Assembly (NCBI GenBank): GCA_945910645.1 | Contig: CAMDZB010000001.1 | Location: 67,180 to 131,179 of the forward strand | DNA: 64,000 bases | Reading direction: 5' to 3' | DNA from: an uncultured Spirochaetaceae bacterium | GTDB taxonomy: Bacteria; Spirochaetota; Spirochaetia; Sphaerochaetales; Sphaerochaetaceae | In this document: positions 1 through 64,000 of the stretch, in pieces | How positions within the stretch are numbered: the stretch's first letter is position 1 | How the letters are laid out: the number at the start of each line of letters is the position of its first letter | Notes under the pieces: generated by a model | What the model saw: only the letters and a program-made list of their open reading frames with translations | The model's database searches: none | Told to the model about the DNA's origin: nothing | Position numbers and translations under genes: made by a program

Positions 1-496
1 CGAACACCCTTTTGTACCAGTTCACCGCTTCTTTTGCCTTTTCCTCCTCATCTTGGAGTAAGAGGCGTGGAATCTCACCTGCAAGGCATGCAGAGAGGCA
101 CACGAGTCCCTCTGAGTGCTGTTCAAGAACTGTTTTATCAATACGTGGCTTTCCGTAAAATCCTTCAACGTATGCAATCGATGTGAGCTTGATTAGGTTC
201 TTGTAGCCCACGTTGTTCTTTGCAAGCAATATCAGGTGGTTCCTTTCCTTGTTTGTATCGTTCTTTATGTGTAAGTCTTGATGCGACACGTAGAATTCCG
301 AGCCAATAATTGGTTTTATTCCGTTCTTTTTGCACGATTTATAAAAATCAATCGCCCCGAACATATTGCCATGGTCTGTGATTGCCATAGCTGTCATTCC
401 ACAATTTTTAGCCTTTGTAATATAGTCTGAAATTCGCCCACAACCATCAAGAAGTGAATAGTCTGTGTGCAAATGTAAGTGAACAAAAGGTGTCAT
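1..496 (-). CDS. dnaE: DNA polymerase III alpha subunit, N-terminal PHP domain (5' part only; the gene runs off the window start)
   Basis: Absent from the ORF track because there is no stop in the window. The reverse-strand ATG at 496..494 translates to MTPFVHLHLHTDYSLLDGCGRISDYITKAKNCGMTAMAITDHGNMFGAIDFYKSCKKNGIKPIIGSEFYV. This is the canonical DnaE PHP start (HLHxHxxYSxLDG, AITDHGNM). Confidence 0.9.
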   Translation of the reverse strand, partial: MTPFVHLHLHTDYSLLDGCGRISDYITKAKNCGMTAMAITDHGNMFGAIDFYKSCKKNGIKPIIGSEFYVSHQDLHIKNDTNKERNHLILLAKNNVGYKNLIKLTSIAYVEGFYGKPRIDKTVLEQHSEGLVCLSACLAGEIPRLLLQDEEEKAKEAVNWYKRVF

Positions 497-609
497 ATCC
501 AAAATATAAAGAAAAACAGAGGATAAAGCAACAACAAAAATGATCGATTATAGTTGCGTATTTTGTGCTATAATAGGGCTATAACAAACCTTACAAAAAC
601 GGAGGAAAA

Positions 610-2394
610 ATGAGAAAAAGAACATTTTTAAGCATTCTTTTTGCCGCAGTCGGACTTGTTATGATTGCATCCTGTGCAAGCCAGAGCAAAGCATCCGTAA
701 GCGCAAAGAATGAACCATATCATCTTGTGGTGCTAGGAACCTCAGACATCCACGGCAACATCTGGGGCTACTCATACGAGGATGGAAAAGAGACCACAAA
801 CAACGGCATGGTACGCCTTCATACCTACGTGAACGAAGAGAGAAAGAAGTACCCTAACCTACTTCTAATCGACGCAGGTGATGCAATCCAGGGCACGATC
901 ATGACGGATGACATTTACAATAAGAACCCTGCTCTTCAACACCCAATGATGGTTGCATTCAACGAGTTGAAATACGACTCATTCACGCTTGGTAACCATG
1001 AGTTCAACTGGGGAATCGACACAATGAAGAAGATTCTCTCTCAGGCTTCGTTCCCAGTGCTTGGCGCTAACGTGAAGGATAAAAACGGCAACTACCTCAC
1101 AGGACGCGGACACGTGATCCTAGAGCGCGATGGGGTTAAAATCGGCATAATCGGTGTTGTAACTCCAGATATCCCAATTTGGGACGGCGGTAAGCAAGGC
1201 ATCGCTGATACAATCTTTGAGGCTGCAAACGTTGCTGTAAAAAACGAGATAAAGCTGATTAAAGACAAGGTTGATGTTATTATCGTTCAGGCACACATGG
1301 GTGAATACGCAGAGTTTGACGAAGAAAACGGCTCAGACTCAGGCGATCAAATTCTCGAGGATAACCCGGAAATCGACATCCTACAGCTTGCTCATAACCA
1401 CGTTGTAGTGAATAAGACACACGGAAAGACACTCGTTGGCGGTGTGAGAAACCTCGCTCGTGATGTTGCACGCTTTGAACTCATACTTGATGAGAATCAC
1501 AACGTAATCGACTCATCAATCGACATCATAGACCTTAAAGGCTATCCTGTAACAACAACGCTTCGTGAGAATAAACTGATCAAGGAAGCTCATGAAAAGA
1601 CAATTAAGTACATCCGTGGCGGAAGTGGAGACGGCAAAGGTTCAGGCGGTGCTGCCCTCGGATCGACAACTGCTAAGTTCCAGCCTAAGAACGAAATCAA
1701 AGGCATTCCTGAAGGCAAACTTAGAGACACACCTGTTATGCACCTAATCAACAAGGTACAGCTGCTTAATTCTGGTGCAGACGTATCAGCCGCTGCCCTA
1801 TTTAAAGACACATCAGACCTACCAAAGGGTGACCTTAACTACGGCAACATCTTTGATATCTACAAGTTCGACAACACCCTATACCGCGTAAAAGTTACGG
1901 GTAAAGAGCTTAAGAACTACATGGAATGGTCTGCAGAATGTTACAACCAATGGAAGAAAGGCGACATCAATATCTCATTCGACCCTGAATATCCTGGCTA
2001 CCTCTACGACATGTTCCTCGGCGTAGACTACGAAATTGACCTTTCAGAGCCAAAAGGAAGCAGAATCAAGAACGTAATCTACAAGGGTGCTCCACTTCAG
2101 GATGACACTGAACTCCTACTCTGCGTTAATAACTACCGCTACTCATCTGTCCTCAAAGGTAAAGGACTTGTAAGCGGCAAGAAGGAATGGGAATCATCAT
2201 CATCAATCAGAGACATGCTTGTTGACTACATCAAGAATAACTCCCCACTAAAACCTGAAGTTGCAAACAACTGGAAGATCGTAGGCGTTGATCTTATGAA
2301 GGATGACCCACGAAGAGCAAAGATTATCAATCGCATCAACAAAGGTGAAATCGAGACGCCATATTCAAAGAGCTACAACCTTTTTGACAACTAA
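610..2394 (+). CDS. Bifunctional metallophosphatase/5'-nucleotidase family lipoprotein
   Basis: The signal peptide carries a lipobox (MIASC). Calcineurin-like motifs are present: GTSDIHGN, DAGDAIQG and GNHEFN. A long C-terminal 5'-nucleotidase-type domain follows. An RBS (GGAGG) lies upstream. Confidence 0.85.
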   Translation: MRKRTFLSILFAAVGLVMIASCASQSKASVSAKNEPYHLVVLGTSDIHGNIWGYSYEDGKETTNNGMVRLHTYVNEERKKYPNLLLIDAGDAIQGTIMTDDIYNKNPALQHPMMVAFNELKYDSFTLGNHEFNWGIDTMKKILSQASFPVLGANVKDKNGNYLTGRGHVILERDGVKIGIIGVVTPDIPIWDGGKQGIADTIFEAANVAVKNEIKLIKDKVDVIIVQAHMGEYAEFDEENGSDSGDQILEDNPEIDILQLAHNHVVVNKTHGKTLVGGVRNLARDVARFELILDENHNVIDSSIDIIDLKGYPVTTTLRENKLIKEAHEKTIKYIRGGSGDGKGSGGAALGSTTAKFQPKNEIKGIPEGKLRDTPVMHLINKVQLLNSGADVSAAALFKDTSDLPKGDLNYGNIFDIYKFDNTLYRVKVTGKELKNYMEWSAECYNQWKKGDINISFDPEYPGYLYDMFLGVDYEIDLSEPKGSRIKNVIYKGAPLQDDTELLLCVNNYRYSSVLKGKGLVSGKKEWESSSSIRDMLVDYIKNNSPLKPEVANNWKIVGVDLMKDDPRRAKIINRINKGEIETPYSKSYNLFDN

Positions 2395-2415
2395 TTAACA
2401 TTACGAAAATTCGTA

Positions 2416-2452
2416 AATAGCCTTTACATCCCTGTGAAGGCTATTTTTTTTT
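2416..2452 (+). terminator. Rho-independent terminator after the 5'-nucleotidase gene
   Basis: The hairpin is ATAGCCTTTAC...GTGAAGGCTAT, followed by a run of nine T. Confidence 0.8.
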
Positions 2453-2509
2453 AAATCGTTTGTGATATATTTTGAATTAAAAACATACAAACAAACGTGG
2501 GGGTATCAT

Positions 2510-3796
2510 ATGATAGATTTAAAATTGCTTAAGGAACGAAGAGAACAGATTAAGGAAAACATCAAAAATCGACGCATGAAAGTGGACGTTGATGAGGTTA
2601 TTAAACTTGGAGATGAAAGACTTGACTTTCTTTCAAAGGTTGAAAAACTAAGAAACAGACGTAATGAAGTTGCTGCAAACATGAAGCAGAAACTTGAAGA
2701 TATCAAACGTAAAGCCCTCATCGAAGAAGGTAAAAAGCTTAAAGATGACATTGCAGAGCTTGAACAGAAGCTTGAGAACGTGGAAAAGCTATACTACGAC
2801 AGCGCAAAGAAGATTCCAAACTTCTCGGATGAAGATGCCCCTGTCGGCTCTGAGGATGAAGGAGCAGTGATCGAGATTAAAAAGGTTGGAACTCCTCGCG
2901 TGTTCAACTTTAAACCACTTGATCATGTGGAACTTGGCAAGAAGAATGACCTTATCGACTTTGAAACAGCAACAAAGGTAAGCGGAAACAAGTTCTATTA
3001 CCTTAAAAATGAGGCTGTGATGCTCGAGCTTGCCCTCTCACAGTTTGCAATTACAGTTGCAGTCAAACACGGCTTTACACCTGTGATTACACCAGATGTT
3101 GCCAAGACTGAAATTCTTGAAGGCATCGGATTTTCACCACGTGGAGAAGAGAGCAACATCTATGCACTTGATGGCATGAGCGAGTGTCTTGTTGGAACTG
3201 CAGAGATCACACTTGGCGGTTACTATTCAGGACAGATCTTAAAAGAAGAAGACTTCCCTATTCGCTTTGTAGGACTCTCACACTGCTTTAGAAGAGAGGC
3301 AGGAGGAGCAGGGCAGTTCTCAAAAGGACTCTACAGAGTTCACCAGTTCAGCAAGGTTGAAATGTTTGTATACTCTCTTCCTGATGAGAGCAAAAATGAG
3401 CATATGAACATCCTAAGCATAGAGGAGGAGATCTTCCAGGCACTAGGACTTGCATACAGAGTTGTTGATACACCAACTGCTGACCTTGGCGCTCCTGCTG
3501 CACGTAAGTTCGACATTGAGGCATGGCTTCCAGGACGTGGCGAAAACGGTGAATATGGCGAGGTTACATCATGTTCAAACTGTCTTGACTACCAGTCACG
3601 TTCACTAGGAATCAGATATAAGGATAAAGACGGTAAGATCAACTACTGCCATACGCTCAACGGAACTGCAATTGCCATCTCACGAGCACTTGTTGCAATC
3701 ATAGAAAACTACCAGAACGAGGATGGATCAATTGACATCCCTGAGGTTCTTCTTCCTTACATGTGCGGTATTACAAAGATCAACGCAAGGAGCTAA
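2510..3796 (+). CDS. serS: Serine--tRNA ligase
   Basis: The N-terminal coiled-coil arm begins MIDLKLLKERREQI. Class II motifs are present: GLSHCFRREAGGAG and TLNGTAIAISRALVAIIENYQ. The start is taken at the internal ATG at 2510 rather than the track start at 2462. Confidence 0.95.
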   Translation: MIDLKLLKERREQIKENIKNRRMKVDVDEVIKLGDERLDFLSKVEKLRNRRNEVAANMKQKLEDIKRKALIEEGKKLKDDIAELEQKLENVEKLYYDSAKKIPNFSDEDAPVGSEDEGAVIEIKKVGTPRVFNFKPLDHVELGKKNDLIDFETATKVSGNKFYYLKNEAVMLELALSQFAITVAVKHGFTPVITPDVAKTEILEGIGFSPRGEESNIYALDGMSECLVGTAEITLGGYYSGQILKEEDFPIRFVGLSHCFRREAGGAGQFSKGLYRVHQFSKVEMFVYSLPDESKNEHMNILSIEEEIFQALGLAYRVVDTPTADLGAPAARKFDIEAWLPGRGENGEYGEVTSCSNCLDYQSRSLGIRYKDKDGKINYCHTLNGTAIAISRALVAIIENYQNEDGSIDIPEVLLPYMCGITKINARS

Positions 3797-3804
3797 GGCA
3801 CTTT

Positions 3805-5241
3805 ATGAACGAAGGAAAATCAGGTTTATTTTGCGACTTTTATGAATTAACTATGGGTCAGGGCTTTTTTGAAAAGAAGCACAATCCCTTATCGACATTC
3901 GAAATGTTTTATAGAACATCCCCTCTGTCATCAGGATACGCTGTGTTTGTGGGAATCGATGAAGTTGTTGATAATATCATCAATTTTAGGTTCTCCAAAG
4001 AAGACATAAGCTACCTCAAGAGCCTTGGAATGTTCAAGGATGACTTCCTTTCGTACCTTGAGAACTTTAAGTTTTCAGGCGATGTAAATGCATTCGACGA
4101 CGGCGAAATCTGCTTCCCTCGTGAACCGCTATTACAGATTAAGGCGCCAATGATTGAGTGTTGTCTTCTCGAGACTATGATACTCAATTCAATCAACTTT
4201 CAAACGCTGATTGCCACAAAGGCATCCAGGCTAAAAACAGCGAGTGCAGGTCGATCAATCATGGAGTTTGGTATGCGCCGTGCAGCCACAGGCTATGCAT
4301 CCGTAGTTGCATCACGCTCTGCCATCATAGGAGGTGCAGACAGCACAAGCAACACCTTTGCCGCATCACTTTATAATCTTAAAGCATCAGGAACAATGTC
4401 ACACGCATGGGTTATGAGCTTTTCTGATGAATACTCGGCGTTTAGAACCTTTGCAGACCTCTATCCTAACAACGCAATTCTATTAATTGACACATACGAC
4501 ACCCTATCAAGCGGCATCGACAATGCAATCAAAGTTGGGCTTGAGCAGAAACAAAAAGGGCTAAAGATTGGCGTGAGAATCGACTCAGGCGACCTTTCCT
4601 ACCTCTCGCAGGAAGTAAGAAAGCGCCTTGATAAGGCCGGGCTTGAAGATGCGACAATCTGCCTTTCTAACGACATCAATGAATCAGTACTCAGGGAACT
4701 TTTACTCTCCGGTGCAGATGTAAACTCATTTGGCATTGGAACAAAGCTCGTTGCAGACGGTGAAACCCTTGGCGGCGTATACAAGATGGTGTCGTTCGTA
4801 GATGAAAACGGAGAGGAACGCAACGTACTTAAGATGAGTAGCTCTGTTGAAAAACTCACCCTTCCTGGCGTTCATAACGTATTTAGACTATTCGATGATG
4901 ACGGTCATCCACTCTGCGACTACATCACGCTTAAGGGCGAAAATCCACCAGAAGTCGGTAAAAAAGTGCTCTTGAATCATACGGTGTACGACAATGAAAA
5001 CTACACGTTAAAGTCGTTCAAAAGCGTAAAGAGCATGCTCTCTCCAAAAATTACGGGTGGTAAGCGCGTATACACTCCAAAAAGCGTTATGGAGATTAAG
5101 ACATCATCAAACGAATCGCTCCAGGCGTTTGATAAGAGTTACAAGCGTCTTGTTAACCCTCATATTTACAAGGTATCGATTTCGTCAACTCTCAAGAGCG
5201 AAAGAAACCGTCTTATTGATGAATACAAAAGCAGATCTTAA
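3805..5241 (+). CDS. pncB: Nicotinate phosphoribosyltransferase
   Basis: Family-typical strings are LFCDFYELTMGQGFF, EFGMRRA and GTMSHAWVMSF. The start is set at ATG 3805, just after the serS stop; the track start at 3763 overlaps serS. Confidence 0.85.
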   Translation: MNEGKSGLFCDFYELTMGQGFFEKKHNPLSTFEMFYRTSPLSSGYAVFVGIDEVVDNIINFRFSKEDISYLKSLGMFKDDFLSYLENFKFSGDVNAFDDGEICFPREPLLQIKAPMIECCLLETMILNSINFQTLIATKASRLKTASAGRSIMEFGMRRAATGYASVVASRSAIIGGADSTSNTFAASLYNLKASGTMSHAWVMSFSDEYSAFRTFADLYPNNAILLIDTYDTLSSGIDNAIKVGLEQKQKGLKIGVRIDSGDLSYLSQEVRKRLDKAGLEDATICLSNDINESVLRELLLSGADVNSFGIGTKLVADGETLGGVYKMVSFVDENGEERNVLKMSSSVEKLTLPGVHNVFRLFDDDGHPLCDYITLKGENPPEVGKKVLLNHTVYDNENYTLKSFKSVKSMLSPKITGGKRVYTPKSVMEIKTSSNESLQAFDKSYKRLVNPHIYKVSISSTLKSERNRLIDEYKSRS

Positions 5242-5253
5242 TACTAACGATTA

Positions 5254-6123
5254 TTAAAAGTCGTCATCATCATCGCTCTCAGGTGCATCCTCATGATATA
5301 CCCATGACGATGTGCCATCTGGAAGCGATTCGAGTACGACCTGATCGGCTCTAACTGCCCTTCTACCCTTATCTGTATTCTCAAGGATAATACGCTCTGA
5401 AATTACGTTTATCTCCTTTACCCATTCTGTGCCATCCGCTGTTGTTACTGGAGTCTTAAGTGGTGGATAACAGTTGATTTCGTTTCTGTAGAAGTAATCC
5501 TCGTATGAGAGGCAGCATTTTGGCTCGTTACAGCATCCGAGTATTTTTGAGTCGTCTTGTTTAAGATTCTGATCCTTTGCCATTCGTCGAGTGGCTGTTG
5601 GGAAGGTTGTTTGTGTTTTAGATCTACAGCACAAGGTGCGTCCACACGTTCCACATCCGTTAAAGCATCGTGCCATCTCCCTCATGGTGATCTGGTGCAT
5701 CAATATGCGATATGGTGAGAGGCGCTCGTTTAAGGTCTTTACAAGCGATCTAAAGTCAATTCTCTTATCTGATGAATAGATTAGGACGATTTTATTTGCA
5801 TATGGCATCACATGGACGTTGATTATTTTAACGGTGAGCTTCTCCTCTTTTAGGCTTTCCTCAATTGTTGGAAGAAACTCCTCTTCCTTCTTTTTGTTAG
5901 CTTCGTATTTATCCGCTTCTTCCTTTGATATAGCGGTTGCTGAGATCACGTTATTAACGTCTATATTTTCATTCGAATATGGAAGAGTAATTTTTAATAT
6001 ATCATCGCCGAATTCTGTTTCACCCTTTACCAGCGTTCCTACATTAAGAGAATGTTGAGAACTCACTATGTAAGTCTTGCCAAGGCACTCGTATAACGCA
6101 TAGTAATATTTCATATCTTTCAT
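5254..6123 (-). CDS. PSP1 domain protein (YaaT/RicT-like)
   Basis: The 289-aa product has a Cys-rich central segment (FNGCGTCGRTLCCRS, GCCNEPKCCLSYE), which is typical of PSP1 C-terminal domain proteins. Confidence 0.7.
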   Translation of the reverse strand: MKDMKYYYALYECLGKTYIVSSQHSLNVGTLVKGETEFGDDILKITLPYSNENIDVNNVISATAISKEEADKYEANKKKEEEFLPTIEESLKEEKLTVKIINVHVMPYANKIVLIYSSDKRIDFRSLVKTLNERLSPYRILMHQITMREMARCFNGCGTCGRTLCCRSKTQTTFPTATRRMAKDQNLKQDDSKILGCCNEPKCCLSYEDYFYRNEINCYPPLKTPVTTADGTEWVKEINVISERIILENTDKGRRAVRADQVVLESLPDGTSSWVYHEDAPESDDDDDF

Positions 6124-6271
6124 GAATTGAAATTATATAAACATTTTTGCTTTTTTACAAAACTTTGAGTATAATATAGCCGTATGAATAACAATTAACG
6201 GCGTTTCTCGCCTCATGGGGAATCCTAATAAGCGAGATTGGTAATACCAAATCGCCAAAAAAGGAGTATAT

Positions 6272-7045
6272 ATGAGACTTTTCGACACCCATGCCCACTT
6301 AGGCTTAATATTTGATGACAAGATAGAACGAATGCTTGTGGTGCGCACAGCAAAAACAAAAGGCGTTGAAGGTATACTTTCTGTCACAAATAACCTTGTT
6401 GATTTCAAAAATGTATATTCTGATCTAAAAAACGAACCAACTGTATATTTTGCAGCAGGTATTTCACCTCTTGATGTGGCAAATGTAGGCCCAAACTGGA
6501 AAGAGGATCTTGAAAAATGCGCATCCCTTGATAAGGTAATCGCAATTGGCGAGACTGGCCTTGACTGGACAAAAGGTATCTCGTCAAAAGAGGAGCAGAC
6601 TGCATTCTTCATCCATCACATAAGACTTGCAAACAAGCTTGGGAAAACCCTCGTAATTCACAACAGGAATGCAGGAAAAGACGTGATGAAGGTTATTAAG
6701 GAAACTGAGGTTAAAACCAATATGATCTTCCACTGCTACAGCGAGGATTTAGCATTTGCAGAGAGCGCTGCTGACCTTCCTATCTACTTCTCATTTGCGG
6801 GTAACCTCACATATAAAACTGTCAAGGAATTACACGAAACTGTAGCTCAGCTTCCGCCTGAAAGAATCCTCATCGAAAGTGAATCTCCATTTATGGTGCC
6901 TTCTCTCTACAAGGGCAAGAGGAACAAGCCACAGTATCTTTCTGAGACTCTTAAGGCCGTAGCATACTACCAGAGAAAGAGCGAAGAAGAGATGGCAGAA
7001 ATCCTTTGGGAAAACAGCCTACGTGCATTTAACCTTGCAAATTGA
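6272..7045 (+). CDS. tatD: TatD family metal-dependent hydrolase
   Basis: Motifs are MRLFDTHAHL, IGETGLDW, VIHNR and HCYS. An RBS (AAGGAG) lies upstream. Confidence 0.9.
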   Translation: MRLFDTHAHLGLIFDDKIERMLVVRTAKTKGVEGILSVTNNLVDFKNVYSDLKNEPTVYFAAGISPLDVANVGPNWKEDLEKCASLDKVIAIGETGLDWTKGISSKEEQTAFFIHHIRLANKLGKTLVIHNRNAGKDVMKVIKETEVKTNMIFHCYSEDLAFAESAADLPIYFSFAGNLTYKTVKELHETVAQLPPERILIESESPFMVPSLYKGKRNKPQYLSETLKAVAYYQRKSEEEMAEILWENSLRAFNLAN

Positions 7046-8025
7046 TGAGTTTAGAACTTCATCCTATTTCGATAGGTGCTCTTAATTTAAAAACTAACAT
7101 CCTTCAGGCACCGCTTGCATCGTACAGCGACAGAGCATATAGGCATCTTGCTGCACTCTACGGCTCACCTATGGCGATAAGCGAGATGGTGTCTGTTGAA
7201 GGACTGCTTCGTGAAGGTGAAAAAACCTTAGATCTAATCAAACGAGCCGACACAGAACAGCCTAATAATCCTGATTCTATTCCATTTACAGTTCAGCTTT
7301 TTGGATCAAAGCCCGAGTCTTTTGAGAAGGCAACAGAGGTACTTCTTAAGCGCGACATTGTTCCACTCATCGACATCAACGCAGCCTGCCCTGTGAAAAA
7401 AGTTATGAAGACAGGAAGTGGCGCATCCCTCATGTCCTCCCCTGAACTCATCGGAAAAATTGTTAAGACAATAAAAGATGTAACGGAAGGAAAGGTTGCC
7501 GTAACTGTAAAACTCAGAATCGGAATCAACATGAGTCACCTTAACTACCTTCAGTGTGCAGAAGAGGCCTTCAAAAACGGTGCGGATAGCATTGCACTTC
7601 ACACACGTACATCAGAACAACTCTACAGAGGCAAAGCAGATCATAGCTACACAAAAACGCTAAAAGATGCATTTAAAGACAAGGTGATTATCGCAAGCGG
7701 TGACATATTTTCAAGGGACGATGCCAAAAGAATCATAAGAGAAACTGGAGCAGATGGCGTTCTTGGAGCCCGTGGTGCCATTGGCAATCCGTTTATTTTT
7801 AGCAATAACGAATACACCGATGATGACTACATCAACGCCTTTATTAAACACGTGGAATTACACGAGTACTACAACGACTCACCGCTTAAGGAGCTGAGGA
7901 AATTTGCTCCCTACTACCTTAAGCACGTCAGTAAAAACACAAAGGATGCAAGGGTGTTCATCTGTTCCAAAGCTGTTACTAAAGCCGACTTTATAAACAC
8001 CCTCGAAAGTCTTAAATCAAATTAA
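7045..8025 (+). CDS. dus: tRNA-dihydrouridine synthase
   Basis: Motifs are APLASYSDRAYR, IDINAACPVKKV, VTVKLRIG and LHTRT. The ATG at 7045 overlaps the tatD stop (TGATG); the track start at 7042 is a TTG. Confidence 0.85.
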   Translation: MSLELHPISIGALNLKTNILQAPLASYSDRAYRHLAALYGSPMAISEMVSVEGLLREGEKTLDLIKRADTEQPNNPDSIPFTVQLFGSKPESFEKATEVLLKRDIVPLIDINAACPVKKVMKTGSGASLMSSPELIGKIVKTIKDVTEGKVAVTVKLRIGINMSHLNYLQCAEEAFKNGADSIALHTRTSEQLYRGKADHSYTKTLKDAFKDKVIIASGDIFSRDDAKRIIRETGADGVLGARGAIGNPFIFSNNEYTDDDYINAFIKHVELHEYYNDSPLKELRKFAPYYLKHVSKNTKDARVFICSKAVTKADFINTLESLKSN

Positions 8026-8071
8026 AAATGTATCAAAATCAACTACAAAACTACTCTAAAAGCGCTTAAAA

Positions 8072-9193
8072 CTACTTTAGAAGTGAAATGAGTGAATCAA
8101 CCTCAGCTGTTCCCATTCCACCGCCGATTAAGTACATCTTTGCGCCATTGATCAGCTTCTGTGTTGTGATGTCCTTAACATCGCTTACATCTGCAATAAC
8201 TTTGAGCATCTCATCAATATTGTTGCGTACGATTACATCGTAGCGTTTTGGATCGTTCTCTTTAGTGATACCGTAGTAATTCTTGTATGACATCATGTAG
8301 TCGCTTACGATTTCATCATAGCTTGCACCCATTAGAGCTTCAAGGAGCGCTGATGTAAATCCTGCTCTATCCTTACCCTCCGTGCAGTGGATTAGAATTG
8401 GTGTGTGCATGTTACCTGTAACAAGCTTCTTGATTCCTGCTGTAAGATCCTTCTGGAACGATTCTGATGAGAAGTCAACAGGCATGTTAAGCGCAATCAC
8501 GTTACCCATCGTGTAAAGGCTCTGGTAGTATGGGCTGTTAAAGTCATCTTTAGCGATGTAAGAATTAATCTCATCATAGCTGTCTGCAAGGTTGATTACA
8601 GACTTGATTCCTGCAAGATGCATAAGCGTATCTGCTGTGCTTGCTCTGTTATTCTCGTTGTTGATTGGACTTGCAGAGCGATAGAGCTTACCCTTTCCAA
8701 CGCCTTTTGTTGTGATCTCTCTAAAGTTTGCAAATACCTCATTTGAGCTGAAGTCGTTTCTGTTGTTTGAGTATGAAAGTGAGTTAAGAATCTGTGTATC
8801 AAGTGCACCACCCTTCTTTGCAAGCGTGATAATCACAGTATCGCCGACTTTGAGGTTTGCAACCTCGTAAATCTTGCCGTAGTTGATACATGCAGCAATC
8901 TCCTTATGCGTAGGATATGCCCTTAGCATCACCTCGCCCTTCTTTACGTAGTAACCGTTGAAGAATGGAACGTCTTTGAATTCATAGCCATTGCTGAAGT
9001 AGAGATTAACAGTATCTCCAAGTTCATAGCCGTCGTTGAACATCTTCTCGATTGTGATGTCTAACTTAGCATGCCCGTACTTCTCGAACTCTGTGATAGT
9101 ACCAGTCTCAACGCTTGGTGCCTTAAACGCAGAGCATGAGCTTAAAACCAGCACCAAAAATGCAACCAAAAATGTTATTGAATGCTTTTTCAT
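8072..9193 (-). CDS. Secreted/lipoprotein tyrosine-protein phosphatase family protein
   Basis: The signal peptide has a Cys lipobox (LSSC). The C-terminal half carries the CX5R P-loop HCTEGKDRAG. The N-terminal beta-rich domain is of unclear function. Confidence 0.7.
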   Translation of the reverse strand: MKKHSITFLVAFLVLVLSSCSAFKAPSVETGTITEFEKYGHAKLDITIEKMFNDGYELGDTVNLYFSNGYEFKDVPFFNGYYVKKGEVMLRAYPTHKEIAACINYGKIYEVANLKVGDTVIITLAKKGGALDTQILNSLSYSNNRNDFSSNEVFANFREITTKGVGKGKLYRSASPINNENNRASTADTLMHLAGIKSVINLADSYDEINSYIAKDDFNSPYYQSLYTMGNVIALNMPVDFSSESFQKDLTAGIKKLVTGNMHTPILIHCTEGKDRAGFTSALLEALMGASYDEIVSDYMMSYKNYYGITKENDPKRYDVIVRNNIDEMLKVIADVSDVKDITTQKLINGAKMYLIGGGMGTAEVDSLISLLK

Positions 9194-10632
9194 ATACTCT
9201 CCTTTGATCCCTTCTTTCTACTCACAAGGAATCCTGCAAACATAATAAGTCCAAATAGGATTAAATAAAATCCCACTGGGAAGGCAAAATAGCCTGCCTT
9301 TTTAGCCTCAAGGTATGGTTCAATACCGTGTGCATAGATTGCCGCAAAACACATAAATAATGAACAAATTATAGCAAGGATTGGAATCACAAAGCGTTTG
9401 AATATACCAAGATCCTTACTCTTTTTGATAAAGCAGACGAATATTGGAATGTAGAAGCCGTAAATCGTTATGATTGGAAGCTCTGATGAATCAAATCCAA
9501 ACACGCCAAACCAGTTGTACGCGGCAAGATTTGAAAGATAGAAGTATAAGAACCACACAGCCACGATAAAGAGCCCCATAACAGACGAGTTTGTAGGCAT
9601 GTTTGTGATGTCGTCAACCTGTGAGTACAATTTAGGATGAGGTCCCTCACCTCTGATTCCAAGCGAGTACATTCCGCGCGTCATTGTAAGCATCAAACCG
9701 TTAACTGTACCAAGACAGGATATGGCAACAAAGAGGTTAAGTATCGAGCCAAACGCTTTACCAAAGATGTTAGTAAACGCAACAGCAGCACCCTCCTTCT
9801 TGAGCGTTTCGATATCCGTCCCCCCTGCAACACCAATGTAGTAGAATAGGTAAATACATACGATAATTACACCACCGAGGAACAGTGCGTATGGAAGATT
9901 CTTCTTTGCATTATGAAGCTCAGCGTTGATGATGGTTGCGAGAATCCATCCTTCGTATGCAAATGCCGTTGATACAACCGCCGCAAATAGCGGATGACCT
10001 ACAGTCTCTGGTGCAGCCTTGAAGTTAGAAATAAGAGTTGCCTCTTTTGAGAAGATGCCAACAAGAGTTCCAACAACTGCCATAAGTACGAGTGGTACAA
10101 GCTTCACAAACGTGGTCGAAACCTGGAACTTACCTGCAATCTTTGGAGACAGTGCATTGATCGTGTAACTTGCACAGATGATGAATAGAGAAAGCGCAAA
10201 ACACTCAGGGCCAATCGAACAGCCCCCTTGTTCCACTGGAATCATAAGTTTGATTGATGGAAATGTGCTTGTGAGGAATACAAGAATATATCTTGCCGAA
10301 AGCCACACAAGTGCACTCGTCATGCCAGGATAGTAAATTGTCACTGCAAACCAACCTACATAATAGCCGTACTTCTTGCCAACAAGCGCCTCAGCATAGT
10401 CTACAAAGCCATTGACCTTCTCATAGCGTGTTGCCATTGTTGCAAAAGCGCTGATACAAACGAGCATTACGGCACCACCGATAATCCATGCGATAATACC
10501 AAGTTGTAAATTACCGCCAGTATTCTGTAGGATCGTCTGTGCCTTAAAAAACACTCCGCTTCCAACCACAATGCCAACAACCATACATATAGCTGTTACA
10601 AGTCCATACTTTTTAGTAAGTTGATTTTCCAT
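9190..10632 (-). CDS. APC superfamily amino-acid permease
   Basis: The product is a hydrophobic protein of about 480 aa with roughly 12 predicted TM segments and APC-type composition. The ATG at 10632 is preceded by GGAGG, whereas the track start at 10641 is a GTG. The 3' end overlaps the downstream phosphatase gene's start by 4 nt (ATGA). Confidence 0.75.
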   Translation of the reverse strand: MENQLTKKYGLVTAICMVVGIVVGSGVFFKAQTILQNTGGNLQLGIIAWIIGGAVMLVCISAFATMATRYEKVNGFVDYAEALVGKKYGYYVGWFAVTIYYPGMTSALVWLSARYILVFLTSTFPSIKLMIPVEQGGCSIGPECFALSLFIICASYTINALSPKIAGKFQVSTTFVKLVPLVLMAVVGTLVGIFSKEATLISNFKAAPETVGHPLFAAVVSTAFAYEGWILATIINAELHNAKKNLPYALFLGGVIIVCIYLFYYIGVAGGTDIETLKKEGAAVAFTNIFGKAFGSILNLFVAISCLGTVNGLMLTMTRGMYSLGIRGEGPHPKLYSQVDDITNMPTNSSVMGLFIVAVWFLYFYLSNLAAYNWFGVFGFDSSELPIITIYGFYIPIFVCFIKKSKDLGIFKRFVIPILAIICSLFMCFAAIYAHGIEPYLEAKKAGYFAFPVGFYLILFGLIMFAGFLVSRKKGSKESI

Positions 10633-10676
10633 TCCCTCCACCTCTTCTTGTATATAAATTACAGTAAAATTTTTTA

Positions 10677-13202
10677 TTATTTAATTACTATATTTACGAT
10701 TTTGCCAGGAATCGCGATCTCTTTTACGATGGTATGCCCATCAAGATACTTCTTTACGTTCTCCTCGCTCTTTGCAGCATTCAGCATATCCTCACTCGTT
10801 GCGTCTGTTGATACAGAGATGCTTCCTCTGAGCTTTCCGTTCACCTGGACGCCAATCGTGATTGTGTCATCCTTACAGAGCGCTTCATCGTATGTAGGCC
10901 ATGGCTGTTTTGTAACAGATGGCTTTTCTCCAAGCATACTCCACATTTCCTCAGCAAGGTGAGGTGTATATGGCGAGAGTAATAGCGTTAGGGTCTTAAC
11001 CGCTTCTCGTGGTGCTTTTTGAAGCTTAACAAGGTCATTTACGTACACCATAAGGGCTGAAATGCCTGTGTTAAAGTTAAGCGTGTCTGTGTCCTCTGTA
11101 ACCTTTTTAATAGTCTTATGCATGAGCTTACGAAGATCATCTGTCATCGTTGCGTTGTTATCCAAGGATGTTGCGATTTTCCATACCTTCTCAACAAAAC
11201 GCCAGAGTCCGATAAGTCCATCAGTTTGCCATGGCTTTGACATCTCAAGAGGACCCATGAACATCTCATAGAGGCGCATTGTGTCAGCTCCATATTCGTT
11301 GATTATATCATCAGGATTTATCACGTTCTTAAGGCTCTTTGACATCTTTGCAATAACCTTTTCAAGTTCCGCGCCGTCTTCCTTAAAGTAGTACTTTCCG
11401 TCTTTCTCTTCAACCTGATCTGTAGGAACAAGAACGCCGTTGTCCTTTCTCTTAAATGCAAATGCTGTGATCAATCCTTGATTGATTAGTTTCTGGAATG
11501 GCTCCTTTGTGCTCACAAGTCCAAGATCGTATAGGACCTTGTGCCAGAATCGTGCATAAAGCAGGTGTAATACCGCATGCTCTGCCCCTCCAACATAGAG
11601 GTCTACAGGCATCCAATACTGCTCTTTCTCCTTTGATACAAACTCGCGCGAATTATGTGGATCTAGGTATCTAAGATAATACCAGCATGATCCTGCCCAC
11701 TGTGGCATCGTATTAGTCTCACGCCTTGCCTTTCCTCCGCAATGAGGGCATGTAGTCTCAACAAACGACTTTTCATGCGCAAGTGGACTCTCACCGTCAT
11801 CTGTAGGCTCGTATGTCTTCACGTTTGGAAGTAAAAGTGGAAGATCCTTCTCATCAAGTGGAACTATTCCGCATTTATCGCAGTGTACAAGTGGAATTGG
11901 CTCTCCCCAGAAGCGCTGACGTGAAAATATCCAGTCTCTGAGTTTGTAGTTTACGGTCTTCTTACCGCACTTATTTGCCTCAAGCCACTCTATCATCTTG
12001 TCGATTGCTTCTTTCTTACCAAGGCCGTCAAGGAAGCCTGAATTTACGTGTTCACCGTCCCCCTCGTACACCTCTTCATCAACGCTTTTTGGACTCTTTA
12101 ACACGCCAATTATAGGAAGATTGAATTTTTTTGCAAAGTCCCAGTCGCGCTTATCGTGTGCAGGTACAGCCATGATTGCACCCGTTCCGTATGATGATAG
12201 TACATAATCGCTTATCCAAATTGGAACCTTCTTGCCGTTAACAGGATTGATTGCGTATGATCCGATGAACACGCCTGTCTTATCCTTCTGAAGGTCTGTT
12301 CTATCAAGATCGCTCTTCTTTGCAGCCTCATCCTGATATGCTTTAACCTCAGCTTTTTTATCATCTGTTGTTAATTTCGATACAAGGCGATGCTCAGGAG
12401 ATAGCACAAGATAGGTTGCACCAAAAAGGGTATCAGGGCGCGTTGTGAACACCTCAATCTCATCACCCTCTTCGCTTTTGAAGTAAACAGCAGCACCTAT
12501 AGACTTACCAATCCAGTTGCGCTGCATAGTCTTTACACTTTCAGGCCAGTCGAGTGTATCAAGATCTTCAAGTAGCTTCTCGGCATAATCTGTGATCTTA
12601 AGCACCCACTGTCTTATTGGGCGTCGTGTGACAATGTTACCACATCTTTCGCACTTTCCGTTAACTACCTCTTCGTTTGCAAGTCCTGTCTTACAATGTG
12701 AGCACCAGTTGATTGGCATTTGACTCTCGTATGCGAGTCCTTTTTTATAAAGCTGTAGGAATATCCACTCAGTCCATTTGTAGTAGTCAGGATCGCTTGT
12801 TTTAATCTCTCTGTCCCAGTCGTATGAGAATCCGAGCGCCTTAATCTGCCTCTTGAAGTTCTCTATGTTTTTATTCGTGGTGATCTCAGGGTGTGTGCCT
12901 GTCTGGAGGGCATAGTTTTCTGCAGGGAGTCCAAACGAGTCGAATCCCATTGGATGAAGCACATTATAGCCACACATTCTCTTAAAGCGTGAGTAAATGT
13001 CCGTGGCTGTGTAGCCTTCAGGATGCCCCACGTGTAGTCCTGCGCCCGATGGATATGGGAACATATCTAGAATGTAGAGTCGTTTCTCCTTAGGAACACT
13101 CTCATCCTCAACTGCCTTATAGGTGTGATTATCTTCCCAATACTTCTGCCATTTCTTTTCTATATCTTTAAATGGATATGATGTAGTTTTTTCTGATGCC
13201 AT
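10677..13202 (-). CDS. leuS: Leucine--tRNA ligase
   Basis: The HIGH motif (HVGHPEGY) and KMSKS motif (AKMSKSLKN) are present. At 841 aa the length is typical of bacterial LeuS. Confidence 0.97.
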
Positions 13203-13292
13203 ATTCTACTTATTCTATAATAAAATTTTAATCTTTTGTAGTCATTATTTTCTGTGGTTTTAATTTGCGATTCTTTGTATAATAAAATTGAT

Positions 13293-13697
13293 ATGTATTT
13301 AGATGCAGAGGTAATCAAAACCAATAGCGACGGCACAGTTCTTTTAAAAGCGGATTGTAACAAGTCTTGTTCAACCTGCAAGGGTACCATATTCTGTAAG
13401 CAAAAGGATACAACATTTTCTGCAAAGTACAGCGGTGGAAATCTTGATAAAGACAACAGAGTACGAGTGTATCTTCCGCCACGTCAAACCATAATTGCAA
13501 CGGCGCTTCTATTCTGCCTTCCAATAATCATAATGGGCGCATTTTTGCTTCTTGGACAGTTAAAAGTGCTTGGAGAAATGCTATCTGCAATCCTTGCAGT
13601 GCTCGGGCTGCTCCTCTCATACATCATACTTTTTGTAATCAACAGACATTCAAAGGATCACAACCTTCCCACGATAGTTGAAGTGTATGAGTCTTAA
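13293..13697 (+). CDS. RseC/MucC (SoxR-reducing system) family membrane protein
   Basis: The N-terminus has a Cys cluster (CNKSCSTCKG) followed by two TM helices. The start choice (ATG 13293 versus GTG 13254) is uncertain. Confidence 0.6.
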   Translation: MYLDAEVIKTNSDGTVLLKADCNKSCSTCKGTIFCKQKDTTFSAKYSGGNLDKDNRVRVYLPPRQTIIATALLFCLPIIIMGAFLLLGQLKVLGEMLSAILAVLGLLLSYIILFVINRHSKDHNLPTIVEVYES

Positions 13698-15021
13698 CGT
13701 CACTCAGGAACAAAAACAGCTACAAACTCAAACATTAAACCAATCTCTAATCGAAGCGCTGAACCTCCTTACAATGCCAAGTGCGGATTTGGAGGCTCAT
13801 CTTGAGGAGGAATGCGAAAAGAATCCGCTTCTTAAAATCACACGTAAAAGCAACGTGAGGGATATAAATGCATCCTACGTATCCCCATCATCAATTGAGA
13901 AGAGCAACAACTATCAGGCGATGTTAAACCAAGTGCCAAGCCTCGATGAGACCCTCCCTGATACGCTAAAGTCACAGCTTAACACTCTCATTCTTGATAA
14001 GGATGAAAAAACTATCGGCAAACTCATAATATCTGCACTCGATGAAAACGGACTTTTACATGCATCAAAAGAAGAACTACTTAAAAATATCAACGCCAAG
14101 GATAAATACGAAATCTTTGAAAAAGTGCGTGAACTGATCAAGGGTTTTGATCCTCAAGGTTCGGCATCATACACAGTCTGGGAAGCCATGAAATGCGCCC
14201 TTGATGCATTAAAGTCACAGGGTAAAATCACCGAAAAGGAATATGAGCTTACAGAGCCACTCATAAGCGAGGAAGGCTTCAGTTTGATTGCCAAGGGTAA
14301 GGAAAATGCCATTGCGCGTCACCTCAATGTAGACACGGAGAGAGCTAAGGAAATACTCTCGATAATCAAGTCCCTCTCCCCATATCCTGGAAGCGGATAC
14401 AGTGCCGCTCCTTCTACATACGTGCTTCCTGAAATCTCTATAAAAAAGAACAAGGACGGCTCACTCACCGTATCCCTGATGAACGACTTTATCCCGAGCA
14501 TCACCATAGACGATGAATACATCAAGCTTCTGAACACCACGGATGACCCAAACACAAAAAAGTATCTTGATTCAAATAAAAAGAAGGCAGAGAGCCTCAT
14601 TTCAGCCCTGGAGGAACGCGACAACACGCTTCTATTGATTGGAAGAGTGCTTGCATCAAAACAATACGGCTTCTTTACAAAAGGTCCCTTCTACATTGCG
14701 CCACTCACGCTTAAAGAGGTTGCAAACGAGATCAACAGGGATGAATCCACAATCTCAAGAATCACATCATCAAAGTACATCGAAACTGACTTTGGAATAT
14801 TTCCACTCAAAACTTTCTTCTCAAGAAGTGGCGGCACCACATCGGATGGAAGTGCAATCTCACGTGATAAAATCAAACTCATCCTTAAAGAGATAATCGA
14901 AACATACGAAAAAGAAGGCAAACGACTCAGCGATGAAAAACTCAGAGCTGAACTTGAAAGGAAAGACATCAACCTCTCCCGCCGCACAGTGAACAAATAC
15001 AGACTTGAACTTGGACTTTAA
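13687..15021 (+). CDS. rpoN: RNA polymerase sigma-54 factor
   Basis: The N-terminus is Gln/Leu-rich (QEQKQLQTQTLNQSL). The C-terminus carries an RpoN box (SRRTVNKYR). The ATG at 13687 overlaps the upstream gene's end; the track start at 13678 is a TTG. Confidence 0.9.
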   Translation: MSLNVTQEQKQLQTQTLNQSLIEALNLLTMPSADLEAHLEEECEKNPLLKITRKSNVRDINASYVSPSSIEKSNNYQAMLNQVPSLDETLPDTLKSQLNTLILDKDEKTIGKLIISALDENGLLHASKEELLKNINAKDKYEIFEKVRELIKGFDPQGSASYTVWEAMKCALDALKSQGKITEKEYELTEPLISEEGFSLIAKGKENAIARHLNVDTERAKEILSIIKSLSPYPGSGYSAAPSTYVLPEISIKKNKDGSLTVSLMNDFIPSITIDDEYIKLLNTTDDPNTKKYLDSNKKKAESLISALEERDNTLLLIGRVLASKQYGFFTKGPFYIAPLTLKEVANEINRDESTISRITSSKYIETDFGIFPLKTFFSRSGGTTSDGSAISRDKIKLILKEIIETYEKEGKRLSDEKLRAELERKDINLSRRTVNKYRLELGL

Positions 15022-15104
15022 ACATAGATTCACCTAATCTTTGCCTCACTATTCTTTTGCAATTCAAAGCCTTTATTTTATATTATACACAGTAGGAGTA
15101 AACA

Positions 15105-15506
15105 ATGAAGAAGTTCTTAGAAGAGTTTAAAGCGTTTGCACTTAAGGGCAACATGGTAGACATGGCTATTGGTATGATTATTGCAACTGCATTTTCTGCA
15201 CTTGTAAAGTCGCTTACAGAAACTATCATCAATCCGTTTATCGGTCTCTTGTTTCAGGTGAATCTTGATAAAGTAGGCCTTAGAATTGCTTTTGGTGAAA
15301 AAGAGGTATTCTTTGCATTCGGCACGTTTGTAAGCGCAGTGATCAACTTTATAATACTTGCATTTGTACTCTTCTGCTTTTTAAAAATAGCAAACAGATT
15401 CAAGAAAAAGCCTCTCCCCCCTCCTGCCCCAACAACAAACGAAATCCTTACAGAAATACTTGATGAGGTTAAGACTTTAAAATTAGAGAACAGCAAACGA
15501 GATTAA
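15105..15506 (+). CDS. mscL: Large-conductance mechanosensitive channel
   Basis: FKAFALKGNMVDMAIGMIIATAF matches the MscL N-terminal signature. The 133-aa product has two TM segments. Confidence 0.92.
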   Translation: MKKFLEEFKAFALKGNMVDMAIGMIIATAFSALVKSLTETIINPFIGLLFQVNLDKVGLRIAFGEKEVFFAFGTFVSAVINFIILAFVLFCFLKIANRFKKKPLPPPAPTTNEILTEILDEVKTLKLENSKRD

Positions 15507-18391
15507 ACAACAAGGTTAAGCCTTGCGATAAGCGAGATCTTGCCCCACGGTGATGTTCCACGCATAGCAAAGTTATCAATATTGCTGTCAGAGAGCCAAT
15601 CCATGTCGTATCTCACTCCAAGGTCTACCTTTGGTGATGAAAGAGCAGCACTCAAGAAAGCTGCAGAGATTGTAAAGTATCCTTCTACTCCAAGCCCAAC
15701 ATTCAAAAGATGATGCTTATTTACGCTGTCTATCACCCAGTTATAGAGCGCCGAACTCTCCACCTCAAACGTAAAGCGGTTAATTGCAAACGGGAAGTAA
15801 TCAGAGATGATCTTATCAACAGCAAACGAAAAGAGAACAAGCTTCACCTTAACTCCTGCGCCAAGTAGGTGTGAGTAAGCCTCTGATGCTTTATTAGTAT
15901 ACTCCTTTTCGCCGTTCATGTTGTATCCCACACCAAACGAAAGCTTTAAAGGTAAGTTAAATGTTGCTGTAGGCAGGTTCTTCACAGGGATAATGCGAGG
16001 AATATAGAAGTTTGCATATGCGTTTGTTAAAAGGAAGAACGGATTTGTATACGTGGTCTCTTTGAGGTTCAAATTCGCGCCTATCTGCCATCCTGCATAT
16101 TCCTTAAAACCATAGCCTCTGCTCTTAACCGAGCTGTAGTGAGCATCAAATGAGCCGTAGAAGCCCTTATTGACGATATCAAGTGTACCGATGAAGCGGT
16201 GTATCCACCCAAAAGTTAGCGATGCCTTAATGTAGCTGTTGCTCGTCTTGAACTTGTACTTGTAGTCGGATGTCATAAAAAAGTCCGTAAAGAACGACAT
16301 TCCTGTTGTTTTATCAAAGTAGAGTAGCGGACGGATGCCAAAGTAAAGCTTAACAGGAAGAGCGTCAAATTCCCAGCCAAGCTCGAATGAGAGCCTGTTA
16401 GTCTCAAACCATTTATTGACTCCTCCTCTCACATACGGCCTTGGATTGTATGAAATTGAGATGTTGCTCTGCATGCTCTCTGTAGGGTCTGCACTGATGA
16501 ATGAAAGTCCTGCCTCAAGTTTTAGAGCGCTATCCTTTCTGTCGTATGAAAGTGGAATCAATGCACCCTTTCTCACAAACGGTACTGAATTGATAAAGCG
16601 TGAGTAATGGCGTGGCTCTGCAAGCTTCATAACACTATAATCCTGAACAGTGCCAATGTAATTCTTGATGCTTGTATCAACTTCGCGCGTTTTAAGATAT
16701 CCCACGTTCACCACAGTTGACTCTGTAAGTTCCATATCATCAATATGCATTAACGAGAGGCTGTCTGATGTAAACTTACGCGAGATAAAGTAGAGACTAT
16801 CCTCGCATACTATAGGACTCCATACGCCGCCGTCGATCTCCTTTTTGCCCTCAGCTGATGAGAGTAGCATTCCGCCCTTATTGAAGTTTAGGATTAGTAC
16901 GTTCGGATATGTGTTTGAGTTACGAACGCTTGCCTTATTCACATAGGACATTGTGATAATAATGTTGCTCTCGTTGATCTTAACGGATGAGAGATTACTC
17001 ACAAGCTTGCCTGGGAACGAGTAGACGTCGTTCTTGTTGTTTGTCATGTTATGAACAGCAAGTCTAATCTCATTACCATCCCTGAACAGAAACGCAAATG
17101 TGCTGTCATCAAAGCTTGCAAACGATAACGCTTCAACGCCGTATGATAGCGGATATGAGTATAAGAGTTCACCCTTAAGGCTGTATGCGACAATGTCGTT
17201 ATACGCGCCGTTTACCCTCTCGCCCACTATTATTGCCTCACTGCGGAACGAGCTAAAAGCGATGTGTCTTATGTTCTCTAGCGTTAAAATACAGCCGCTT
17301 TCCCTCTCATAAACGTGTGCAACGTCATTTGAATTGTACTTTGTTGAATATGCATAGTATCTGCCGTCGTATGAGACTGCAAGTGAATCAAACACGCCAC
17401 CGATATCAGCAATCTTATCAATTCCTCTTGCGCCGTAACGGTAGATTTCCTTTGTGCTTGTATCACTAAAATAGAAGTTACTGTCTGCAAATTTCAGGCT
17501 CTTGTACTCGCCGCTGCCTCCAAGTGCTTTTTTTGGATACACTATGTCACCAGGATACGGAAGGGATGCTATAAATGCCCTCCACGCATCGGATACATCC
17601 ATATCGTAAATTCGCGTAAATAGGTACGGGAAACTGAACATGTTACCAAAACCCGCGATGAACTTATAGAACTTCTTTGTACCATACTCATGCCTTAAAA
17701 AGTCTATAAATGCACCACCTGCGATGTATTCAAACTCCGGTATTGGATCTGTTTCATTCCATCCCATAAGATAGCGCCACTCAGGGAACTTCTGCTCGTG
17801 TAGAGCCTGTCTTAAGCGTGATGTGACAAATGGATTGTTAAGGCGTCCATCCGTCCCCCTGCTTTCAAATGCAACCGCAAGCCCTTCAATTATAAAGTTA
17901 GGAAGGAACATGCCGTTTGAGAAGTAGTCGCCAAAGAATACGCTTGCCCCTTGCATTGTAGGGTCATGAATCTTAAGAGTGTAAGCATGAACAACCTCGT
18001 GCTCGAATGTAGAGAGTAGTGTATCCTTAAACGATGAAAGCGACCCCTCATCAGGAGATGTCACGTACAAAACCACATGCGACGATGTATACGGCGTATA
18101 GTAAGCGTTAAGCGACGCGCTTTTATCCGCTGTGAGCACCACACTGAGACGCCCTGCATTCCAAGGCGCTCCAAAGTACTCGATTAGATCGTTATAAGTA
18201 TTCTCCGCATGCTGGTATAGATGTAAAGCTTCTTTTTCTAAGTTCTGTGGATAGATGAATTCAAAATGCTCAGTCTTAATTGACGATAAAGAATAAACAC
18301 CATCGTACGCACTGTCGATTATTAAAGGTTCTGCAAATGTTGGAAAAATACAAATACACAAGATGCCAAGTATTAACAGAAGTTTTTTCAC
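15503..18391 (-). CDS. Large secreted HEXXH-motif protein of unknown function
   Basis: The signal peptide is KKLLLILGILCICIFPTFA. An HEVVH zincin-like motif sits in the N-terminal domain, followed by a long beta-rich C-terminal region. The start is reset to GTG 18391 with RBS AAGGAGAGG, because the track's N-terminal extension (to 18445) runs into the tRNA-Arg gene. Confidence 0.6.
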   Translation of the reverse strand: MKKLLLILGILCICIFPTFAEPLIIDSAYDGVYSLSSIKTEHFEFIYPQNLEKEALHLYQHAENTYNDLIEYFGAPWNAGRLSVVLTADKSASLNAYYTPYTSSHVVLYVTSPDEGSLSSFKDTLLSTFEHEVVHAYTLKIHDPTMQGASVFFGDYFSNGMFLPNFIIEGLAVAFESRGTDGRLNNPFVTSRLRQALHEQKFPEWRYLMGWNETDPIPEFEYIAGGAFIDFLRHEYGTKKFYKFIAGFGNMFSFPYLFTRIYDMDVSDAWRAFIASLPYPGDIVYPKKALGGSGEYKSLKFADSNFYFSDTSTKEIYRYGARGIDKIADIGGVFDSLAVSYDGRYYAYSTKYNSNDVAHVYERESGCILTLENIRHIAFSSFRSEAIIVGERVNGAYNDIVAYSLKGELLYSYPLSYGVEALSFASFDDSTFAFLFRDGNEIRLAVHNMTNNKNDVYSFPGKLVSNLSSVKINESNIIITMSYVNKASVRNSNTYPNVLILNFNKGGMLLSSAEGKKEIDGGVWSPIVCEDSLYFISRKFTSDSLSLMHIDDMELTESTVVNVGYLKTREVDTSIKNYIGTVQDYSVMKLAEPRHYSRFINSVPFVRKGALIPLSYDRKDSALKLEAGLSFISADPTESMQSNISISYNPRPYVRGGVNKWFETNRLSFELGWEFDALPVKLYFGIRPLLYFDKTTGMSFFTDFFMTSDYKYKFKTSNSYIKASLTFGWIHRFIGTLDIVNKGFYGSFDAHYSSVKSRGYGFKEYAGWQIGANLNLKETTYTNPFFLLTNAYANFYIPRIIPVKNLPTATFNLPLKLSFGVGYNMNGEKEYTNKASEAYSHLLGAGVKVKLVLFSFAVDKIISDYFPFAINRFTFEVESSALYNWVIDSVNKHHLLNVGLGVEGYFTISAAFLSAALSSPKVDLGVRYDMDWLSDSNIDNFAMRGTSPWGKISLIARLNLVV

Positions 18392-18413
18392 TTGCCTCTC
18401 CTTATAAAAAAAA

Positions 18414-18486
18414 CGCGCCAGGATGGAATCGAACCAACGACTCACAGCTTAGAAGGCTGTTACTCTATCCCCTGAGTTACTGGCGC
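18414..18486 (-). tRNA. tRNA-Arg (anticodon TCT)
   Basis: The reverse complement is GCGCCAGTAACTCAGGGGATAGAGTAACAGCCTTCTAAGCTGTGAGTCGTTGGTTCGATTCCATCCTGGCGCG. It folds as a cloverleaf with a 7-bp acceptor stem (GCGCCAG/CTGGCGC), a CT-TCT-AA anticodon loop and a GGTTCGATTCC T-arm. Confidence 0.9.
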
Positions 18487-18596
18487 AACACGATATTATC
18501 GATTATAAAAAATTTTATTCTTATTTTCAACACATGACGCGCTTTTACCGCTCACACTCTTCATAATCGTGGTCAAAACGCATCATGGATTCTAAT

Positions 18597-19793
18597 TTAC
18601 TGTTGATTCTTACTTTTATAATTCTTGATGATTTCAAGATACCTTTCTTGCACTTCCTTAACTCTATCCTGCCATGTGCTATATATTGTAACTCGTGCCT
18701 TTTCTCCAATCGCTTTGTGTTCATCCTGATGAGTAAGCGCCCATTTGATGGTATCAGCAATGTCCTCAGGATTATCCTTTGCAGTGTAGCCGTTAACCTT
18801 ATTCTCTACGCCTTCTGATGTCACAGAGCCCTCGCCAAACAGGGTTGGAACATTAAAGTACGCAGCCTCACGTTTAACAATACAAGCCGTATCATAATAC
18901 GATGGAAATAGTAGCATATACGAAATTGCATACATACCTGCAACTATGCTTCTGTCTACAAGCAAACCTGTAAAGATGAATGAATCGGTCATATTGTTCT
19001 TCTTCACAAAGTTCTTGTACTTATTTAAGTGTGGCCCCTGACCTACAAACACAGCCTTAAATTTAGTTCCGTTGTCGTGTAGGATTTTAAGCGCTTCAAG
19101 CACGTGCGGAAGGTTCTTTTTGTTGTGTTGTTGCCCAACATAAAGAAGGATTGGATCCTTGTTGTCCTCACCTACGATCGCCTTTGCTTTTTGTATGATA
19201 GATGCCTTTTGATCCTCAGAATCAACCTTAAAGTCACAGGCGTTATTACATATTTCAATGTTGGATCCAAAGTTGTATGGCGGTCTTTCGAACACCTTCT
19301 TTGACGTTGATGACACAGCCCAGAGAGAATCACACTGGCTGAATACCTTTCTGATCGACTTTAAAAACGCATTTGTAATAAACTTTGAGTTGTGAGTTGC
19401 AGACATAATGTCGTAGTAGAACTGCGAGTGGATTGTACCCACAGTTGGCACGTTCTGCATCTTTGCAATCTTAAGTCCCATCTTGCCCGTGTAAAACGGC
19501 GAGTGGATATGGATTATATCAAACTTGATCTTGTTGATGTTGTCGTAATCCTTTTTTGTAATCCTAAGAATGCCATATGGGCGTGAGAATGCAAACTTGA
19601 TCACCTTGAGTCTGTAGACGTTAGTTAAATGATTCTTTTCATCATAATGCGTCTTTTTAGCATCGCCGTAGTCCCCTGCGATCACATAGACTTCGTTGCC
19701 CATCGCCTCGAGGTTCTTCTTGTAATTTAACACAACTGACGCCACCCCATCCATTAAGGGTGGGAAGGCATCAACAAATAATCCAATAACCAT
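18597..19793 (-). CDS. Glycosyltransferase family 4 (GT-B fold)
   Basis: The 398-aa product has the N-terminal MVIGLFVDAFPPLMDGVA pattern typical of GT4 enzymes. The C-terminal half resembles the Glycos_transf_1 domain. Confidence 0.7.
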   Translation of the reverse strand: MVIGLFVDAFPPLMDGVASVVLNYKKNLEAMGNEVYVIAGDYGDAKKTHYDEKNHLTNVYRLKVIKFAFSRPYGILRITKKDYDNINKIKFDIIHIHSPFYTGKMGLKIAKMQNVPTVGTIHSQFYYDIMSATHNSKFITNAFLKSIRKVFSQCDSLWAVSSTSKKVFERPPYNFGSNIEICNNACDFKVDSEDQKASIIQKAKAIVGEDNKDPILLYVGQQHNKKNLPHVLEALKILHDNGTKFKAVFVGQGPHLNKYKNFVKKNNMTDSFIFTGLLVDRSIVAGMYAISYMLLFPSYYDTACIVKREAAYFNVPTLFGEGSVTSEGVENKVNGYTAKDNPEDIADTIKWALTHQDEHKAIGEKARVTIYSTWQDRVKEVQERYLEIIKNYKSKNQQ

Positions 19794-19810
19794 ATAATCC
19801 TACTTAAAAA

Positions 19811-21451
19811 TTATTTTACTATTGATGGAACGTAATTCTTTGGAACTGAGTAATCAAGCATCCTAATAACAGTTGATGCAACTGATGCAATACCAAGTCC
19901 ACTCTCAAGCTCTTTACTGTATTCACCGTTGTATGATGGATCATATACGATAAATGGAACAGGATTGAGCGAGTGGCTAGTCTTTGCCTGTGGAGCACCG
20001 TTCTCCTTAATCTTTACACTGCCATCCTTCTTATGCTCAAACATGTCGTCAGCATTTCCGTGATCTGCTGTAATTAGAAGAACGCTTCCTGTTTTCTCTG
20101 CAACTTCCTTAAGACGTGCAAGCTGAAGATCAAGCGCCTCCATTGAACAAAGAACAGCCTCGTATACTCCAGTGTGACCAACCATATCACCGTTTGGGTA
20201 ATTTAGTTTAATAAAGTTCCACTTACCACTTTCAATTTCCTCAATCACGCGGTCTGTGATCTCTGCACACTTCATCCATGGACGCTGTTCAAATGGTACA
20301 ATATCTGATGGAACTTCAGCGTACTCCTCAAGCTTTTCATTGAATTTTCCGCTCTTATTGCCGTTAAAGAAGTAAGTAACATGTCCGTACTTCTGCGTTT
20401 CTGAAATCGAGAACTGTTTCAGTCCTACATCGCAAAGGTGCTCTGCAAGCGTCTCTGTAATTTCAGGAGGTGATACAAGGTAGTGATGTGGAACGTGTAA
20501 GTCGCCGTCGTACTCCATCATACCTGCATACTCAACTTTTGGATAACGTACACGGTCGAACTCAGTAAGGGTTTCGCTCTCAAATGCCTTTGTAATCTCA
20601 AGCGCTCTGTCTCCTCTGAAGTTAAAGAGTATAAATGAATCGCCATCGTTTACCTTGCCAACAGGCTCGCCGCTATCATCTGCAATCACAAACGGTGGAA
20701 GATCCTGATCTATTGCGTGCGTCTCTTCACGTAGCGTCTTTATAGCCTCAATGCTGCTCTTGAACTTTCTTCCATCTCCAAGAACGTGGATATGCCATCC
20801 GTCTTCAACCATCTTCCAGTTGGCATTGTACCTGTCCATAGTGATGACCATACGACCACCGCCTGAAGCGATACGAGCATCAAATTTATCATCGCTGATC
20901 TTTTTAAGGAAATCCTCAAATGGTTCAAAGTACTCAAGGGCGCTTGTTTCTCCAACATCACGTCCATCAAGAAGGGCATGAATGCGTACCTTACTAACTC
21001 CATCCTTCTTGGCTCGCTCTACCATTTTATAAAGGTGATTTATATTTGAGTGAACATTACCATCGCTCATTAGCCCTAAGAAATGCAATGTACTCTTATT
21101 GTTAATTACGTTGCTAACAAGCCTCTTCCAGGTGTCACCCTCAAAGATTTTACCACTCTCGATGGCCTCCTCTACAAGGCTTGCACCCTGTGAAAATACA
21201 CGGCCTGCGCCCATTGCATTATGGCCAACTTCACTATTACCCATATCCGCATCTGATGGAAGACCTACAGCCTTTCCGTGTGCCTTAAGTGTGGTATTAG
21301 GACAGTTCTTCAAGAACCAATCCAATGTTTCTGTATGTGCATTTTTGACGGCATCTCCATCGCTAAACTTACCGATTCCGACACCGTCCATAATAACTAG
21401 AACAACAGCTCCTTTACGGTTAATTTTGTTTAATTTTACAATCTTTTCCAT
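19811..21451 (-). CDS. gpmI: 2,3-bisphosphoglycerate-independent phosphoglycerate mutase
   Basis: Motifs are VLVIMDGVGIG, MGNSEVGHNAMGAGR and ITADHGNAD. The product is 546 aa. Confidence 0.95.
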   Translation of the reverse strand: MEKIVKLNKINRKGAVVLVIMDGVGIGKFSDGDAVKNAHTETLDWFLKNCPNTTLKAHGKAVGLPSDADMGNSEVGHNAMGAGRVFSQGASLVEEAIESGKIFEGDTWKRLVSNVINNKSTLHFLGLMSDGNVHSNINHLYKMVERAKKDGVSKVRIHALLDGRDVGETSALEYFEPFEDFLKKISDDKFDARIASGGGRMVITMDRYNANWKMVEDGWHIHVLGDGRKFKSSIEAIKTLREETHAIDQDLPPFVIADDSGEPVGKVNDGDSFILFNFRGDRALEITKAFESETLTEFDRVRYPKVEYAGMMEYDGDLHVPHHYLVSPPEITETLAEHLCDVGLKQFSISETQKYGHVTYFFNGNKSGKFNEKLEEYAEVPSDIVPFEQRPWMKCAEITDRVIEEIESGKWNFIKLNYPNGDMVGHTGVYEAVLCSMEALDLQLARLKEVAEKTGSVLLITADHGNADDMFEHKKDGSVKIKENGAPQAKTSHSLNPVPFIVYDPSYNGEYSKELESGLGIASVASTVIRMLDYSVPKNYVPSIVK

Positions 21452-21490
21452 AAAAGAGAATATAACATAATTTATTTCATGTGTACAGAA

Positions 21491-22222
21491 TTATTCCGGT
21501 ATCACTCTGATGGTTTTGATAGCTCCTTCGCCCTCAGATTCTGTCCTGACGCCATCAAAATTATCAAGTGCACGGTGTACAAGTCTTCTTTCGTATGAAT
21601 TCATTGGCTCAAGTAGTGCGCTATGCTTTGTAGCTTTAACACGTTTTGCAACGTAGTATGCTGTCTTAATTATGCTGTCTTCTTTTCTATTTCTATAGTT
21701 TTCTGCATCAAGCACAACTCTCTTATAAGTGTTGTCATTCATCTTGAGGTAGAATGCATTGACTATCACCTGGAGTGCATCAAGGTTCTGTCCGTGGCGG
21801 CCAATAAGAAGTGCAGAATCATCGCAGATTAACGTGATTGTAAGCTTCTCATCCTCTCTTGATGCAATCTCGAACTGTAGTCCTGTAAATCCAACCTTTG
21901 ATGCAAGCTCAACAAGAAAATCAACGATGTTCTCCTCAAGCTCGTTCTCTGGAAATGGACTTGATGATACGTTTTTTTGAACGTGCTCCTCTTCTGCTTG
22001 TACCTCTATAGGTTCATCGCTTTTTGCAAACTGAGAAAGTCCACCTTCATCTGCGTTATTCTCACCAACGTATACTCTGATTTTTACAAATCCCTTTTTG
22101 AAAAACCCCTTTTTAGAACTCTCAAGTACTTCAACATCGAAGTCCTCTCTCTCTATATGTAAATCGTCTATTGCCTTATTAATAGCGTCTTCTTCTGTCT
22201 CTCCGCTGTAATCTTTAAACAT
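21491..22222 (-). CDS. jag: Jag/KhpB-type RNA-binding protein (Jag_N, KH, R3H domains)
   Basis: The C-terminus carries an R3H motif (SYERRLVHRAL). The gene sits immediately downstream of yidC, which is the conserved position for jag. Confidence 0.85.
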   Translation of the reverse strand: MFKDYSGETEEDAINKAIDDLHIEREDFDVEVLESSKKGFFKKGFVKIRVYVGENNADEGGLSQFAKSDEPIEVQAEEEHVQKNVSSSPFPENELEENIVDFLVELASKVGFTGLQFEIASREDEKLTITLICDDSALLIGRHGQNLDALQVIVNAFYLKMNDNTYKRVVLDAENYRNRKEDSIIKTAYYVAKRVKATKHSALLEPMNSYERRLVHRALDNFDGVRTESEGEGAIKTIRVIPE

Positions 22223-24040
22223 TTATTTTCTCTCCTTTTTTTTCGCTTTTGGTGGAAGAACTCCTGTGTATAGAGTTGGCTTGTTCTCTTTATCCTCTCT
22301 TATCTTCTCTTCAGCCTTTGCTCTCTTCTTTTTCTTTGTAACTATATTTGTAATAAGCTGTTGAACTATCGAGAATACGTTTGACATTGTCCAATATAAC
22401 AAAAGTCCCGATGATGTGTTATAGAGCATAAAGAAGAATATAATTGGGAATCCATACGTCATAAACTTCTGCATTGCGTTGCTCTGACCTGCTGTTGAAC
22501 TCTTCTGTGTGTATACCATCAGGAATATCATTGTTGCAAGATAGATGATAGGCATAAGGTGGAATTCAGTGCCCATAAATGGAATCGAGAATGGGAAGTT
22601 GAAGAGCGTCTCTGGGCTAGAAAGGTCTGTAATCCATCCTGGAATGAACATAGCACCTCTTAGCTCAAAGTGCTTATTTAGAAGGCCGTACATTGCAAGT
22701 AGAATCGGAAACTGAATAAGCATTGGAATAAAGGAGAGGAACGGATGAATATCAGCTTCTTTATAGAGATTGAGTGTAGCCTCATTCATCTTCTGAGGAT
22801 CATCCTTGTACCTCTCTTTAATCTCATTAATGCGTGGTGTGAGTTCACCCATCTTTGCAGATGAATTCATGCTCTTCTGCTGTAGTGGGAATAGCAACAG
22901 CTTGATTAATATTGTAAGAAGAATAATCGATATACCCCAGTTTGGAATGAGCTTATAAAAGAACGTCATTATCCATTTTAATATAGTCTGTAACCATACA
23001 AGGCTACCTCCTGCCTCAAGCCCACGCTCAAAGTACAGGTTCTGAACGCCAAATGAGTTGTCCTGTGCTCTATTAAACACATTCATCTTATTCTTAAGCT
23101 GAGGTCCAAGATAGATGTTAAATACGTCGCTGATGTTACCATTCTCTGCCTTTCTCACAAGGAACGAGCGTGACTCGAGATTTCTCTCCTTCTCAGACCC
23201 TTTCTGAGATGCGCTAATATGGAAGTTGCTACTCTGCTGTGGTGCAATGATGTATGAGAAGTACTTTCCTGTAAGCTCAAGCCATTGGAATGGATCCTCG
23301 TATGTGAAAATACCGCCTGAGAAGCCTAAAGAGCGTGGTTTCTTCTTGTTCTCAAACTTTAAGTAGAACGTTCTTGTATTCTGTCTAGCCTGCCTACTTG
23401 TTGACTGTAGGAATGAAGGCCCTAGCTGTGGCTCAAAACCAAGTGAGTATGCATAACCGTTAAAGTTCACGTTGCTTCCTCTTACTGGAATCATGTCAAC
23501 CTTGATTGCAAACATATACTCGCTATCGCCGATTCTGAATGTCTTTCTAATCTTAACTACGTTGTTTGGATCTTCATCAACATAGAATTCTTTTTCAAAA
23601 ATCACGTTGCCATCTTCAACTTTATAATCAAATACATCGTTAATTGGCGTTGGATTTACAAAGACGCTTCTTCCTTCATATAGTAGGAATGCTCTGTCGC
23701 TATCTTTTGATTTTAAAAGAAGGTCAAGTTCCTCTCCATTTTCGCTATAATCTTTTAATATGATTGATTTTACAGATGCACCCTTGGTGTCAAAAATAAT
23801 TCTGTATATGGAAGTTTCAAATTCAACGTCTTCTCTTATTGAATCTTGATTAACAGGTGTTAAGTGCTTTTTATGTAGGTTTTCTAAGTCAACAGTTGGT
23901 TCTGTCTTATTCTCTTGAGTTGTCTCTGTTACAGTTGCAACTTTATCAACATTTTTATCTCTTGTGGTGAAGTAAAGTAAAACTCCTAAGAGTGCAACAA
24001 CCACGATAGAAGTGATTGCAATCAACAGTGGTTTTTTCAT
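22223..24040 (-). CDS. yidC: Membrane protein insertase YidC
   Basis: The product has an N-terminal TM segment, a large periplasmic domain and the conserved C-terminal 5-TM 60-kDa insertase core, with a basic C-tail. It sits in the rnpA-yidC-jag context. Confidence 0.92.
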   Translation of the reverse strand: MKKPLLIAITSIVVVALLGVLLYFTTRDKNVDKVATVTETTQENKTEPTVDLENLHKKHLTPVNQDSIREDVEFETSIYRIIFDTKGASVKSIILKDYSENGEELDLLLKSKDSDRAFLLYEGRSVFVNPTPINDVFDYKVEDGNVIFEKEFYVDEDPNNVVKIRKTFRIGDSEYMFAIKVDMIPVRGSNVNFNGYAYSLGFEPQLGPSFLQSTSRQARQNTRTFYLKFENKKKPRSLGFSGGIFTYEDPFQWLELTGKYFSYIIAPQQSSNFHISASQKGSEKERNLESRSFLVRKAENGNISDVFNIYLGPQLKNKMNVFNRAQDNSFGVQNLYFERGLEAGGSLVWLQTILKWIMTFFYKLIPNWGISIILLTILIKLLLFPLQQKSMNSSAKMGELTPRINEIKERYKDDPQKMNEATLNLYKEADIHPFLSFIPMLIQFPILLAMYGLLNKHFELRGAMFIPGWITDLSSPETLFNFPFSIPFMGTEFHLMPIIYLATMIFLMVYTQKSSTAGQSNAMQKFMTYGFPIIFFFMLYNTSSGLLLYWTMSNVFSIVQQLITNIVTKKKKRAKAEEKIREDKENKPTLYTGVLPPKAKKKERK

Positions 24041-24399
24041 ATATCAATACCTCTTGTTATTAAGTTATTGTGCATCAACAATCTTTCTATTTTAGATTTA
24101 AGTGTAAAGTAGTCGTTTTCCTTCTCTACTTTATTCACTGCAATAACAATATCGTATCCAGGTATTAGATTCTCACAATGTCTAAAAATTTCTCTAACTC
24201 GTCTTTTAAGTAAATTTCTTTCCACTGCATTGCCATAACCATGCATTGGTATAATCAGCAACCGTGTAATATTTACACCATTTTCGATAGCGCGCAGGGT
24301 AAAGCCGCCTTGACGTTTTACCCTTGCTTTGTCAAAAACATTGTTGATGTCGCTTTTACGCTTCAAAGGAATAAAAGATTTTCTTTCCTTATTTTTCAA
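24037..24399 (-). CDS. rnpA: Ribonuclease P protein component
   Basis: The 120-aa basic protein lies directly between rpmH and yidC. The only in-frame start near the 5' end is TTG 24399. The 3' end overlaps the yidC start (ATGA). Confidence 0.8.
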   Translation of the reverse strand: MKNKERKSFIPLKRKSDINNVFDKARVKRQGGFTLRAIENGVNITRLLIIPMHGYGNAVERNLLKRRVREIFRHCENLIPGYDIVIAVNKVEKENDYFTLKSKIERLLMHNNLITRGIDI

Positions 24400-24408
24400 A
24401 ATAGTAAA

Positions 24409-24576
24409 TCAATATGGTTTTTTCTCATCGCTAACTGTAAGCTTCCTTCTACCCTTAGCTCTGCGGCGAGCTAAAACGAGTCTTCCGCCCTTTGTAGCCA
24501 TACGTGCTCTAAAGCCAAATTTTCTTGTTCTTTTTGTCTTACTTGGCTGGTAAGTTCTTTTTCCTTTATTACTCAT
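24409..24576 (-). CDS. rpmH: 50S ribosomal protein L34
   Basis: This gene is below the ORF-track size cutoff. The reverse strand translates to [55 protein letters not shown], the L34 signature. Confidence 0.95.
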
Positions 24577-24697
24577 AGATTTTCTCCATTGTTATAATTT
24601 TTTACATTAATAGCAGTTTAAATAGCAAACATTTGTATGCCTGATACTCAAACTATCAACACGCAAGTTAAAAGTATATGTCAATTTATTTAATTAT

Positions 24698-25147
24698 TCA
24701 AGATTTCCACTCCACTTTATTAATCACTACTTTGCGAAATATTGTGTTGATATTCAATATTATTTGATCGTTAAATCGATCTATATTTCCTCTCTCATCC
24801 ATTTTGTTAAGTTCATCTATTGTCTTTTTAAGACTCTTATCCCTCTTTATCACGAGTATATTTTCAAGCTTATTATACTTGAATTCCTGCTTTATCTCAT
24901 ATGGATAGATCTTCGATATTACATCAGAGCGCCTCTTTCCTTCAAACGTGTTGTACTCATCTATCCTAAAGTTATCGGGGATGATCCTGTCCCAATTTTC
25001 ACTTATCACAACGAGTTTAGTTCTCTTTACTCCGTTAGTTTTGCAGAATGTTTTCATTAGATTTTCTATATTTTCTGCACTCGGCGCTAAATCATCGTAG
25101 TCTTCAAAGTACTTCTTTGTCATAAATTCTAATGGATCAATCTTCAT
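24698..25147 (-). CDS. Hypothetical protein in the position of DUF721 (post-recF) proteins
   Basis: The 149-aa ORF is translationally coupled to recF (ATGA overlap). The assignment rests on position only, since DUF721 genes commonly follow recF. No motif was recognised with certainty. Confidence 0.4.
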   Translation of the reverse strand: MKIDPLEFMTKKYFEDYDDLAPSAENIENLMKTFCKTNGVKRTKLVVISENWDRIIPDNFRIDEYNTFEGKRRSDVISKIYPYEIKQEFKYNKLENILVIKRDKSLKKTIDELNKMDERGNIDRFNDQIILNINTIFRKVVINKVEWKS

Positions 25148-26220
25148 AGCTTTTCTATATTTCCATCGCTGATTTTATAATAAAGTGACTTTGTTTGAGA
25201 GAGTTCAAAGTAATTTTCATCTGGTAAAAATGTTAAAAACATCTGCGAGAATCCATCAAGATTTTCAAAGAATATTTTACGTCTTGCCTTATCGAGTTCC
25301 AAGAAAACATCATCAATCAATATAAATGGTTTTCGATTGTTATTCTCATAAAGATACTTAACCTCTGCAAACCTATAGAGAAGCGCAAGAAGACGAAGTT
25401 GACCCTTCGATGCATAATTTACATAGTTATGAATGCCTTTTTTAATGACAAAGTCATCCCTATGAATTCCTTTTCTTGTGACCTCAGCAAATATATCACC
25501 TTCTGTATTGTCTTTAAGAATTCGAAGAATAGTTTCTTTATCCTCAGCATCAAGATTTTTTTTATATTCAATCTCAATTCTGTTCTCTTTTTCAAAGAAT
25601 ATTCCGTAATACTTTTTAATAATCTCGTTTATGCTATTAACCGCTTTTCTTCTTTTTACTTGTATCTTTTCATTAAGCTCTGCAAGCATTTCATCGTTTA
25701 TAGAAAATAGACTTTTATCCTCAATTTTTAGAAGTTTGTTGCGCTCTGTAATTATGCTTTTATACTTTTTAATAAGCAACAGATACTCTTCATCACAAAG
25801 CGATATTACCTGATCAAAAAACTTTCTCTTTTCAGATGGCGTTCCTGTGATAAAATCAATATCTTCTGATACAAATACTATCGTTGGAAAGTTATAGATC
25901 AAGTCGCGCCTATCTTTTATTAGCTTATCATTTATAAAAAACTGCTTCTTATCATTTTTAAACTCAGCTCTTATATTATAAATTTTTTCATCATCATTGA
26001 CCGTACATTTAACTTCAAAGTTGTCCTTTTTATTATTTACAATGTACTTTGTATCCTTGGTTCTAAAAGAGGAGCCTGTGAAACAATAATAAATACTTTC
26101 GATAATGCTTGTTTTTCCCTCTCCATTATTGCCAAGAAAAACCACGTACTCACTATCAGTATTTATATTAGTTTCGTTCAGCCCCCTAAAATTTTTTATA
26201 CCAAGATTTGTAACTTTCAT
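25144..26220 (-). CDS. recF: DNA replication and repair protein RecF
   Basis: The Walker A motif is GNNGEGKTSIIE. An SMC-like signature (SKGQLRLLAL) and a Walker B motif (FILIDDV) are present. The ATG at 26220 overlaps the dnaN stop (TAATG). Confidence 0.9.
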   Translation of the reverse strand: MKVTNLGIKNFRGLNETNINTDSEYVVFLGNNGEGKTSIIESIYYCFTGSSFRTKDTKYIVNNKKDNFEVKCTVNDDEKIYNIRAEFKNDKKQFFINDKLIKDRRDLIYNFPTIVFVSEDIDFITGTPSEKRKFFDQVISLCDEEYLLLIKKYKSIITERNKLLKIEDKSLFSINDEMLAELNEKIQVKRRKAVNSINEIIKKYYGIFFEKENRIEIEYKKNLDAEDKETILRILKDNTEGDIFAEVTRKGIHRDDFVIKKGIHNYVNYASKGQLRLLALLYRFAEVKYLYENNNRKPFILIDDVFLELDKARRKIFFENLDGFSQMFLTFLPDENYFELSQTKSLYYKISDGNIEKL

Positions 26221-27335
26221 TAATCTAGATTCATTGGCATGATGATGTGACAATACCTTTCTTCATTTGTTGGAATCAATTTGATTGATGTTGTCATGTC
26301 GTTAAATTCCATCTTGAAGTAGTCACATGTGAATGCTCTTACCTGGTTCACTATGTATTTATAGTTGACAGCAAACTTCACTTCATCTCCATCGTAATCT
26401 GTGGCAATTTCATCAGAAGCCGAGCCTAACTCATTATCAGATGCAGATATGACTGTCACACCGTTTTTAATAGTGATGATAATCTTTTTATTTACATTAT
26501 CAGCCATCAAAATTACACTTTTAAGTGCTCTATTCATATCCTCAACCTTATAAACTATGCTATGCATTCTTGGAGTATTAAGTACTTTTTGATAGTTAGG
26601 AAATGATCCTTTAAATAGAACGCTGTAGATGATCGTATCATCATTCCTTACAAAAATCACATTGTCTTTAATATAAATATCAAGTATCTCTTCATTTTTA
26701 AAAATCTTAACAACTTCTTTTAAAAACTTGTTTGGAATAATAACACTCTTATCTTCAAGCTTTGATTTTTCCTCAATTTTACCTTCAACATAGGACATGC
26801 TCTTTCCATCTGTTGATACCATATAGATATTATTATCTTTCTTCTCAAGATAGACGCCAGTATAAATTGATTTTGTATCATCACTTGCATTATCGCTTAC
26901 GGAGATAATAGCCTGATTTATCATTTTTACAAATTCTTTACTATCAATTTCGATGTGCTCTTTAACACCAATTTCTTCTTTCTTCTCAAATGTTTGAGCG
27001 TTGTTGTATTTAATTTTAAAGCTTGCAAGGCGTGAATCACTCTTAATAGTTACAAATTCGATATCCTTCTGCTCTACTATAATTTTTTCATCAGAGAATG
27101 TCTTTATAATATTTAGAAACTTATCACAAGGAAGAGCAATACTCCCATCCTTTTTACCCTCTACTTCTATATTAGAATCAAAGCCAATTTTACCATCTGT
27201 AGCTCTTACATTTAGATTGTTGCCATTTAAATCAAGCAGTATAAATGATGTGGAAGACAAAGACTTCTGAGAACAGAAATCATATGCATTCTGTATTGTA
27301 TTTTGAAAATTGGTTGAATCACATAAAAACTTCAT
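26220..27335 (-). CDS. dnaN: DNA polymerase III beta subunit (sliding clamp)
   Basis: The product is 371 aa and begins MKFxC. The gene sits in the conserved dnaA-dnaN-recF position. The three-domain length is typical. Confidence 0.88.
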   Translation of the reverse strand: MKFLCDSTNFQNTIQNAYDFCSQKSLSSTSFILLDLNGNNLNVRATDGKIGFDSNIEVEGKKDGSIALPCDKFLNIIKTFSDEKIIVEQKDIEFVTIKSDSRLASFKIKYNNAQTFEKKEEIGVKEHIEIDSKEFVKMINQAIISVSDNASDDTKSIYTGVYLEKKDNNIYMVSTDGKSMSYVEGKIEEKSKLEDKSVIIPNKFLKEVVKIFKNEEILDIYIKDNVIFVRNDDTIIYSVLFKGSFPNYQKVLNTPRMHSIVYKVEDMNRALKSVILMADNVNKKIIITIKNGVTVISASDNELGSASDEIATDYDGDEVKFAVNYKYIVNQVRAFTCDYFKMEFNDMTTSIKLIPTNEERYCHIIMPMNLD

Positions 27336-27454
27336 TTGGTTATCTCCTTACTTTATTACTATACTTTTGTATATATAATGATAATAATGTACCACAAAAT
27401 TGTGAATAAAACAATTATTTTATTGTAATATAAGAAGTTAGATTATTGAACAAC

Positions 27455-27603
27455 CTGTGGATGAATTGTGAATTGATGTTGATAAATTTAAAACATTAAG
27501 AATTATGGTGTTTATAAATTGTTGATAAACATTTGTTTAGTATACAGCTTTTAAACAAGTTTTAAACTTTTAATCCACAGAAAATCCACAGACTTATCAA
27601 CAA
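27455..27603. promoter_or_regulatory. DnaA-box cluster (candidate oriC) in the dnaA-dnaN spacer
   Basis: Six 9-mers fall within 1-2 mismatches of TTATCCACA or its complement TGTGGATAA. They are TGTGGATGA (27456), TGTTGATAA (27477 and 27520), TAATCCACA (27571), AAATCCACA (27582) and TTATCAACA (27594). They lie within a very AT-rich 271-bp spacer. Confidence 0.7.
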
Positions 27604-27606
27604 TTT

Positions 27607-28989
27607 TTAGTTCTCTCTTATTATGTTATTTGAGAGCATTTTTATTGTTTCAGATAGTGTTGTATCCTCTTTCATCTTATTTTTTATCTTATTAATTGAG
27701 TGTAGAACCGTAGAATGGTCCCTATTTCCAAAGTAAGTACCAATTTCTGTAAGAGATAGCTGTGTAATATCATGAGCAAGGTAGAATGCAATCTGACGTG
27801 GTTCATGTATAGACTTATTTTTCTTCTTTCCTCTTAGATCAATTGATGGAACATCATAGTAGTCGGCAACAGTTTTTATAATTTTTTCTATGCTTACGTT
27901 TGATAGATCCTTTGATATAAATATTAAGTCTTTTAGTGTATTTTTTGCATTTTCAATCGTAATTTTCTGATCGATTAATCTTGAGTATGAAATGAGTCTG
28001 TTAAGACAAGCCTCAAGATCTCTTACGTTTGATGTAATATTATCTGCAATATAGTTGATAATATCATCGCTGATGTCGTATCCGTTGAGTTTACATTTAC
28101 TTCTTAGAATTGCAACCTTAGTTTCATACGGTGGTGGCTGGAGGTCTGCAGCAACGCCTGAGTTAAGGCGTGTTGATAGGCGAGGCTGGAATTCTTTAAT
28201 TGCATTTAAAGGCCTATCTGATGTAAAAATCATCTGTTTATTTGCATCTTTAAGGGAGTTAAATATGTTAAAGAGTGACTCCTGTGTTGATTTTTTTCCC
28301 TCGAGGAATTGTACGTCATCAATAATAAGTACATCGACGTTTCTGTATATGTTTTTGTATTGTTCAGGAGTTTTCTTTTCAATCGATTTAATGTATTCAT
28401 TAATAAAGTACTCACAGGTTACGTACATAACTTTGTACTTGAGTGTGTTTTTTATCTCATTTCCAATTGCTTCTGCAAGGTGAGTCTTACCAAGTCCTAC
28501 GTTTGAGTAAATTAAGAATGGATTGTATTCACTTGCAGGGTTTGCAGCAATGGCCTTTGCAATGTTGTATGCAAAACGTGAGTTCTCTCCAGGGATAAAG
28601 TTATCAAGCGTGTACTTTGGATTAAGGCGTGGAATCTCAGGATTGATAAATTCCTCATTTGTCTGTACTTTCTTATTTACATCATTCTTTTTAACCTTAT
28701 CATCTGTTTTTTTAGTAGTTTCATGAGATGAAAACTTAACAGCGTTTTTACTCTTAATTAGGTTGATTTTGACACTAAAATTGCCATCTAGAAGGCCTGA
28801 ACTCAATCTTTCAATTTCCTTGATACTCTCTTTGATTGTGTCTTTTGAAAACTCATCTGTTACATTAAATGTGATTTTGTTCTCTTTAATTTCTACGCTC
28901 TCTACTGAATCTAAAGACCTAATTAGAATAGTTTGATTGGTGTCTGATAATTTATCTTTGATTTCTTGTAAATAAGTGTTGCTATCCAT
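27607..28989 (-). CDS. dnaA: Chromosomal replication initiator protein DnaA
   Basis: The Walker A motif is GLGKTHL and the Walker B motif is LIIDDVQFL. The domain IV signature is PRQIAFYLAHDITQLSLTEIGTYFGNRDHSTVLHSINKI. Confidence 0.95.
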   Translation of the reverse strand: MDSNTYLQEIKDKLSDTNQTILIRSLDSVESVEIKENKITFNVTDEFSKDTIKESIKEIERLSSGLLDGNFSVKINLIKSKNAVKFSSHETTKKTDDKVKKNDVNKKVQTNEEFINPEIPRLNPKYTLDNFIPGENSRFAYNIAKAIAANPASEYNPFLIYSNVGLGKTHLAEAIGNEIKNTLKYKVMYVTCEYFINEYIKSIEKKTPEQYKNIYRNVDVLIIDDVQFLEGKKSTQESLFNIFNSLKDANKQMIFTSDRPLNAIKEFQPRLSTRLNSGVAADLQPPPYETKVAILRSKCKLNGYDISDDIINYIADNITSNVRDLEACLNRLISYSRLIDQKITIENAKNTLKDLIFISKDLSNVSIEKIIKTVADYYDVPSIDLRGKKKNKSIHEPRQIAFYLAHDITQLSLTEIGTYFGNRDHSTVLHSINKIKNKMKEDTTLSETIKMLSNNIIREN

Positions 28990-29045
28990 AAGTATTATTT
29001 TTACATAAAGTTAGGTATTTATTCAACAGAGAAATTTTGATCTAT

Positions 29046-29975
29046 TTATGCGTGAGGATGAGTCTTTTTGTATGTATTTTTGAGGTCTTTAAGGGATAAA
29101 TGCGTGTAGATTCCTGTTGTTGAGATTGAGCTATGACCGAGTAATTCTTGTAGGGTTCTGATGTCCATTCCATCCTCCATAAGGTGAGTTGCAAATGTGT
29201 GTCTCATAGTGTGAGGTGTGATGTTCTTCTGAAGGTTTAGTTCGACCTTTAACTTATTAAATAGCTTGTTGAGTTGATCAAGTGATACCCTCTTTCCTTT
29301 TGATGTGATAAAGAGTGCATCTTCATCATCAGGTGCTATTTCATCCCGTAATTTTATGTATTCACGGAGAGCTTTCTCTGCATCAATTGTTATAAAGATG
29401 AACCGCTCTTTGTTGCCCTTACCAGTGATTAGAATTTGGGAGTTTTTAAAGTCTATATCTCTCATGTTTATACTTCTGATTTCTGCCCTTCTGGCACCAG
29501 TTGAGTAGAACAGTTTTAGTATCGCTGTGTTTCTAATATCATCAAAGTCGTCTTTATCTGAGTAATTGTTGACGACCCTATTAACTTCATCCTTTGTAAG
29601 TACGTTTGGAAGTTTTCTTGTGATGTGTGAATTTGATATGTTTGAAAAGGGATTATAACTCACTTTTTTATCCCTATATGCAAGTTTATAAAACCCTCTA
29701 TAGGTTGCAAGTGATCTATTGATGCTCTTTGGAGAAAGTCCTTGATCCATAAGACTCAAGAGAAACAGTGATGCATCATCAGCTGTTAGTGAGTAAATAT
29801 CAATATTGTTATTAACAAGATATGAGGATAACTTATCAAGGTCTTCTCTATATGCTATGATAGTATTCTCAGAAAGGCCGTTGATTTTAGTAAGATGAGA
29901 TAGGTAATTATCTATTTCAAGTCTGATATTTGTATCATCCACCCCTTTTTTACCTCGTAATTTAGAATAACACAT
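29046..29975 (-). CDS. Tyrosine recombinase, XerC/XerD family
   Basis: The N-terminus has a SAM-like domain (LSENTIIAYREDLDKLSSYL). The catalytic region reads HTMRHTFATHL...LLGHSSISTTGIYTH. XerC versus XerD versus another integrase cannot be decided from sequence alone. Confidence 0.8.
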   Translation of the reverse strand: MCYSKLRGKKGVDDTNIRLEIDNYLSHLTKINGLSENTIIAYREDLDKLSSYLVNNNIDIYSLTADDASLFLLSLMDQGLSPKSINRSLATYRGFYKLAYRDKKVSYNPFSNISNSHITRKLPNVLTKDEVNRVVNNYSDKDDFDDIRNTAILKLFYSTGARRAEIRSINMRDIDFKNSQILITGKGNKERFIFITIDAEKALREYIKLRDEIAPDDEDALFITSKGKRVSLDQLNKLFNKLKVELNLQKNITPHTMRHTFATHLMEDGMDIRTLQELLGHSSISTTGIYTHLSLKDLKNTYKKTHPHA

Positions 29976-30387
29976 TTAAAGGCAAAAGACCTAATTTTAG
30001 CGTTTATTTGAGGTCTAAAAAGGGTATTTTTGAGTCAAATTTAGCGTTTTTGATGTTTTTTCAAATTAAAATGTTTCTGTAAATCAGAACAAAAAGGTTA
30101 AAATTATTTTGGATGTTTTTATGTGTATACAATAGATCTACAATAAGTGGATGTTAAGAATGATTGATATACAGAAATTATACCTAAAACAACATTAGTA
30201 TTATATCAATATCCCAACTGCTAGCATAAAAACAATCAATTTTGGTGTTGATAAGAAGTTAAAAAAAAAATTTAAAAAGTTTAATTATAAAATTTAAAAA
30301 ATAAATGATATTTAACCCCACAGAATATCTCATTAGAATCTTATGTTTTACTCCTTTTAGCAAATTTGTTTGAATTTGAGATGTAAT

Positions 30388-30403
30388 AGTTTCACGTGAA
30401 ACA
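30388..30403. promoter_or_regulatory. parS centromere-like site
   Basis: AGTTTCACGTGAAACA matches the parS consensus TGTTNCACGTGAAACA at 15 of 16 positions. Confidence 0.7.
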
Positions 30404-30764
30404 ATTTGACCATATAAATAATTTTTATTGTTTTAATAGTAAAATAATATCAGAATAATATTGAAATACTATCAAAATTATATTTTAAGACTGTTATGTA
30501 GTACATGCATAATGTTAAGAATTTAGATAATGACTATTGTATATGATGGTATTTATCACAGTAAGATCTCGTTTCATTGGATGTTGTTCTCATTATATCC
30601 TTTTAATAAAATGTATGAACATCGGGTACTGATGTATGAGGGAATTGGTTAGAGTATCTTCTGTAATAATTAGGGGTGTTTCTGGTAATTTATTATTTAT
30701 TGAATTATAGGGGGTAAATGTTAAGTTTTTACGATTGATTCTGTTCTGTTTTATAGAAACAAAA

Positions 30765-30792
30765 GGCGATTGTTTCACGTGAAACAATCGCC
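30765..30792. promoter_or_regulatory. parS site embedded in a perfect 28-bp palindrome; possible terminator for the nfu-like gene
   Basis: The palindrome is GGCGATTGTTTCACGTGAAACAATCGCC. Its core at 30771-30786 (TGTTTCACGTGAAACA) is a perfect parS consensus. Read on the minus strand, the palindrome is followed by TTTTGTTTC, directly after the stop at 30806. Confidence 0.75.
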
Positions 30793-30805
30793 AAATGATT
30801 GAAAA

Positions 30806-31051
30806 TTACTCAAAATTTACATTAATTACAGTAATTTCAGGGTCAATTTCGTCTTTTAATGCCTGTTCAATGCCGTTTTTTAACGTCATCTGCGAATATG
30901 CACAGCCAGCACAATGACCAGTGAGAGCAAGTCTAACTTGCTTCTTTTCGTTATCCCAGCTAATAAATTCAAGGTCACCTGAGTGAGCCTGAAGTGCTGG
31001 TCTAAGATTGTCTAATATAACCTTGACTTTATCTTCTAGGTTTTCAGCCAT
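30806..31051 (-). CDS. NifU-like (Nfu) Fe-S cluster domain protein
   Basis: The 81-aa product carries LTGHCAGCAYSQMTLKNGIEQAL, the CxxC NifU C-terminal domain signature. Confidence 0.85.
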   Translation of the reverse strand: MAENLEDKVKVILDNLRPALQAHSGDLEFISWDNEKKQVRLALTGHCAGCAYSQMTLKNGIEQALKDEIDPEITVINVNFE

Positions 31052-31135
31052 AATTTTACTCCTTATCTCTTATTATATTAATAATATAGTCAAATAATAC
31101 TAGAATTTCAATATTTATTGATATATAATTATGAT

Positions 31136-32137
31136 ATGTTTAATAAAAATTTGCTTTCAATTAATAATGATTATTCTCTATTCATGCAGGTTGATGGTAA
31201 GGCGTCAGGTGTTGCTGAAGTATCCAAAACTTTTAAGGGAGCAGAAGAAACTATTCTGTTTCTTCCAATAGAAACAGTTAAGCCAAATCCTTACCAACCA
31301 CGTAAGTATTTTGATGAGAAATCACTCGAAGAATTGTCTGTTTCTGTGTCAAAACACGGCATTCTTCAGCCAATCCTTACTGAGAAAATATCAGACAATG
31401 AATACCGTATAATAGCCGGTGAGAGACGTTATAGAGCTGCATTGATGGCTGGATTAAAAACAGTTCCTGTTGTTGTAAGAGAGTTTTCGAACCTCGAGAG
31501 AATGGAAATTGCAGTAACTGAAAACGTCCAGAGACAGGATCTTAACCCAATTGAAGAAGCTATGGCATACATGTATCTTTCAACAGAGGGCGCTATGTCT
31601 CAAGAGGAGCTTTCAAACCGCATTGGTAAGAGTAGATCGGCAATTGCAAACTCAATTAGGCTTCTACAGCTTCCACAGTCGATGCAGGATGCGCTTCTTG
31701 AAGAAAAACTCACAGCAGGGCATGCACGAGCATTACTACAGACAAAGGCGCCTGCAGATAGAGAAACGCTTTTTAATCTTATTATAAATGAAGGATTATC
31801 TGTAAGAAGTGCAGAGAATCTCGCAAATGAATTCAACAACGGCGGTAGGGCATTTCATAAGACTTCCGATATCCGTAATGGTATTGCCCTGAGCAGTAAA
31901 GGTGACTCAGTATCTGGAAACAACACTCAAGGTGAGAGCCCACGTGATGTCTTTTACGATAGAGAGATTATCACGACCATTCAGGATAAGTTCATCAAGC
32001 TTTTTGGAACAAACGTGACTCTCTCTGGAACATTTAATAAAGGTAAGCTTGTGATCTCGTACAACTCATACAGTAACCTTGAGAAGATCTATGAAAGGGC
32101 TGGTGGAAGTGCACCTCTTGTGGATGAAGAAGAATAA
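31136..32137 (+). CDS. parB: Chromosome partitioning protein ParB/Spo0J
   Basis: ParB box II is IIAGERRYRAA and the N-terminal region reads PNPYQPRKYFDEKSLEELSVSVSKHGILQPI. An HTH segment is also present. The first in-frame ATG is at 31136; the track start at 31118 is a TTG. No parA gene is adjacent. Confidence 0.9.
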   Translation: MFNKNLLSINNDYSLFMQVDGKASGVAEVSKTFKGAEETILFLPIETVKPNPYQPRKYFDEKSLEELSVSVSKHGILQPILTEKISDNEYRIIAGERRYRAALMAGLKTVPVVVREFSNLERMEIAVTENVQRQDLNPIEEAMAYMYLSTEGAMSQEELSNRIGKSRSAIANSIRLLQLPQSMQDALLEEKLTAGHARALLQTKAPADRETLFNLIINEGLSVRSAENLANEFNNGGRAFHKTSDIRNGIALSSKGDSVSGNNTQGESPRDVFYDREIITTIQDKFIKLFGTNVTLSGTFNKGKLVISYNSYSNLEKIYERAGGSAPLVDEEE

Positions 32138-32177
32138 TATTGAAATTATATAAAGAAATCAGAGATTTATATTATAA

Positions 32178-32225
32178 TTATTTAGATTTGATATTAAAAC
32201 AATATCGAGTCTAAATAATTTTATA
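32178..32225 (+). terminator. Probable terminator after parB
   Basis: An imperfect hairpin is formed by TTATTTAGA (32178) and TCTAAATAA (32210), with inner pairing TTGATATT/AATATCGA. It is followed by TTTTAT. Confidence 0.5.
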
Positions 32226-32391
32226 TTAAAATTAAATTGTTATAATAAATAAATTATATAAGTTATCTATAAATTTTATGTTAATAACATATCAGATTTG
32301 TATATAGATAGAATTCTAATATGTAAATTAGCCTGGCAGGAATTTATATATTATGTTGAATTTTGCCCATTTTTTTCGTAAATTCTTATAC

Positions 32392-33162
32392 ATGTACACA
32401 TATGACACAACGGTGATTTCACCATTTTGCGATTCAGATTATTATCTTACAGGCAAGTATTGCTTTTACTATATTCAGGAGGTCGCAGGACGACGAGAGA
32501 TGAGCGTTGGCACTGGAATTCCTGCGCTTCTTAAAGAGAACAAATCATGGGTGCTTCTATCTACACATCTTGAGTTTTATAAGAAGGTGTATTGGCAGAC
32601 TCCGATACATCTTGTAACAGAGGGGTATAAGCCTGTTGGTATGGCTGCTCCACGACGAGTTATGTGTGTTGATGATGAGGGCGATGAGGTATTCAGAGGG
32701 GATAGCATCTTTGCGGTTGTTGGTATTGAGGATGGGAAGCATAGGTTAATTAAACCAAATGAAGTTACAGACCGCTCAACTTATGATGATGACCCTGCGA
32801 TCCCATTTGCACCACGCTTTAGAAAGTTCAATATTGATGATTACGGAACATCATATGTGGTCAAGCACAAGGTACTTCATACAGACTGCGACATCAACGG
32901 TCACATGAACAACCTAAAGTACACATCATGGATGATTTCATGCCTTCCAAGCAACGTTTTTGAGGGCGAAAACGACGTTCAAGAGATGGATGTTGTGTTT
33001 TCACACGAGCTGTATCTCAACGATGAAGTTGATATAAGGGTGTGTTTTGATGAGAAAAACAGCACACCTGAGTCTAAAATCTACTACGTTGCTATCGGGG
33101 AAGCATCCTATGGTAAAATCAAAATTGGCAAGGTAAGAAAAGGTAAAATGAGAACAGAATAA
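32392..33162 (+). CDS. Acyl-ACP thioesterase family protein
   Basis: The fold is a double hot-dog. The TDCDINGHMNNLKYTSW motif is typical of acyl-ACP thioesterases. The start is taken at MYTYDTTV, but the track ATG at 32353 is also possible. Confidence 0.7.
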   Translation: MYTYDTTVISPFCDSDYYLTGKYCFYYIQEVAGRREMSVGTGIPALLKENKSWVLLSTHLEFYKKVYWQTPIHLVTEGYKPVGMAAPRRVMCVDDEGDEVFRGDSIFAVVGIEDGKHRLIKPNEVTDRSTYDDDPAIPFAPRFRKFNIDDYGTSYVVKHKVLHTDCDINGHMNNLKYTSWMISCLPSNVFEGENDVQEMDVVFSHELYLNDEVDIRVCFDEKNSTPESKIYYVAIGEASYGKIKIGKVRKGKMRTE

Positions 33163-33252
33163 GCATCGATTCTGCACTTGTTTAAAATCTAATTAAAATA
33201 TTGTTTAAAAATTATTGTATTTCTTTTGTCTAAGGAATAAAGTATTCCCGTT

Positions 33253-34518
33253 ATGGAATACTTTCTAATTAGTTTGGCATTGGCTCTAATTTTAGGGCTG
33301 CTTCTTTCGCGTGTGGCAAAAAAAGTTGGACTTCCTGCAGTCACAGCATATTTAATTGCAGGAGTGATTCTAGGTCCATTTGTACTTGGTCGATTCGACG
33401 TGTACGGACTTGGGTTTACATCTGAAAATTACGTTGCCAACTTTAAGATACTTTCACAGCTTGCTTTAGGGTTTATTGCGTTCACTATAGGCAATGAATT
33501 TAGGCTAAAGGACCTTAAAAGTATGGGGAAAGAGGCCATCACTGTTGGTATTCTTCAGGCTGTAATTACAACCGCACTTGTAGATTTAGTGTTGATTATA
33601 CTTCATTTTATTGCGCCTCATATCATCTCGCTAAGTGCAGCAATTGTCCTTGGTGCAATCGCAGCAGCAACAGCTCCTGCCGCCACTCTCATGGTTGTGA
33701 AGCAATACAAGGCAAAAGGGCCACTTACAAAGCTACTTTTGATGGTTGTTGCGCTTGATGACGCTGTAGGACTCGTGCTCTTTTCGGTGTCGTTTGGTAT
33801 CGCATCAAGCATCGAACTTGGCACAGTAAGCGTATCGTCAATGCTTCTTGAGCCGCTCATAGAAGTGGTGCTCTCAGCAGTTTACGGCGTACTTGCAGGC
33901 GTGATCCTTAACTATCTTGAGAAGTACTTTCACTCAAGGAGTAAGCGTCTTTCGCTTGTCGTTGCATTTGTGATGTTAACCTCAGGGCTCAGCATGGTTG
34001 AGTTTGACCTCTTTGGCGTTCACTTCTCATCGTCGTTGTTGCTCACATGTATGATCGCAGGAACAACATTCTGTAACATCTGTTCGGCATCAGAAGAGAT
34101 CATGGATCGTCTCGATCGCTGGACTGCACCAATCAATATACTTTTCTTTGTGATTTCAGGCGCGGAGCTCGACTTCTCAATCCTTGCAAATCCGCTTGTA
34201 CTATTAATAGGATGCATCTATATCATCACCCGTTCAAGTGGTAAAATCGGCGGATCATACATCAGTACAAAGCTCACCCATTGTTCTAAGGAGATTCAGC
34301 ATCACCTCGGCATCACACTCCTTCCTCAGGCAGGCGTTGCCCTCGGTATGGCAAACTCAGCCTTAGCGTTCCAGGATGGTAAGATCATCTGTAACATCGT
34401 CCTTTTCTCCGTGTTTGTCTATGAACTCGTAGGGCCGGCTCTTACTAAGAATTCGCTTGTTCGTGCAGGGGAGATACAGTTGGATCAGAGGAAGAGTTCG
34501 CGAGTCGAGAACTCTTAG
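33253..34518 (+). CDS. Cation:proton antiporter (CPA2/Kef-type membrane domain)
   Basis: The 421-aa polytopic protein has an N-terminus (LLLSRVAKKVGLPAVTAYLIAGVILGP) typical of Na+/H+ exchanger family proteins. Confidence 0.8.
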   Translation: MEYFLISLALALILGLLLSRVAKKVGLPAVTAYLIAGVILGPFVLGRFDVYGLGFTSENYVANFKILSQLALGFIAFTIGNEFRLKDLKSMGKEAITVGILQAVITTALVDLVLIILHFIAPHIISLSAAIVLGAIAAATAPAATLMVVKQYKAKGPLTKLLLMVVALDDAVGLVLFSVSFGIASSIELGTVSVSSMLLEPLIEVVLSAVYGVLAGVILNYLEKYFHSRSKRLSLVVAFVMLTSGLSMVEFDLFGVHFSSSLLLTCMIAGTTFCNICSASEEIMDRLDRWTAPINILFFVISGAELDFSILANPLVLLIGCIYIITRSSGKIGGSYISTKLTHCSKEIQHHLGITLLPQAGVALGMANSALAFQDGKIICNIVLFSVFVYELVGPALTKNSLVRAGEIQLDQRKSSRVENS

Positions 34519-34680
34519 GCTTGAGCGAATCTTGAGCGATTCTGCATCGTCAGGCTGGCGCGACTTCATCTCTTGGCCTACTAATTTGCTTTTGAAAGCA
34601 GTGACCACAATGTTTTAGTTGCGGAATTTGAAAAGTGCGGGTAAAATAAAGTTAGACTTTAGTTTTATCGGAGATTTGAT

Positions 34681-35904
34681 ATGTATATCAAGAGACATTT
34701 GGAAAGCGAGGTTCTCAAAGCATCAAAAAATTATCCAGTAGTTATGGTATGTGGTCAGAGGCAGGTTGGCAAATCAACAATGCTATATCACATAAAAGAA
34801 AATGACAGAGTATACGTGTCACTTGACGATATAAACGCTCGTCGTCTTGCAGAAAACGATCCAACTTTATTTTTTGAAACATACGGATATAAGCTTATTA
34901 TTGATGAGTTTCAAAGAGTTCCAGATATACTTCTTGAGATCAAAAGGATTATCGATGAGAGGGCTCTGAAAGGTGATGATAACTCTGGTATGTTCTGGCT
35001 TACGGGCTCACAAAAGTTCAAGATGATGAAGAATATTTCAGAAAGCCTTGCAGGACGAGTTGCCGTGTTTGATATGTCGAGTCTCTCATCATCGGAAATA
35101 GATGGGAGATACTCACACTGCTTTTCACCTAAAATTGATGTGATTAAGGCTTATCAAGAGGGGCTACATGCTAAAAATATTCACGAAATCTACGAGGCTA
35201 TTTTTAAGGGCGGAATGCCGAAGCTCATCACATCGGACATAGAAAGAGATAGATATTATGCCGATTATGTTAATACGTATCTTGAGCGAGACATCAAAGA
35301 TCTCTCACAGGTTGGCAACTTGAGTAAGTTTTATGACTTCTTGGTGCTCATTGCCGCGCGTACAGCACAGGAACTAAAGTATAGCGATCTTGCAAACGCC
35401 GTAGGAATTTCAGCCCCAACAATTAAGAACTGGGTAAGCATCCTTGAGCGATCAGGCGTAATCTTCCTTCTTCATCCTTACTCATCTAATCTATCAAAGC
35501 GGCTCGTTAAAACACCTAAGATCTACTTTATGGATACAGGATTATGTGCATATTTATGCCGTTGGCCGAATCCAGAAACATTAGAGAATGGTGCAATGGA
35601 TGGCGCCTTCTTAGAAACTTATGCTGTCTCTGAGATTGTAAAAAGTTACTACAACTCTGGCATCACTCCAAACTTCTATTATTACCGTGATACAGACAAG
35701 AAGGAAATAGATCTCCTCTTTGAAGAAGCTAACACGCTCTATCCTGTTGAAATCAAGAAATCCATATCTCCTCAAGGTGCTGATAAAAACTTTAACGCTC
35801 TTAATAAGTTTAATAAAACTGTCGCCCCTGGCGTAATCCTTTGCTTAACGCCTGCGGTTGTTCCTGTTAAGAGGGGACTTTTTCTTTGCCCTCTCGTTGT
35901 CTAG
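34681..35904 (+). CDS. AAA-family ATPase with a DUF4143-type C-terminal domain
   Basis: The Walker A motif is GQRQVGKST and the Walker B motif is LIIDEFQ. The C-terminal region is conserved with the paralogue at 58036..59238 (YFMDTGLCAYL, ETYAVSEIVKSY, EIDLL). Confidence 0.75.
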   Translation: MYIKRHLESEVLKASKNYPVVMVCGQRQVGKSTMLYHIKENDRVYVSLDDINARRLAENDPTLFFETYGYKLIIDEFQRVPDILLEIKRIIDERALKGDDNSGMFWLTGSQKFKMMKNISESLAGRVAVFDMSSLSSSEIDGRYSHCFSPKIDVIKAYQEGLHAKNIHEIYEAIFKGGMPKLITSDIERDRYYADYVNTYLERDIKDLSQVGNLSKFYDFLVLIAARTAQELKYSDLANAVGISAPTIKNWVSILERSGVIFLLHPYSSNLSKRLVKTPKIYFMDTGLCAYLCRWPNPETLENGAMDGAFLETYAVSEIVKSYYNSGITPNFYYYRDTDKKEIDLLFEEANTLYPVEIKKSISPQGADKNFNALNKFNKTVAPGVILCLTPAVVPVKRGLFLCPLVV

Positions 35905-35914
35905 GCTCGCTGTA

Positions 35915-37351
35915 TTACAAGTCACATCCTACTTCGATTGCAATGGTAAAGCAAGGATCCATAAAGTTGATATGCGTATATCCCGAATCGCCTCCATACG
36001 CTTTGTACTGATCCCAAAACATATTATCAGCCTTCATGTTGTTAAAAATTAAGCGAGTGGATAAAGTGAAAACAAGCTTATACGAAAATGTAGATGTTGA
36101 TAAAAGCTTATCGGGGAACAAAGAAAAACCCACATTAGGAGCCATTACAAAAGTATAAATACTTTTATAATCAATGTTGTTTTCACCGTTTGGAACAACT
36201 CCGTTTTTATACTCATACATTGTCCAGCGTGCATAGCCTAAACCCAAACCGACAAATGGAGCAAACCATCCCTTTGACCAGCCTGATGGCACATCATACT
36301 GAACACCAAAAAGCGTAAAAGCATGATCCCTCTCGCTTGATACAAACGTCCTACCTGACGTCCATGCATTCTCTATATAAACCCTAAAATCAGTGTTCGG
36401 TATCTTATACGAAAGTTTTGAATTCCATCTTGTGTGATTGTTAAAATTGTATCCTTTAAAATTGTATCCGAAAGAATAATATAAGTCGCTGTTTTTATAC
36501 TGTCCGTTAAATGATGAAAATTCAAAGAAATCAATGAAAAACGTAGCATATGCAGAAGTGGATGAGAAAACACGCGAATATTTTATTGAAAATATTCCCA
36601 GATTGAACTGAGTTCTTAGATTAAAGCCTTTAAGGTAGTTTAAATAAACTTTTTGAGTGTAGTTTTCACCGTGCTGCTGATAAAAACTATATCCTAAAAG
36701 AACATCAAAAATATCCTTGTGTTTTTTTCCTATTTTAAAGTTCAAAAACAGCGATTGTTCATACTGAAACAAGATATCATTAATTGATGATAATCTTACC
36801 CCTGCTTTCAGAACACTATCATCCGCAATTTCCGTTTTATATAGAGCATCAACACTCAATGCGATGTGTGGTGAATATATATTTCTCCCCTCATACGTAA
36901 GGTTATAGCCTTTAATGCCCAAGAGCTTATGCCACTCGTTTTGTACCTTCTGTATCCCGGCATTTCCAAAAAACGCAAATCCCACGGATGGGGTTAAAAT
37001 CAATTCAAAACTGCCTGTATCCGCTACCCCTGTAGTCATTGAAGCAATTCCATATATCCTGTCGTATCTGCCTTCATGGCGAACTCCATCGAAATACCAA
37101 CCCTTGTTTGTAATAGCATCTATTCCGAAGGCAAATTTCCAAAGCGGAGCTGACACTTCTCCTTCAAAAGAAAACGAAAGCTGATCGTCCTGATTAATAC
37201 CGCTTGCAAAAGTAAACATATCGTTACCGGTGCCAAGTTTTACCGTATATGGAACAGCATTCTCCTTTGATAATTCCGGAGCACCGAAGACACTTGTTAC
37301 GCATAAGACAGACAGAAGTATAACAATTATTTGCTTTCTCATTTTTTGCAT
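35915..37351 (-). CDS. Hypothetical outer-membrane beta-barrel-like protein
   Basis: The product has a signal peptide and is rich in alternating aromatic/Gly beta-strand patterns. No family was recognised. Confidence 0.45.
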   Translation of the reverse strand: MQKMRKQIIVILLSVLCVTSVFGAPELSKENAVPYTVKLGTGNDMFTFASGINQDDQLSFSFEGEVSAPLWKFAFGIDAITNKGWYFDGVRHEGRYDRIYGIASMTTGVADTGSFELILTPSVGFAFFGNAGIQKVQNEWHKLLGIKGYNLTYEGRNIYSPHIALSVDALYKTEIADDSVLKAGVRLSSINDILFQYEQSLFLNFKIGKKHKDIFDVLLGYSFYQQHGENYTQKVYLNYLKGFNLRTQFNLGIFSIKYSRVFSSTSAYATFFIDFFEFSSFNGQYKNSDLYYSFGYNFKGYNFNNHTRWNSKLSYKIPNTDFRVYIENAWTSGRTFVSSERDHAFTLFGVQYDVPSGWSKGWFAPFVGLGLGYARWTMYEYKNGVVPNGENNIDYKSIYTFVMAPNVGFSLFPDKLLSTSTFSYKLVFTLSTRLIFNNMKADNMFWDQYKAYGGDSGYTHINFMDPCFTIAIEVGCDL

Positions 37352-37451
37352 CTTTTTATACCGTTGTACAATGAGTAATACCGCCTAATGCATTCCTTGT
37401 TTTCGATGTAGAACTGCTTGATTTTTAAATAACTCTTTATAAATTCAGCAA

Positions 37452-37488
37452 CAAAATGCCCGTTCTAAAACAGGACGGGCATTTTTTA
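37452..37488 (-). terminator. Rho-independent (bidirectional) terminator after the fur/PTPS-like operon
   Basis: The hairpin is ATGCCCGT...ACGGGCAT (37456-37482). It is flanked by an A-run on one side and a T-run on the other. Confidence 0.8.
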
Positions 37489-37502
37489 TTAAACGGAAGC
37501 GA

Positions 37503-38066
37503 TTATTTCTTATATCCGCACTTTGGACAAGTTCCGGCTTTATCCAAAGCAATTCCGCAAAGGGGACAACGGTCAATTTTGTTCTTTGTTTCGAATTCAC
37601 AAGATGCAGCATTAACGCCGCTTGTAAATGTCAGTTTTGCTATGTTCAATTTATCCTTTAAGAGGTCGTAAACAATTTTAATCATGCCCTCAACCGTCAT
37701 AGTTTCTTTGGTTACTACAAGTCTGCATTCCGGATAAGCTGTAGCTAACTCAGTTTTAAATGCTGGTCCTTTCATTACGTTTGTAGATGTTCCGTTTTTG
37801 ATACCCTGTTTTTCATACACAGACAGAATAGCAGGAAGAAGCGGATCATCCTCTCTTAAAATGAGCGCATGATCAAAGTTCTTTAATACATTCCATGCTG
37901 TTTTTTGTATTTCGTTACATGGGAATACCATGTTTACTCCTTTTTCAATAGAATCTTCAACTTCTATTGTTAAAACACCTGTGTGGCCATGTAAATACTG
38001 TGCTTCACCTTGGAAGCGGTAAAATCTGTGAGCATATTGTAGCTCAATTGTTGTGATACTTCTCAT
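37503..38066 (-). CDS. 6-pyruvoyl-tetrahydropterin synthase / QueD-family protein with a C-terminal zinc ribbon
   Basis: ELQYAHRF...YLHGHTGVLTIEVE and NFDHALIL resemble the PTPS/QueD zinc-binding signature. The C-terminus reads CPLCGIALDKAGTCPKCG. The ATG at 38066 is preceded by AAAGGAGAA; the track start at 38111 is a TTG. Confidence 0.65.
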   Translation of the reverse strand: MRSITTIELQYAHRFYRFQGEAQYLHGHTGVLTIEVEDSIEKGVNMVFPCNEIQKTAWNVLKNFDHALILREDDPLLPAILSVYEKQGIKNGTSTNVMKGPAFKTELATAYPECRLVVTKETMTVEGMIKIVYDLLKDKLNIAKLTFTSGVNAASCEFETKNKIDRCPLCGIALDKAGTCPKCGYKK

Positions 38067-38119
38067 AATATTCTCCTTTTGCCGAATATACGGCGTTGAT
38101 ATTAGCGACAAGGGGGGAT

Positions 38120-38491
38120 TTAACAGTTTTCCTTCTTTGCCTTACATTCAGGACAAATATTGAAAACTTTTAAATCGTAATAACAAAAATCATCTCCGAT
38201 ATGTTTTTTAATCATCTGTGTAAGATCGTCAAATTGTATGTCGGTGAGTTTTCCGCATTCTTTACATACAAGATGGTCGTGTTTATGGGCAGAATCAAAC
38301 CTGTCACACATGTCCTCTATGCACACTTTGCGGATCAATCCACCTTCACATAATTTGTTCAAATTATTATACACCGTTGCTTGAACAACATCGGGAAATA
38401 ATTCTTTAAGTTTCTCATATACCTGGTTAACCGTAAGGTGATTATGAGATTGTGTGACTATGTCATAGCATGCTTTTTCGTACTTCGTCAC
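38120..38491 (-). CDS. Fur-family transcriptional regulator (Fur/Zur/PerR type)
   Basis: The 123-aa product has a winged helix (TVYNNLNKLCEGGLIRKV), a HKHDHLVCKECGK motif and a C-terminal CPEC motif. The start is a GTG preceded by a G-rich RBS. Confidence 0.8.
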   Translation of the reverse strand: MTKYEKACYDIVTQSHNHLTVNQVYEKLKELFPDVVQATVYNNLNKLCEGGLIRKVCIEDMCDRFDSAHKHDHLVCKECGKLTDIQFDDLTQMIKKHIGDDFCYYDLKVFNICPECKAKKENC

Positions 38492-38523
38492 AACGTCCCC
38501 CCCTAACTATCATTTTTAGAACT

Positions 38524-38559
38524 GTTCTAATTTTATTATAATTAGACTAATTCTAATTG
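38524..38559. promoter_or_regulatory. Candidate operator upstream of the Fur-family gene
   Basis: TTCTAATT (38525) and AATTAGA (38540) form an inverted repeat. A third direct copy of TTCTAATT lies at 38551. The elements sit 33-68 nt upstream of the GTG start. Confidence 0.4.
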
Positions 38560-38595
38560 TCAACAATAAATCTACTTTTTTTTGTTAAATAATTC

Positions 38596-39972
38596 TTACC
38601 AAAAGTTTTTGTTGTCTATCTTATTTCTTTCTTTTATAAACAATGCGTATGCCAATATGGTTGAAAGAACTTCCGAAATAGGGAAGGCAACCCATACTCC
38701 TGAAATTCCCAGCGCAGTTTTTGAAAGGAAAAAAGCAAGTGGTACAAGTAGAATTAATTGTCGTGCAAGGTTTACGCTCATTGCGCTTACTCCGGCTCCA
38801 ATCCCCATGAAAAAGCCGTTTATGACAATCGCAATAGCTGAAAAGATAAATCCGATACTGATTATTCTGAATGCAACATAAGCAATTTTATTCATTTCTT
38901 CTGTTGTTTTGAACGGCAAAAGAATAAGGTTTGGGAAAAATTGAAACAATAAAGTGCCTAAAAGCATTACGGAACATCCGATAGCCATGGCTATTCTAAC
39001 GGTTTTTACAACGCGGTCTTTGTTTCTTGCACCGTAATTGTATCCGACAATGGGTATTACTCCGGAGTTCAATCCGAATAGCGGCATATACAAAAAGCTT
39101 TGAACCTTAAAATACAGTCCAAACACGGCAACGGCTATCTCCGAAAAAGCAACAACAATAATATTCATAAAGAGGGTAGAGATGCTTGTTAGTCCCTGAA
39201 GAACTATTGAAGGAAGTGCAACCTTATATATTTCTTTAATAGTCTGTTTTTCGGGTTTGAACTTAATAAGGTTGTGTATTCTTGCAGAGAGAATGTTTAT
39301 TCTTCTATAGAATAGGTAGCCGAGTATGCATCCAGCAATTTGTCCCAAAACCGTAGCAAGAGCAGCTCCTGCAACTCCCATTTCGGGGAACGGTCCGATT
39401 CCGAATATAAAAACAGGGTCTAAAACTATATTAATCAGAGCGCTTACTATTTGTACTATCATAGGATGAATTGAATCCCCCTCAGCCTGCATTAAACGCT
39501 CTATAACCGAACTAAACATCAACGGTGTGGATATTATAAGACATATTGAAAGATACGCCTTGGTTCCGTTTATTATTTCGGGATCAGATGAAAATGCATT
39601 TGCAAAAACACCCGAAAAGAAAATTCCAAAAAGAATAAATACCAAGCTCGAGATTATTTCAAGCCACATTCCCGTAATGGCTACTTTGTTGGCCTTTTCT
39701 GTGTTTCCAGCTCCAAGATATCGAGAAGTTAATGAATTAATTCCTATTGCGGTTCCCGAACAAACTGCAATAATTCCCATTTGCAAAGGGAATACTATAG
39801 AAAGGGAAGCCAAGTATTTTGCACTGTAATGAGAGATGAAAATGCTGTCTACCACATTGTAAAGAGCCATAACCATCATTGAAAACATTATGGGGATACT
39901 CATTTTACAAATAAGAATACCTATGTTCTCAACACCTAATATATTTCTGTCGCTATTGCTGTTGTTAATCAT
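38596..39972 (-). CDS. MATE family efflux transporter
   Basis: The 458-aa product has about 12 TM segments. The N-terminus is typical of the MATE family (IPIMFSMMVMALYNVVDSIFISH). Confidence 0.85.
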   Translation of the reverse strand: MINNSNSDRNILGVENIGILICKMSIPIMFSMMVMALYNVVDSIFISHYSAKYLASLSIVFPLQMGIIAVCSGTAIGINSLTSRYLGAGNTEKANKVAITGMWLEIISSLVFILFGIFFSGVFANAFSSDPEIINGTKAYLSICLIISTPLMFSSVIERLMQAEGDSIHPMIVQIVSALINIVLDPVFIFGIGPFPEMGVAGAALATVLGQIAGCILGYLFYRRINILSARIHNLIKFKPEKQTIKEIYKVALPSIVLQGLTSISTLFMNIIVVAFSEIAVAVFGLYFKVQSFLYMPLFGLNSGVIPIVGYNYGARNKDRVVKTVRIAMAIGCSVMLLGTLLFQFFPNLILLPFKTTEEMNKIAYVAFRIISIGFIFSAIAIVINGFFMGIGAGVSAMSVNLARQLILLVPLAFFLSKTALGISGVWVAFPISEVLSTILAYALFIKERNKIDNKNFW

Positions 39973-40216
39973 AGTTTAATATGTTTGATGAAAAAAAATT
40001 TTTTGTCAATTGTTTATCTAAATCACTTCTATCTGTGATAAAAACGATTGTTGTACTATGTAATTCTTCGCTTTTCATTAAAAGTATTGCTAAAAATAGC
40101 ATTCCGTAACTTTTGCCTAGCTTGTTGTTCCAAAATATGTTTCGCCTTTTCTCATGCACGCAACCATTAAAACGTTCCGGAGCTTTCTTCTGCTTGTGCG
40201 TATGCCCGCCAATCAA
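39965..40216 (-). pseudogene. Relic of a type I restriction enzyme R subunit (hsdR) helicase motif I region
   Basis: The 83-codon fragment reads IFWNNKLGKSYGMLFLAILLMK...TIVFITDRSDLDKQL. This resembles the HsdR segment IWHTxGSGKSxTMxFLA...xVxDRxDLDxQ, but with a degenerate Walker A. About 95% of a normal hsdR gene is missing. Confidence 0.45.
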
Positions 40217-40268
40217 ATCCGCCTAAATTGCTGTTCGAAGTCGTATATAAAATTGGGAGGGAGTAGAA

Positions 40269-41150
40269 ATGCCAATTACAGTCGAACGTGAAAAATGGAT
40301 TTTATATAAACATACTTGCAACTATGAGATGATTAAAGCGGTAGCTTTGGACGTGAAGAATAGTTGTAAAAGCGATATTTCAGATTTGGAACGGCATAGA
40401 ATGCAAGAACGTCTTGCCGCTTTGGATTTGTATCGCACGAGAAATCCGAAAGAACATCCGTTAGACTCTATAAACCATAGAATCAACACGCTTGAATTTT
40501 GGATGTTCGGTTACGAAGATAATACTAATGGAGACAAGAAGTTTATTTTCAGCCCCTTGGGTAACTTGTTTTTCAATTATTGACGGATCCAAGATTGGAA
40601 GGTAAATTATACAATTATGAAGAAGAACTGATATTACCGTTCGTTAACAGAGTTACGCCCGAAGCCTACGAACAAATCGTAAATCAAATCTTATCTGTTC
40701 GTAACGCGGAAGACGACGATATTATAAGAACGTTTAAGTCCGACGAACATACTTACGTAAACACCGTATACGAATGGGAGTATTATACTCAAACGTTGTT
40801 GGCGCAGGTTGGTATAATTAACAAAGTCGAAGGAGATACGCTTTGTAAACTTTACCACCCTTCAAAACCTACTAGCAAAAGTTTGCCTACGGGAAGACGA
40901 GCGACAAAGGATATATTGCTCTTAAAGACGAGTGCGTTACGTTCCCGCTACGAAGTGAGATATAAAAGAAACGCCTATCGTTATCATTTTGGCGAACACA
41001 TTCGCCGAATACTTGTATAACAATATCTTCCACGAAGTAAGAGATATCAAATATGCGGATTTCGATAATATTATCATAAACAATTTGAGAACGGATATAA
41101 GCGGACTTATATCGAATATGACGCTTGAAAAGTTTGCCACCAATAGTTAA
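40269..41150 (+). pseudogene. Twice-frameshifted gene upstream of vsr (possible decayed restriction endonuclease)
   Basis: Three consecutive open segments are found: phase A 40269-40583, phase B about 40580-41020, and phase A again about 40959-41150. Segments overlap at their ends and there are no intergenic gaps. The last stop (41148) lies 5 nt before the vsr ATG. The function is inferred from context only. Confidence 0.45.
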
Positions 41151-41155
41151 TCTTT

Positions 41156-41539
41156 ATGTCGGATATCTTTGAACCTAAAAAACGATCCGCTATTATGAGC
41201 AAGGTTCGGTCAAAAGGTAATAAATCGACCGAATTAAGGCTTATCAAATATTTTAAGGAGAACAATATGCACGGATGGCGTCGTGGTTATAAGGTTAAAG
41301 GACATCCCGATTTTGTTTTTCTTGATTATAAGATTGCTATTTTTGTTGACGGATGCTTTTGGCACGGTCACGACTGTCGCAATACTCGTCCGTCCGAAAA
41401 CGCAGATTTTTGGCAAAAGAAACGAGAACGTAATATGCTTCATGATCGGGAGATAACCGCATTGTTTGAAGCGAGAGGTTGGACAGTAATTCGCATTTGG
41501 GAATGCGAATTGAGAAAGAAAAATTACGAGTATCAATGA
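41156..41539 (+). CDS. vsr: Very short patch repair endonuclease
   Basis: The sequence RSAIMSKVRSKGNKSTELRL...GHPDFVFLDYKIAIFVDGCFWHGHDC...IRIWECE matches the Vsr signature. Confidence 0.92.
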   Translation: MSDIFEPKKRSAIMSKVRSKGNKSTELRLIKYFKENNMHGWRRGYKVKGHPDFVFLDYKIAIFVDGCFWHGHDCRNTRPSENADFWQKKRERNMLHDREITALFEARGWTVIRIWECELRKKNYEYQ

Positions 41540-41596
41540 ACGAGAATAAAAGAAACTATGGAAGCAGAATTATAAACCTTAATCGGAGATGGAATT

Positions 41597-42649
41597 ATGC
41601 CTTTTGAAGTTGTAGATTTGTTTTGTGGCGTCGGCGGACTTACTTGCGGTATGAAGCAAGCGGGTTTTAATGTCGTCGCGGGTTTTGATAATGATAAAAC
41701 CTGCGAGTACGCCTATTCTTTTAACAATCAAACTAATTTTATATGTAGGAATATTCGCGAAGTCGAAGCGCGGGACATTGATAATTGTTATAGTGAGGGC
41801 GCGGATAAAATATTGGTCGGTTGCGCTCCTTGTCAACCTTTTTCAACAATGAGTTATAAACGCTTCAAGTCGTCTTCGCGTGAATTGGACGGAAAATACG
41901 ATTTATTAAAAGAATTTGGGCGTTTAATAAAAGGCGTTTCACCTTCTATTGTCTCTATGGAAAACGTCCCTGAAATTCGTAATTCTGGCGTTTTTGAAGA
42001 TTTTATAAAAACGTTACAAGACGAAGGATATTATACGGACGGAGGACAAGTCGTTTATTGTCCCGATTATGGGATCCCTCAAAATAGGCATAGATTTATT
42101 CTATTAGCGTCGAAATATGGCGAAATTCATTTGCTTCCTCCGACTCATAAAAGGAAAGACGTAACGGTTCGTCCGTTTATTGAAAAATTGCCCCCTATTT
42201 CCGCCGGTGAAACGTGTCAATCAGATCGTCTCCATAGAACGGCAACTCTTTCCCCTATCAATTTGCGTAGAATTCAAGCATCTGTGCCGGGCGGGACTTG
42301 GAAAGATTGGCCGGAAGAATTGAGATGTAAGTGTCATAAAAAGGATACGGGACAAACATATACGTCGGTCTATGGGCGTATGTCGTGGGATAAAATTGGT
42401 CCAACGATGACGACGCAGTTTTTCTGTTATGGGACAGGTCGTTATGGGCATCCTGAACAAGACAGAGCGTTATCATTACGGGAAGGCGCATTGTTACAAA
42501 CTTTTCCACAAGACTATGAGTTTTTCCCGCCTGAAGAACAGGAATATAGTATGCGCGACGTGGCAAGGCACATCGGTAATGCCGTACCCGTTAGATTAGG
42601 TGAAATCATAGGTGAAAGTATTAGCAGACATATTAACGATATGAGGTAA
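41597..42649 (+). CDS. dcm: DNA (cytosine-5)-methyltransferase
   Basis: The motifs are I (DLFCGVGGLTCG), IV (GCAPCQPFS), VI (SMENVPE), VIII (QNRHRFILLA) and X (GNAVPVRLG). Confidence 0.93.
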   Translation: MPFEVVDLFCGVGGLTCGMKQAGFNVVAGFDNDKTCEYAYSFNNQTNFICRNIREVEARDIDNCYSEGADKILVGCAPCQPFSTMSYKRFKSSSRELDGKYDLLKEFGRLIKGVSPSIVSMENVPEIRNSGVFEDFIKTLQDEGYYTDGGQVVYCPDYGIPQNRHRFILLASKYGEIHLLPPTHKRKDVTVRPFIEKLPPISAGETCQSDRLHRTATLSPINLRRIQASVPGGTWKDWPEELRCKCHKKDTGQTYTSVYGRMSWDKIGPTMTTQFFCYGTGRYGHPEQDRALSLREGALLQTFPQDYEFFPPEEQEYSMRDVARHIGNAVPVRLGEIIGESISRHINDMR

Positions 42650-42652
42650 TAT

Positions 42653-44320
42653 ATGAATATGAACGAAGAAAGTCTTCAACTTAAATTTGATCCCCGTACT
42701 ATTGAGCATTTGGGAATAAAAATGTATTCTCAATTACCATACGCTTTAGCCGAATTGGTGGCAAACGCTTATGATGCTGGCGCTTCTAACGTGATTATAA
42801 ATCTCAATGATAAGGAATCAGACTCCAAGAGCATTGTAATTAGCGACGACGGAGACGGAATGTCGTATGAAGAAGTTAGAGATAATTTTTTAGTAATCGG
42901 TAGAAAGCGTAGAGATACTGACGAGAGCAGAACTAATTCTAAAGGTAGAAAGATCACAGGCAAAAAAGGTTTGGGTAAACTTGCGCTTTTTGGAATCGGA
43001 AAAACAATTACGATTGAAACGACAAAAGCGGGAGAAAGTCAAAAAACCGTCTTTATGCTTGATTGGGATAGTATTCTTAACGAACCTTCGGGTGTATATC
43101 ACCCGACAGAAAATAGAGTGGATAAGGAGAATATCAACGAAAAAGGGACGAAAATTATATTGTCAAGATTATCAAGAGTAACTGATTTTGATTTAATGGC
43201 AACGGCTATTTCGTTATCAAAACTTTTTAATTGTTTTGATTTGGATTTTAATATTAAAATAGCGAAAAACGACGATGAGCCAATTCTTTTAACAAGGGAA
43301 ATGAAGTATAACGAAATAGAAAAAGAGTTTGAATGGGACATTCAAGAAATTGTTTCGGAATTGAAAGCGGATTACAAATATAAAACGGAATTAAAGGGCA
43401 CTATTATTTCTTCAAAGAAACCGATGAGGCAGGATTTAAGAGGCATTATTCTTTATGTAAACGGTCGTCTTGCTAATATACCGGGATTCTTTGGAGTGTC
43501 CGAAGCCGGACATACTTTTTCTTATATTTCTGGCTGGATAGATGCCGATTATCTTGATGAATTTGATAAAGATTTGATATCCACCGATAGACAGTCAATA
43601 AGTTGGGATTTACCGGAAGCGGAAGAATTGCAAAACTATTTACAAAGTATTGTGCGCTTCTTGGTTAAAGATTGGAGCAGTAAAAGGAAAAAAGCAAAAG
43701 AAGATAATAATACGCAAAAAACGGGAATTAACATTTCGGAATGGTATGACAAAGTCCCCGATTCTGTACGTCCCAAATTAAAGATCGTTATTGATAAAAT
43801 TGCGGACAAGCCCGAGATAGACGATACGGATTTTTCTGCCGTAATACATAACGTATACGATTTAATCCCGCCCTATACTTATTATCACTACCGATTTTTG
43901 CATGAGCAAGTTCAAGACTCCGCGGAAACATATTATAAGGCAAAGAATTATTACGAAGCGTTTCAAGAAGCAATGAAAAGATATAAAAATGCGGTTAAGG
44001 ATAAATCGGGTGTTTCCGGGACTGAAGATCGCGACATCGTATCTAACGCATTTGGAAAAAATGGTGCGCTTAAAACGACGGCAAATTATAAGAACCGTCC
44101 TAATGGACAGCCTTTTGCCAAAAAAACATTAGAAAATATTGAAGAAGGACAACAGTTCTTATCTATGGGTGTCGTATGTGGCGGGAGAAATGTTGTCAGT
44201 CACGAAGAAATCGCAGATTTAAGGGATTCCAAATTGTTTACCGAAAAAGACTGTTTGGATTTATTGAGTTTACTTTCACATCTATTCAAGCGGCTGGATG
44301 AATCTAAGAAAAAAAAATGA
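42653..44320 (+). CDS. GHKL (HATPase_c_3 / MORC-like) ATPase fused to a C-terminal Ymh/TIGR02391-like domain
   Basis: The Bergerat-fold boxes are N (LAELVANAYDAGAS), G1 (ISDDGDGMS) and G2 (GKKGLGKLALFGIG). The C-terminal roughly 130 aa reach the motif CGGRNVVSHEE, which resembles the RNxxxH motif of the Ymh family. The start lies 4 nt after the dcm stop. Confidence 0.7.
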   Translation: MNMNEESLQLKFDPRTIEHLGIKMYSQLPYALAELVANAYDAGASNVIINLNDKESDSKSIVISDDGDGMSYEEVRDNFLVIGRKRRDTDESRTNSKGRKITGKKGLGKLALFGIGKTITIETTKAGESQKTVFMLDWDSILNEPSGVYHPTENRVDKENINEKGTKIILSRLSRVTDFDLMATAISLSKLFNCFDLDFNIKIAKNDDEPILLTREMKYNEIEKEFEWDIQEIVSELKADYKYKTELKGTIISSKKPMRQDLRGIILYVNGRLANIPGFFGVSEAGHTFSYISGWIDADYLDEFDKDLISTDRQSISWDLPEAEELQNYLQSIVRFLVKDWSSKRKKAKEDNNTQKTGINISEWYDKVPDSVRPKLKIVIDKIADKPEIDDTDFSAVIHNVYDLIPPYTYYHYRFLHEQVQDSAETYYKAKNYYEAFQEAMKRYKNAVKDKSGVSGTEDRDIVSNAFGKNGALKTTANYKNRPNGQPFAKKTLENIEEGQQFLSMGVVCGGRNVVSHEEIADLRDSKLFTEKDCLDLLSLLSHLFKRLDESKKKK

Positions 44321-44401
44321 AACAATCAACATATTGGATTCTGATATGAAAATGAAATCGTTTGAATACTATGATATGAATTATAGCCTTTATTCCTTTA
44401 T

Positions 44402-44902
44402 ATGCAACGGTCAAAGACGGGCGGGTTTGAAGTTGTTGATATTCTTAAGGAGAAAGTGGTTAGCAAGCCTTTGTTTAAGATTACCGATTCACAAAAACGA
44501 TGCCGTTACTGTGGGAAAACAGTATCCGAAGTAAGTTTTAATAAAAAAGAACATATTTTCCCAGAATCCATCGGTAATAAACTTTTTATAAGTAAAGGTT
44601 GCGAGTGTTATGATTGCAACAAGTTGTTCGGCGAAAACTATGAAAACGATCTTAATGCTTTTTTGTTCCCTTGTATAGTCTTAAATGGGATTATAGGAAA
44701 GAAAGGTCGTAAGAAGTATAAATCTTTTGATACTACGAGTACCGTCGATTTTTCAAACGATATTTTAACGATTAAAAAGCAAATTGGCAAAGCAAAAATT
44801 AGATTTGATGAGGCAAACAAGCAAATATTTTATGATTTTGATATACAGCCATATTCTTTGGCCAAGGTTTATAAAATATTGCTAACGATGCACTGCGCAT
44901 AA
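44402..44902 (+). CDS. HNH-motif endonuclease-like protein, possibly 3'-truncated
   Basis: The HNH-type pattern is CRYCGKTVSEVSFNKKEHIFPESIGN...CECYDCNKLF (CxxC...H...N...CxxCN). The ORF ends where the convergent hamB remnant begins. No RBS is evident. Confidence 0.55.
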   Translation: MQRSKTGGFEVVDILKEKVVSKPLFKITDSQKRCRYCGKTVSEVSFNKKEHIFPESIGNKLFISKGCECYDCNKLFGENYENDLNAFLFPCIVLNGIIGKKGRKKYKSFDTTSTVDFSNDILTIKKQIGKAKIRFDEANKQIFYDFDIQPYSLAKVYKILLTMHCA

Positions 44903-45740
44903 TTAATTCTGTTGCCTTAGTTTTTTCTGCACTAGTTGGCATTTGAATTGTCGCAGATTTTCCTTTAAATATGTCATTTTCACCTATTAAAATTTGGGAA
45001 GGCCACAATTCTTTTATATCAATTTGAGTCAAAATGGGTTTCCATATTTCTTTGTCAATATTTGTAAATAACAGCATTGTATACCAGGTAGTGTGCAGAT
45101 ATTTCTTTTTTACAACTGCACATAAAATATCGATAAAAAGTAATTCTCTATCAGTACCGTTTTGATAGATTTTTTTTCTTAGATTATCTAAATGCTTAAA
45201 AATATTTGCGGAATTCTCTCCTGTTGAGCAAAATTGGTTCCAAGAAGAAATTATATTATTAATAAATTCGATATAACCATTTTCTTGTATTTCTATTGAA
45301 AAATCATTTTTAGAAAACTCAATAGTAGCAAATCTAATTTATTAGCATCCAAATTTAATTTATACGGATTAAGTTTATCGGCAAGAACTTTGGTGCTTCC
45401 CATATAATCACATAAATAATAAGCCGCACTGCCCATTATTATAATAGTAGTCTCTATTTTCATCTTGTAATTTTGCATTTAAATATGCATCAAAGAACTG
45501 TGCCGAAAATACTAAGTTATCTTTTAATTCATTTAGGGAATCCTTTTCATTATTATCATTATTGCAAAATTTTGCAGAATAATCTCCTAATAAAGCAATA
45601 GTAAGAATAAATAAATCTTTAATTTTTTCTTTATCAATGTGTATACGATTTTCTATAAGAACATCATACTCATACATTTTTGCTTCAGATCTAGTCATGC
45701 CTAACAATTTATTGGAGTTAATTCCTGGTTTAAGCTTCAT
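44889..45740 (-). pseudogene. hamB: hamB (Hachiman helicase) remnant: frameshifted and truncated just after helicase motif I
   Basis: Three open segments lie in different phases: 45740-45408, 45478-45293 and about 45340-44889. The first overlaps the hamA stop by 11 nt. The last segment reads LWPSQ...GKSATIQMPTSAEKTKATELIM, an SF2 helicase motif I with the Gly of GKT replaced (AEKT). No further helicase motifs follow. Confidence 0.55.
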
Positions 45741-46548
45741 TGGCAGCCCTCCGATAAAGCTCGTGAACTAAATTCATCATATTATCACCCTTGACGATTA
45801 TAAGCATTAAATGAGGAATATCTACATGATTTGATGTATCCGATGTTCTTAAAACTTTTTCGTCATATATTTCGTTAGAAAACAATGCTGCTGCTCCATA
45901 CAACATAGTATATGGTCTATCTGATATATTTTCAAAACGTTCTACCTTTTTGGCATTTTCAATATTATTTCTCTCAATATATCTTTGTTTCATTGCATTT
46001 AAAGATTCTGCTATTCGCACATTATCCTTTCGAGAATCATCAATTGCTTTTTGCAATCGATTCTCGGTTGTATTTGTATATGAAGCTTTTGCTTCAATAA
46101 CCGTAAGAATATCCTTATTGGTTTCATTCGAATCAAATAATTTAAATCCAATTATATCTGACCCCATAGGGGATGAATTTCTATTAATTTTATTTGAATA
46201 TCTAGTTCTTGGAACCCAATAGTTCAATATATACTCAAGATAGTCAGATATTAATATTTCACTAAAATCGCCTGCACGGACACTTGGACCAGGTGCAACT
46301 GTTTGATCTGGGAATTTGAGGGTTAACAAATAATCCTTTTTTGACAAACCAGTTCCATTTCTTAAAAGATCTATTATTTCGTCAGAACAATAATGGTTTC
46401 TAAAATGTTTAGCCCAAGCCGACATGGTTTCAGCATCGCTACTATCATAATTAAAAGAAAAAACTTTAATAGGTTTTCCATCTGCGGTAGTAATGTTTTC
46501 TTTTTTTTCTTCAACTAACCATTCTGAAATTTTTTTTTGCCATGTCAT
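45730..46548 (-). CDS. hamA: HamA-like (DUF1837) Hachiman effector, PD-(D/E)xK type
   Basis: The 272-aa product carries GDFSEILISDYLEY, GSDIIGF and LTVIEAKAS (a D...ExK arrangement). A helicase-like gene follows immediately downstream, as in Hachiman. The family assignment is from memory of DUF1837 and has not been searched. Confidence 0.55.
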   Translation of the reverse strand: MTWQKKISEWLVEEKKENITTADGKPIKVFSFNYDSSDAETMSAWAKHFRNHYCSDEIIDLLRNGTGLSKKDYLLTLKFPDQTVAPGPSVRAGDFSEILISDYLEYILNYWVPRTRYSNKINRNSSPMGSDIIGFKLFDSNETNKDILTVIEAKASYTNTTENRLQKAIDDSRKDNVRIAESLNAMKQRYIERNNIENAKKVERFENISDRPYTMLYGAAALFSNEIYDEKVLRTSDTSNHVDIPHLMLIIVKGDNMMNLVHELYRRAANEA

Positions 46549-46664
46549 TATAGAGTTCCTCTACATTATTATATAATAAAATTAATAATAAACATTAGTG
46601 TTGCTATTCTTAACTTTTATTCATTACATTGTGCTAATGACATGGTTAGTATATAATAATTTCT

Positions 46665-47852
46665 ATGGAGAAGGTAAACGATTTGTCGCCCATAATTAAG
46701 TGGGCTGGAGGTAAAGAACAAGAACTAAAGTATATTCTTCCGAATGTACCGGATACTTTTGTTCGCTTTATTGAGCCTTTCGTTGGCGGAGGGGCAGTTT
46801 ATTTCTCCATAGGGAATAAAAATAAGCTCATAAATGACAAATCTGTTGAATTAACAACTTTATACAATAACATAAAGTTTAAAAACAAGGATTTTATAAC
46901 TCGTTTGCAGTCTCTTCAAGATGCTTGGATTGGGTTAGAAAGCATTTTGGATAATAGTATTGATGTTTTTAACACAACTTATTTAAAATATAAAGTTAAT
47001 AAAATTGCAAAAGAAGATTTAATTAAAAATATTGAATTGTTTATAAACGATAATAAAACGGCTTTTAAACAACTATTAAATCCTGAATTACTGAAATATT
47101 ATGACATTTTTGAAAAAGAACTATTGCGTAATATAAGTGCAAAATTAGTTCGCATGAAGGATTTGGAAGAAAAAAAAGGAAATCTTCCGGAAAAAGACAT
47201 TCACGATAATTTTGAATGTGCATTAAAAGGTTCTTTCTATATGTTTATAAGAGCTTTATATAATAAATATGACAATAGCGAATATTTTTATTTTATTCGT
47301 GAATACTGCTATTCTTCTATGTTTCGATATAATTCTAATGGAGAATTTAATGTTCCTTATGGTGGAATTTCTTATAATAGAAAGAACTTTCAAAGAAAAA
47401 TTGACTATATAAAATCCAAAGAACTTCAGTCTCATTTTGCAAATACAGACATATACAATCTCGATTTTGAAGAATTTTTGGACAAAATTAAACTTACAAA
47501 GAATGATTTTATATTTTTAGATCCCCCATATGATACTGATTTTAGCAGTTATGTAAATAATACTTTTGACAAACAAGATCAGGAACGCTTGGCAAATTAT
47601 TTAATCAATAAATGTCCGGCAAAATTTATGCTTGTAATTAAAAATACAGAATTTATTTCGAATTTGTATAGCAGTAAAGGACTATACATAACAAGTTTTG
47701 ATAAAACATATATGGTTAATTTCAATGGTCGCAATAATAGGGATTGTGAGCACTTGTTAATTACAAATTATCCTATTGGCGAAGAAGTTAAGAAAATAAG
47801 TAATGTTGCAGTTCTTAAACAAAATAAGGAAAAGCAACTGCAATATGCATAG
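46665..47852 (+). CDS. Dam-family (D12 class, alpha-type) N6-adenine DNA methyltransferase with a large internal insertion
   Basis: The motifs are IIKWAGGKEQEL, motif I (IEPFVGGGAVYF) and motif IV (FLDPPYDT). At 395 aa it is longer than the roughly 280 aa of canonical Dam. Confidence 0.85.
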   Translation: MEKVNDLSPIIKWAGGKEQELKYILPNVPDTFVRFIEPFVGGGAVYFSIGNKNKLINDKSVELTTLYNNIKFKNKDFITRLQSLQDAWIGLESILDNSIDVFNTTYLKYKVNKIAKEDLIKNIELFINDNKTAFKQLLNPELLKYYDIFEKELLRNISAKLVRMKDLEEKKGNLPEKDIHDNFECALKGSFYMFIRALYNKYDNSEYFYFIREYCYSSMFRYNSNGEFNVPYGGISYNRKNFQRKIDYIKSKELQSHFANTDIYNLDFEEFLDKIKLTKNDFIFLDPPYDTDFSSYVNNTFDKQDQERLANYLINKCPAKFMLVIKNTEFISNLYSSKGLYITSFDKTYMVNFNGRNNRDCEHLLITNYPIGEEVKKISNVAVLKQNKEKQLQYA

Positions 47853-47862
47853 GCAATTGGCT

Positions 47863-48524
47863 ATGAAAGGTAAAATTACTGAAATTATAGAACAAGAGTA
47901 TCTTAAAATGTTAAAATCTATATAATTAGATTTTAAAAGATTTTTTGTGAAAAAAACACAATTTCTTATTGGACGCTTTGAATATAGATACAAAAATAGG
48001 TCTAGTGTTTGGCAGTAGTTTTGTATCAAAAGTTGTAAATGCTATGTAAAGAGTGGCATTAGAAATATCACGTTTAAAATATGGTGAAGAGAATGTACCA
48101 TATATAATATTCATAAAATGAAGGAAATTTAGGATGCAAACCTCCAAAAAAATGTAGCTTAAATATTACAGAGTTAAAAACCTTATTAATCAAGTTACCT
48201 AAAAATATTATAAAAAATGATCTTGATTTGGTGTTTTATGATAGGAAAAATTGACATTTGTTAGAAATAAAAGTTAATGGAGATTTAGAGATTTCCAATG
48301 CAAGAGATAAGATAAGAAAATTATTCAAATCATATGTAGCTTTAAATTCAAATAATACAAAGATTTATTTTGCAATATACTATCATAAAACAGGTAGTGG
48401 AAAATGGAAAGAATCAATGAAAAAATTCCTACAATATCCTGATATGGTTTTAATAGATTCAGAATTTTGGGAAAAGATTTTACCAGAGAATATTTCATTT
48501 GATGAATTTAAAATATCTATCTAA
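47863..48524 (+). pseudogene. Decayed paralogue of the downstream PD-ExK restriction endonuclease
   Basis: The pieces align with the 48589 protein. MKGKITEIIEQEYLKMLKSI* matches MKDRIFQIVEEEFSSLVTRIQ. GLVFGSSFVSKVVNAM*RVALEISRLKYGEENVPYII matches HMVFVSSFESKSGNSIQKVAKEVAKLRYGAENVPQIV. DLDLVFYDRKN*HLLEIKVNGD matches VDLAFWDGDELNIMEIKAGGN. In-frame stops occur at 47923, 48047 and about 48252, together with frame changes. Confidence 0.8.
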
Positions 48525-48588
48525 AAGTAATGAAAAAAATTAAAATCACCAGTATAATTAATGATTTAAAAATATATGTGAGGAATAA

Positions 48589-49434
48589 ATGAAAGATAGA
48601 ATATTTCAAATCGTAGAAGAAGAGTTTTCATCACTAGTTACAAGAATTCAAAGTGACTTTGTAAGCAATTTCAAAGCGAAGCAAAACAATTTTTTGTTAA
48701 AAGAATTGGACACAATGATGTCTGCCCATATGGTTTTCGTGAGTAGTTTTGAGTCAAAGAGTGGTAACTCAATACAGAAAGTTGCTAAAGAAGTTGCAAA
48801 ATTAAGATATGGAGCAGAAAATGTTCCTCAGATAGTTAATCCTCATAACTTAGAACATAATGTTCAAAACCCAAATGAACATGAACAAATAATTGTTTCA
48901 AATATCGATATGGGCAACTCTCAATTACAAGGAAGGATTACTGAATTTATGACAAGATGTGAAGGTGATAGTAAAAGAAAAATTTGTTGTTCCGTAAATC
49001 ATGAAACTATTTTGGAATTATTAGAACAACCTTTACCAATAACAAATGAAATTCATACCAAGCCCGTTGATTTAGCTTTTTGGGATGGCGATGAATTAAA
49101 TATTATGGAAATTAAAGCTGGAGGCAATCTCGATAGCAGTAATGCTCCATCAAATGCTAAAAAGTTATTAACAATTTATACCGGCTTAAATTATAGAAAA
49201 ACAAGACCATATTTTGCAACTATTTACCACAAAGACGGTGAAGGTAGAACTTGGTCTGGTTCTATCAAAAAATATTTGCAGTATCCACATATGTTTTTAG
49301 TGGGTTCTGCTTTCTGGAATAAAATTTTACCTAGTGGTATTGATTTTAATGATTTTACTAAGATTTATAACGAAGCAATGAGTCAAATAAATTTGAACGA
49401 AAAATTAAATGAGATGATTAGAAGTTGCTCATAG
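48589..49434 (+). CDS. Type II restriction endonuclease-like PD-ExK protein
   Basis: The 281-aa product has the catalytic-type arrangement PVDLAFWDGD...IMEIKAGG. It is flanked by two DNA methyltransferase genes and preceded by an RBS (GAGGA). The specificity and family name are not determinable here. Confidence 0.65.
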   Translation: MKDRIFQIVEEEFSSLVTRIQSDFVSNFKAKQNNFLLKELDTMMSAHMVFVSSFESKSGNSIQKVAKEVAKLRYGAENVPQIVNPHNLEHNVQNPNEHEQIIVSNIDMGNSQLQGRITEFMTRCEGDSKRKICCSVNHETILELLEQPLPITNEIHTKPVDLAFWDGDELNIMEIKAGGNLDSSNAPSNAKKLLTIYTGLNYRKTRPYFATIYHKDGEGRTWSGSIKKYLQYPHMFLVGSAFWNKILPSGIDFNDFTKIYNEAMSQINLNEKLNEMIRSCS

Positions 49435-50149
49435 CATATTCTTTTATTTTGCGTTCATGTGCCTGAAATCTTTTATTTGTAGCATCAAAATATTCTTTTT
49501 CTAGTTCGATACCTATAAAATTACGTTTTAAATTATATGCGGCAATTCCGGTTGAACCAACACCCATAAACGGATCGAGAATAGTATCACCTTCATTAGA
49601 GGCAATTTTAATAATATGTTCTAATAATTTTATGGGTTTCTGTGCAGGATGTTTTGGATTAGAAAGTCTTTCAGGCTGCATACAAATTGGAGTTTGAATA
49701 AAATTGTGCATTTCTTTTTGATTGCTAAAATTCCATTTATGCCCTTTATTCCACATGCAAACAATAAGCTCACAACTATTTAAAAAACCATTTTTATAGA
49801 TTTTAGGAGCAGGATTTGTTTTATGCCAAACCATAAATTGAAAAGTATCGAATTCAGGATCGAATGCTTCGTGCCATTTCCCGATTTGATTATATGTTGT
49901 AAAAACAAATATATTTCCTTTTGGTTTAATTATCCTTTTAAAATTAGCTAACAAATCTCGTGGTTCAATTTCAGGTTTATCCCAATCAGCTAAATTATTA
50001 TTAAGTGCAGAACGACCGGGTAAATCAATATTTCCTGTAGAATACTTTGCGATATTATACGGAGGATCCGTCAATATTAAATCGACAGATTTATCAGGAA
50101 TATCATCTAATAGTTTAAAACAGTCACCATATCTTAAATCGTAAGCCAT
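49418..50149 (-). CDS. Beta-class N6-adenine/N4-cytosine DNA methyltransferase (N-4/N-6 methylase domain)
   Basis: Motif IV (LILTDPPYNI) precedes motif I (DPFMGVGSTGIAA), which is the beta-class order. The ATG at 50149 is preceded by AAAGGAGATAAGA. The 3' end overlaps the convergent endonuclease gene by 17 nt. Confidence 0.85.
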   Translation of the reverse strand: MAYDLRYGDCFKLLDDIPDKSVDLILTDPPYNIAKYSTGNIDLPGRSALNNNLADWDKPEIEPRDLLANFKRIIKPKGNIFVFTTYNQIGKWHEAFDPEFDTFQFMVWHKTNPAPKIYKNGFLNSCELIVCMWNKGHKWNFSNQKEMHNFIQTPICMQPERLSNPKHPAQKPIKLLEHIIKIASNEGDTILDPFMGVGSTGIAAYNLKRNFIGIELEKEYFDATNKRFQAHERKIKEYAMSNF

Positions 50150-50324
50150 TCTTATCTCCTTTCTTTTATAATACATTAAAATTTTTGCTTTGTCCTTTTA
50201 TTTGAGTTTTCATAACATACATCATTCTTTCAATTGGTTATTCAATATAATGTGTTGCTATGTAAAGATTTGAGTGCTTTCTTTCTTGTTTTACGCTAAT
50301 GTTGTGTATCAAAGGAGGTTTAAT

Positions 50325-50540
50325 ATGGAAAAAGTCGAATTGAATATTACTCTAAAGGAGTTTAAGCAATTAAGTAAGTGGGCGGAGGATATTTATAACA
50401 CAGCGATTGTTATTGATTATTTCGTAGCGAATCAACCAGAAATAGAAGAACGCTATAATCTCGCATCGGTAGTTAAGCATCTGCGAAACGATGCAGATAT
50501 GTTGAATGCATTCTTCATTGTCCACGGAAAAAGATGTTGA
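50325..50540 (+). CDS. Small hypothetical protein (71 aa)
   Basis: The ATG at 50325 is preceded by AAAGGAGG. No family was recognised. Confidence 0.4.
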   Translation: MEKVELNITLKEFKQLSKWAEDIYNTAIVIDYFVANQPEIEERYNLASVVKHLRNDADMLNAFFIVHGKRC

Positions 50541-50841
50541 TATTTAAATGCCATTTAAACTGTGTTCATAAATCATTATGTCCAAATAATATGATTTTAG
50601 ACGCATACACTTGATGTTTATCACCTAAAGAGTGATGAATGGTGTAGTTTGAAAGGAGCATATATTGCGTATTGTCTTCAAGCATAATTTTATATCCAAC
50701 ATGCGCTGTTGATTTTCAATTCAAAAATCAGACAAGTGTAGCTCTGCAGGGTTTACCTGTAAATGGATTAATTACTTGCACTGCAAGTTTATGCCCATCT
50801 GCGACTAAAATATCTCCGATTTGCAATACCCCCCACATACT

Positions 50842-50914
50842 TGGAGATGAGGGGAGTCGAACCCCCGACCCTTAGATTGCGAACCTAATGCTCTACCAAC
50901 TGAGCTACATCCCC
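50842..50914 (-). tRNA. tRNA-Ala (anticodon CGC)
   Basis: The reverse complement is GGGGATGTAGCTCAGTTGGTAGAGCATTAGGTTCGCAATCTAAGGGTCGGGGGTTCGACTCCCCTCATCTCCA. It has the G3:U70 Ala identity pair, a TT-CGC-AA anticodon loop and a GGTTCGACTCC T-arm. Confidence 0.9.
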
Positions 50915-51088
50915 ATATCCTATACTTTATTACATCGTCAAAACAAATTCCACAGATTGAGGCAATAATTATAACCAAAAACAGGTATTTTTTGCGGATT
51001 TATTTTTGCTAATTTTTGTTGCTAAAAATCATTGAATCAAATAATTTATTGAAAATATAATTAAAGTATCCTAAAAAGAGGTGAGATT

Positions 51089-51493
51089 ATGAACAATAAG
51101 AAGAATACATCAAAAGATTTAAAGCTATCAGTTGAAGAACAGTTCAAACAGTATCGATTAAACAACATCAAAAAGCCTGATGTTTTAATTTCTCAAGATG
51201 TCTATACTATAATCAAAAAACTCTACATAGATCGTAACAAGACAGGCAAATCCACTCCATCAAAGGAGTTAGAAGCCGAACTAAAAAGAAAGTATATTGG
51301 CCGCTGTGTCTACCTAAATGGAAAGATCGACCGCAGATTAATCGTCTGTCCATTCTTCTATTGCGGTTACTGCATCTGTAACATCAACGATAACTATCGT
51401 CAGCTCTGCAAAGGTGCAAAGCGTAGAGTGGAGGTTGTTACGTTGGCGGATGGGACTACGAGGTATATTCCTAAGAATAATAAGCTCGTTTGA
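51089..51493 (+). CDS. Hypothetical Cys-rich basic protein (134 aa)
   Basis: An RBS (GAGGTGAG) lies upstream. The Cys cluster is CPFFYCGYCICN...C. No family was recognised. Confidence 0.4.
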   Translation: MNNKKNTSKDLKLSVEEQFKQYRLNNIKKPDVLISQDVYTIIKKLYIDRNKTGKSTPSKELEAELKRKYIGRCVYLNGKIDRRLIVCPFFYCGYCICNINDNYRQLCKGAKRRVEVVTLADGTTRYIPKNNKLV

Positions 51494-51639
51494 CCTTCCT
51501 CTCGCCCGACTTGCTAATAGAACAATTTCTTATATGGAACACAGTGATTTTGAGCAAATTTAAATCTTTTTTATCGCTGTGCCATCTGGTACTCAATCCA
51601 CAACTTGTTAGTGTCATCTAGTATCAGACTGAAGTGATG

Positions 51640-52130
51640 GCACTCTACTAGCGAGGTTGAGATTATTACTGGATGGCACCGCGAGTTTAAGAGATTATTA
51701 TTGGATGATACGTACCTAGCGAGTTGAATATTGAGATGAGCTACTAGGAAACAAGGCTCGGCTAGCGCAGGACATACCTTTGTGGTAGGCCAAGCGCCGA
51801 TGCCGCCGTTTGACGACGTAGATTGCTCAAGATTCAACGAGCCCCAAACGCAGGACATACCTCTGTGGTAGATCAAGTTGGGCGGGTGCAGTATGACAAA
51901 GTTAGGCACCTGAGATAAAACTAGCACCCATGAGTTGAATATTGGGATGCGAAATATATTGAATAGTGTACAGTACGAGTTTGATAATCGGGATGAGGAG
52001 CGCGAAAGGCAAGGTAGCCCTAACGCAGGACATACCTTTGTGGTAGGCCAAGCGCCGAAGCCGCCAGCTTGACGACGTAGATCGCTCAAGATTCAATCAT
52101 CTTAGCGAGTTTGAGATGCGAGGCAAAGAC
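51640..52130. repeat. Non-coding degenerate repeat array (two repeat families)
   Basis: An identical 35-nt core, CGCAGGACATACCTTTGTGGTAGGCCAAGCGCCGA, occurs at 51766 and 52024, inside copies of about 85-90 bp that both end GACGACGTAGATYGCTCAAGATTCAA. A partial third copy lies at 51847. In addition there are about six copies of a roughly 30-bp unit, (T)AGCGAGTTKARWATT..GGATG, at 51650, 51681, 51717, 51930, 51975 and 52103. Confidence 0.75.
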
Positions 52131-52228
52131 TAAGTCGCAGGTTCCTGATGCCGATGCGATTTTACTTTTTGTAAATGAGCAAGGCTCAGGGTTCTAAGAC
52201 AACGTATTTGCCCGCATATCAAACGAGC

Positions 52229-53626
52229 CTAACCGATGCCGCCAAAAAATGCCCCAAACACCAAAGCCAACAACGCCAGCAAGCAATAAAGGTACTTACC
52301 CACAGGGTAGAACCACTTGCCGATTGGCTTATCAGACCCGAGGTTAACAGCATCAAGAGCTGTTTTCTTATCCATCACGTAGAAGAACATGATGGCAGCA
52401 AGGAGTGCGCCGATTGGGCAGATATAGATTGAAATCACATCCATCCACTCCGCGGTGATCGCTTGGATGCATAACGCAACAATACCGCCTACCACAAGGA
52501 TGATGCCAGTTGCAAGCTTACGACCAAGGTGTAGCTCCTCCTGCATAAATGCAATTGGTGCCTCATATAGATTGATGATTGAGCTTAGTCCTGCAAATGT
52601 AACAGCGATGAAGAATATGATCTCCACAACCACTCCGAGTGGAATACCGTTCATCACGTTCACAAGGTAGATGAACATTAATCCAGGACCGCCTGATGAA
52701 AGATGACCTTCTCCGGCTGTTGCCATGCTTGGGATAATCACAAGTGCAGCGAGTAGGGCAGCTATTGTATCAAATAGAGCCACGTTCTTACTTGCAGTCT
52801 TTAGGTTCTCATCCTTACTGAGGTATGAGCCGTATATAACAGAGCCGTTACCAGCAACGGAGAGTGAGAAGAACGCCTGTCCAAAAGCGTATACTATCAC
52901 CCGAGCCCAGAAGCCGAACATCTCTGAGAATGATTTGAACTCAGGAAGGTTAATTGAGAAGATGTATTTGTAGCCTGCGCCTGCCCCCTTAAGCGTTGCA
53001 ACGTATATGCCGAGGAGTACAAACAATCCAAAAAGTATTGGCATCATAACTTTGTTTGCCTTCTCGATTCCCTTTGATACGCCGAAGGACATTATTATAA
53101 AGGCCACAAGGATTGTGATGACGATCCAAAGGTTTGCGCCCCATGCTGATGCTGTCTGCCCGAATGTGCCACCGATTGTGTTCATATCGTGCCCCATCAT
53201 ATAAAGATCGCCTGTGATAGCGAGGAACGCGTATTTAAATATCCATGCCATAACAACGGTATAGCCGATTGCAAGAGCCATTGAGCCAAGTACTGGAATC
53301 ATACCAATACCCTGACCGATTTTCTTATATGTTGTTGTATTTTTATTATGATTTGTAGCATTGACTTCCATTGCTTTTCCAAATGCACCAAATGGACCTG
53401 CTGCTGCGAAACGTCCAAAAGCAAACTCTTCAATTACGCCTGTTGATGCGATTAGAATCACAAAGATAATATAGGGAATTAAGAATGTCAGTCCGCCATA
53501 GGTAGATACCATAACTGGGAATCTCCAAATATTTCCCATGCCAACTGCTGACCCTATACATGCTAGGATAAAACCCCAACGTGATGAGAAACCATCACGA
53601 ACTTTCTTTTCATTTGAAATAGCCAT
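52229..53626 (-). CDS. Sodium-dependent transporter, NSS (SNF) family
   Basis: WGFILACIGSAVGMGNIWRFP is the NSS signature. The 465-aa product is polytopic. Confidence 0.9.
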   Translation of the reverse strand: MAISNEKKVRDGFSSRWGFILACIGSAVGMGNIWRFPVMVSTYGGLTFLIPYIIFVILIASTGVIEEFAFGRFAAAGPFGAFGKAMEVNATNHNKNTTTYKKIGQGIGMIPVLGSMALAIGYTVVMAWIFKYAFLAITGDLYMMGHDMNTIGGTFGQTASAWGANLWIVITILVAFIIMSFGVSKGIEKANKVMMPILFGLFVLLGIYVATLKGAGAGYKYIFSINLPEFKSFSEMFGFWARVIVYAFGQAFFSLSVAGNGSVIYGSYLSKDENLKTASKNVALFDTIAALLAALVIIPSMATAGEGHLSSGGPGLMFIYLVNVMNGIPLGVVVEIIFFIAVTFAGLSSIINLYEAPIAFMQEELHLGRKLATGIILVVGGIVALCIQAITAEWMDVISIYICPIGALLAAIMFFYVMDKKTALDAVNLGSDKPIGKWFYPVGKYLYCLLALLALVFGAFFGGIG

Positions 53627-53840
53627 TTTATTTTCTCTCCTTGTATTTTAAAGTTTTCAGAAGAGAAGTCGCCACGACCTCATCATAAGCTATTCCTCCT
53701 ATATATAAATTAGGTAAAATATACTAAAAGTGAAAAGTAAAAATCAATATCTTTTTAATAAAAAATTTCTTAGCCATAACGTCAATATTACTATATAATA
53801 AGGTTAAGAAATTTCATTAAGGAATTTTCTGGAGATTATT

Positions 53841-55667
53841 ATGGACAGGTTGATTTTAAAGTCAGATAATAAGAGTTTTAACAATATGCTCAAGATGTTC
53901 GAAAGACGTATTAGAGCAAGTATTTCAGGGCTGTGTGCGGTGGATATGACACGTGCGTTTTTGAGCGCATATCAGGCTCAATCGTGCGGAAAATGTACGC
54001 CTTGCAGAATAGGTACACGCCTTCTATTGGAGCTTTTTGATAACATTCTCGACTCAAAAGCGACGCCAGAAACGCTTAAAGAGATAGAAAAGGTTGCAAA
54101 TACGCTACTTCTCTCATCAGATTGCGAAATTGGATCAAATACAGGGTCTCTTGTGCTCTATGCTCTTCGTGAGTTTAAGGACGATTTTGAATCACACGTA
54201 AAGTCGTCGCGCTGTATTATGCAGACTCGTCAGGCTGTGCCTTGTGTATCAAAATGTCCTGCGAATGTGGATGTGCCGGGGTATGTCGCGCTTGCTAATG
54301 CAAAGAGATACAAGGATGTTGTGAGGCTCATAAGGAAGGACAATCCGTTCCCAGTAGCCTGTGCATACATCTGTGATCATCCATGCGAGAGCAACTGTAG
54401 GCGAATGATAGTTGATGCGGCAATTAACATAAGAGGAATTAAAAAGGCATCTGTTGATAGAGCAGGCTTTGTGGAGAGCGAAAAAGCGGAGGCAGATACA
54501 GGTAAGCGTGTTGCCATAATCGGTGGAGGTCCAAGTGGACTTACAGCAGCATACTTCTTACGCCTTATGGGTCATAGCGTTTCAATATATGAGGCAAATG
54601 AACGATTCGGAGGAATGCTATACTACGGAATTCCACGCTATAGGCTCCCTCAAAAGCAGCTGGATCGTGACATTGATAACATACTATCCCTTGGCATTGA
54701 TGTGCATCTTAACGAGAAGATTGGCGACAAAGTCACGGTTGATGAACTTCGTAAGTCGTACGATGCGGTTTACATCTCAATTGGCGCTCAGGTTGATAAC
54801 AAGGTGAGCGTGGAAGGAGAGGATGCCAAAAATGTAATTTCAGCAGTTACTATGCTACGTGTTGCAGCGTCTTTAAAGTCACCATCGCTTAAAGGAAAGA
54901 AGGTGGTTGTAATTGGTGGCGGAAACGTTGCAATGGACTGTACAAGAACTGCTTTACGCCTTGGCGCTGAGAGGGTATCCGTGGTATACAGACGACGCCG
55001 CGATGACATGACAGCCCTCCAAGCTGAGATTGAGGCCGCTATCGCGGAAGGGGCGGAGATTATGGACTTAACCTCGCATAAACGCATAGTAAAAGATGAA
55101 AACAATAATGCTGTCGGCCTTGTAGTTAAGCGCAACATGGTGAGCGTGATTGGAAGCGATGGAAGACCCAAAGTGAAGGAATCGAACACCGAGGAGATAA
55201 CTATCCCTGCAGACCTAATCATATTTGCAATTGGGCAAGGAATCGACTCTGCTCATTTTGAACAGTCGGGCTTGGCTGTAGAAAAGAACATATTCAAAAC
55301 TGATAAAACTGGGCGTATTTTAGGATCTGAAGGCGTGTTTGCAGGAGGGGACTGCGTAACAGGTCCAGGATCTGCTATTAATGCAATTGCTGCGGGGAAG
55401 GTTGCTGCTGCTAATATTGATGCATTTTTAGGGTATAATCATGAAATTTCTGTGGATGTTAAAATACCAGAAACTGAGTTTACAGACATCAAACCTTGTG
55501 GTAGAGTGAACACCAGAGAAAGAAGCGGATACGACTCGAAAAACGATTTTGAAGAAGTTGAAGTGCCATTCACAGATGAAGAAGTTGCACAGGAGACCTC
55601 AAGATGTTTACGATGTGATTGTTTTGGCTTTGGCATCTTCAAAAACGGGAGGGAACAAAAGTGGTAA
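53841..55667 (+). CDS. NuoF-C-terminal-like 4Fe-4S domain fused to a GltD-type NAD(P)H flavin oxidoreductase
   Basis: SCGKCTPCRIG is the NuoF-type cluster motif. Two ferredoxin-like Cys clusters follow. The dinucleotide folds are VAIIGGGPSGLTAAYFL and VVVIGGGNVAMDC, as in the glutamate synthase small subunit. Confidence 0.8.
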   Translation: MDRLILKSDNKSFNNMLKMFERRIRASISGLCAVDMTRAFLSAYQAQSCGKCTPCRIGTRLLLELFDNILDSKATPETLKEIEKVANTLLLSSDCEIGSNTGSLVLYALREFKDDFESHVKSSRCIMQTRQAVPCVSKCPANVDVPGYVALANAKRYKDVVRLIRKDNPFPVACAYICDHPCESNCRRMIVDAAINIRGIKKASVDRAGFVESEKAEADTGKRVAIIGGGPSGLTAAYFLRLMGHSVSIYEANERFGGMLYYGIPRYRLPQKQLDRDIDNILSLGIDVHLNEKIGDKVTVDELRKSYDAVYISIGAQVDNKVSVEGEDAKNVISAVTMLRVAASLKSPSLKGKKVVVIGGGNVAMDCTRTALRLGAERVSVVYRRRRDDMTALQAEIEAAIAEGAEIMDLTSHKRIVKDENNNAVGLVVKRNMVSVIGSDGRPKVKESNTEEITIPADLIIFAIGQGIDSAHFEQSGLAVEKNIFKTDKTGRILGSEGVFAGGDCVTGPGSAINAIAAGKVAAANIDAFLGYNHEISVDVKIPETEFTDIKPCGRVNTRERSGYDSKNDFEEVEVPFTDEEVAQETSRCLRCDCFGFGIFKNGREQKW

Positions 55668-57391
55668 ATCTAACGATAGATGGAAAACACGTAAGTGTTG
55701 AAGAAGGAACTACAATTCTAAAGGCTGCAGAAGCAGCAGGGATAAGAATCCCCACGCTCTGTAAGTGGGACGGTATCAATGTAATTGGTGCATGTAGACT
55801 CTGTATTATTGAAGTGAAGGGAATGGAACGCCTTCCTGCGTCATGCGTGACTATTGCAGAAGAAGGAATGGAGGTGTATACATCAACGCAAAAGGTTATT
55901 GATGCACGCCGTGCTAACCTCGAGATGATACTATCAGAACATGACTTCGACTGCATGAATTGCCCACGTTCTGGCACCTGTGAACTTCAAAAGCTGGTGT
56001 TTGAATTCGGCATAGAGGATGGCAAGTTTAGAAAGAATCTTCCCCATATGCCATGGCCTAAGGACTTCCCGCTCATCAGGAACAATGACAAATGTATTAA
56101 ATGTATGCGCTGCGTTCAAGTATGTGAAAAGATAGCAGACGTTGGCATTTGGGATATCCAGTTTAGCGGAAGCAGAACCACGGTTTGGACTAAGGATAAT
56201 AAGAACATCAAAGACATGGGCTGTACCCTATGTGGCCAGTGTATAACCCACTGTCCATGTGGCGCACTCACATCACGCGACGACAGGTCAAAGCTGTTTG
56301 GAGAAAACGGCGTTATGAACGATAAGAGTAAAATCAAGGTAGTCAGCATGGCTCCATCTGTTCGTACAGCGTGGGCGGAGGAGTTCGGACTTGGCAACAA
56401 TGTTAAGATAGAGAAGCTTGTTGGAGTGTTAAAAGCGCTTGGATTCAACTTTGTGTTTGATGTTAACTTTGGTGCAGATCTAACCATTATGGAAGAGGGA
56501 AACGAACTTATCGAGAGGCTCAGTAACAGGGATAAATACAAGTTCCCTATGTTTACCTCATGCTGCCCAGCCTGGGTAAGATACGTAAAGACAAAGCATA
56601 AGGAACTCATACCAAATCTATCCACAGCTAAGTCTCCAAACCAGATGCAAGGTGCGGTCATAAAGACGTATTTTGCAGAGAAGCTTAAGGTGAATCCTGC
56701 AACTATTTACAACGTTGCTATTATGCCATGCGTTGCTAAAAAGGCTGAGATTGAAATCCCAACAATGAACTCAAATGACGGCGTTAAAGATGTTGATCTT
56801 GTGCTTACAACAAGGGAACTCGTGAGTATGATCAAAGATTTCGGAATCGATGTCAACAAGGTTGAGGAGAAGGAGTTTGACTCACCACTTGGGGAGAGTA
56901 CAGGTGCAGGAGTGATCTTTGGATCATCAGGTGGAGTGCTTGAAGCGTCGCTTAGAACTGCATCGTATGTCCTTACTAAAAAGACGCCTACAGTTGATGA
57001 GTTTAAGGTTGTGAGGAACAAGGACGGCATTAAAATCGCTACTGTAAACGTTGGTGGAACAGAGTTGAAGGTTGGAGTTGTATCAGGGCTCAAAAACGCA
57101 TCAAAGCTCATCAAGGACATCGAAAATGGCAAGGAAAAGCTCGACTTTATAGAAGTTATGGCATGCCCTAACGGCTGTATCAACGGTGGTGGTCAGCCAA
57201 TCTGGGGAGAAAACGAGCAGAAAGTTGATGCACGTTGTGATGATATCTACAGAAGGGATAGAGATGCAAAGTTCAAGAACTCATACGAAAACCCATCAAT
57301 TGTGACTCTTTACAACGAGTATATAGGCAAGCCTTGCGGTGAAAAAGCACATCATCTACTTCACATCGATCATGAGAGTTTTAGTGTTTAA
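55661..57391 (+). CDS. hydA: [FeFe]-hydrogenase, group A catalytic subunit
   Basis: The N-terminus has 2Fe-2S and 4Fe-4S ferredoxin domains. The H-cluster motifs are FTSCCPAWV, MPCVAKKAE and EVMACPNGCINGGGQP. The GTG start at 55661 is preceded by GGGAGG and overlaps the upstream stop. Confidence 0.92.
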   Translation: MVNLTIDGKHVSVEEGTTILKAAEAAGIRIPTLCKWDGINVIGACRLCIIEVKGMERLPASCVTIAEEGMEVYTSTQKVIDARRANLEMILSEHDFDCMNCPRSGTCELQKLVFEFGIEDGKFRKNLPHMPWPKDFPLIRNNDKCIKCMRCVQVCEKIADVGIWDIQFSGSRTTVWTKDNKNIKDMGCTLCGQCITHCPCGALTSRDDRSKLFGENGVMNDKSKIKVVSMAPSVRTAWAEEFGLGNNVKIEKLVGVLKALGFNFVFDVNFGADLTIMEEGNELIERLSNRDKYKFPMFTSCCPAWVRYVKTKHKELIPNLSTAKSPNQMQGAVIKTYFAEKLKVNPATIYNVAIMPCVAKKAEIEIPTMNSNDGVKDVDLVLTTRELVSMIKDFGIDVNKVEEKEFDSPLGESTGAGVIFGSSGGVLEASLRTASYVLTKKTPTVDEFKVVRNKDGIKIATVNVGGTELKVGVVSGLKNASKLIKDIENGKEKLDFIEVMACPNGCINGGGQPIWGENEQKVDARCDDIYRRDRDAKFKNSYENPSIVTLYNEYIGKPCGEKAHHLLHIDHESFSV

Positions 57392-57394
57392 CAT

Positions 57395-57410
57395 CCCCTC
57401 TTAGGAGGGG
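57395..57410 (+). terminator. Weak hairpin after hydA
   Basis: The hairpin is CCCCTC-TTAG-GAGGGG, but no clean T-tract follows. Confidence 0.35.
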
Positions 57411-57469
57411 CTTACTCTTGAAAGAATTCGCTTTTAAATGCTAAACTTTTAAATGGTTTAGGAGTAATT

Positions 57470-58039
57470 GTGAAATATATTAATATAAAAGATACAGATA
57501 AGATACAGAAGGAAGTAGAGGAGTTTAAGAAACAGCTCATGGATTTTTCTAAACCTGAAGACCTTCCTGTTTTATATAAAGAAGTTAAGAAGACTATTCC
57601 ATGGTATAGAAGAAAGGACTTTTTCGCATATATGACTTATATTGTCCTTTCAAATAACCAGGGTGGAAATCAGCGTCCACAGGATGCACAGAATGCACGC
57701 CGTAACGCTCAGGATAATGCGGCCTCTCAAAAGAACGTTTACAACAATCAGAAGAAGCCAGTTTCACAGAACGTGGCTAGCGCATCAAATGCATCAAATA
57801 CGGTTATGTGGACTAACTACTCACCTCGTAATGCTGAAGCACAGAGTGAGTTTAAGAAGTTCATCGTGACAAAGGCAAATATTGACCCATCATCGATTGT
57901 TGAAGTATCTCCAAAGAGGTTCTGCTCGTTCGTTACATTCAAGGATCAGGACTCTTTGAATAAGGCAATTTCTGCTGTTAACAACCAGACTTTCGATAAC
58001 AGAGTGGTTAAGGCTAATTACAACAACGCAAAGGCTTAA
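57470..58039 (+). CDS. Hypothetical protein with a Q/N-rich linker and a C-terminal RRM-like domain
   Basis: The GTG start is preceded by AGGAG. The low-complexity segment is NNQGGNQRPQDAQNARRNAQDNAASQKN. The C-terminus (CSFVTFKDQDSLNKAISAVNNQTFDNRVVKANY) resembles RNP-1 plus the beta4 strand of an RRM. Confidence 0.5.
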   Translation: MKYINIKDTDKIQKEVEEFKKQLMDFSKPEDLPVLYKEVKKTIPWYRRKDFFAYMTYIVLSNNQGGNQRPQDAQNARRNAQDNAASQKNVYNNQKKPVSQNVASASNASNTVMWTNYSPRNAEAQSEFKKFIVTKANIDPSSIVEVSPKRFCSFVTFKDQDSLNKAISAVNNQTFDNRVVKANYNNAKA

Positions 58040-59238
58040 ATATAAGCGATTGGAATCGAATACACGTCTCTCCTCATTGGCATAAAGGTGCTGGTGAGTG
58101 AGAGAATAGCTCCTTTCCCACGTTTATTATCAGGAATCAAGCTAAAGTTTTTAGTCATATCAAGTGTAGGTGATGCGGTCTGTTTTATCTCAATAGGGTA
58201 TGCCTTTCCATTGTCTTCAATAATCAGGTCTATCTCCTGCCCGTTTGATGTTCTAAGATAGTAGATGTTAGGCGTTTTGCCGTTATGAATGTAACTTTTG
58301 ATAATCTCAGAGACAGCATAGGTTTCAACAAATGCGCCTGAAAGGTAACTCTCGGATAGCGTGTTTCCATCCTTGATTGAACAGAGATATGAGGCAAGTC
58401 CTGTGTCCATAAAGTAGATCTTTGGAGCCTTGATTAGCCTCTTTCCAATGTTGCTCTCAAAATACGGCGGTAGAATGTATATGATGTTGAGTGTCTGTAG
58501 GATGCTTATCCAGTTCTTAACTGTGTTTGGAGAGATGCCAAGGTCGCTCGATAGGTCAGTATAGTTTATGAGCTGACCTGTTCTTGTTGCAAGGATTTTT
58601 AGAAAGTTCTTAAATGTCAATTCATTTGATATACGGCTAATGTCGTTGATGTCTCGCATGAGGTATGTGTCGATGTACGATTTGTAGTATAGTTCCCAGT
58701 CCGTGCTAGTGCTAAATAGCTGTGGATAAGAGCCTTTTTGTATTATGCTAAACATCTCAGAAGTGGTGTAGGAGTTCCTATTTGTGTCCAAGGGTAGATC
58801 TGGTGTAAATGCACCTCTTTTGGGATCACTCTGTTTTTCGCTTTGCGATAACCCTTGTAGGTCAAGCACAGCAACTCTTCCTGCCAAGCTATCAGATACA
58901 TTCTGCATTAGTGAAAATTTTTGAGATCCTGTAAGCCAGAAATCACCGCACTTATTGGATTTATCAACAATCATTTTGATGCGTAGGAAGATCTCAGGTG
59001 CCTTTTGTACCTCATCGATTAGTAGAGGTGGATGGTACTTTTCAAAGAACAGATCAGGATCCTCTTTGACAAGAGAAAGTATGTTTGTATCATCAAGAGT
59101 AACTCGTGTACGGTTAGGTTCAGAGAGTCTCTCTAAAAGTGTTGATTTGCCAGTTTGTCGGGGTCCTGTGAGTAAGATGACCTTAAAGTTTTTTGATGAT
59201 TCCTTAATTACTGATGATAGTGTTCGCTCGTAGTACAT
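58036..59238 (-). CDS. AAA-family ATPase with a DUF4143-type C-terminal domain (paralogue of 34681..35904)
   Basis: The Walker A motif is GPRQTGKST and the Walker B motif is LLIDEVQ. Blocks shared with the paralogue are YFMDTGLASYL, ETYAVSEIIKSY and EIDLI. Confidence 0.75.
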   Translation of the reverse strand: MYYERTLSSVIKESSKNFKVILLTGPRQTGKSTLLERLSEPNRTRVTLDDTNILSLVKEDPDLFFEKYHPPLLIDEVQKAPEIFLRIKMIVDKSNKCGDFWLTGSQKFSLMQNVSDSLAGRVAVLDLQGLSQSEKQSDPKRGAFTPDLPLDTNRNSYTTSEMFSIIQKGSYPQLFSTSTDWELYYKSYIDTYLMRDINDISRISNELTFKNFLKILATRTGQLINYTDLSSDLGISPNTVKNWISILQTLNIIYILPPYFESNIGKRLIKAPKIYFMDTGLASYLCSIKDGNTLSESYLSGAFVETYAVSEIIKSYIHNGKTPNIYYLRTSNGQEIDLIIEDNGKAYPIEIKQTASPTLDMTKNFSLIPDNKRGKGAILSLTSTFMPMRRDVYSIPIAYI

Positions 59239-59281
59239 TCTTATGTCTCCTACTTGACTATAGTGTACTCCATTTTATGTA

Positions 59282-59330
59282 AATCCGCAATTGGATTGCG
59301 GATTATCTGCAGTGGCATTGCGGATTATCT
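59282..59330. promoter_or_regulatory. Operator-like repeats upstream of the 58036..59238 ATPase gene
   Basis: The inverted repeat is AATCCGCAAT-TGG-ATTGCGGATT (59282-59304). A direct repeat, ATTGCGGATTATCT, occurs at 59295 and 59317. Confidence 0.4.
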
Positions 59331-59376
59331 CTAATCAATTTTTGTTGTAGCTAATACGATTATCACAAAAATGTAA

Positions 59377-59405
59377 AAAGGCAGGGAAAACCTGCCTTTT
59401 ATTTA
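59377..59405 (-). terminator. Hairpin terminator downstream of tRNA-Pro
   Basis: The sequence AAAAAGGCAGGGAAAACCTGCCTTTTATTT forms a GGCAGG/CCTGCC stem with flanking A and T runs. Confidence 0.7.
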
Positions 59406-59410
59406 TATAA

Positions 59411-59483
59411 TCGGACAGGGCGGATTTGAACCGCCGACCCCTTGGTCCCGAACCAAGTGCGCTAGCCCCTGCGCTACTATCCG
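59411..59483 (-). tRNA. tRNA-Pro (anticodon CGG)
   Basis: The reverse complement is CGGATAGTAGCGCAGGGGCTAGCGCACTTGGTTCGGGACCAAGGGGTCGGCGGTTCAAATCCGCCCTGTCCGA. The anticodon stem CTTGG/CCAAG carries the loop TT-CGG-GA. The T-arm is GGTTCAAATCC. Confidence 0.9.
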
Positions 59484-59598
59484 AAGCTACTACAATTCTA
59501 TAATAACAAAATGCATTTTACAATCAAGGCAGCGCTTAAATTAATATAAGTGTGATTGGAGCTAAACTTTTAAATTGTAATAATATATAATTGAGATT

Positions 59599-60966
59599 AT
59601 GTACGACGAACTAATTAGCAAACAAAGATTATTCTTTGAAAGTGGCAAAACTCTCTCTCTTGAATTCAGAAGGGAGGCACTTGATAAGCTATATAAAGCA
59701 ATACAATCCAACATGAAGGATCTTGGGGATGCCATTAAAACTGACCTTGGGAAAAGCACATTTGAAGCGGGAATGTGTGAGATACGACTAACGCTTTCTG
59801 AGATCACATACATGAAAAAGCACCTTAGGAAATTTGCAAAACCAAAGAGGGTACCAACTCCGCTTTCACACTTCTACTCAACATCAAAAGTATATGCATC
59901 GCCATACGGAGTTGTGCTTATTATGAGTCCGTGGAACTACCCACTTTTGCTGAGTCTCGAGCCGCTTGTTGATGCAATTGCTGCAGGCAACACTGCAATC
60001 ATTAAACCCTCTCTATACGCTACTTTTACATCAAATGCGATAGAAAAGTTGATCAAAGGTACGTTTAACGAGGAATATGTGAGCGTGGTAACAGGAGGCC
60101 GTGAGGAGAATAAAAACCTCCTCTTATCAAAGTTCGACTACATCTTCTTTACAGGAAGCAAAAACGTTGGAAAAGAAGTGATGCGCCGTGCAGCAGAACA
60201 CCTTACACCTGTGACTCTCGAGCTTGGTGGGAAAAGTCCATGCGTGGTGCTAAAAAATGCAAACATCAAGGCTGCTGCTCGCCGCATAGTATTTGGAAAG
60301 TACCTCAACTGCGGTCAGACCTGTGTTGCTCCAGATTATGTACTTGTGGATGAAAGTGTCAAAAACGAATTAATCGATGCTCTTAAAAAAGAGGTAAAGA
60401 CACAATTTGGAGAAAAGCCACTTGAGAATCAAGATTACGGCAAAATCATCAACAAGAAGCATTTTGATAGACTTTCAGGGCTCATCGATAAGGAGAAGGT
60501 GATCTACGGCGGAAATACATCAGAAAGCACCCTCCAGATTGAACCTACTATTATTAATAATGTTACGCTTGATGATGCAATAATGAAGGAGGAGATCTTC
60601 GGGCCACTTCTTCCAATCATCAGTGTAAAAGACGAGGATGAGGCCATAAGAATCATAAAGTCGCTTGAGCACCCACTTGCGCTTTACGTTTTCACAAGTT
60701 CCAAGAAAGACGAGAAACGCTTTATCAATACTGTTGGCTTTGGCGGAGGATGCGTAAACGACACCATAGTCCATCTTGCAACTTCCAACATGGGATTTGG
60801 CGGTTTTGGTGAAAGCGGAATGGGATCGTATCACGGCAAGAAGGGGTTCGATACATTTTCGCACTACAAGTCGATACTTAAAAAGACAACTCTCTTTGAT
60901 CTTCCTATACGTTATCAGCCATATTCATCCAAAAAAGAGAAGCTTATTAAGATGTTCCTGAGGTGA
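59599..60966 (+). CDS. Aldehyde dehydrogenase family protein (class 3-like)
   Basis: The motifs are WNYPLLL, the ELGGKSP glutamate site, the GQTCVAPDY catalytic Cys and EEIFGPLLPI. Confidence 0.88.
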   Translation: MYDELISKQRLFFESGKTLSLEFRREALDKLYKAIQSNMKDLGDAIKTDLGKSTFEAGMCEIRLTLSEITYMKKHLRKFAKPKRVPTPLSHFYSTSKVYASPYGVVLIMSPWNYPLLLSLEPLVDAIAAGNTAIIKPSLYATFTSNAIEKLIKGTFNEEYVSVVTGGREENKNLLLSKFDYIFFTGSKNVGKEVMRRAAEHLTPVTLELGGKSPCVVLKNANIKAAARRIVFGKYLNCGQTCVAPDYVLVDESVKNELIDALKKEVKTQFGEKPLENQDYGKIINKKHFDRLSGLIDKEKVIYGGNTSESTLQIEPTIINNVTLDDAIMKEEIFGPLLPIISVKDEDEAIRIIKSLEHPLALYVFTSSKKDEKRFINTVGFGGGCVNDTIVHLATSNMGFGGFGESGMGSYHGKKGFDTFSHYKSILKKTTLFDLPIRYQPYSSKKEKLIKMFLR

Positions 60967-61090
60967 TATTTGACGCTGTTTCTACAATTATATATAGGCA
61001 ATAGATAGATAGATAATAGAAAAAGAGCCTGAAAAAAGTAATTTAAAATTTATTTGACTTAATTATTAATAATGATTATTTTTTTCTATT

Positions 61091-62551
61091 ATGAAAAAAT
61101 TGGGAAAACGTACAAAATGTCGTTTTATCACAGTGGCTATTATCTTAAGTGCAGTAACAGCACCAGTTTTTGCAGCGGAGGGCGCCAGAACATTAACATT
61201 CCAGGATGCGCTTAAGCTTGCAAGAGCAAATAGTCCAGATTATAAGATAGCGGACATTACAAGAGAAGACAGTATTTTAAATTCAAATATTGCCAAGGAT
61301 TGGATACCATCATTATCGTTATCCAGTGGATTATATATGGGTACTTTGCAATCATTTGGTTACACTACAAATGCACTAACAGGTGCATCTGCAAAGCTAC
61401 CTGAGGTTACGTGGAACACAGTACCAACTCAAAGTTTAAATTTAAACCTAGGTCTCAACTTTTCACTCTCCGCAGGGAAGTTCTTTAACATTGCAAAACA
61501 GAGCGCAACAAAAGAGAGCGCAGATGCCGTATATAACAAGACAATTCAAGGGTACGATACAAGCATCTTTTCATCCTATTGGGGGCTTAAGAGTTACGAG
61601 CTTGCAGAACAGGCTGCTGAGGCATCCTACAACAGTGCAAAAAGCACGTACGACAACGTAGTTGAAAAATACAACAACGGTATGGCATCAAGCCTCGATA
61701 AGGCCAACGCAGAGCTTTCTCTTTCAAATGCAGAAGCAAGCCTTCTTAATGCAAGAACCAATGTACAGAGACAGAAAATAGCATTTAAAACAGCAATTGG
61801 ATACGACGGCCAGATGCCATTTGTGCTTGACGATGTTCCTGAGGCTGTGGTCTTGGATCTCCCTGATGCTGAAAAGCTCTATGCTGAGTATATAAACAAG
61901 AGCTACGACATCAGAATGTACAGAGCAAGCGAGGATTCAATCAAGGCAAACCTTGAGAGTGCAAAATGGACAGCATACACACCAACCATTTTATTGAATG
62001 CAAGCTATGGAATTAATCCAAAAGATAAAAACTTTATTGCAAGTGAGTATGGTGATAAATTCACACTGAGTGTAGGTGCACAAATGTCCTTAGACGGCTT
62101 TATCCCAGGCACAACAACGCATACGCAGATTAAATCATTGAGCAACAACGCAAAGATTGTATCCCTACAGCGTCAGAAGGCAGAACAGAACCTCCTTGCA
62201 AGCATCGAGGATGCTCTTGGCACACTAAAAGCGAACTACGAAAAGCTAAAGTCTGCAGAGATAACGCTTAAAACAGCAACAGAAAGCTACAACCTCACAA
62301 AGGAGTCATTCTACAACGGTAAGGTTACAATGGAGAGCTTTATGAATGCGGAAACCACACTCCTTAACGCAAAAACTGGAGTGATCTCTGCAAATATGAA
62401 CTACTTAGTTTCACAGCATACCCTTGCAACAACGCTTGGAATAACGCTTGATGAATTGCAGGCAAAATACAAGAGCACGGATACAAACGGTATTAATGTG
62501 GAAAGTGCCGTTCCTTCCGACGGGCAAAGTAACAACATTTCTAATAATTAA
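61091..62551 (+). CDS. TolC-family outer membrane efflux protein
   Basis: The product has a signal peptide and a two-repeat coiled/barrel organisation. The LTFQDALKLARANSPDYK start is typical of the family. It lies upstream of the MFP and RND genes. Confidence 0.8.
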   Translation: MKKLGKRTKCRFITVAIILSAVTAPVFAAEGARTLTFQDALKLARANSPDYKIADITREDSILNSNIAKDWIPSLSLSSGLYMGTLQSFGYTTNALTGASAKLPEVTWNTVPTQSLNLNLGLNFSLSAGKFFNIAKQSATKESADAVYNKTIQGYDTSIFSSYWGLKSYELAEQAAEASYNSAKSTYDNVVEKYNNGMASSLDKANAELSLSNAEASLLNARTNVQRQKIAFKTAIGYDGQMPFVLDDVPEAVVLDLPDAEKLYAEYINKSYDIRMYRASEDSIKANLESAKWTAYTPTILLNASYGINPKDKNFIASEYGDKFTLSVGAQMSLDGFIPGTTTHTQIKSLSNNAKIVSLQRQKAEQNLLASIEDALGTLKANYEKLKSAEITLKTATESYNLTKESFYNGKVTMESFMNAETTLLNAKTGVISANMNYLVSQHTLATTLGITLDELQAKYKSTDTNGINVESAVPSDGQSNNISNN

Positions 62552-62564
62552 TAAGGAGTAAAAT

Positions 62565-63599
62565 ATGTTTAACAAGAAAAAAAACGGGAATCAAACGAAA
62601 CAACCATCTAAATTAATAAATGAAATAAAAAAAGAATATTCTTCGGATAATGAAGTGAAAAGCGATTCTGAAAAAAAATTCTACAGAATTATGACGTTTG
62701 TTATGCTGTTTGTTACAATTGCTTTTATTATAGGGACAATTGTAAGCATGGGAATTTCATCCGCAAATAAAAAGGCCGCAGCAAAACGATTAGCTTCGTA
62801 TAAGCCCGAGGAGAGCATTCCAAACGTTTCTGTTGAAGTGGTTGCCACGGCAAGATATTTTGAAACGCTCCATATGAACGCAAGTATAAAAAGCCCGCTT
62901 GGAAGCGTAAGCATAGTGTCACCCGTAAACGGTAAGGTACTCAGTTCCTCCGTAAAACTCGGAGATAAGGTAAAAACAGGCGATATACTTGGTTATGTTG
63001 ATGCATCGGATATAGGTATGAATTACGAAAAAGCGCCTGTATACGCAAAAGCAACCGGTACGGTTACCGCAATAAATGCTTATCCGGGCAGTCCCGTATC
63101 AGCACAAACCTCCCTTTATGTTATAGTTCCGGACAGCGATTTCCTTTTAAGCGCATCAATTAGCGAAAAGAATCTTGGAGCTTTGAAAATAGGGGATATC
63201 GGGTACTTTACAACAACTGCAAACCCCGAAATTAGATTTAAGGCAAAACTAAGGTATATTGCTCCTCTTGTTGACAAAACAACAAGGACGGCTGAACTTG
63301 AGTTTGATGTAATAAGGGATGCCAACTTTGACAAATTGCGTCAGGGAATGCTTGTTTCGCTTGATGTTGAAACAGGTATTGAGAATGATGTAATAACAGT
63401 TCCGAATAACGCTATAAAAGAGTACCTTAACGACCAAACGGTATTTGTGGTTGGTAGCGATAATATAGCACATAGAACGGTTGTAACGCTTGGGCGTAAT
63501 AACGGAGAAAGAACGATAGTTGCCTCAGGATTAAGCGTTGGAGACAAGGTTGTAACAGCCGGTTCGGTGCGTGATGCTCAAAAGGTTAATATTCTTTAA
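62565..63599 (+). CDS. Efflux RND transporter periplasmic adaptor (MFP/HlyD family)
   Basis: The product has an N-terminal TM anchor, a lipoyl-like motif (GDKVKTGDILGYVD) and a beta-barrel domain. It sits between the TolC and RND genes. Confidence 0.8.
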   Translation: MFNKKKNGNQTKQPSKLINEIKKEYSSDNEVKSDSEKKFYRIMTFVMLFVTIAFIIGTIVSMGISSANKKAAAKRLASYKPEESIPNVSVEVVATARYFETLHMNASIKSPLGSVSIVSPVNGKVLSSSVKLGDKVKTGDILGYVDASDIGMNYEKAPVYAKATGTVTAINAYPGSPVSAQTSLYVIVPDSDFLLSASISEKNLGALKIGDIGYFTTTANPEIRFKAKLRYIAPLVDKTTRTAELEFDVIRDANFDKLRQGMLVSLDVETGIENDVITVPNNAIKEYLNDQTVFVVGSDNIAHRTVVTLGRNNGERTIVASGLSVGDKVVTAGSVRDAQKVNIL

Positions 63600-63617
63600 T
63601 GAATAGGTGATGACTGT

Positions 63618-64000
63618 ATGAATATATCAGAAATGTCAGTCCGTCGTCCCGTATTGATGACGATGGTTTATGTTGTTCTTATTGTAATTGCCGCTTTGTT
63701 TATTCCGCGTCTTGACCAGGCAATGTTCCCCGATATGGATATGCCGTTCCTGATGGTGTATGCGGATTGCGGTGATGCAGATCCTGAAAGTATAGAATTA
63801 CAGGTTGCAAAAACACTTGAACAGACAGTTGCAAGTGTTGAGAATCTTAATAAAATAACATCTATGTCCAGGCAAGGGGCATGCTATGTGATACTTGAGT
63901 TTAACTATGGAACAGATCTTGATACGGCCAAAAACGATGTCAGTTCTCTGCTTACTATGGTTGCAAAATATTTGCCTGATTGGGTTGATGATGTTCAAAC
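63618..64000 (+). CDS. RND (AcrB/HAE1-type) efflux permease, 5' part only
   Basis: The translation MNISEMSVRRPVLMTMVYVVLIVIAALFIPRLDQAMFPDMDMP...ITSMSRQGACYVILEF has a typical RND N-terminus. The ORF runs off the window end. Confidence 0.85.
   Translation, partial: MNISEMSVRRPVLMTMVYVVLIVIAALFIPRLDQAMFPDMDMPFLMVYADCGDADPESIELQVAKTLEQTVASVENLNKITSMSRQGACYVILEFNYGTDLDTAKNDVSSLLTMVAKYLPDWVDDVQ

Follow-up and report, generated by a model that had tools for sequence, protein, structure and literature searches.

Defence islands at integration hotspots, as surveyed across the E. coli pan-genome (PMC10121019), are clusters of several restriction and defence systems beside tRNA genes, with foreign composition, mobile-element vestiges, content that varies between relatives and many decayed genes. 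Defence cargo is also found in Tn7-like elements, some of which home to sites 30-33 nt downstream of tRNA genes (PMC8649781, PMC10293859). Type I Hachiman consists of the nuclease HamA and the helicase HamB (PMC12278908, PMC11914072), and HamA on its own has no nuclease activity in vitro (PMC11914072).

We analyzed a 64,000-nucleotide stretch (the window) of a 1.15-Mb Sphaerochaetaceae MAG of 33 contigs (G000), in which ~11 kb of foreign, AT-rich DNA lies between a MATE gene and tRNA-Ala(CGC). Gene content was assigned with Pfam, PADLOC and NCBIfam, and the tRNA with ARAGORN (Table 1). This interval shares all the listed features of the surveyed defence islands (PMC10121019) and differs from them in having neither integrase nor att, in its host, a small Sphaerochaetaceae genome, and in being a hotspot in two species of one genus only, not family-wide. 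The analyses confirmed the island described in the initial annotation, and its interpretation as composite, compositionally foreign, largely decayed and subject to turnover at a tRNA was supported, with refinements concerning the integrase and att and the MATE boundary. The statement that every gene was related to modification, nucleases or defence, or was a relic of such a gene, held for 12 of the 14 genes and gene scraps; a 71-aa ORF and a transposase scrap had been missed. Decay, put earlier at no fewer than four of ten modules, was borne out with a different count, as six of the 14 units are dead (the hsdR scrap, the type II REase, the half HNH gene, hamB, the REase paralogue and the transposase scrap). 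The genes classed as intact retain their catalytic motifs.

Table 1. Features of the MATE-to-tRNA-Ala(CGC) interval and its flanks (window coordinates).
Feature	Coordinates	Strand	Evidence and remarks
478-aa gene	35913-37372	-	Left flank common to the tRNA-Ala locus of G002
PTPS-Fur-MATE cassette	37373-40011	-	Pfam MatE, FUR, PTPS; not defence related; inside the variable interval
hsdR scrap, internal helicase-motif fragment, ~60 codons	39965-40216	-	PADLOC REase_I 1.9e-13, profile positions 287-343/1029
Type II REase pseudogene, two internal deletions	40269-41150	+	PADLOC REase_II PDLC03533
vsr, intact	41156-41539	+	TIGR00632 104.8 bits, cutoff 97.85, 1-119/119
dcm (C5-cytosine MTase), intact	41597-42649	+	PF00145 1.3e-54; TIGR00675 119 bits, cutoff 100.65
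GHKL ATPase fused to Ymh (TIGR02391) domain, intact	42653-44320	+	HATPase_c_3 1.2e-24; Hypoth_Ymh 1.6e-15
HNH_5 gene, 5' half only	44402-44902	+	Residues 2-163 align to 28-189/329
Deletion junction, truncated HNH to truncated hamB	44891/44892	.	Both homologies end there
hamB remnant, codons 1 to ~284 of 1047	44892-45740	-	PADLOC HamB matches in three frames
hamA, intact orphan	45730-46548	-	PADLOC HamA PDLC00161 2.6e-109, 1-271/271
Dam-class (D12) N6-adenine MTase, intact orphan	46665-47852	+	PF02086 6.9e-32; TIGR00571 164.5 bits, cutoff 114.85
Dead TdeIII/HinfI-family REase, paralogue of the live one	~47933-48524	+	PF09520 5.7e-6 on longest ORF
TdeIII/HinfI-family type II REase, intact	48589-49434	+	PF09520 34.5 bits, cutoff 27.2, 4-240/242
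Beta-class N6A/N4C MTase, intact	49418-50176	-	PF01555 7.4e-38, 1-220/221; convergent with live REase
71-aa ORF	50325-50540	+	Ribosome-binding site AAAGGAGG upstream; no family assignment
Mu-type DDE transposase scrap, internal, codons 186-241/601	50660-50832	-	tblastn 80% aa identity, E 2.6e-23
tRNA-Ala(CGC)	50841-50915	-	ARAGORN; right boundary of island

Against a genome GC content of 41.7%, positions 40217-44902 have 37.5% and positions 44903-50300 have 28.5%; the two-part split estimated earlier by eye (38-40% and 28-30%) thus stood at ~38% and ~29%. The GC of 44903-50300 falls under the 0.5th percentile of the genome's 5-kb windows, and windowed profiles showed this AT-rich part to be the genome's strongest tetranucleotide outlier, the three most deviant 4.4-kb windows all lying at 43922-49421. 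By the same distance, 3.1% of genome windows deviate more than the left part. The island is composite: no fewer than three blocks that differ in origin meet at 44360/1 and 44891/2. Of these, block A (40012-44360) has 38% GC and block C (44892-50832) has 29%.

The MATE gene, taken earlier as the left boundary of the island, proved not to be a stable host boundary. The PTPS-Fur-MATE cassette is 95.7% identical to G002:C82:29154-31798, where it lies in a different neighbourhood and where syntenic neighbours are 67-73% identical, and the homology ends at 40011/40012. It is the 478-aa gene, not MATE, that borders the tRNA-Ala interval in G002: this gene, which had no Pfam or NCBIfam match, shows 95.8% nucleotide identity to G002:C60:9481-10940, directly adjoining the 1.6-kb tRNA-Ala interval of that genome. 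Cassette and 478-aa gene together are ~96% identical to G002, in contrast to ~70% for core genes.

Block A has a close counterpart in L046, a Logan contig that is 97-98% identical over 40000-44360, stops 40 nt past the GHKL stop codon and continues into an IS256-type transposase. The hsdR scrap (TIGR00348 positions 265-321/674, 38.9 bits, cutoff 284) occurs in L046 with an additional 66-nt deletion. The gene described earlier as frameshifted is indeed broken, the cause including two internal deletions, as, measured against the 487-aa homologue that is intact in L042, it keeps only residues 1-104, 142-266 and 417-487, in alternating frames; the L046 copy is 98% identical and carries a different deletion, and L046 also has a split vsr. 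The dcm gene retains the motifs FxGxG, PCQ and ENV. In L041, L042, L043, L046 and L047 the GHKL-Ymh gene accompanies one for a 350-aa Dcm, and the pair was found in five other contexts, PcfJ/PcfK/ArdA conjugative regions among them. The GHKL-Ymh gene resembles the BbrUII/HgiDII family (NF050001) in that its N-terminal 390 residues match family positions 1-406 of 659 and in following dcm and vsr, but it reaches 208.9 bits where the cutoff is 550, and its C-terminal third is replaced by Ymh/TIGR02391. The protein has no recognisable nuclease domain. GHKL-Ymh is probably the restriction partner of dcm.

The HNH gene noted in the initial annotation is present and, as a correction, is also truncated, retaining ~163 of ~330 codons (homologues are ~310-340 aa), with its final three codons and stop derived from antisense hamB. 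In relatives, no HNH_5 gene follows the GHKL gene. The HNH homology ends at residue 163-164, which corresponds to 44891, and the hamAB homology to L050, L052 and L053 ends at 44888-44892. The hamB remnant is 90% identical to L050 at the nucleotide level, and the intact hamA has 91.5% amino acid identity to HamA of intact systems and a dN/dS of 0.23. Compared with type I Hachiman (PMC12278908, PMC11914072), the window retains a full-length, 92% identical hamA and the hamA-hamB overlap, whereas its hamB is truncated near codon 284 of 1047, carries +1 and -1 frameshifts and has a G-to-E change in Walker A (GKT to EKT). Judged from these lesions, the Hachiman system of the window cannot work as described for type I.

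The Dam-class MTase (motifs FxGxG and DPPY) has no working REase left and is therefore an orphan; its dead REase, which lies in two frames with in-frame stops, shares 43-44% amino acid identity with the live one across residues 25-83 and 134-256. The live enzyme has a D...EIK motif. In the beta-class MTase, DPPY precedes FxGxG, and the best NCBIfam model was CcrM, far under its cutoff. The 71-aa ORF had no family match in Pfam, PADLOC or NCBIfam and was found only in G000 and G002 among the family's 151 genomes (61% amino acid identity), the G002 homologue sitting between tRNA-Phe and an hsdS-like gene.

The transposase scrap, 56 codons lying 8-25 nt from the tRNA-Ala 3' end, matched L050:1075-1237 by blastn (84.7% over 163 nt) and is oriented towards its tRNA as the full-length gene of L054 is towards its own. 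In intact form (L054, L050), the element has the order tRNA-Gly(TCC), terminator, HTH gene, two small ORFs, a 601-aa transposase with rve and Mu-transpos_C domains, and a 226-aa AAA+/TniB-like ATPase; its cargo comprises a DpnII REase with two MTases, HamA, a 1047-aa HamB, DUF4238 and RES. The copy in L054 lies just downstream of tRNA-Gly in a distant, low-GC (33%) bacterium whose sigma-70 is only 56% identical in amino acids, yet hamAB and the scrap of the window are 90% and 85% identical to that element, compared with ~70% for sister-species core genes. As in Tn7-like transposons (PMC8649781, PMC10293859), a DDE transposase gene precedes that for an AAA+ ATPase in the intact element, which carries a long defence cargo and is positioned downstream of a tRNA in fixed orientation. 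The element differs in that no TnsA or TniQ/TnsD was found in it, TnsB similarity was marginal (PDB E 0.008), and its ends and target-site duplication could not be delimited; the window preserves only 56 transposase codons. Two loci only bear on targeting of tRNA flanks by the element, tRNA-Gly in L054 and tRNA-Ala in G000 and G002.

G002, of the same genus and the only comparable relative, showed the interval to be variable. An overlap of exactly 141 nt allows its contigs C60 and C45 to be joined, giving the 478-aa gene, 1,622 nt at 27% GC, and a tRNA-Ala that is 97% identical to that of the window, with ~25 nt of 3' flank (50816-50840) also in common. Within these 1,622 nt, an intact DpnI (PF06044 6e-76) is flanked by scraps of the genes that encode MTase, DpnII and DUF6994 in the element, with 85-89% identity to L050. 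This different, likewise decayed restriction cargo at the same flank supports turnover at a hotspot. Lacks and co-workers reportedly described, in 1986, a DpnI/DpnII cassette exchange in Streptococcus pneumoniae; G002, though not the window, is similar in having an intact DpnI between scraps of the DpnII REase and its MTase at one locus, and differs in being a spirochaete with this locus beside a tRNA. Around tRNA-Ala(CGC) in 14 further genera of the family, the four closest ORFs mostly have housekeeping functions, so the hotspot is lineage-specific at best, and positional arguments are weaker since G000 and G002 share little gene order.

It is likely, in our view, that the 3' flank of tRNA-Ala(CGC) took up mobile defence DNA several times in succession, that each acquisition then decayed by deletion, and that the interval is the fossil of these events. 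A Mu-like transposable prophage or satellite inserted at random, with coincidental tRNA adjacency and growth of the island by unrelated events, is an unlikely alternative. The Mu-transpos_C domain and the MuB-like AAA+ ATPase that follows would fit it, as would nearby small proteins matching phage-type HTH families (Terminase_5, DUF1804), a downstream match to Phage_P4_cII, and distant transposase homologues (23-40% identity), which adjoin a tRNA in at most one of 18 Spirochaetota genomes. However, the 12 kb downstream of the L050 transposase contain defence genes and no phage structural genes, and the element or its scraps lie in the same orientation, ~0.1-1.6 kb from the 3' end, at two different tRNAs in unrelated hosts. 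The tRNA is on the minus strand and its 3' end therefore faces the island, the geometry that the initial annotation had called classical integration polarity. tRNA genes are generally the most frequent integrase targets (PMC10121019), but we hold a tyrosine-integrase island with an att duplication and a since-lost integrase to be very unlikely: no copy of the tRNA 3' end of at least 14 nt, with up to 3 mismatches, was present anywhere in 37-52 kb, the interval contains no integrase gene or scrap, and the sole recombinase vestige is the DDE transposase fragment abutting the tRNA flank.

That the region is old and vertically inherited, its low GC reflecting local constraints, is highly improbable. 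The assemblies of the strain are all identical, showing no within-species variation, but 85-98% identity to DNA in unrelated contexts, against ~70% for nearest-species core genes, contradicts this reading; none of 60 relatives was found to carry the island DNA, and the sister species G002 has other content at the same tRNA. The chance that foreign low-GC contigs were misjoined to a spirochaete chromosome is close to nil. Although the MAG comprises 33 contigs, with block C as its most atypical DNA, contigs of six independent metagenome assemblies (ERZ11466771, ERZ11466792, ERZ11466724, ERZ11466701, SRR11489787 and SRR11489779) match the window at 99.99-100% identity and together span every junction from left to right core genes.

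If the interval was built by successive acquisitions, a mobile element that encoded a Mu-type DDE transposase together with an AAA+ ATPase and bore restriction and Hachiman genes as cargo would have landed immediately downstream of the tRNA, its transposase end adjoining the latter, an event in part recorded by block C (transposase stump, hamA and hamB codons 1-284). Its cargo may then have been swapped, as two TdeIII/HinfI-family R-M pairs occupy the position of the intact relative's DpnII cassette; later decay of one REase would have left the orphan Dam-class MTase. Block A, whose separate origin is documented by its independent circulation in gut metagenomes beside IS256-type transposases and within conjugative-element contexts, would have brought the hsdR scrap, REase pseudogene, vsr, dcm and GHKL-Ymh. 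As the coinciding homology ends show, a single deletion joined half the HNH gene to hamB at 44891/2, and further deletions took away the transposition genes to within ~10-25 nt of the tRNA, presumably the selective limit. What remains functional is probably two restriction systems, Vsr/Dcm plus GHKL-Ymh and the live TdeIII/HinfI-family REase (R2) plus the beta-class MTase (M2), and hamA and the Dam-class MTase are expected to be harmless as intact orphans. As an example of the growth and decay of defence islands, this one is ordinary yet clear.

Searches against Pfam, PADLOC and NCBIfam assigned a role in restriction, modification or defence to 12 of the 14 units found within 10.8 kb (listed in the table), and this packing of several systems into a few kilobases is that of a defence island. 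The gene list of the initial annotation, which had proposed a composite island of about 11 kb at 39965-50914 abutting tRNA-Ala(CGC), was in near item-for-item agreement with these searches; the observation was confirmed and its interpretation supported, with the mechanism and boundaries corrected. Two items that separate the last MTase gene from the tRNA, a 71-aa ORF and a transposase scrap, had been overlooked. The source assembly, G000, comprises 1.15 Mb in 33 contigs (95.7% complete, 41.7% GC). The closest public genome is that of its sister species in the same genus, G002 (Spirochaetales bacterium SUG2063), and the relatives further off are Sphaerochaetaceae MAGs. Six independent assemblies of the strain were 99.99-100% identical and spanned all junctions, which excluded chimerism and was uninformative on turnover. 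The genes dnaA and parB and a xer-like recombinase gene lie at 27607-30805, 10-20 kb to the left, which places the island near the replication origin.

Units of the island in their order along the window, with flanking features
Feature	Position	Basis
478-aa gene (left flank)	35913-37372	
PTPS-Fur-MATE cassette (non-defence)	37373-40011	
hsdR scrap	leftmost island unit	Pfam/PADLOC/NCBIfam
Type II REase, split pseudogene	40269-41150	Pfam/PADLOC/NCBIfam
vsr	after split REase	TIGR00632, 104.8 bits vs 97.85 cutoff (NCBIfam)
dcm	after vsr	TIGR00675, 119.1 bits vs 100.65 cutoff (NCBIfam)
GHKL ATPase with Ymh domain	after dcm	Pfam/PADLOC/NCBIfam
HNH_5 ORF	after GHKL-Ymh	Pfam/PADLOC/NCBIfam
hamB scraps, three frames	after HNH_5 ORF	Pfam/PADLOC/NCBIfam
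hamA, full-length	after hamB scraps	PADLOC PDLC00161
Dam-class MTase (M1)	after hamA	Pfam/PADLOC/NCBIfam
PF09520 (TdeIII/HinfI-family) REase scrap	~47933-48524	Pfam/PADLOC/NCBIfam
Full-length REase (R2), paralogue of the PF09520 scrap	after scrap	PF09520
Beta-class MTase (M2)	convergent with R2	PF01555
71-aa ORF, no assigned family	50325-50540	
Transposase scrap, internal	50660-50832	codons 186-241 of 601, 80% aa identity, E 2.6e-23
tRNA-Ala(CGC)	50841-50915, minus strand	ARAGORN

Several of these genes are broken. Compared with an intact 487-aa homologue, the type II REase pseudogene retains residues 1-104, 142-266 and 417-487 only, so that two deletions replace the single frameshift originally read there. 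Of the HNH gene, whose homologues have about 310-340 aa, the ORF represents only the 5' half; its residues 2-163 match 28-189 of 329 in a homologue, and its final codons and stop are antisense hamB sequence. These homologues were recovered by exhaustive search, a word-indexed search having given none. The hamB sequence carries +1 and -1 frameshifts and a Walker A change of GKT to EKT and stops at about codon 284 of 1047, and the window lacks a complete HamB helicase with an unaltered Walker A motif. HamA (DUF1837), the other Hachiman component, was full-length (2.6e-109, 1-271 of 271 covered), and the dN/dS of its gene against the homologue of an intact system (0.23) equalled the value between two other homologues, which gives no sign of decay so far. 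A second, independent intact hamA beside a decayed hamB was seen in GCA_964018095.1 (L053:9001-12250), where hamB has residues 470-803 deleted, a frame change and a cut-off after residue 938.

The dead PF09520 REase has in-frame stops and a frame change, and shares 43-44% identity with R2. R2 itself scored 34.5 bits against a curated cutoff of 27.2 (4-240 of 242 covered), and M2 beside it matched its family at 7.4e-38, with DPPY at residue 37 and FxGxG at residue 203. The family profiles were covered end to end by vsr, hamA and R2, and catalytic motifs were kept in dcm, both adenine/N4 MTases and the GHKL protein. Vsr and Dcm are adjacent, each scoring over its NCBIfam cutoff. The GHKL-Ymh protein, a putative restriction partner of Dcm, differs from BbrUII/HgiDII (NF050001) in sharing only profile positions 2-406 of 659, at 208.9 bits and so below the cutoff of 550.

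On comparison with related contigs, the island fell into a minimum of three blocks: block A spans 40012-44360, block B (44361-44891) is the HNH half, and block C spans 44892-50832. Metagenomes contain a large and tightly conserved family of proteins of about 555 aa of which GHKL-Ymh is a member, and in the five contexts examined the GHKL-Ymh gene lay immediately 3' of that of a 350-aa Dcm, often with vsr and other restriction genes upstream of the pair and, in two contexts, adjoining PcfJ/PcfK/ArdA conjugative genes. An HNH gene followed GHKL-Ymh in none of the contexts examined, which sets block B apart. A Logan contig, L046, is 97-98% identical to window positions 40000-44360, hsdR scrap included; homology ends 40 nt past the GHKL stop, and an IS256-type transposase comes next. 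In this copy the REase deletion is a different one, the hsdR scrap lacks 66 nt and vsr is split; judged from the sequences, these changes are independent decay of the same module. In an intact version that is 79% identical (L042), a 708-aa Dcm missing from the window precedes the REase, so that the dead REase at 40269-41150 has probably lost its cognate MTase.

The composition of the island agreed with the split that had been estimated by eye. Windowed GC was 37.5% in 40217-44902 and 28.5% in 44903-50300, the latter under the 0.5th percentile of the genome's 5-kb windows; block C as a whole has 29% GC compared with 41.7% for the genome. The three most deviant tetranucleotide windows genome-wide fall at 43922-49421, the AT-rich block C being the top outlier, and the left part of the island is a mild outlier exceeded by 3.1% of genome windows. 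Foreign composition and mobile-element traces, the latter in the form of the transposase scrap, were both found. The next-strongest tetranucleotide outliers after the island, G000:C2:41801-51700 and C3:44001-49500, are possibly more foreign islands.

Block C is related to a mobile element. The nearest HamA proteins (92%) were found on the metagenome contigs L050, L051 and L052, where an intact 1047-aa hamB follows hamA; nucleotide homology of 90% spans window positions 46578 to 44892 and ends abruptly inside hamB. About 7 kb upstream of hamA, these contigs encode the 601-aa transposase (rve and Mu-transpos_C) to which the scrap in the window belongs; a 226-aa AAA+/TniB-like ATPase and small HTH proteins are encoded next. 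The element's cargo includes Nmad3, DUF6994, a DpnII REase with two MTases, HamAB, DUF4238 and a RES protein. In L054, an intact relative, the element starts shortly past the terminator of tRNA-Gly(TCC), with the transposase transcribed away from the tRNA, the same orientation as that of the window scrap relative to its tRNA. The L054 host is a distant bacterium of 33% GC whose sigma-70 is 56% aa identical to that of G000. An 85%-identical transposase was found in one further Spirochaetota genome (G176), with no more copies in the family of that genome. Searches of plasmid databases with both island halves returned only short MTase matches at 67-75% identity.

The initial annotation had seen in the tRNA 3' end facing the island the classical polarity of integration, and had suggested a search for partial tRNA-Ala 3' repeats (att). 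The orientation stood, as the tRNA lies on the minus strand and its 3' end is toward lower coordinates. A search with 12-30 nt of the tRNA 3' end (both strands, up to 3 mismatches) found nothing, with no match of 14-30 nt anywhere in 37-52 kb, and no tyrosine or serine integrase was found beside the tRNA among the ORFs or scraps of 39965-50840. Based on these two absences, integrase/att integration is a poorer fit than arrival downstream of the tRNA by transposition or by recombination of an already-inserted element. The native tRNA 3' flank, common to G002, occupies about 50816-50840, and the transposase scrap therefore begins essentially at its end; later deletions stripped away the genes for mobility as far as the tRNA flank, in G000 as well as in G002. 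Defence cargo has been described on Tn7-like elements, some of which home to sites 30-33 nt downstream of tRNA genes (PMC8649781, PMC10293859). In the L054 element no TnsA or TniQ/TnsD was matched with Pfam or NCBIfam, and its transposase (rve 1.8e-4, Mu-transpos_C 7.9e-15) is marginally similar to solved TnsB structures in the PDB (E 0.008); we therefore refer to the element as a Mu/Tn7-superfamily transposon and do not class it as Tn7-like. Its ATPase matched AAA_22 (8.3e-13) and TniB (4.6e-7), with generic AAA+ proteins as the only PDB matches. The left-end region bears AGTGCAAGT-type repeats; the contigs stop short of the right end, and in the window the element ends are deleted. After the ATPase, L054:9455-10006 encodes a 183-aa protein with a Phage_int_SAM_3 (tyrosine-recombinase N-terminal) domain only, a candidate that, by analogy with TnsF, could serve as target selector.

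The element's tRNA targeting rests on two loci; among 18 Spirochaetota genomes with distant transposase homologues, at most one had a tRNA within 3.5 kb upstream. We give a slim chance to the broader reading that L054-type elements, with their Mu-type DDE transposase, short AAA+ ATPase and 183-aa protein, may be an undescribed family of tRNA-flank-targeting transposons without TnsA/TniQ that ferries large defence cargoes between distantly related bacteria, the window and the sister species being two independently decayed fossils. A family-wide hotspot at tRNA-Ala(CGC) was rejected: in 14 other genera the four nearest ORFs were mostly housekeeping genes (the defence-type hits being SoFic twice, one type IIG enzyme and one LmuB), so that the hotspot is documented in the genus of G000 and G002 only. 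Contigs ended within 900 nt of the tRNA-Ala(CGC) 3' end in 5 of 19 family genomes with a confirmed tRNA-Ala(CGC) (L119, L125, L126, L128 and G002:C45), perhaps a sign that the DNA there is variable or repeated.

A search of 60 relatives did not find the island DNA, and exact-protein look-ups returned near-identical copies of this strain only. The informative, and single, comparator was G002, in which the overlap between contigs C60 and C45 is exactly 141 nt, equal to the assembler's k-mer. Once joined, they show the 478-aa gene (96% identical), 1,622 nt at 27% GC and tRNA-Ala(CGC), so that content does vary between relatives at the same flanks. The short interval (C60:10941-12401 plus C45:142-301; loci L069 and L022) holds an intact DpnI (PF06044, 6e-76) framed by MTase, DpnII and DUF6994 scraps of the L050-type element at 85-89% nucleotide identity. 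At the same tRNA, then, both species retain decayed remnants of one kind of element; the remnants do not overlap, and the surviving cargo differs. The intact DpnI between scraps of a DpnII REase and MTase resembles the pneumococcal DpnI/DpnII cassette swap. The 71-aa ORF (also L036:11265-11567) occurred in G000 and G002 only, among 151 family genomes, convergent with a tRNA in both (Ala in G000, Phe in G002) and beside restriction genes.

The MATE gene, taken originally as the left edge, does not mark a stable boundary with the host. In G000 the PTPS-Fur-MATE cassette sits between the 478-aa gene and the island; G002 has it elsewhere at 96% identity, compared with 67-73% for syntenic core genes, and the variable interval is therefore 37373-50815. 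Queried with the MATE protein, genome and metagenome collections returned only G002 and relatives at 42-44% identity. The 4.1-kb stretch 35913-40011 is 96% identical to G002, in which it is distributed over two contigs in separate contexts; with core genes at about 70%, this suggests that the two species exchanged DNA recently. At 39973-40018, the 39 nt that lie 5' of the MATE start and are common to G002 still read ...QLT(K/N)NFF in the hsdR-scrap frame; the source from which the cassette was copied may already have held that scrap, the stretch being too short to be sure. Another recently shared segment, G000:C5:50297-50901 (605 nt), matches the end of G002 contig C82 at 99% identity. Synteny arguments between G000 and G002 were dropped, as their gene order is scrambled throughout.

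Hachiman requires the HamAB complex, HamA alone being without nuclease activity in vitro (PMC11914072; PMC12278908), so that no activity is expected of the orphan hamA. From gene integrity, we infer that present-day function is confined to Dcm/Vsr/GHKL-Ymh, the R2/M2 pair and the orphan Dam-class MTase; two of about six systems look functional in an island that occupies about 1% of a reduced, 1.15-Mb Sphaerochaetaceae genome. As defence islands are already well known, the main value of this one is documentary. The comparisons trace its turnover stepwise: a mobile element would have brought the DNA to a tRNA flank, and exchange of cargo, deletion of mobility genes up to the tRNA edge and loss of REases with MTases left as orphans would have followed. 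The same genes have decayed independently in other, near-identical copies, as seen for the REase in L046 and for hamB in L053. Two side results may merit attention, namely the intact relative of the mobile element and the widespread, uncharacterized pair of Dcm and GHKL-Ymh.

Follow-up and report, generated by a model that had tools for sequence, protein, structure and literature searches.

In Hachiman systems, the nuclease HamA is bound by the N-terminal bundle of the helicase HamB and is insoluble on its own (Tuck et al. 2024, PMC12278908), and in two further studies HamA showed no nuclease activity by itself (Cui et al. 2025, PMC11914072; Tian et al. 2025, PMC13064477). The HamA-binding part of HamB is its N-terminal helical/TPR domain, and defence requires both ATP binding and helicase activity by HamB (PMC12278908, PMC11914072). 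Expression of Hachiman has also been reported to be mildly toxic (PMC12278908). HamA proteins that consist of DUF1837 only make up the type I-A class of Cui et al. 2025 (PMC11914072), and the described system closest to the one presented here is the type I HamAB of E. coli ECOR31 (PDB 8VX9/8VXY, PMC12278908), to which we return at the end.

Here, we describe a Hachiman locus in a 64,000-nucleotide stretch of DNA (hereafter, the window) from an uncultured Spirochaetaceae bacterium (assembly GCA_945910645.1, contig CAMDZB010000001.1), in which an intact hamA gene is joined to the first quarter or so of a hamB gene that has lost its helicase core. As developed below, the locus is very probably what remains of a type I Hachiman cassette that came in by horizontal transfer and is now dead, and the orphan hamA a harmless leftover. 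The genome, of 1.15 Mb and 95.7% complete, is that of a small-genome gut spirochaete near Sphaerochaetaceae, and the locus lies in a patchwork defence island of ~11 kb between a MATE gene and a tRNA-Ala(cgc) gene (50841-50915). Elsewhere in the window, LeuRS is 69% identical to Sphaerochaetaceae/Bullifex proteins, and genes for a TolC-like protein and a YidC of the long form are present, all of which marks the host as a spirochaete. The features of the locus are collected in Table 1.

Table 1. Features of the relic Hachiman locus and its junction with the HNH_5 gene, in window coordinates.
Feature	Coordinates	Strand	Description
HNH_5 gene, 3'-truncated	44402-44902	+	166 aa; last few codons and stop derive from antisense hamB DNA
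Deletion junction	44888-44892		Two convergent 3'-truncated genes (hamB, HNH_5) meet
hamB stub segment 3	44892-45309	-	Codons ~144-286, original frame, ending just past Walker A; PDLC00188 222-284
hamB stub segment 2	45310-45444	-	~45 codons, HamB in the shifted frame only; PDLC00188 89-140
hamB stub segment 1	45445-45740	-	Codons 1 to ~98, original frame; PDLC00188 2-97, L004 alignment
hamA	45730-46548	-	Intact 272-aa DUF1837 / PD-(D/E)xK nuclease gene; type I Hachiman, DUF1837-only HamA
Upstream cassette edge	46549-46578	-	30 nt 5' of the hamA start, with GAGGA ribosome-binding site; similarity to relatives stops here

A first-pass annotation, made from the letters of the window, had taken the 272-aa product for a HamA/DUF1837 protein, and profile searches agree: the protein is matched end to end by the PADLOC HamA model PDLC00161 (1-271 of 271, E 2.6e-109) and also by Pfam HamA, PF08878 (E 5.6e-10; 39.9 bits, cut-off 25). 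An NCBIfam search returned no match for either HamA or the neighbouring HNH protein. When aligned with 116 homologues of 255-300 aa, window HamA matches the consensus in each of the 67 columns conserved at 95% or more, and its catalytic-type residues D131, E152 and K154 are invariant both in 32 and in 117 aligned homologues. A phmmer search of the single HamA sequence against PDB sequences found no match; the family profile alone reached the E. coli ECOR31 HamA chain (8VX9_A, E 6e-5), aligning the D131/E152/K154 region, although the HMMER register near EAK is off by 2 residues, such that catalytic equivalence with 8VX9_A rests on the common hhhhEAK motif. Upstream, a GAGGA ribosome-binding site can be read 7-8 nt 5' of the hamA ATG, and blastn similarity to the closest intact locus begins at 46578, the edge of the cassette. 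A scan for promoters and terminators yielded 17 candidates vs 15.0 +/- 3.4 in shuffles, i.e. no better than shuffled sequence. As far as the sequence tells, hamA is intact.

The gene that follows hamA on the same strand, in an operon-like arrangement, was originally read as a helicase-type partner overlapping hamA by 11 nt, broken into three reading phases and ending after about 280 codons, shortly beyond a degenerate motif I (MPTSAEKT). Most of that description holds. The hamB frame opens at 45740, giving the same 11-nt overlap as in relatives, and the first ~286 codons are left of a gene of ~1047 codons. When stops are read through, the stub matches positions 2-284 of the 1037 positions of the PADLOC HamB model PDLC00188, while as separate pieces it matches positions 2-97, 89-140 and 222-284. 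What needs amending is the count of phases: the gene is indeed frameshifted and falls into three segments, but these occupy only two reading phases, since the second indel brings back the first frame. Four lesions can be recognised in the stub. Nucleotide alignment to L004, the closest intact locus, places a +1 frameshift (an extra base) near 45444, at codon ~98, and a -1 frameshift (a missing base) between 45310 and 45309, at codon ~143. The third lesion is a GGA-to-GAA change at 44927-44925 that converts the Walker A glycine to glutamate (G271E), leaving PTSAEKT whereas all relatives have PTSAGKT, and the fourth is the abrupt end of homology at 44888-44892. Translated as it stands, segment 1 is extended out of frame until it meets the stop at 45408, and would yield a product of 110 aa. 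Programmed frameshifting as a way around the indels was considered and rejected, because two shifts would be needed and the gene is truncated in any case.

The extent of the loss is evident from L004, whose 1055-aa HamB has a DEAD domain that starts at residue 263 (263-421) and a Helicase_C domain at 537-652. Window hamB accordingly stops after the first helicase motif, with only the N-terminal helical domain ahead of it. The helical (NAH/TPR) domain is recognisable and yet is not one open frame, owing to the frameshifts at codons ~98 and ~143; a functional Walker A (GxGKT) is lacking; and the complete SF2/Ski2-like core (RecA1 and RecA2, motifs I-VI) and the C-terminal domains are absent from the window. 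Nor does a second copy make good the loss, for in the whole assembly the HamB model and full-length L004 HamB each match the stub only.

Since the assembly is a draft of 33 contigs and one of the two indels lies at a short A run, the frameshifts might be sequencing errors, and the junction a chimeric join, in a hamB that is truly intact; the first-pass annotation had raised the prospect that resequencing might restore a full-length helicase at such homopolymers. We regard an artefact as very unlikely, to the point that it scarcely deserves weight, because at least 10 separately assembled samples agree. A contig look-up by exact protein sequence (at least 7 ENA assemblies and 3 Logan runs) found the 166-aa HNH chimera together with the 272-aa HamA on contigs of these samples, and within 41000-50500 these match the window at 100% identity with zero gaps over up to 8.8 kb, spanning the junction and both indels. 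Moreover, ~760 codons are lost at the junction, which is beyond any homopolymer slip or its correction. The proposed restoration of the helicase thus effectively fails, and the junction is a property of the genome rather than of one assembly.

The junction itself joins hamB to a second broken gene. Hachiman homology stops at 44881-44892 in comparisons with 11 of 11 related loci, the ends of hamB and of the convergent HNH_5 gene meet within ~5 nt without a spacer, and GC content shifts at this point, being 0.33-0.47 to the left of it and 0.22-0.32 to the right. The HNH_5 product is matched by Pfam HNH_5, PF14279 (E 6.3e-12, residues 34-84). Run with phmmer against 1.84 billion representative proteins, the window protein finds relatives that are mostly 300-350 aa long, and its residues 1-163 align to ~28-189 of proteins of ~329 aa. 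The same extent is obtained by BLASTP against the best match, P0241 (28-192 of 329), and by comparison with phrog_26663 (positions 30-165 of 324). Family homology therefore reaches window residue ~163-166, i.e. ~44890. The N-terminal domain of the endonuclease is present, and the C-terminal half of the full-length HNH_5 (PF14279) protein is missing. That the HNH_5 gene is truncated precisely where hamB ends fits a single deletion, and the simplest reading is that one such event took both 3' ends and the intervening DNA, and the entire helicase core with them. Microhomology at the junction amounts to a loose ATATTTT...TTGGCC resemblance 12 nt away, which we found unconvincing. We also considered whether the HNH_5 gene could be the third part of a neighbouring Vsr-Dcm-GHKL/Ymh restriction unit, and rejected the idea: three relatives of that restriction-modification pair (Dcm and the GHKL/Ymh enzyme, the latter 79-88% identical) occur without it, so the HNH_5 gene is better regarded as a separate relic. 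Decay is general in the island, in that a C-terminal fragment of a TdeIII-type endonuclease gene adjoins an intact paralogue in addition to the truncated genes just described.

Intact relatives of the cassette are found in gut Gastranaerophilales and in metagenome-assembled genomes of uncultured Bacilli, with HamA identities of 78-92%. The closest, L004 (Candidatus Gastranaerophilales HUM_9, DABG01000010.1), is 90% identical to the window in DNA over 46578-44892, and its HamA is 92% identical. All 8 close loci have hamA followed directly by a hamB encoding 1046-1055 aa, and 7 of the 8 have, in addition, an overlapping or operonic third gene whose 422-aa product has no Pfam, PADLOC or PHROG match. 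With the nearest cassettes in genomes of another phylum, and with HamA not found in the 40 genomes of the spirochaete's own relatives that were searched, the distribution implies that the cassette was acquired by horizontal transfer across phyla. The hamA and hamB trees, moreover, disagree: for example, the hamB genes of L004 and L032 are 98.7% identical, while their hamA genes are 85% identical, a conflict that is best read as mosaic recombination. It follows that the branch lengths of the two genes are not comparable and cannot serve to date the loss of hamB.

Substitution patterns were compared on this background. In pairwise comparison of the window with L004, dN/dS is 0.24 for hamA, a usual value within the family, and 0.33 for the stub after frame correction. 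Among 224 amino-acid columns invariant in the 8 intact relatives, the stub departs from the shared residue at 21, as against 0-4 for each relative, and hamA differs at 2 of 136 columns invariant in the same relatives. On the window branch, hamA has acquired 6 synonymous and 2 nonsynonymous changes (omega ~0.08; neutrality rejected, p = 0.0013), as against 16 synonymous and 20 nonsynonymous changes in the stub (omega ~0.30; pure neutrality rejected). Judged by these substitutions, the stub appears to show relaxed constraint and hamA none, and the hamA counts indicate that the gene stayed under constraint through most, or even the whole, of the interval since its split from the closest relative. 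Polymorphism among the contigs from other samples gives a biased view of the matter, these contigs having been retrieved by exact HamA identity.

Such constraint would be expected if selection had kept hamA after hamB was lost, with HamA acting alone or with an unrelated partner and its nuclease repurposed for defence or DNA metabolism. The full set of 67 conserved residues, D131/E152/K154 among them, the retained GAGGA site and the rejection of neutrality next to a stub with two frameshifts and 21 changes at invariant positions are all in keeping with such a role, as is the recurrence of intact hamA beside dead hamB in other lineages. However, the counts are small, and hamA and the stub do not differ significantly in N:S ratio (Fisher p = 0.24). 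With indels at the rate seen in the stub, hamA would be free of frameshifts with a chance of 0.14, and target size alone (819 nt for hamA, ~3150 nt for hamB) leads one to expect hamB to be struck first about four times in five. The constraint on hamA fits a recent loss of hamB and continued selection on hamA equally well. Three biochemical studies, furthermore, report HamA alone as insoluble or inactive, and no candidate partner helicase was found in the genome. We therefore judge it unlikely that the nuclease has been retained for a role of its own, and favour the view that the orphan hamA is simply a leftover that has yet to decay.

Comparison with other loci bears on how such leftovers arise. 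In 79 of 80 species-representative HamA loci, hamB sequence lies directly downstream of hamA, though a survey seeded with HamA matches cannot tell whether hamA outlives hamB more often than the reverse. Within this set, several loci combine an intact hamA with a damaged partner: hamB is reduced to stubs of 162-174 aa in L013 and L057, is absent without even a stub in L030, is interrupted by IS insertions in L066 and is frameshifted in L039. Among close relatives taken from metagenomes (L111, L112 and L113), L113 (GCA_964018095.1) pairs an intact hamA with a hamB that is internally deleted (residues 470-803) and truncated at its end, and of its third gene just fragments are left; in L112, hamB is frameshifted near codon 38, and in L111 the third gene is split.

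The stubs of 162-174 aa in L057, L063 and L013, which belong to another HamA subfamily, end at nearly the same place, and this raises the question of whether a HamB stub might itself be useful. In the window, the 110-aa product, made of HamB residues 1 to ~98 and a tail read out of frame, could bind HamA and keep it soluble or silenced, and an antitoxin-like dependence of this sort would channel decay towards an end state of hamA plus an N-terminal stub. Such a product would include part of the helical/TPR domain to which HamA binding has been assigned (PMC12278908, PMC11914072), and the 11-nt overlap with hamA is kept at the start of the stub. The first 98 codons, however, hold 8 of the 21 replacements at invariant positions, and their conserved codons have taken 11 synonymous and 6 nonsynonymous changes, so that no special conservation is seen there. 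Polarity suffices as an explanation for the shape of these loci, since any deletion from downstream leaves a 5' stub beside hamA; L030 retains an intact hamA with no stub whatsoever; and HamA alone is reported to be inactive, not toxic. A functional stub seems to us very improbable. Taken as one proposition, retention of hamA by selection after the loss of hamB, be it through a HamB-independent role or through a HamA-stub dependence pair that steers decay to hamA plus stub, is one to which we give little credence; if true, it would explain the repeated occurrence, across unrelated lineages (the window, L113, L013, L057 and L063), of an intact hamA next to a hamB that is dead or a stub.

The course of events that we consider most probable, ending in a dead relic with a harmless orphan hamA, would run as follows. 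The ancestral cassette comprised hamA and a hamB of ~1047 codons, which the 422-aa third gene follows in most close relatives. One deletion would then have removed the helicase core, leaving a system that could neither sense nor defend. The orphan hamA would have been harmless and near neutral from that point on, and its tolerance is explained by the published finding that HamA without HamB is insoluble or catalytically silent, such that there is no active nuclease to select against. The gene would still be whole owing to a mutational target four-fold smaller than that of hamB and to the short time that has passed. Loss of hamB may even have been favoured, given the mild toxicity of Hachiman expression.

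The first-pass annotation had called an apparently intact hamA without a functional hamB unexpected, and had listed four outcomes: a functionally dead hamA, tolerance, repurposing or control in trans. The partner is missing as claimed, but the surprise was overstated, HamA alone being inert in three studies and other genomes being alike in this respect. Tolerance is the best supported of the four outcomes, and control in trans is unlikely, as the 95.7%-complete genome holds no second hamB-like gene.

Several consequences can be drawn. For annotation, the genome is not to be counted as Hachiman-positive, and three genes of the island, namely hamB, HNH_5 and the TdeIII-like endonuclease gene, should be listed as pseudogenes. 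For the biology of Hachiman, the locus offers a natural example of the nuclease gene persisting without its helicase, with the junction mapped to within 5 nt and present in at least 10 samples, and this persistence is in line with the inertness of HamA alone in biochemical work. For defence islands, it illustrates how a gut spirochaete with a small genome turns over defence genes by deletion, in this case those of a cassette gained across phyla. Were hamA-only relics to prove more frequent than gene size predicts, this would be relevant to how HamB keeps HamA in check; the present data demonstrate no such excess.

Set against the ECOR31 system, the window HamA is likewise a single-domain DUF1837 PD-(D/E)xK protein, the two have the GDxxEI, G(S/E)D(I/V)IG and EAK motifs in common, and the catalytic E138/K140 of ECOR31 HamA has its counterpart in the ExK of E152/K154. 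As in ECOR31, hamB comes after hamA and opens with the HamA-binding N-terminal helical domain. Unlike in ECOR31, however, window hamB is frameshifted twice, has the Gly-to-Glu change in Walker A and lacks the rest of RecA1, RecA2, the winged helix and the C-terminal domains. With its helicase partner absent, the window system cannot work as ECOR31 does, and, ATP binding and helicase activity by HamB being required, the locus is predicted to confer no phage protection. The intact cassettes of L004, L008 (OZ006972.1) and L006 (CALVIA010000057.1) share the 11-nt hamA/hamB overlap with the window and retain a full hamB and the third gene, both of which the window has lost; several of the intact cassettes have a DNA methyltransferase gene divergently upstream, and their hosts belong to a phylum other than that of the window's spirochaete. 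Closest in outcome are L113, L013, L057 and L030, where, as in the window, hamA is intact and hamB is broken or gone. What decayed Hachiman loci have in common is that deletion, frameshift or IS insertion within a defence island has cost them one partner. The decayed loci differ from one another in that their breakpoints and causes are independent, the window junction being with a truncated HNH_5 gene and involving no IS. The system is a known two-gene anti-phage system, and the window locus is a case of ordinary defence-island decay.

Comparison of the genealogies of the close relatives of the window's Hachiman cassette (L004, L005 and L032 vs L006-L010, each a locus with a HamA homologue) revealed that those of hamA and hamB disagree. 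L004, the closest intact locus (Candidatus Gastranaerophilales HUM_9, DABG01000010.1), and L032 share 98.7% identity in the 5' part of hamB vs 85% in hamA, while the hamA of L010 is only 70% identical to those of the other relatives and its hamB is 99% identical to that of L009. At the level of sequence comparison, this discordance therefore indicates that cassettes recombined with each other at or near the hamA/hamB boundary. In a distinct, widely transferred HamA subfamily (MPWTSEHTKWL...), we compared the hamB stubs of three loci with L059. Two, in L057 and L063, terminate at the identical nucleotide, which in L063 is also where the contig stops and beyond which L057 runs on into an IS200/RAYT-like gene; the third, in L013, ends 15 nt further on. 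From these endpoints, the end of the HamA-binding domain looks like a recurrent hamB breakpoint in this subfamily.

In most close relatives of the window's cassette, the end of hamB is overlapped by 1-4 nt by a conserved gene of ~422 aa, which is split in L111, reduced to fragments in L113 and missing from the window and from L007. Searches of Pfam, PADLOC and PHROG yielded no match for this gene, and its sole match, in a precomputed list, was a weak one to Phage_lambda_Ea47. Its product may be a third component of the Hachiman systems in this clade that has so far gone undescribed.

Coordinates of features in the window and in related loci
Feature	Location	Strand	Remarks
AAA_14 + DUF4143 ATPase gene	window 34681-35904	+	
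AAA_14 + DUF4143 ATPase gene, paralogue	window 58036-59238	-	
Vsr, Dcm, GHKL ATPase/TIGR02391 (Ymh) fusion	window 41156-44320		fusion, 555 aa
TdeIII/HinfI-type restriction endonuclease, C-terminal fragment	window 48258-48524		88-aa ORF; Pfam positions 148-228/242
Intact paralogue of the fragment	window 48589-49434		281 aa
Third cassette gene	L004:11949-13217		~422 aa; also in L005, L006, L008, L009, L010, L032, L112
hamB stub	L057:8809-9333		
hamB stub	L063:3430-3931		
hamB stub	L013:8809-9297		

The window's defence island holds a second pseudogene besides the hamB stub, a TdeIII/HinfI-type fragment whose decayed frame begins at about 47863. It lies just upstream of its intact paralogue, and D12-class and N6_N4 methyltransferase genes flank the two. 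Across 46869-46946, codons 69-94 of the D12 methyltransferase gene, one sample's contig (L095) carries 11 clustered differences from the window in 78 nt; across hamA, this contig and the window are identical. Recombination over a short patch may account for these differences, or the methyltransferase may vary between strains. The AAA_14 + DUF4143 paralogues flank the island region in opposite orientations, one on each side with ~22 kb between them.

Vsr, Dcm and the GHKL ATPase/TIGR02391 fusion form a tight, widely conserved unit. Homologues number in the hundreds at 65-95% identity, and a C5 methyltransferase adjoins them in all three contexts checked. The fusion resembles restriction enzymes of the BbrUII/HgiDII family (E 1.4e-61), yet falls under the family cut-off.
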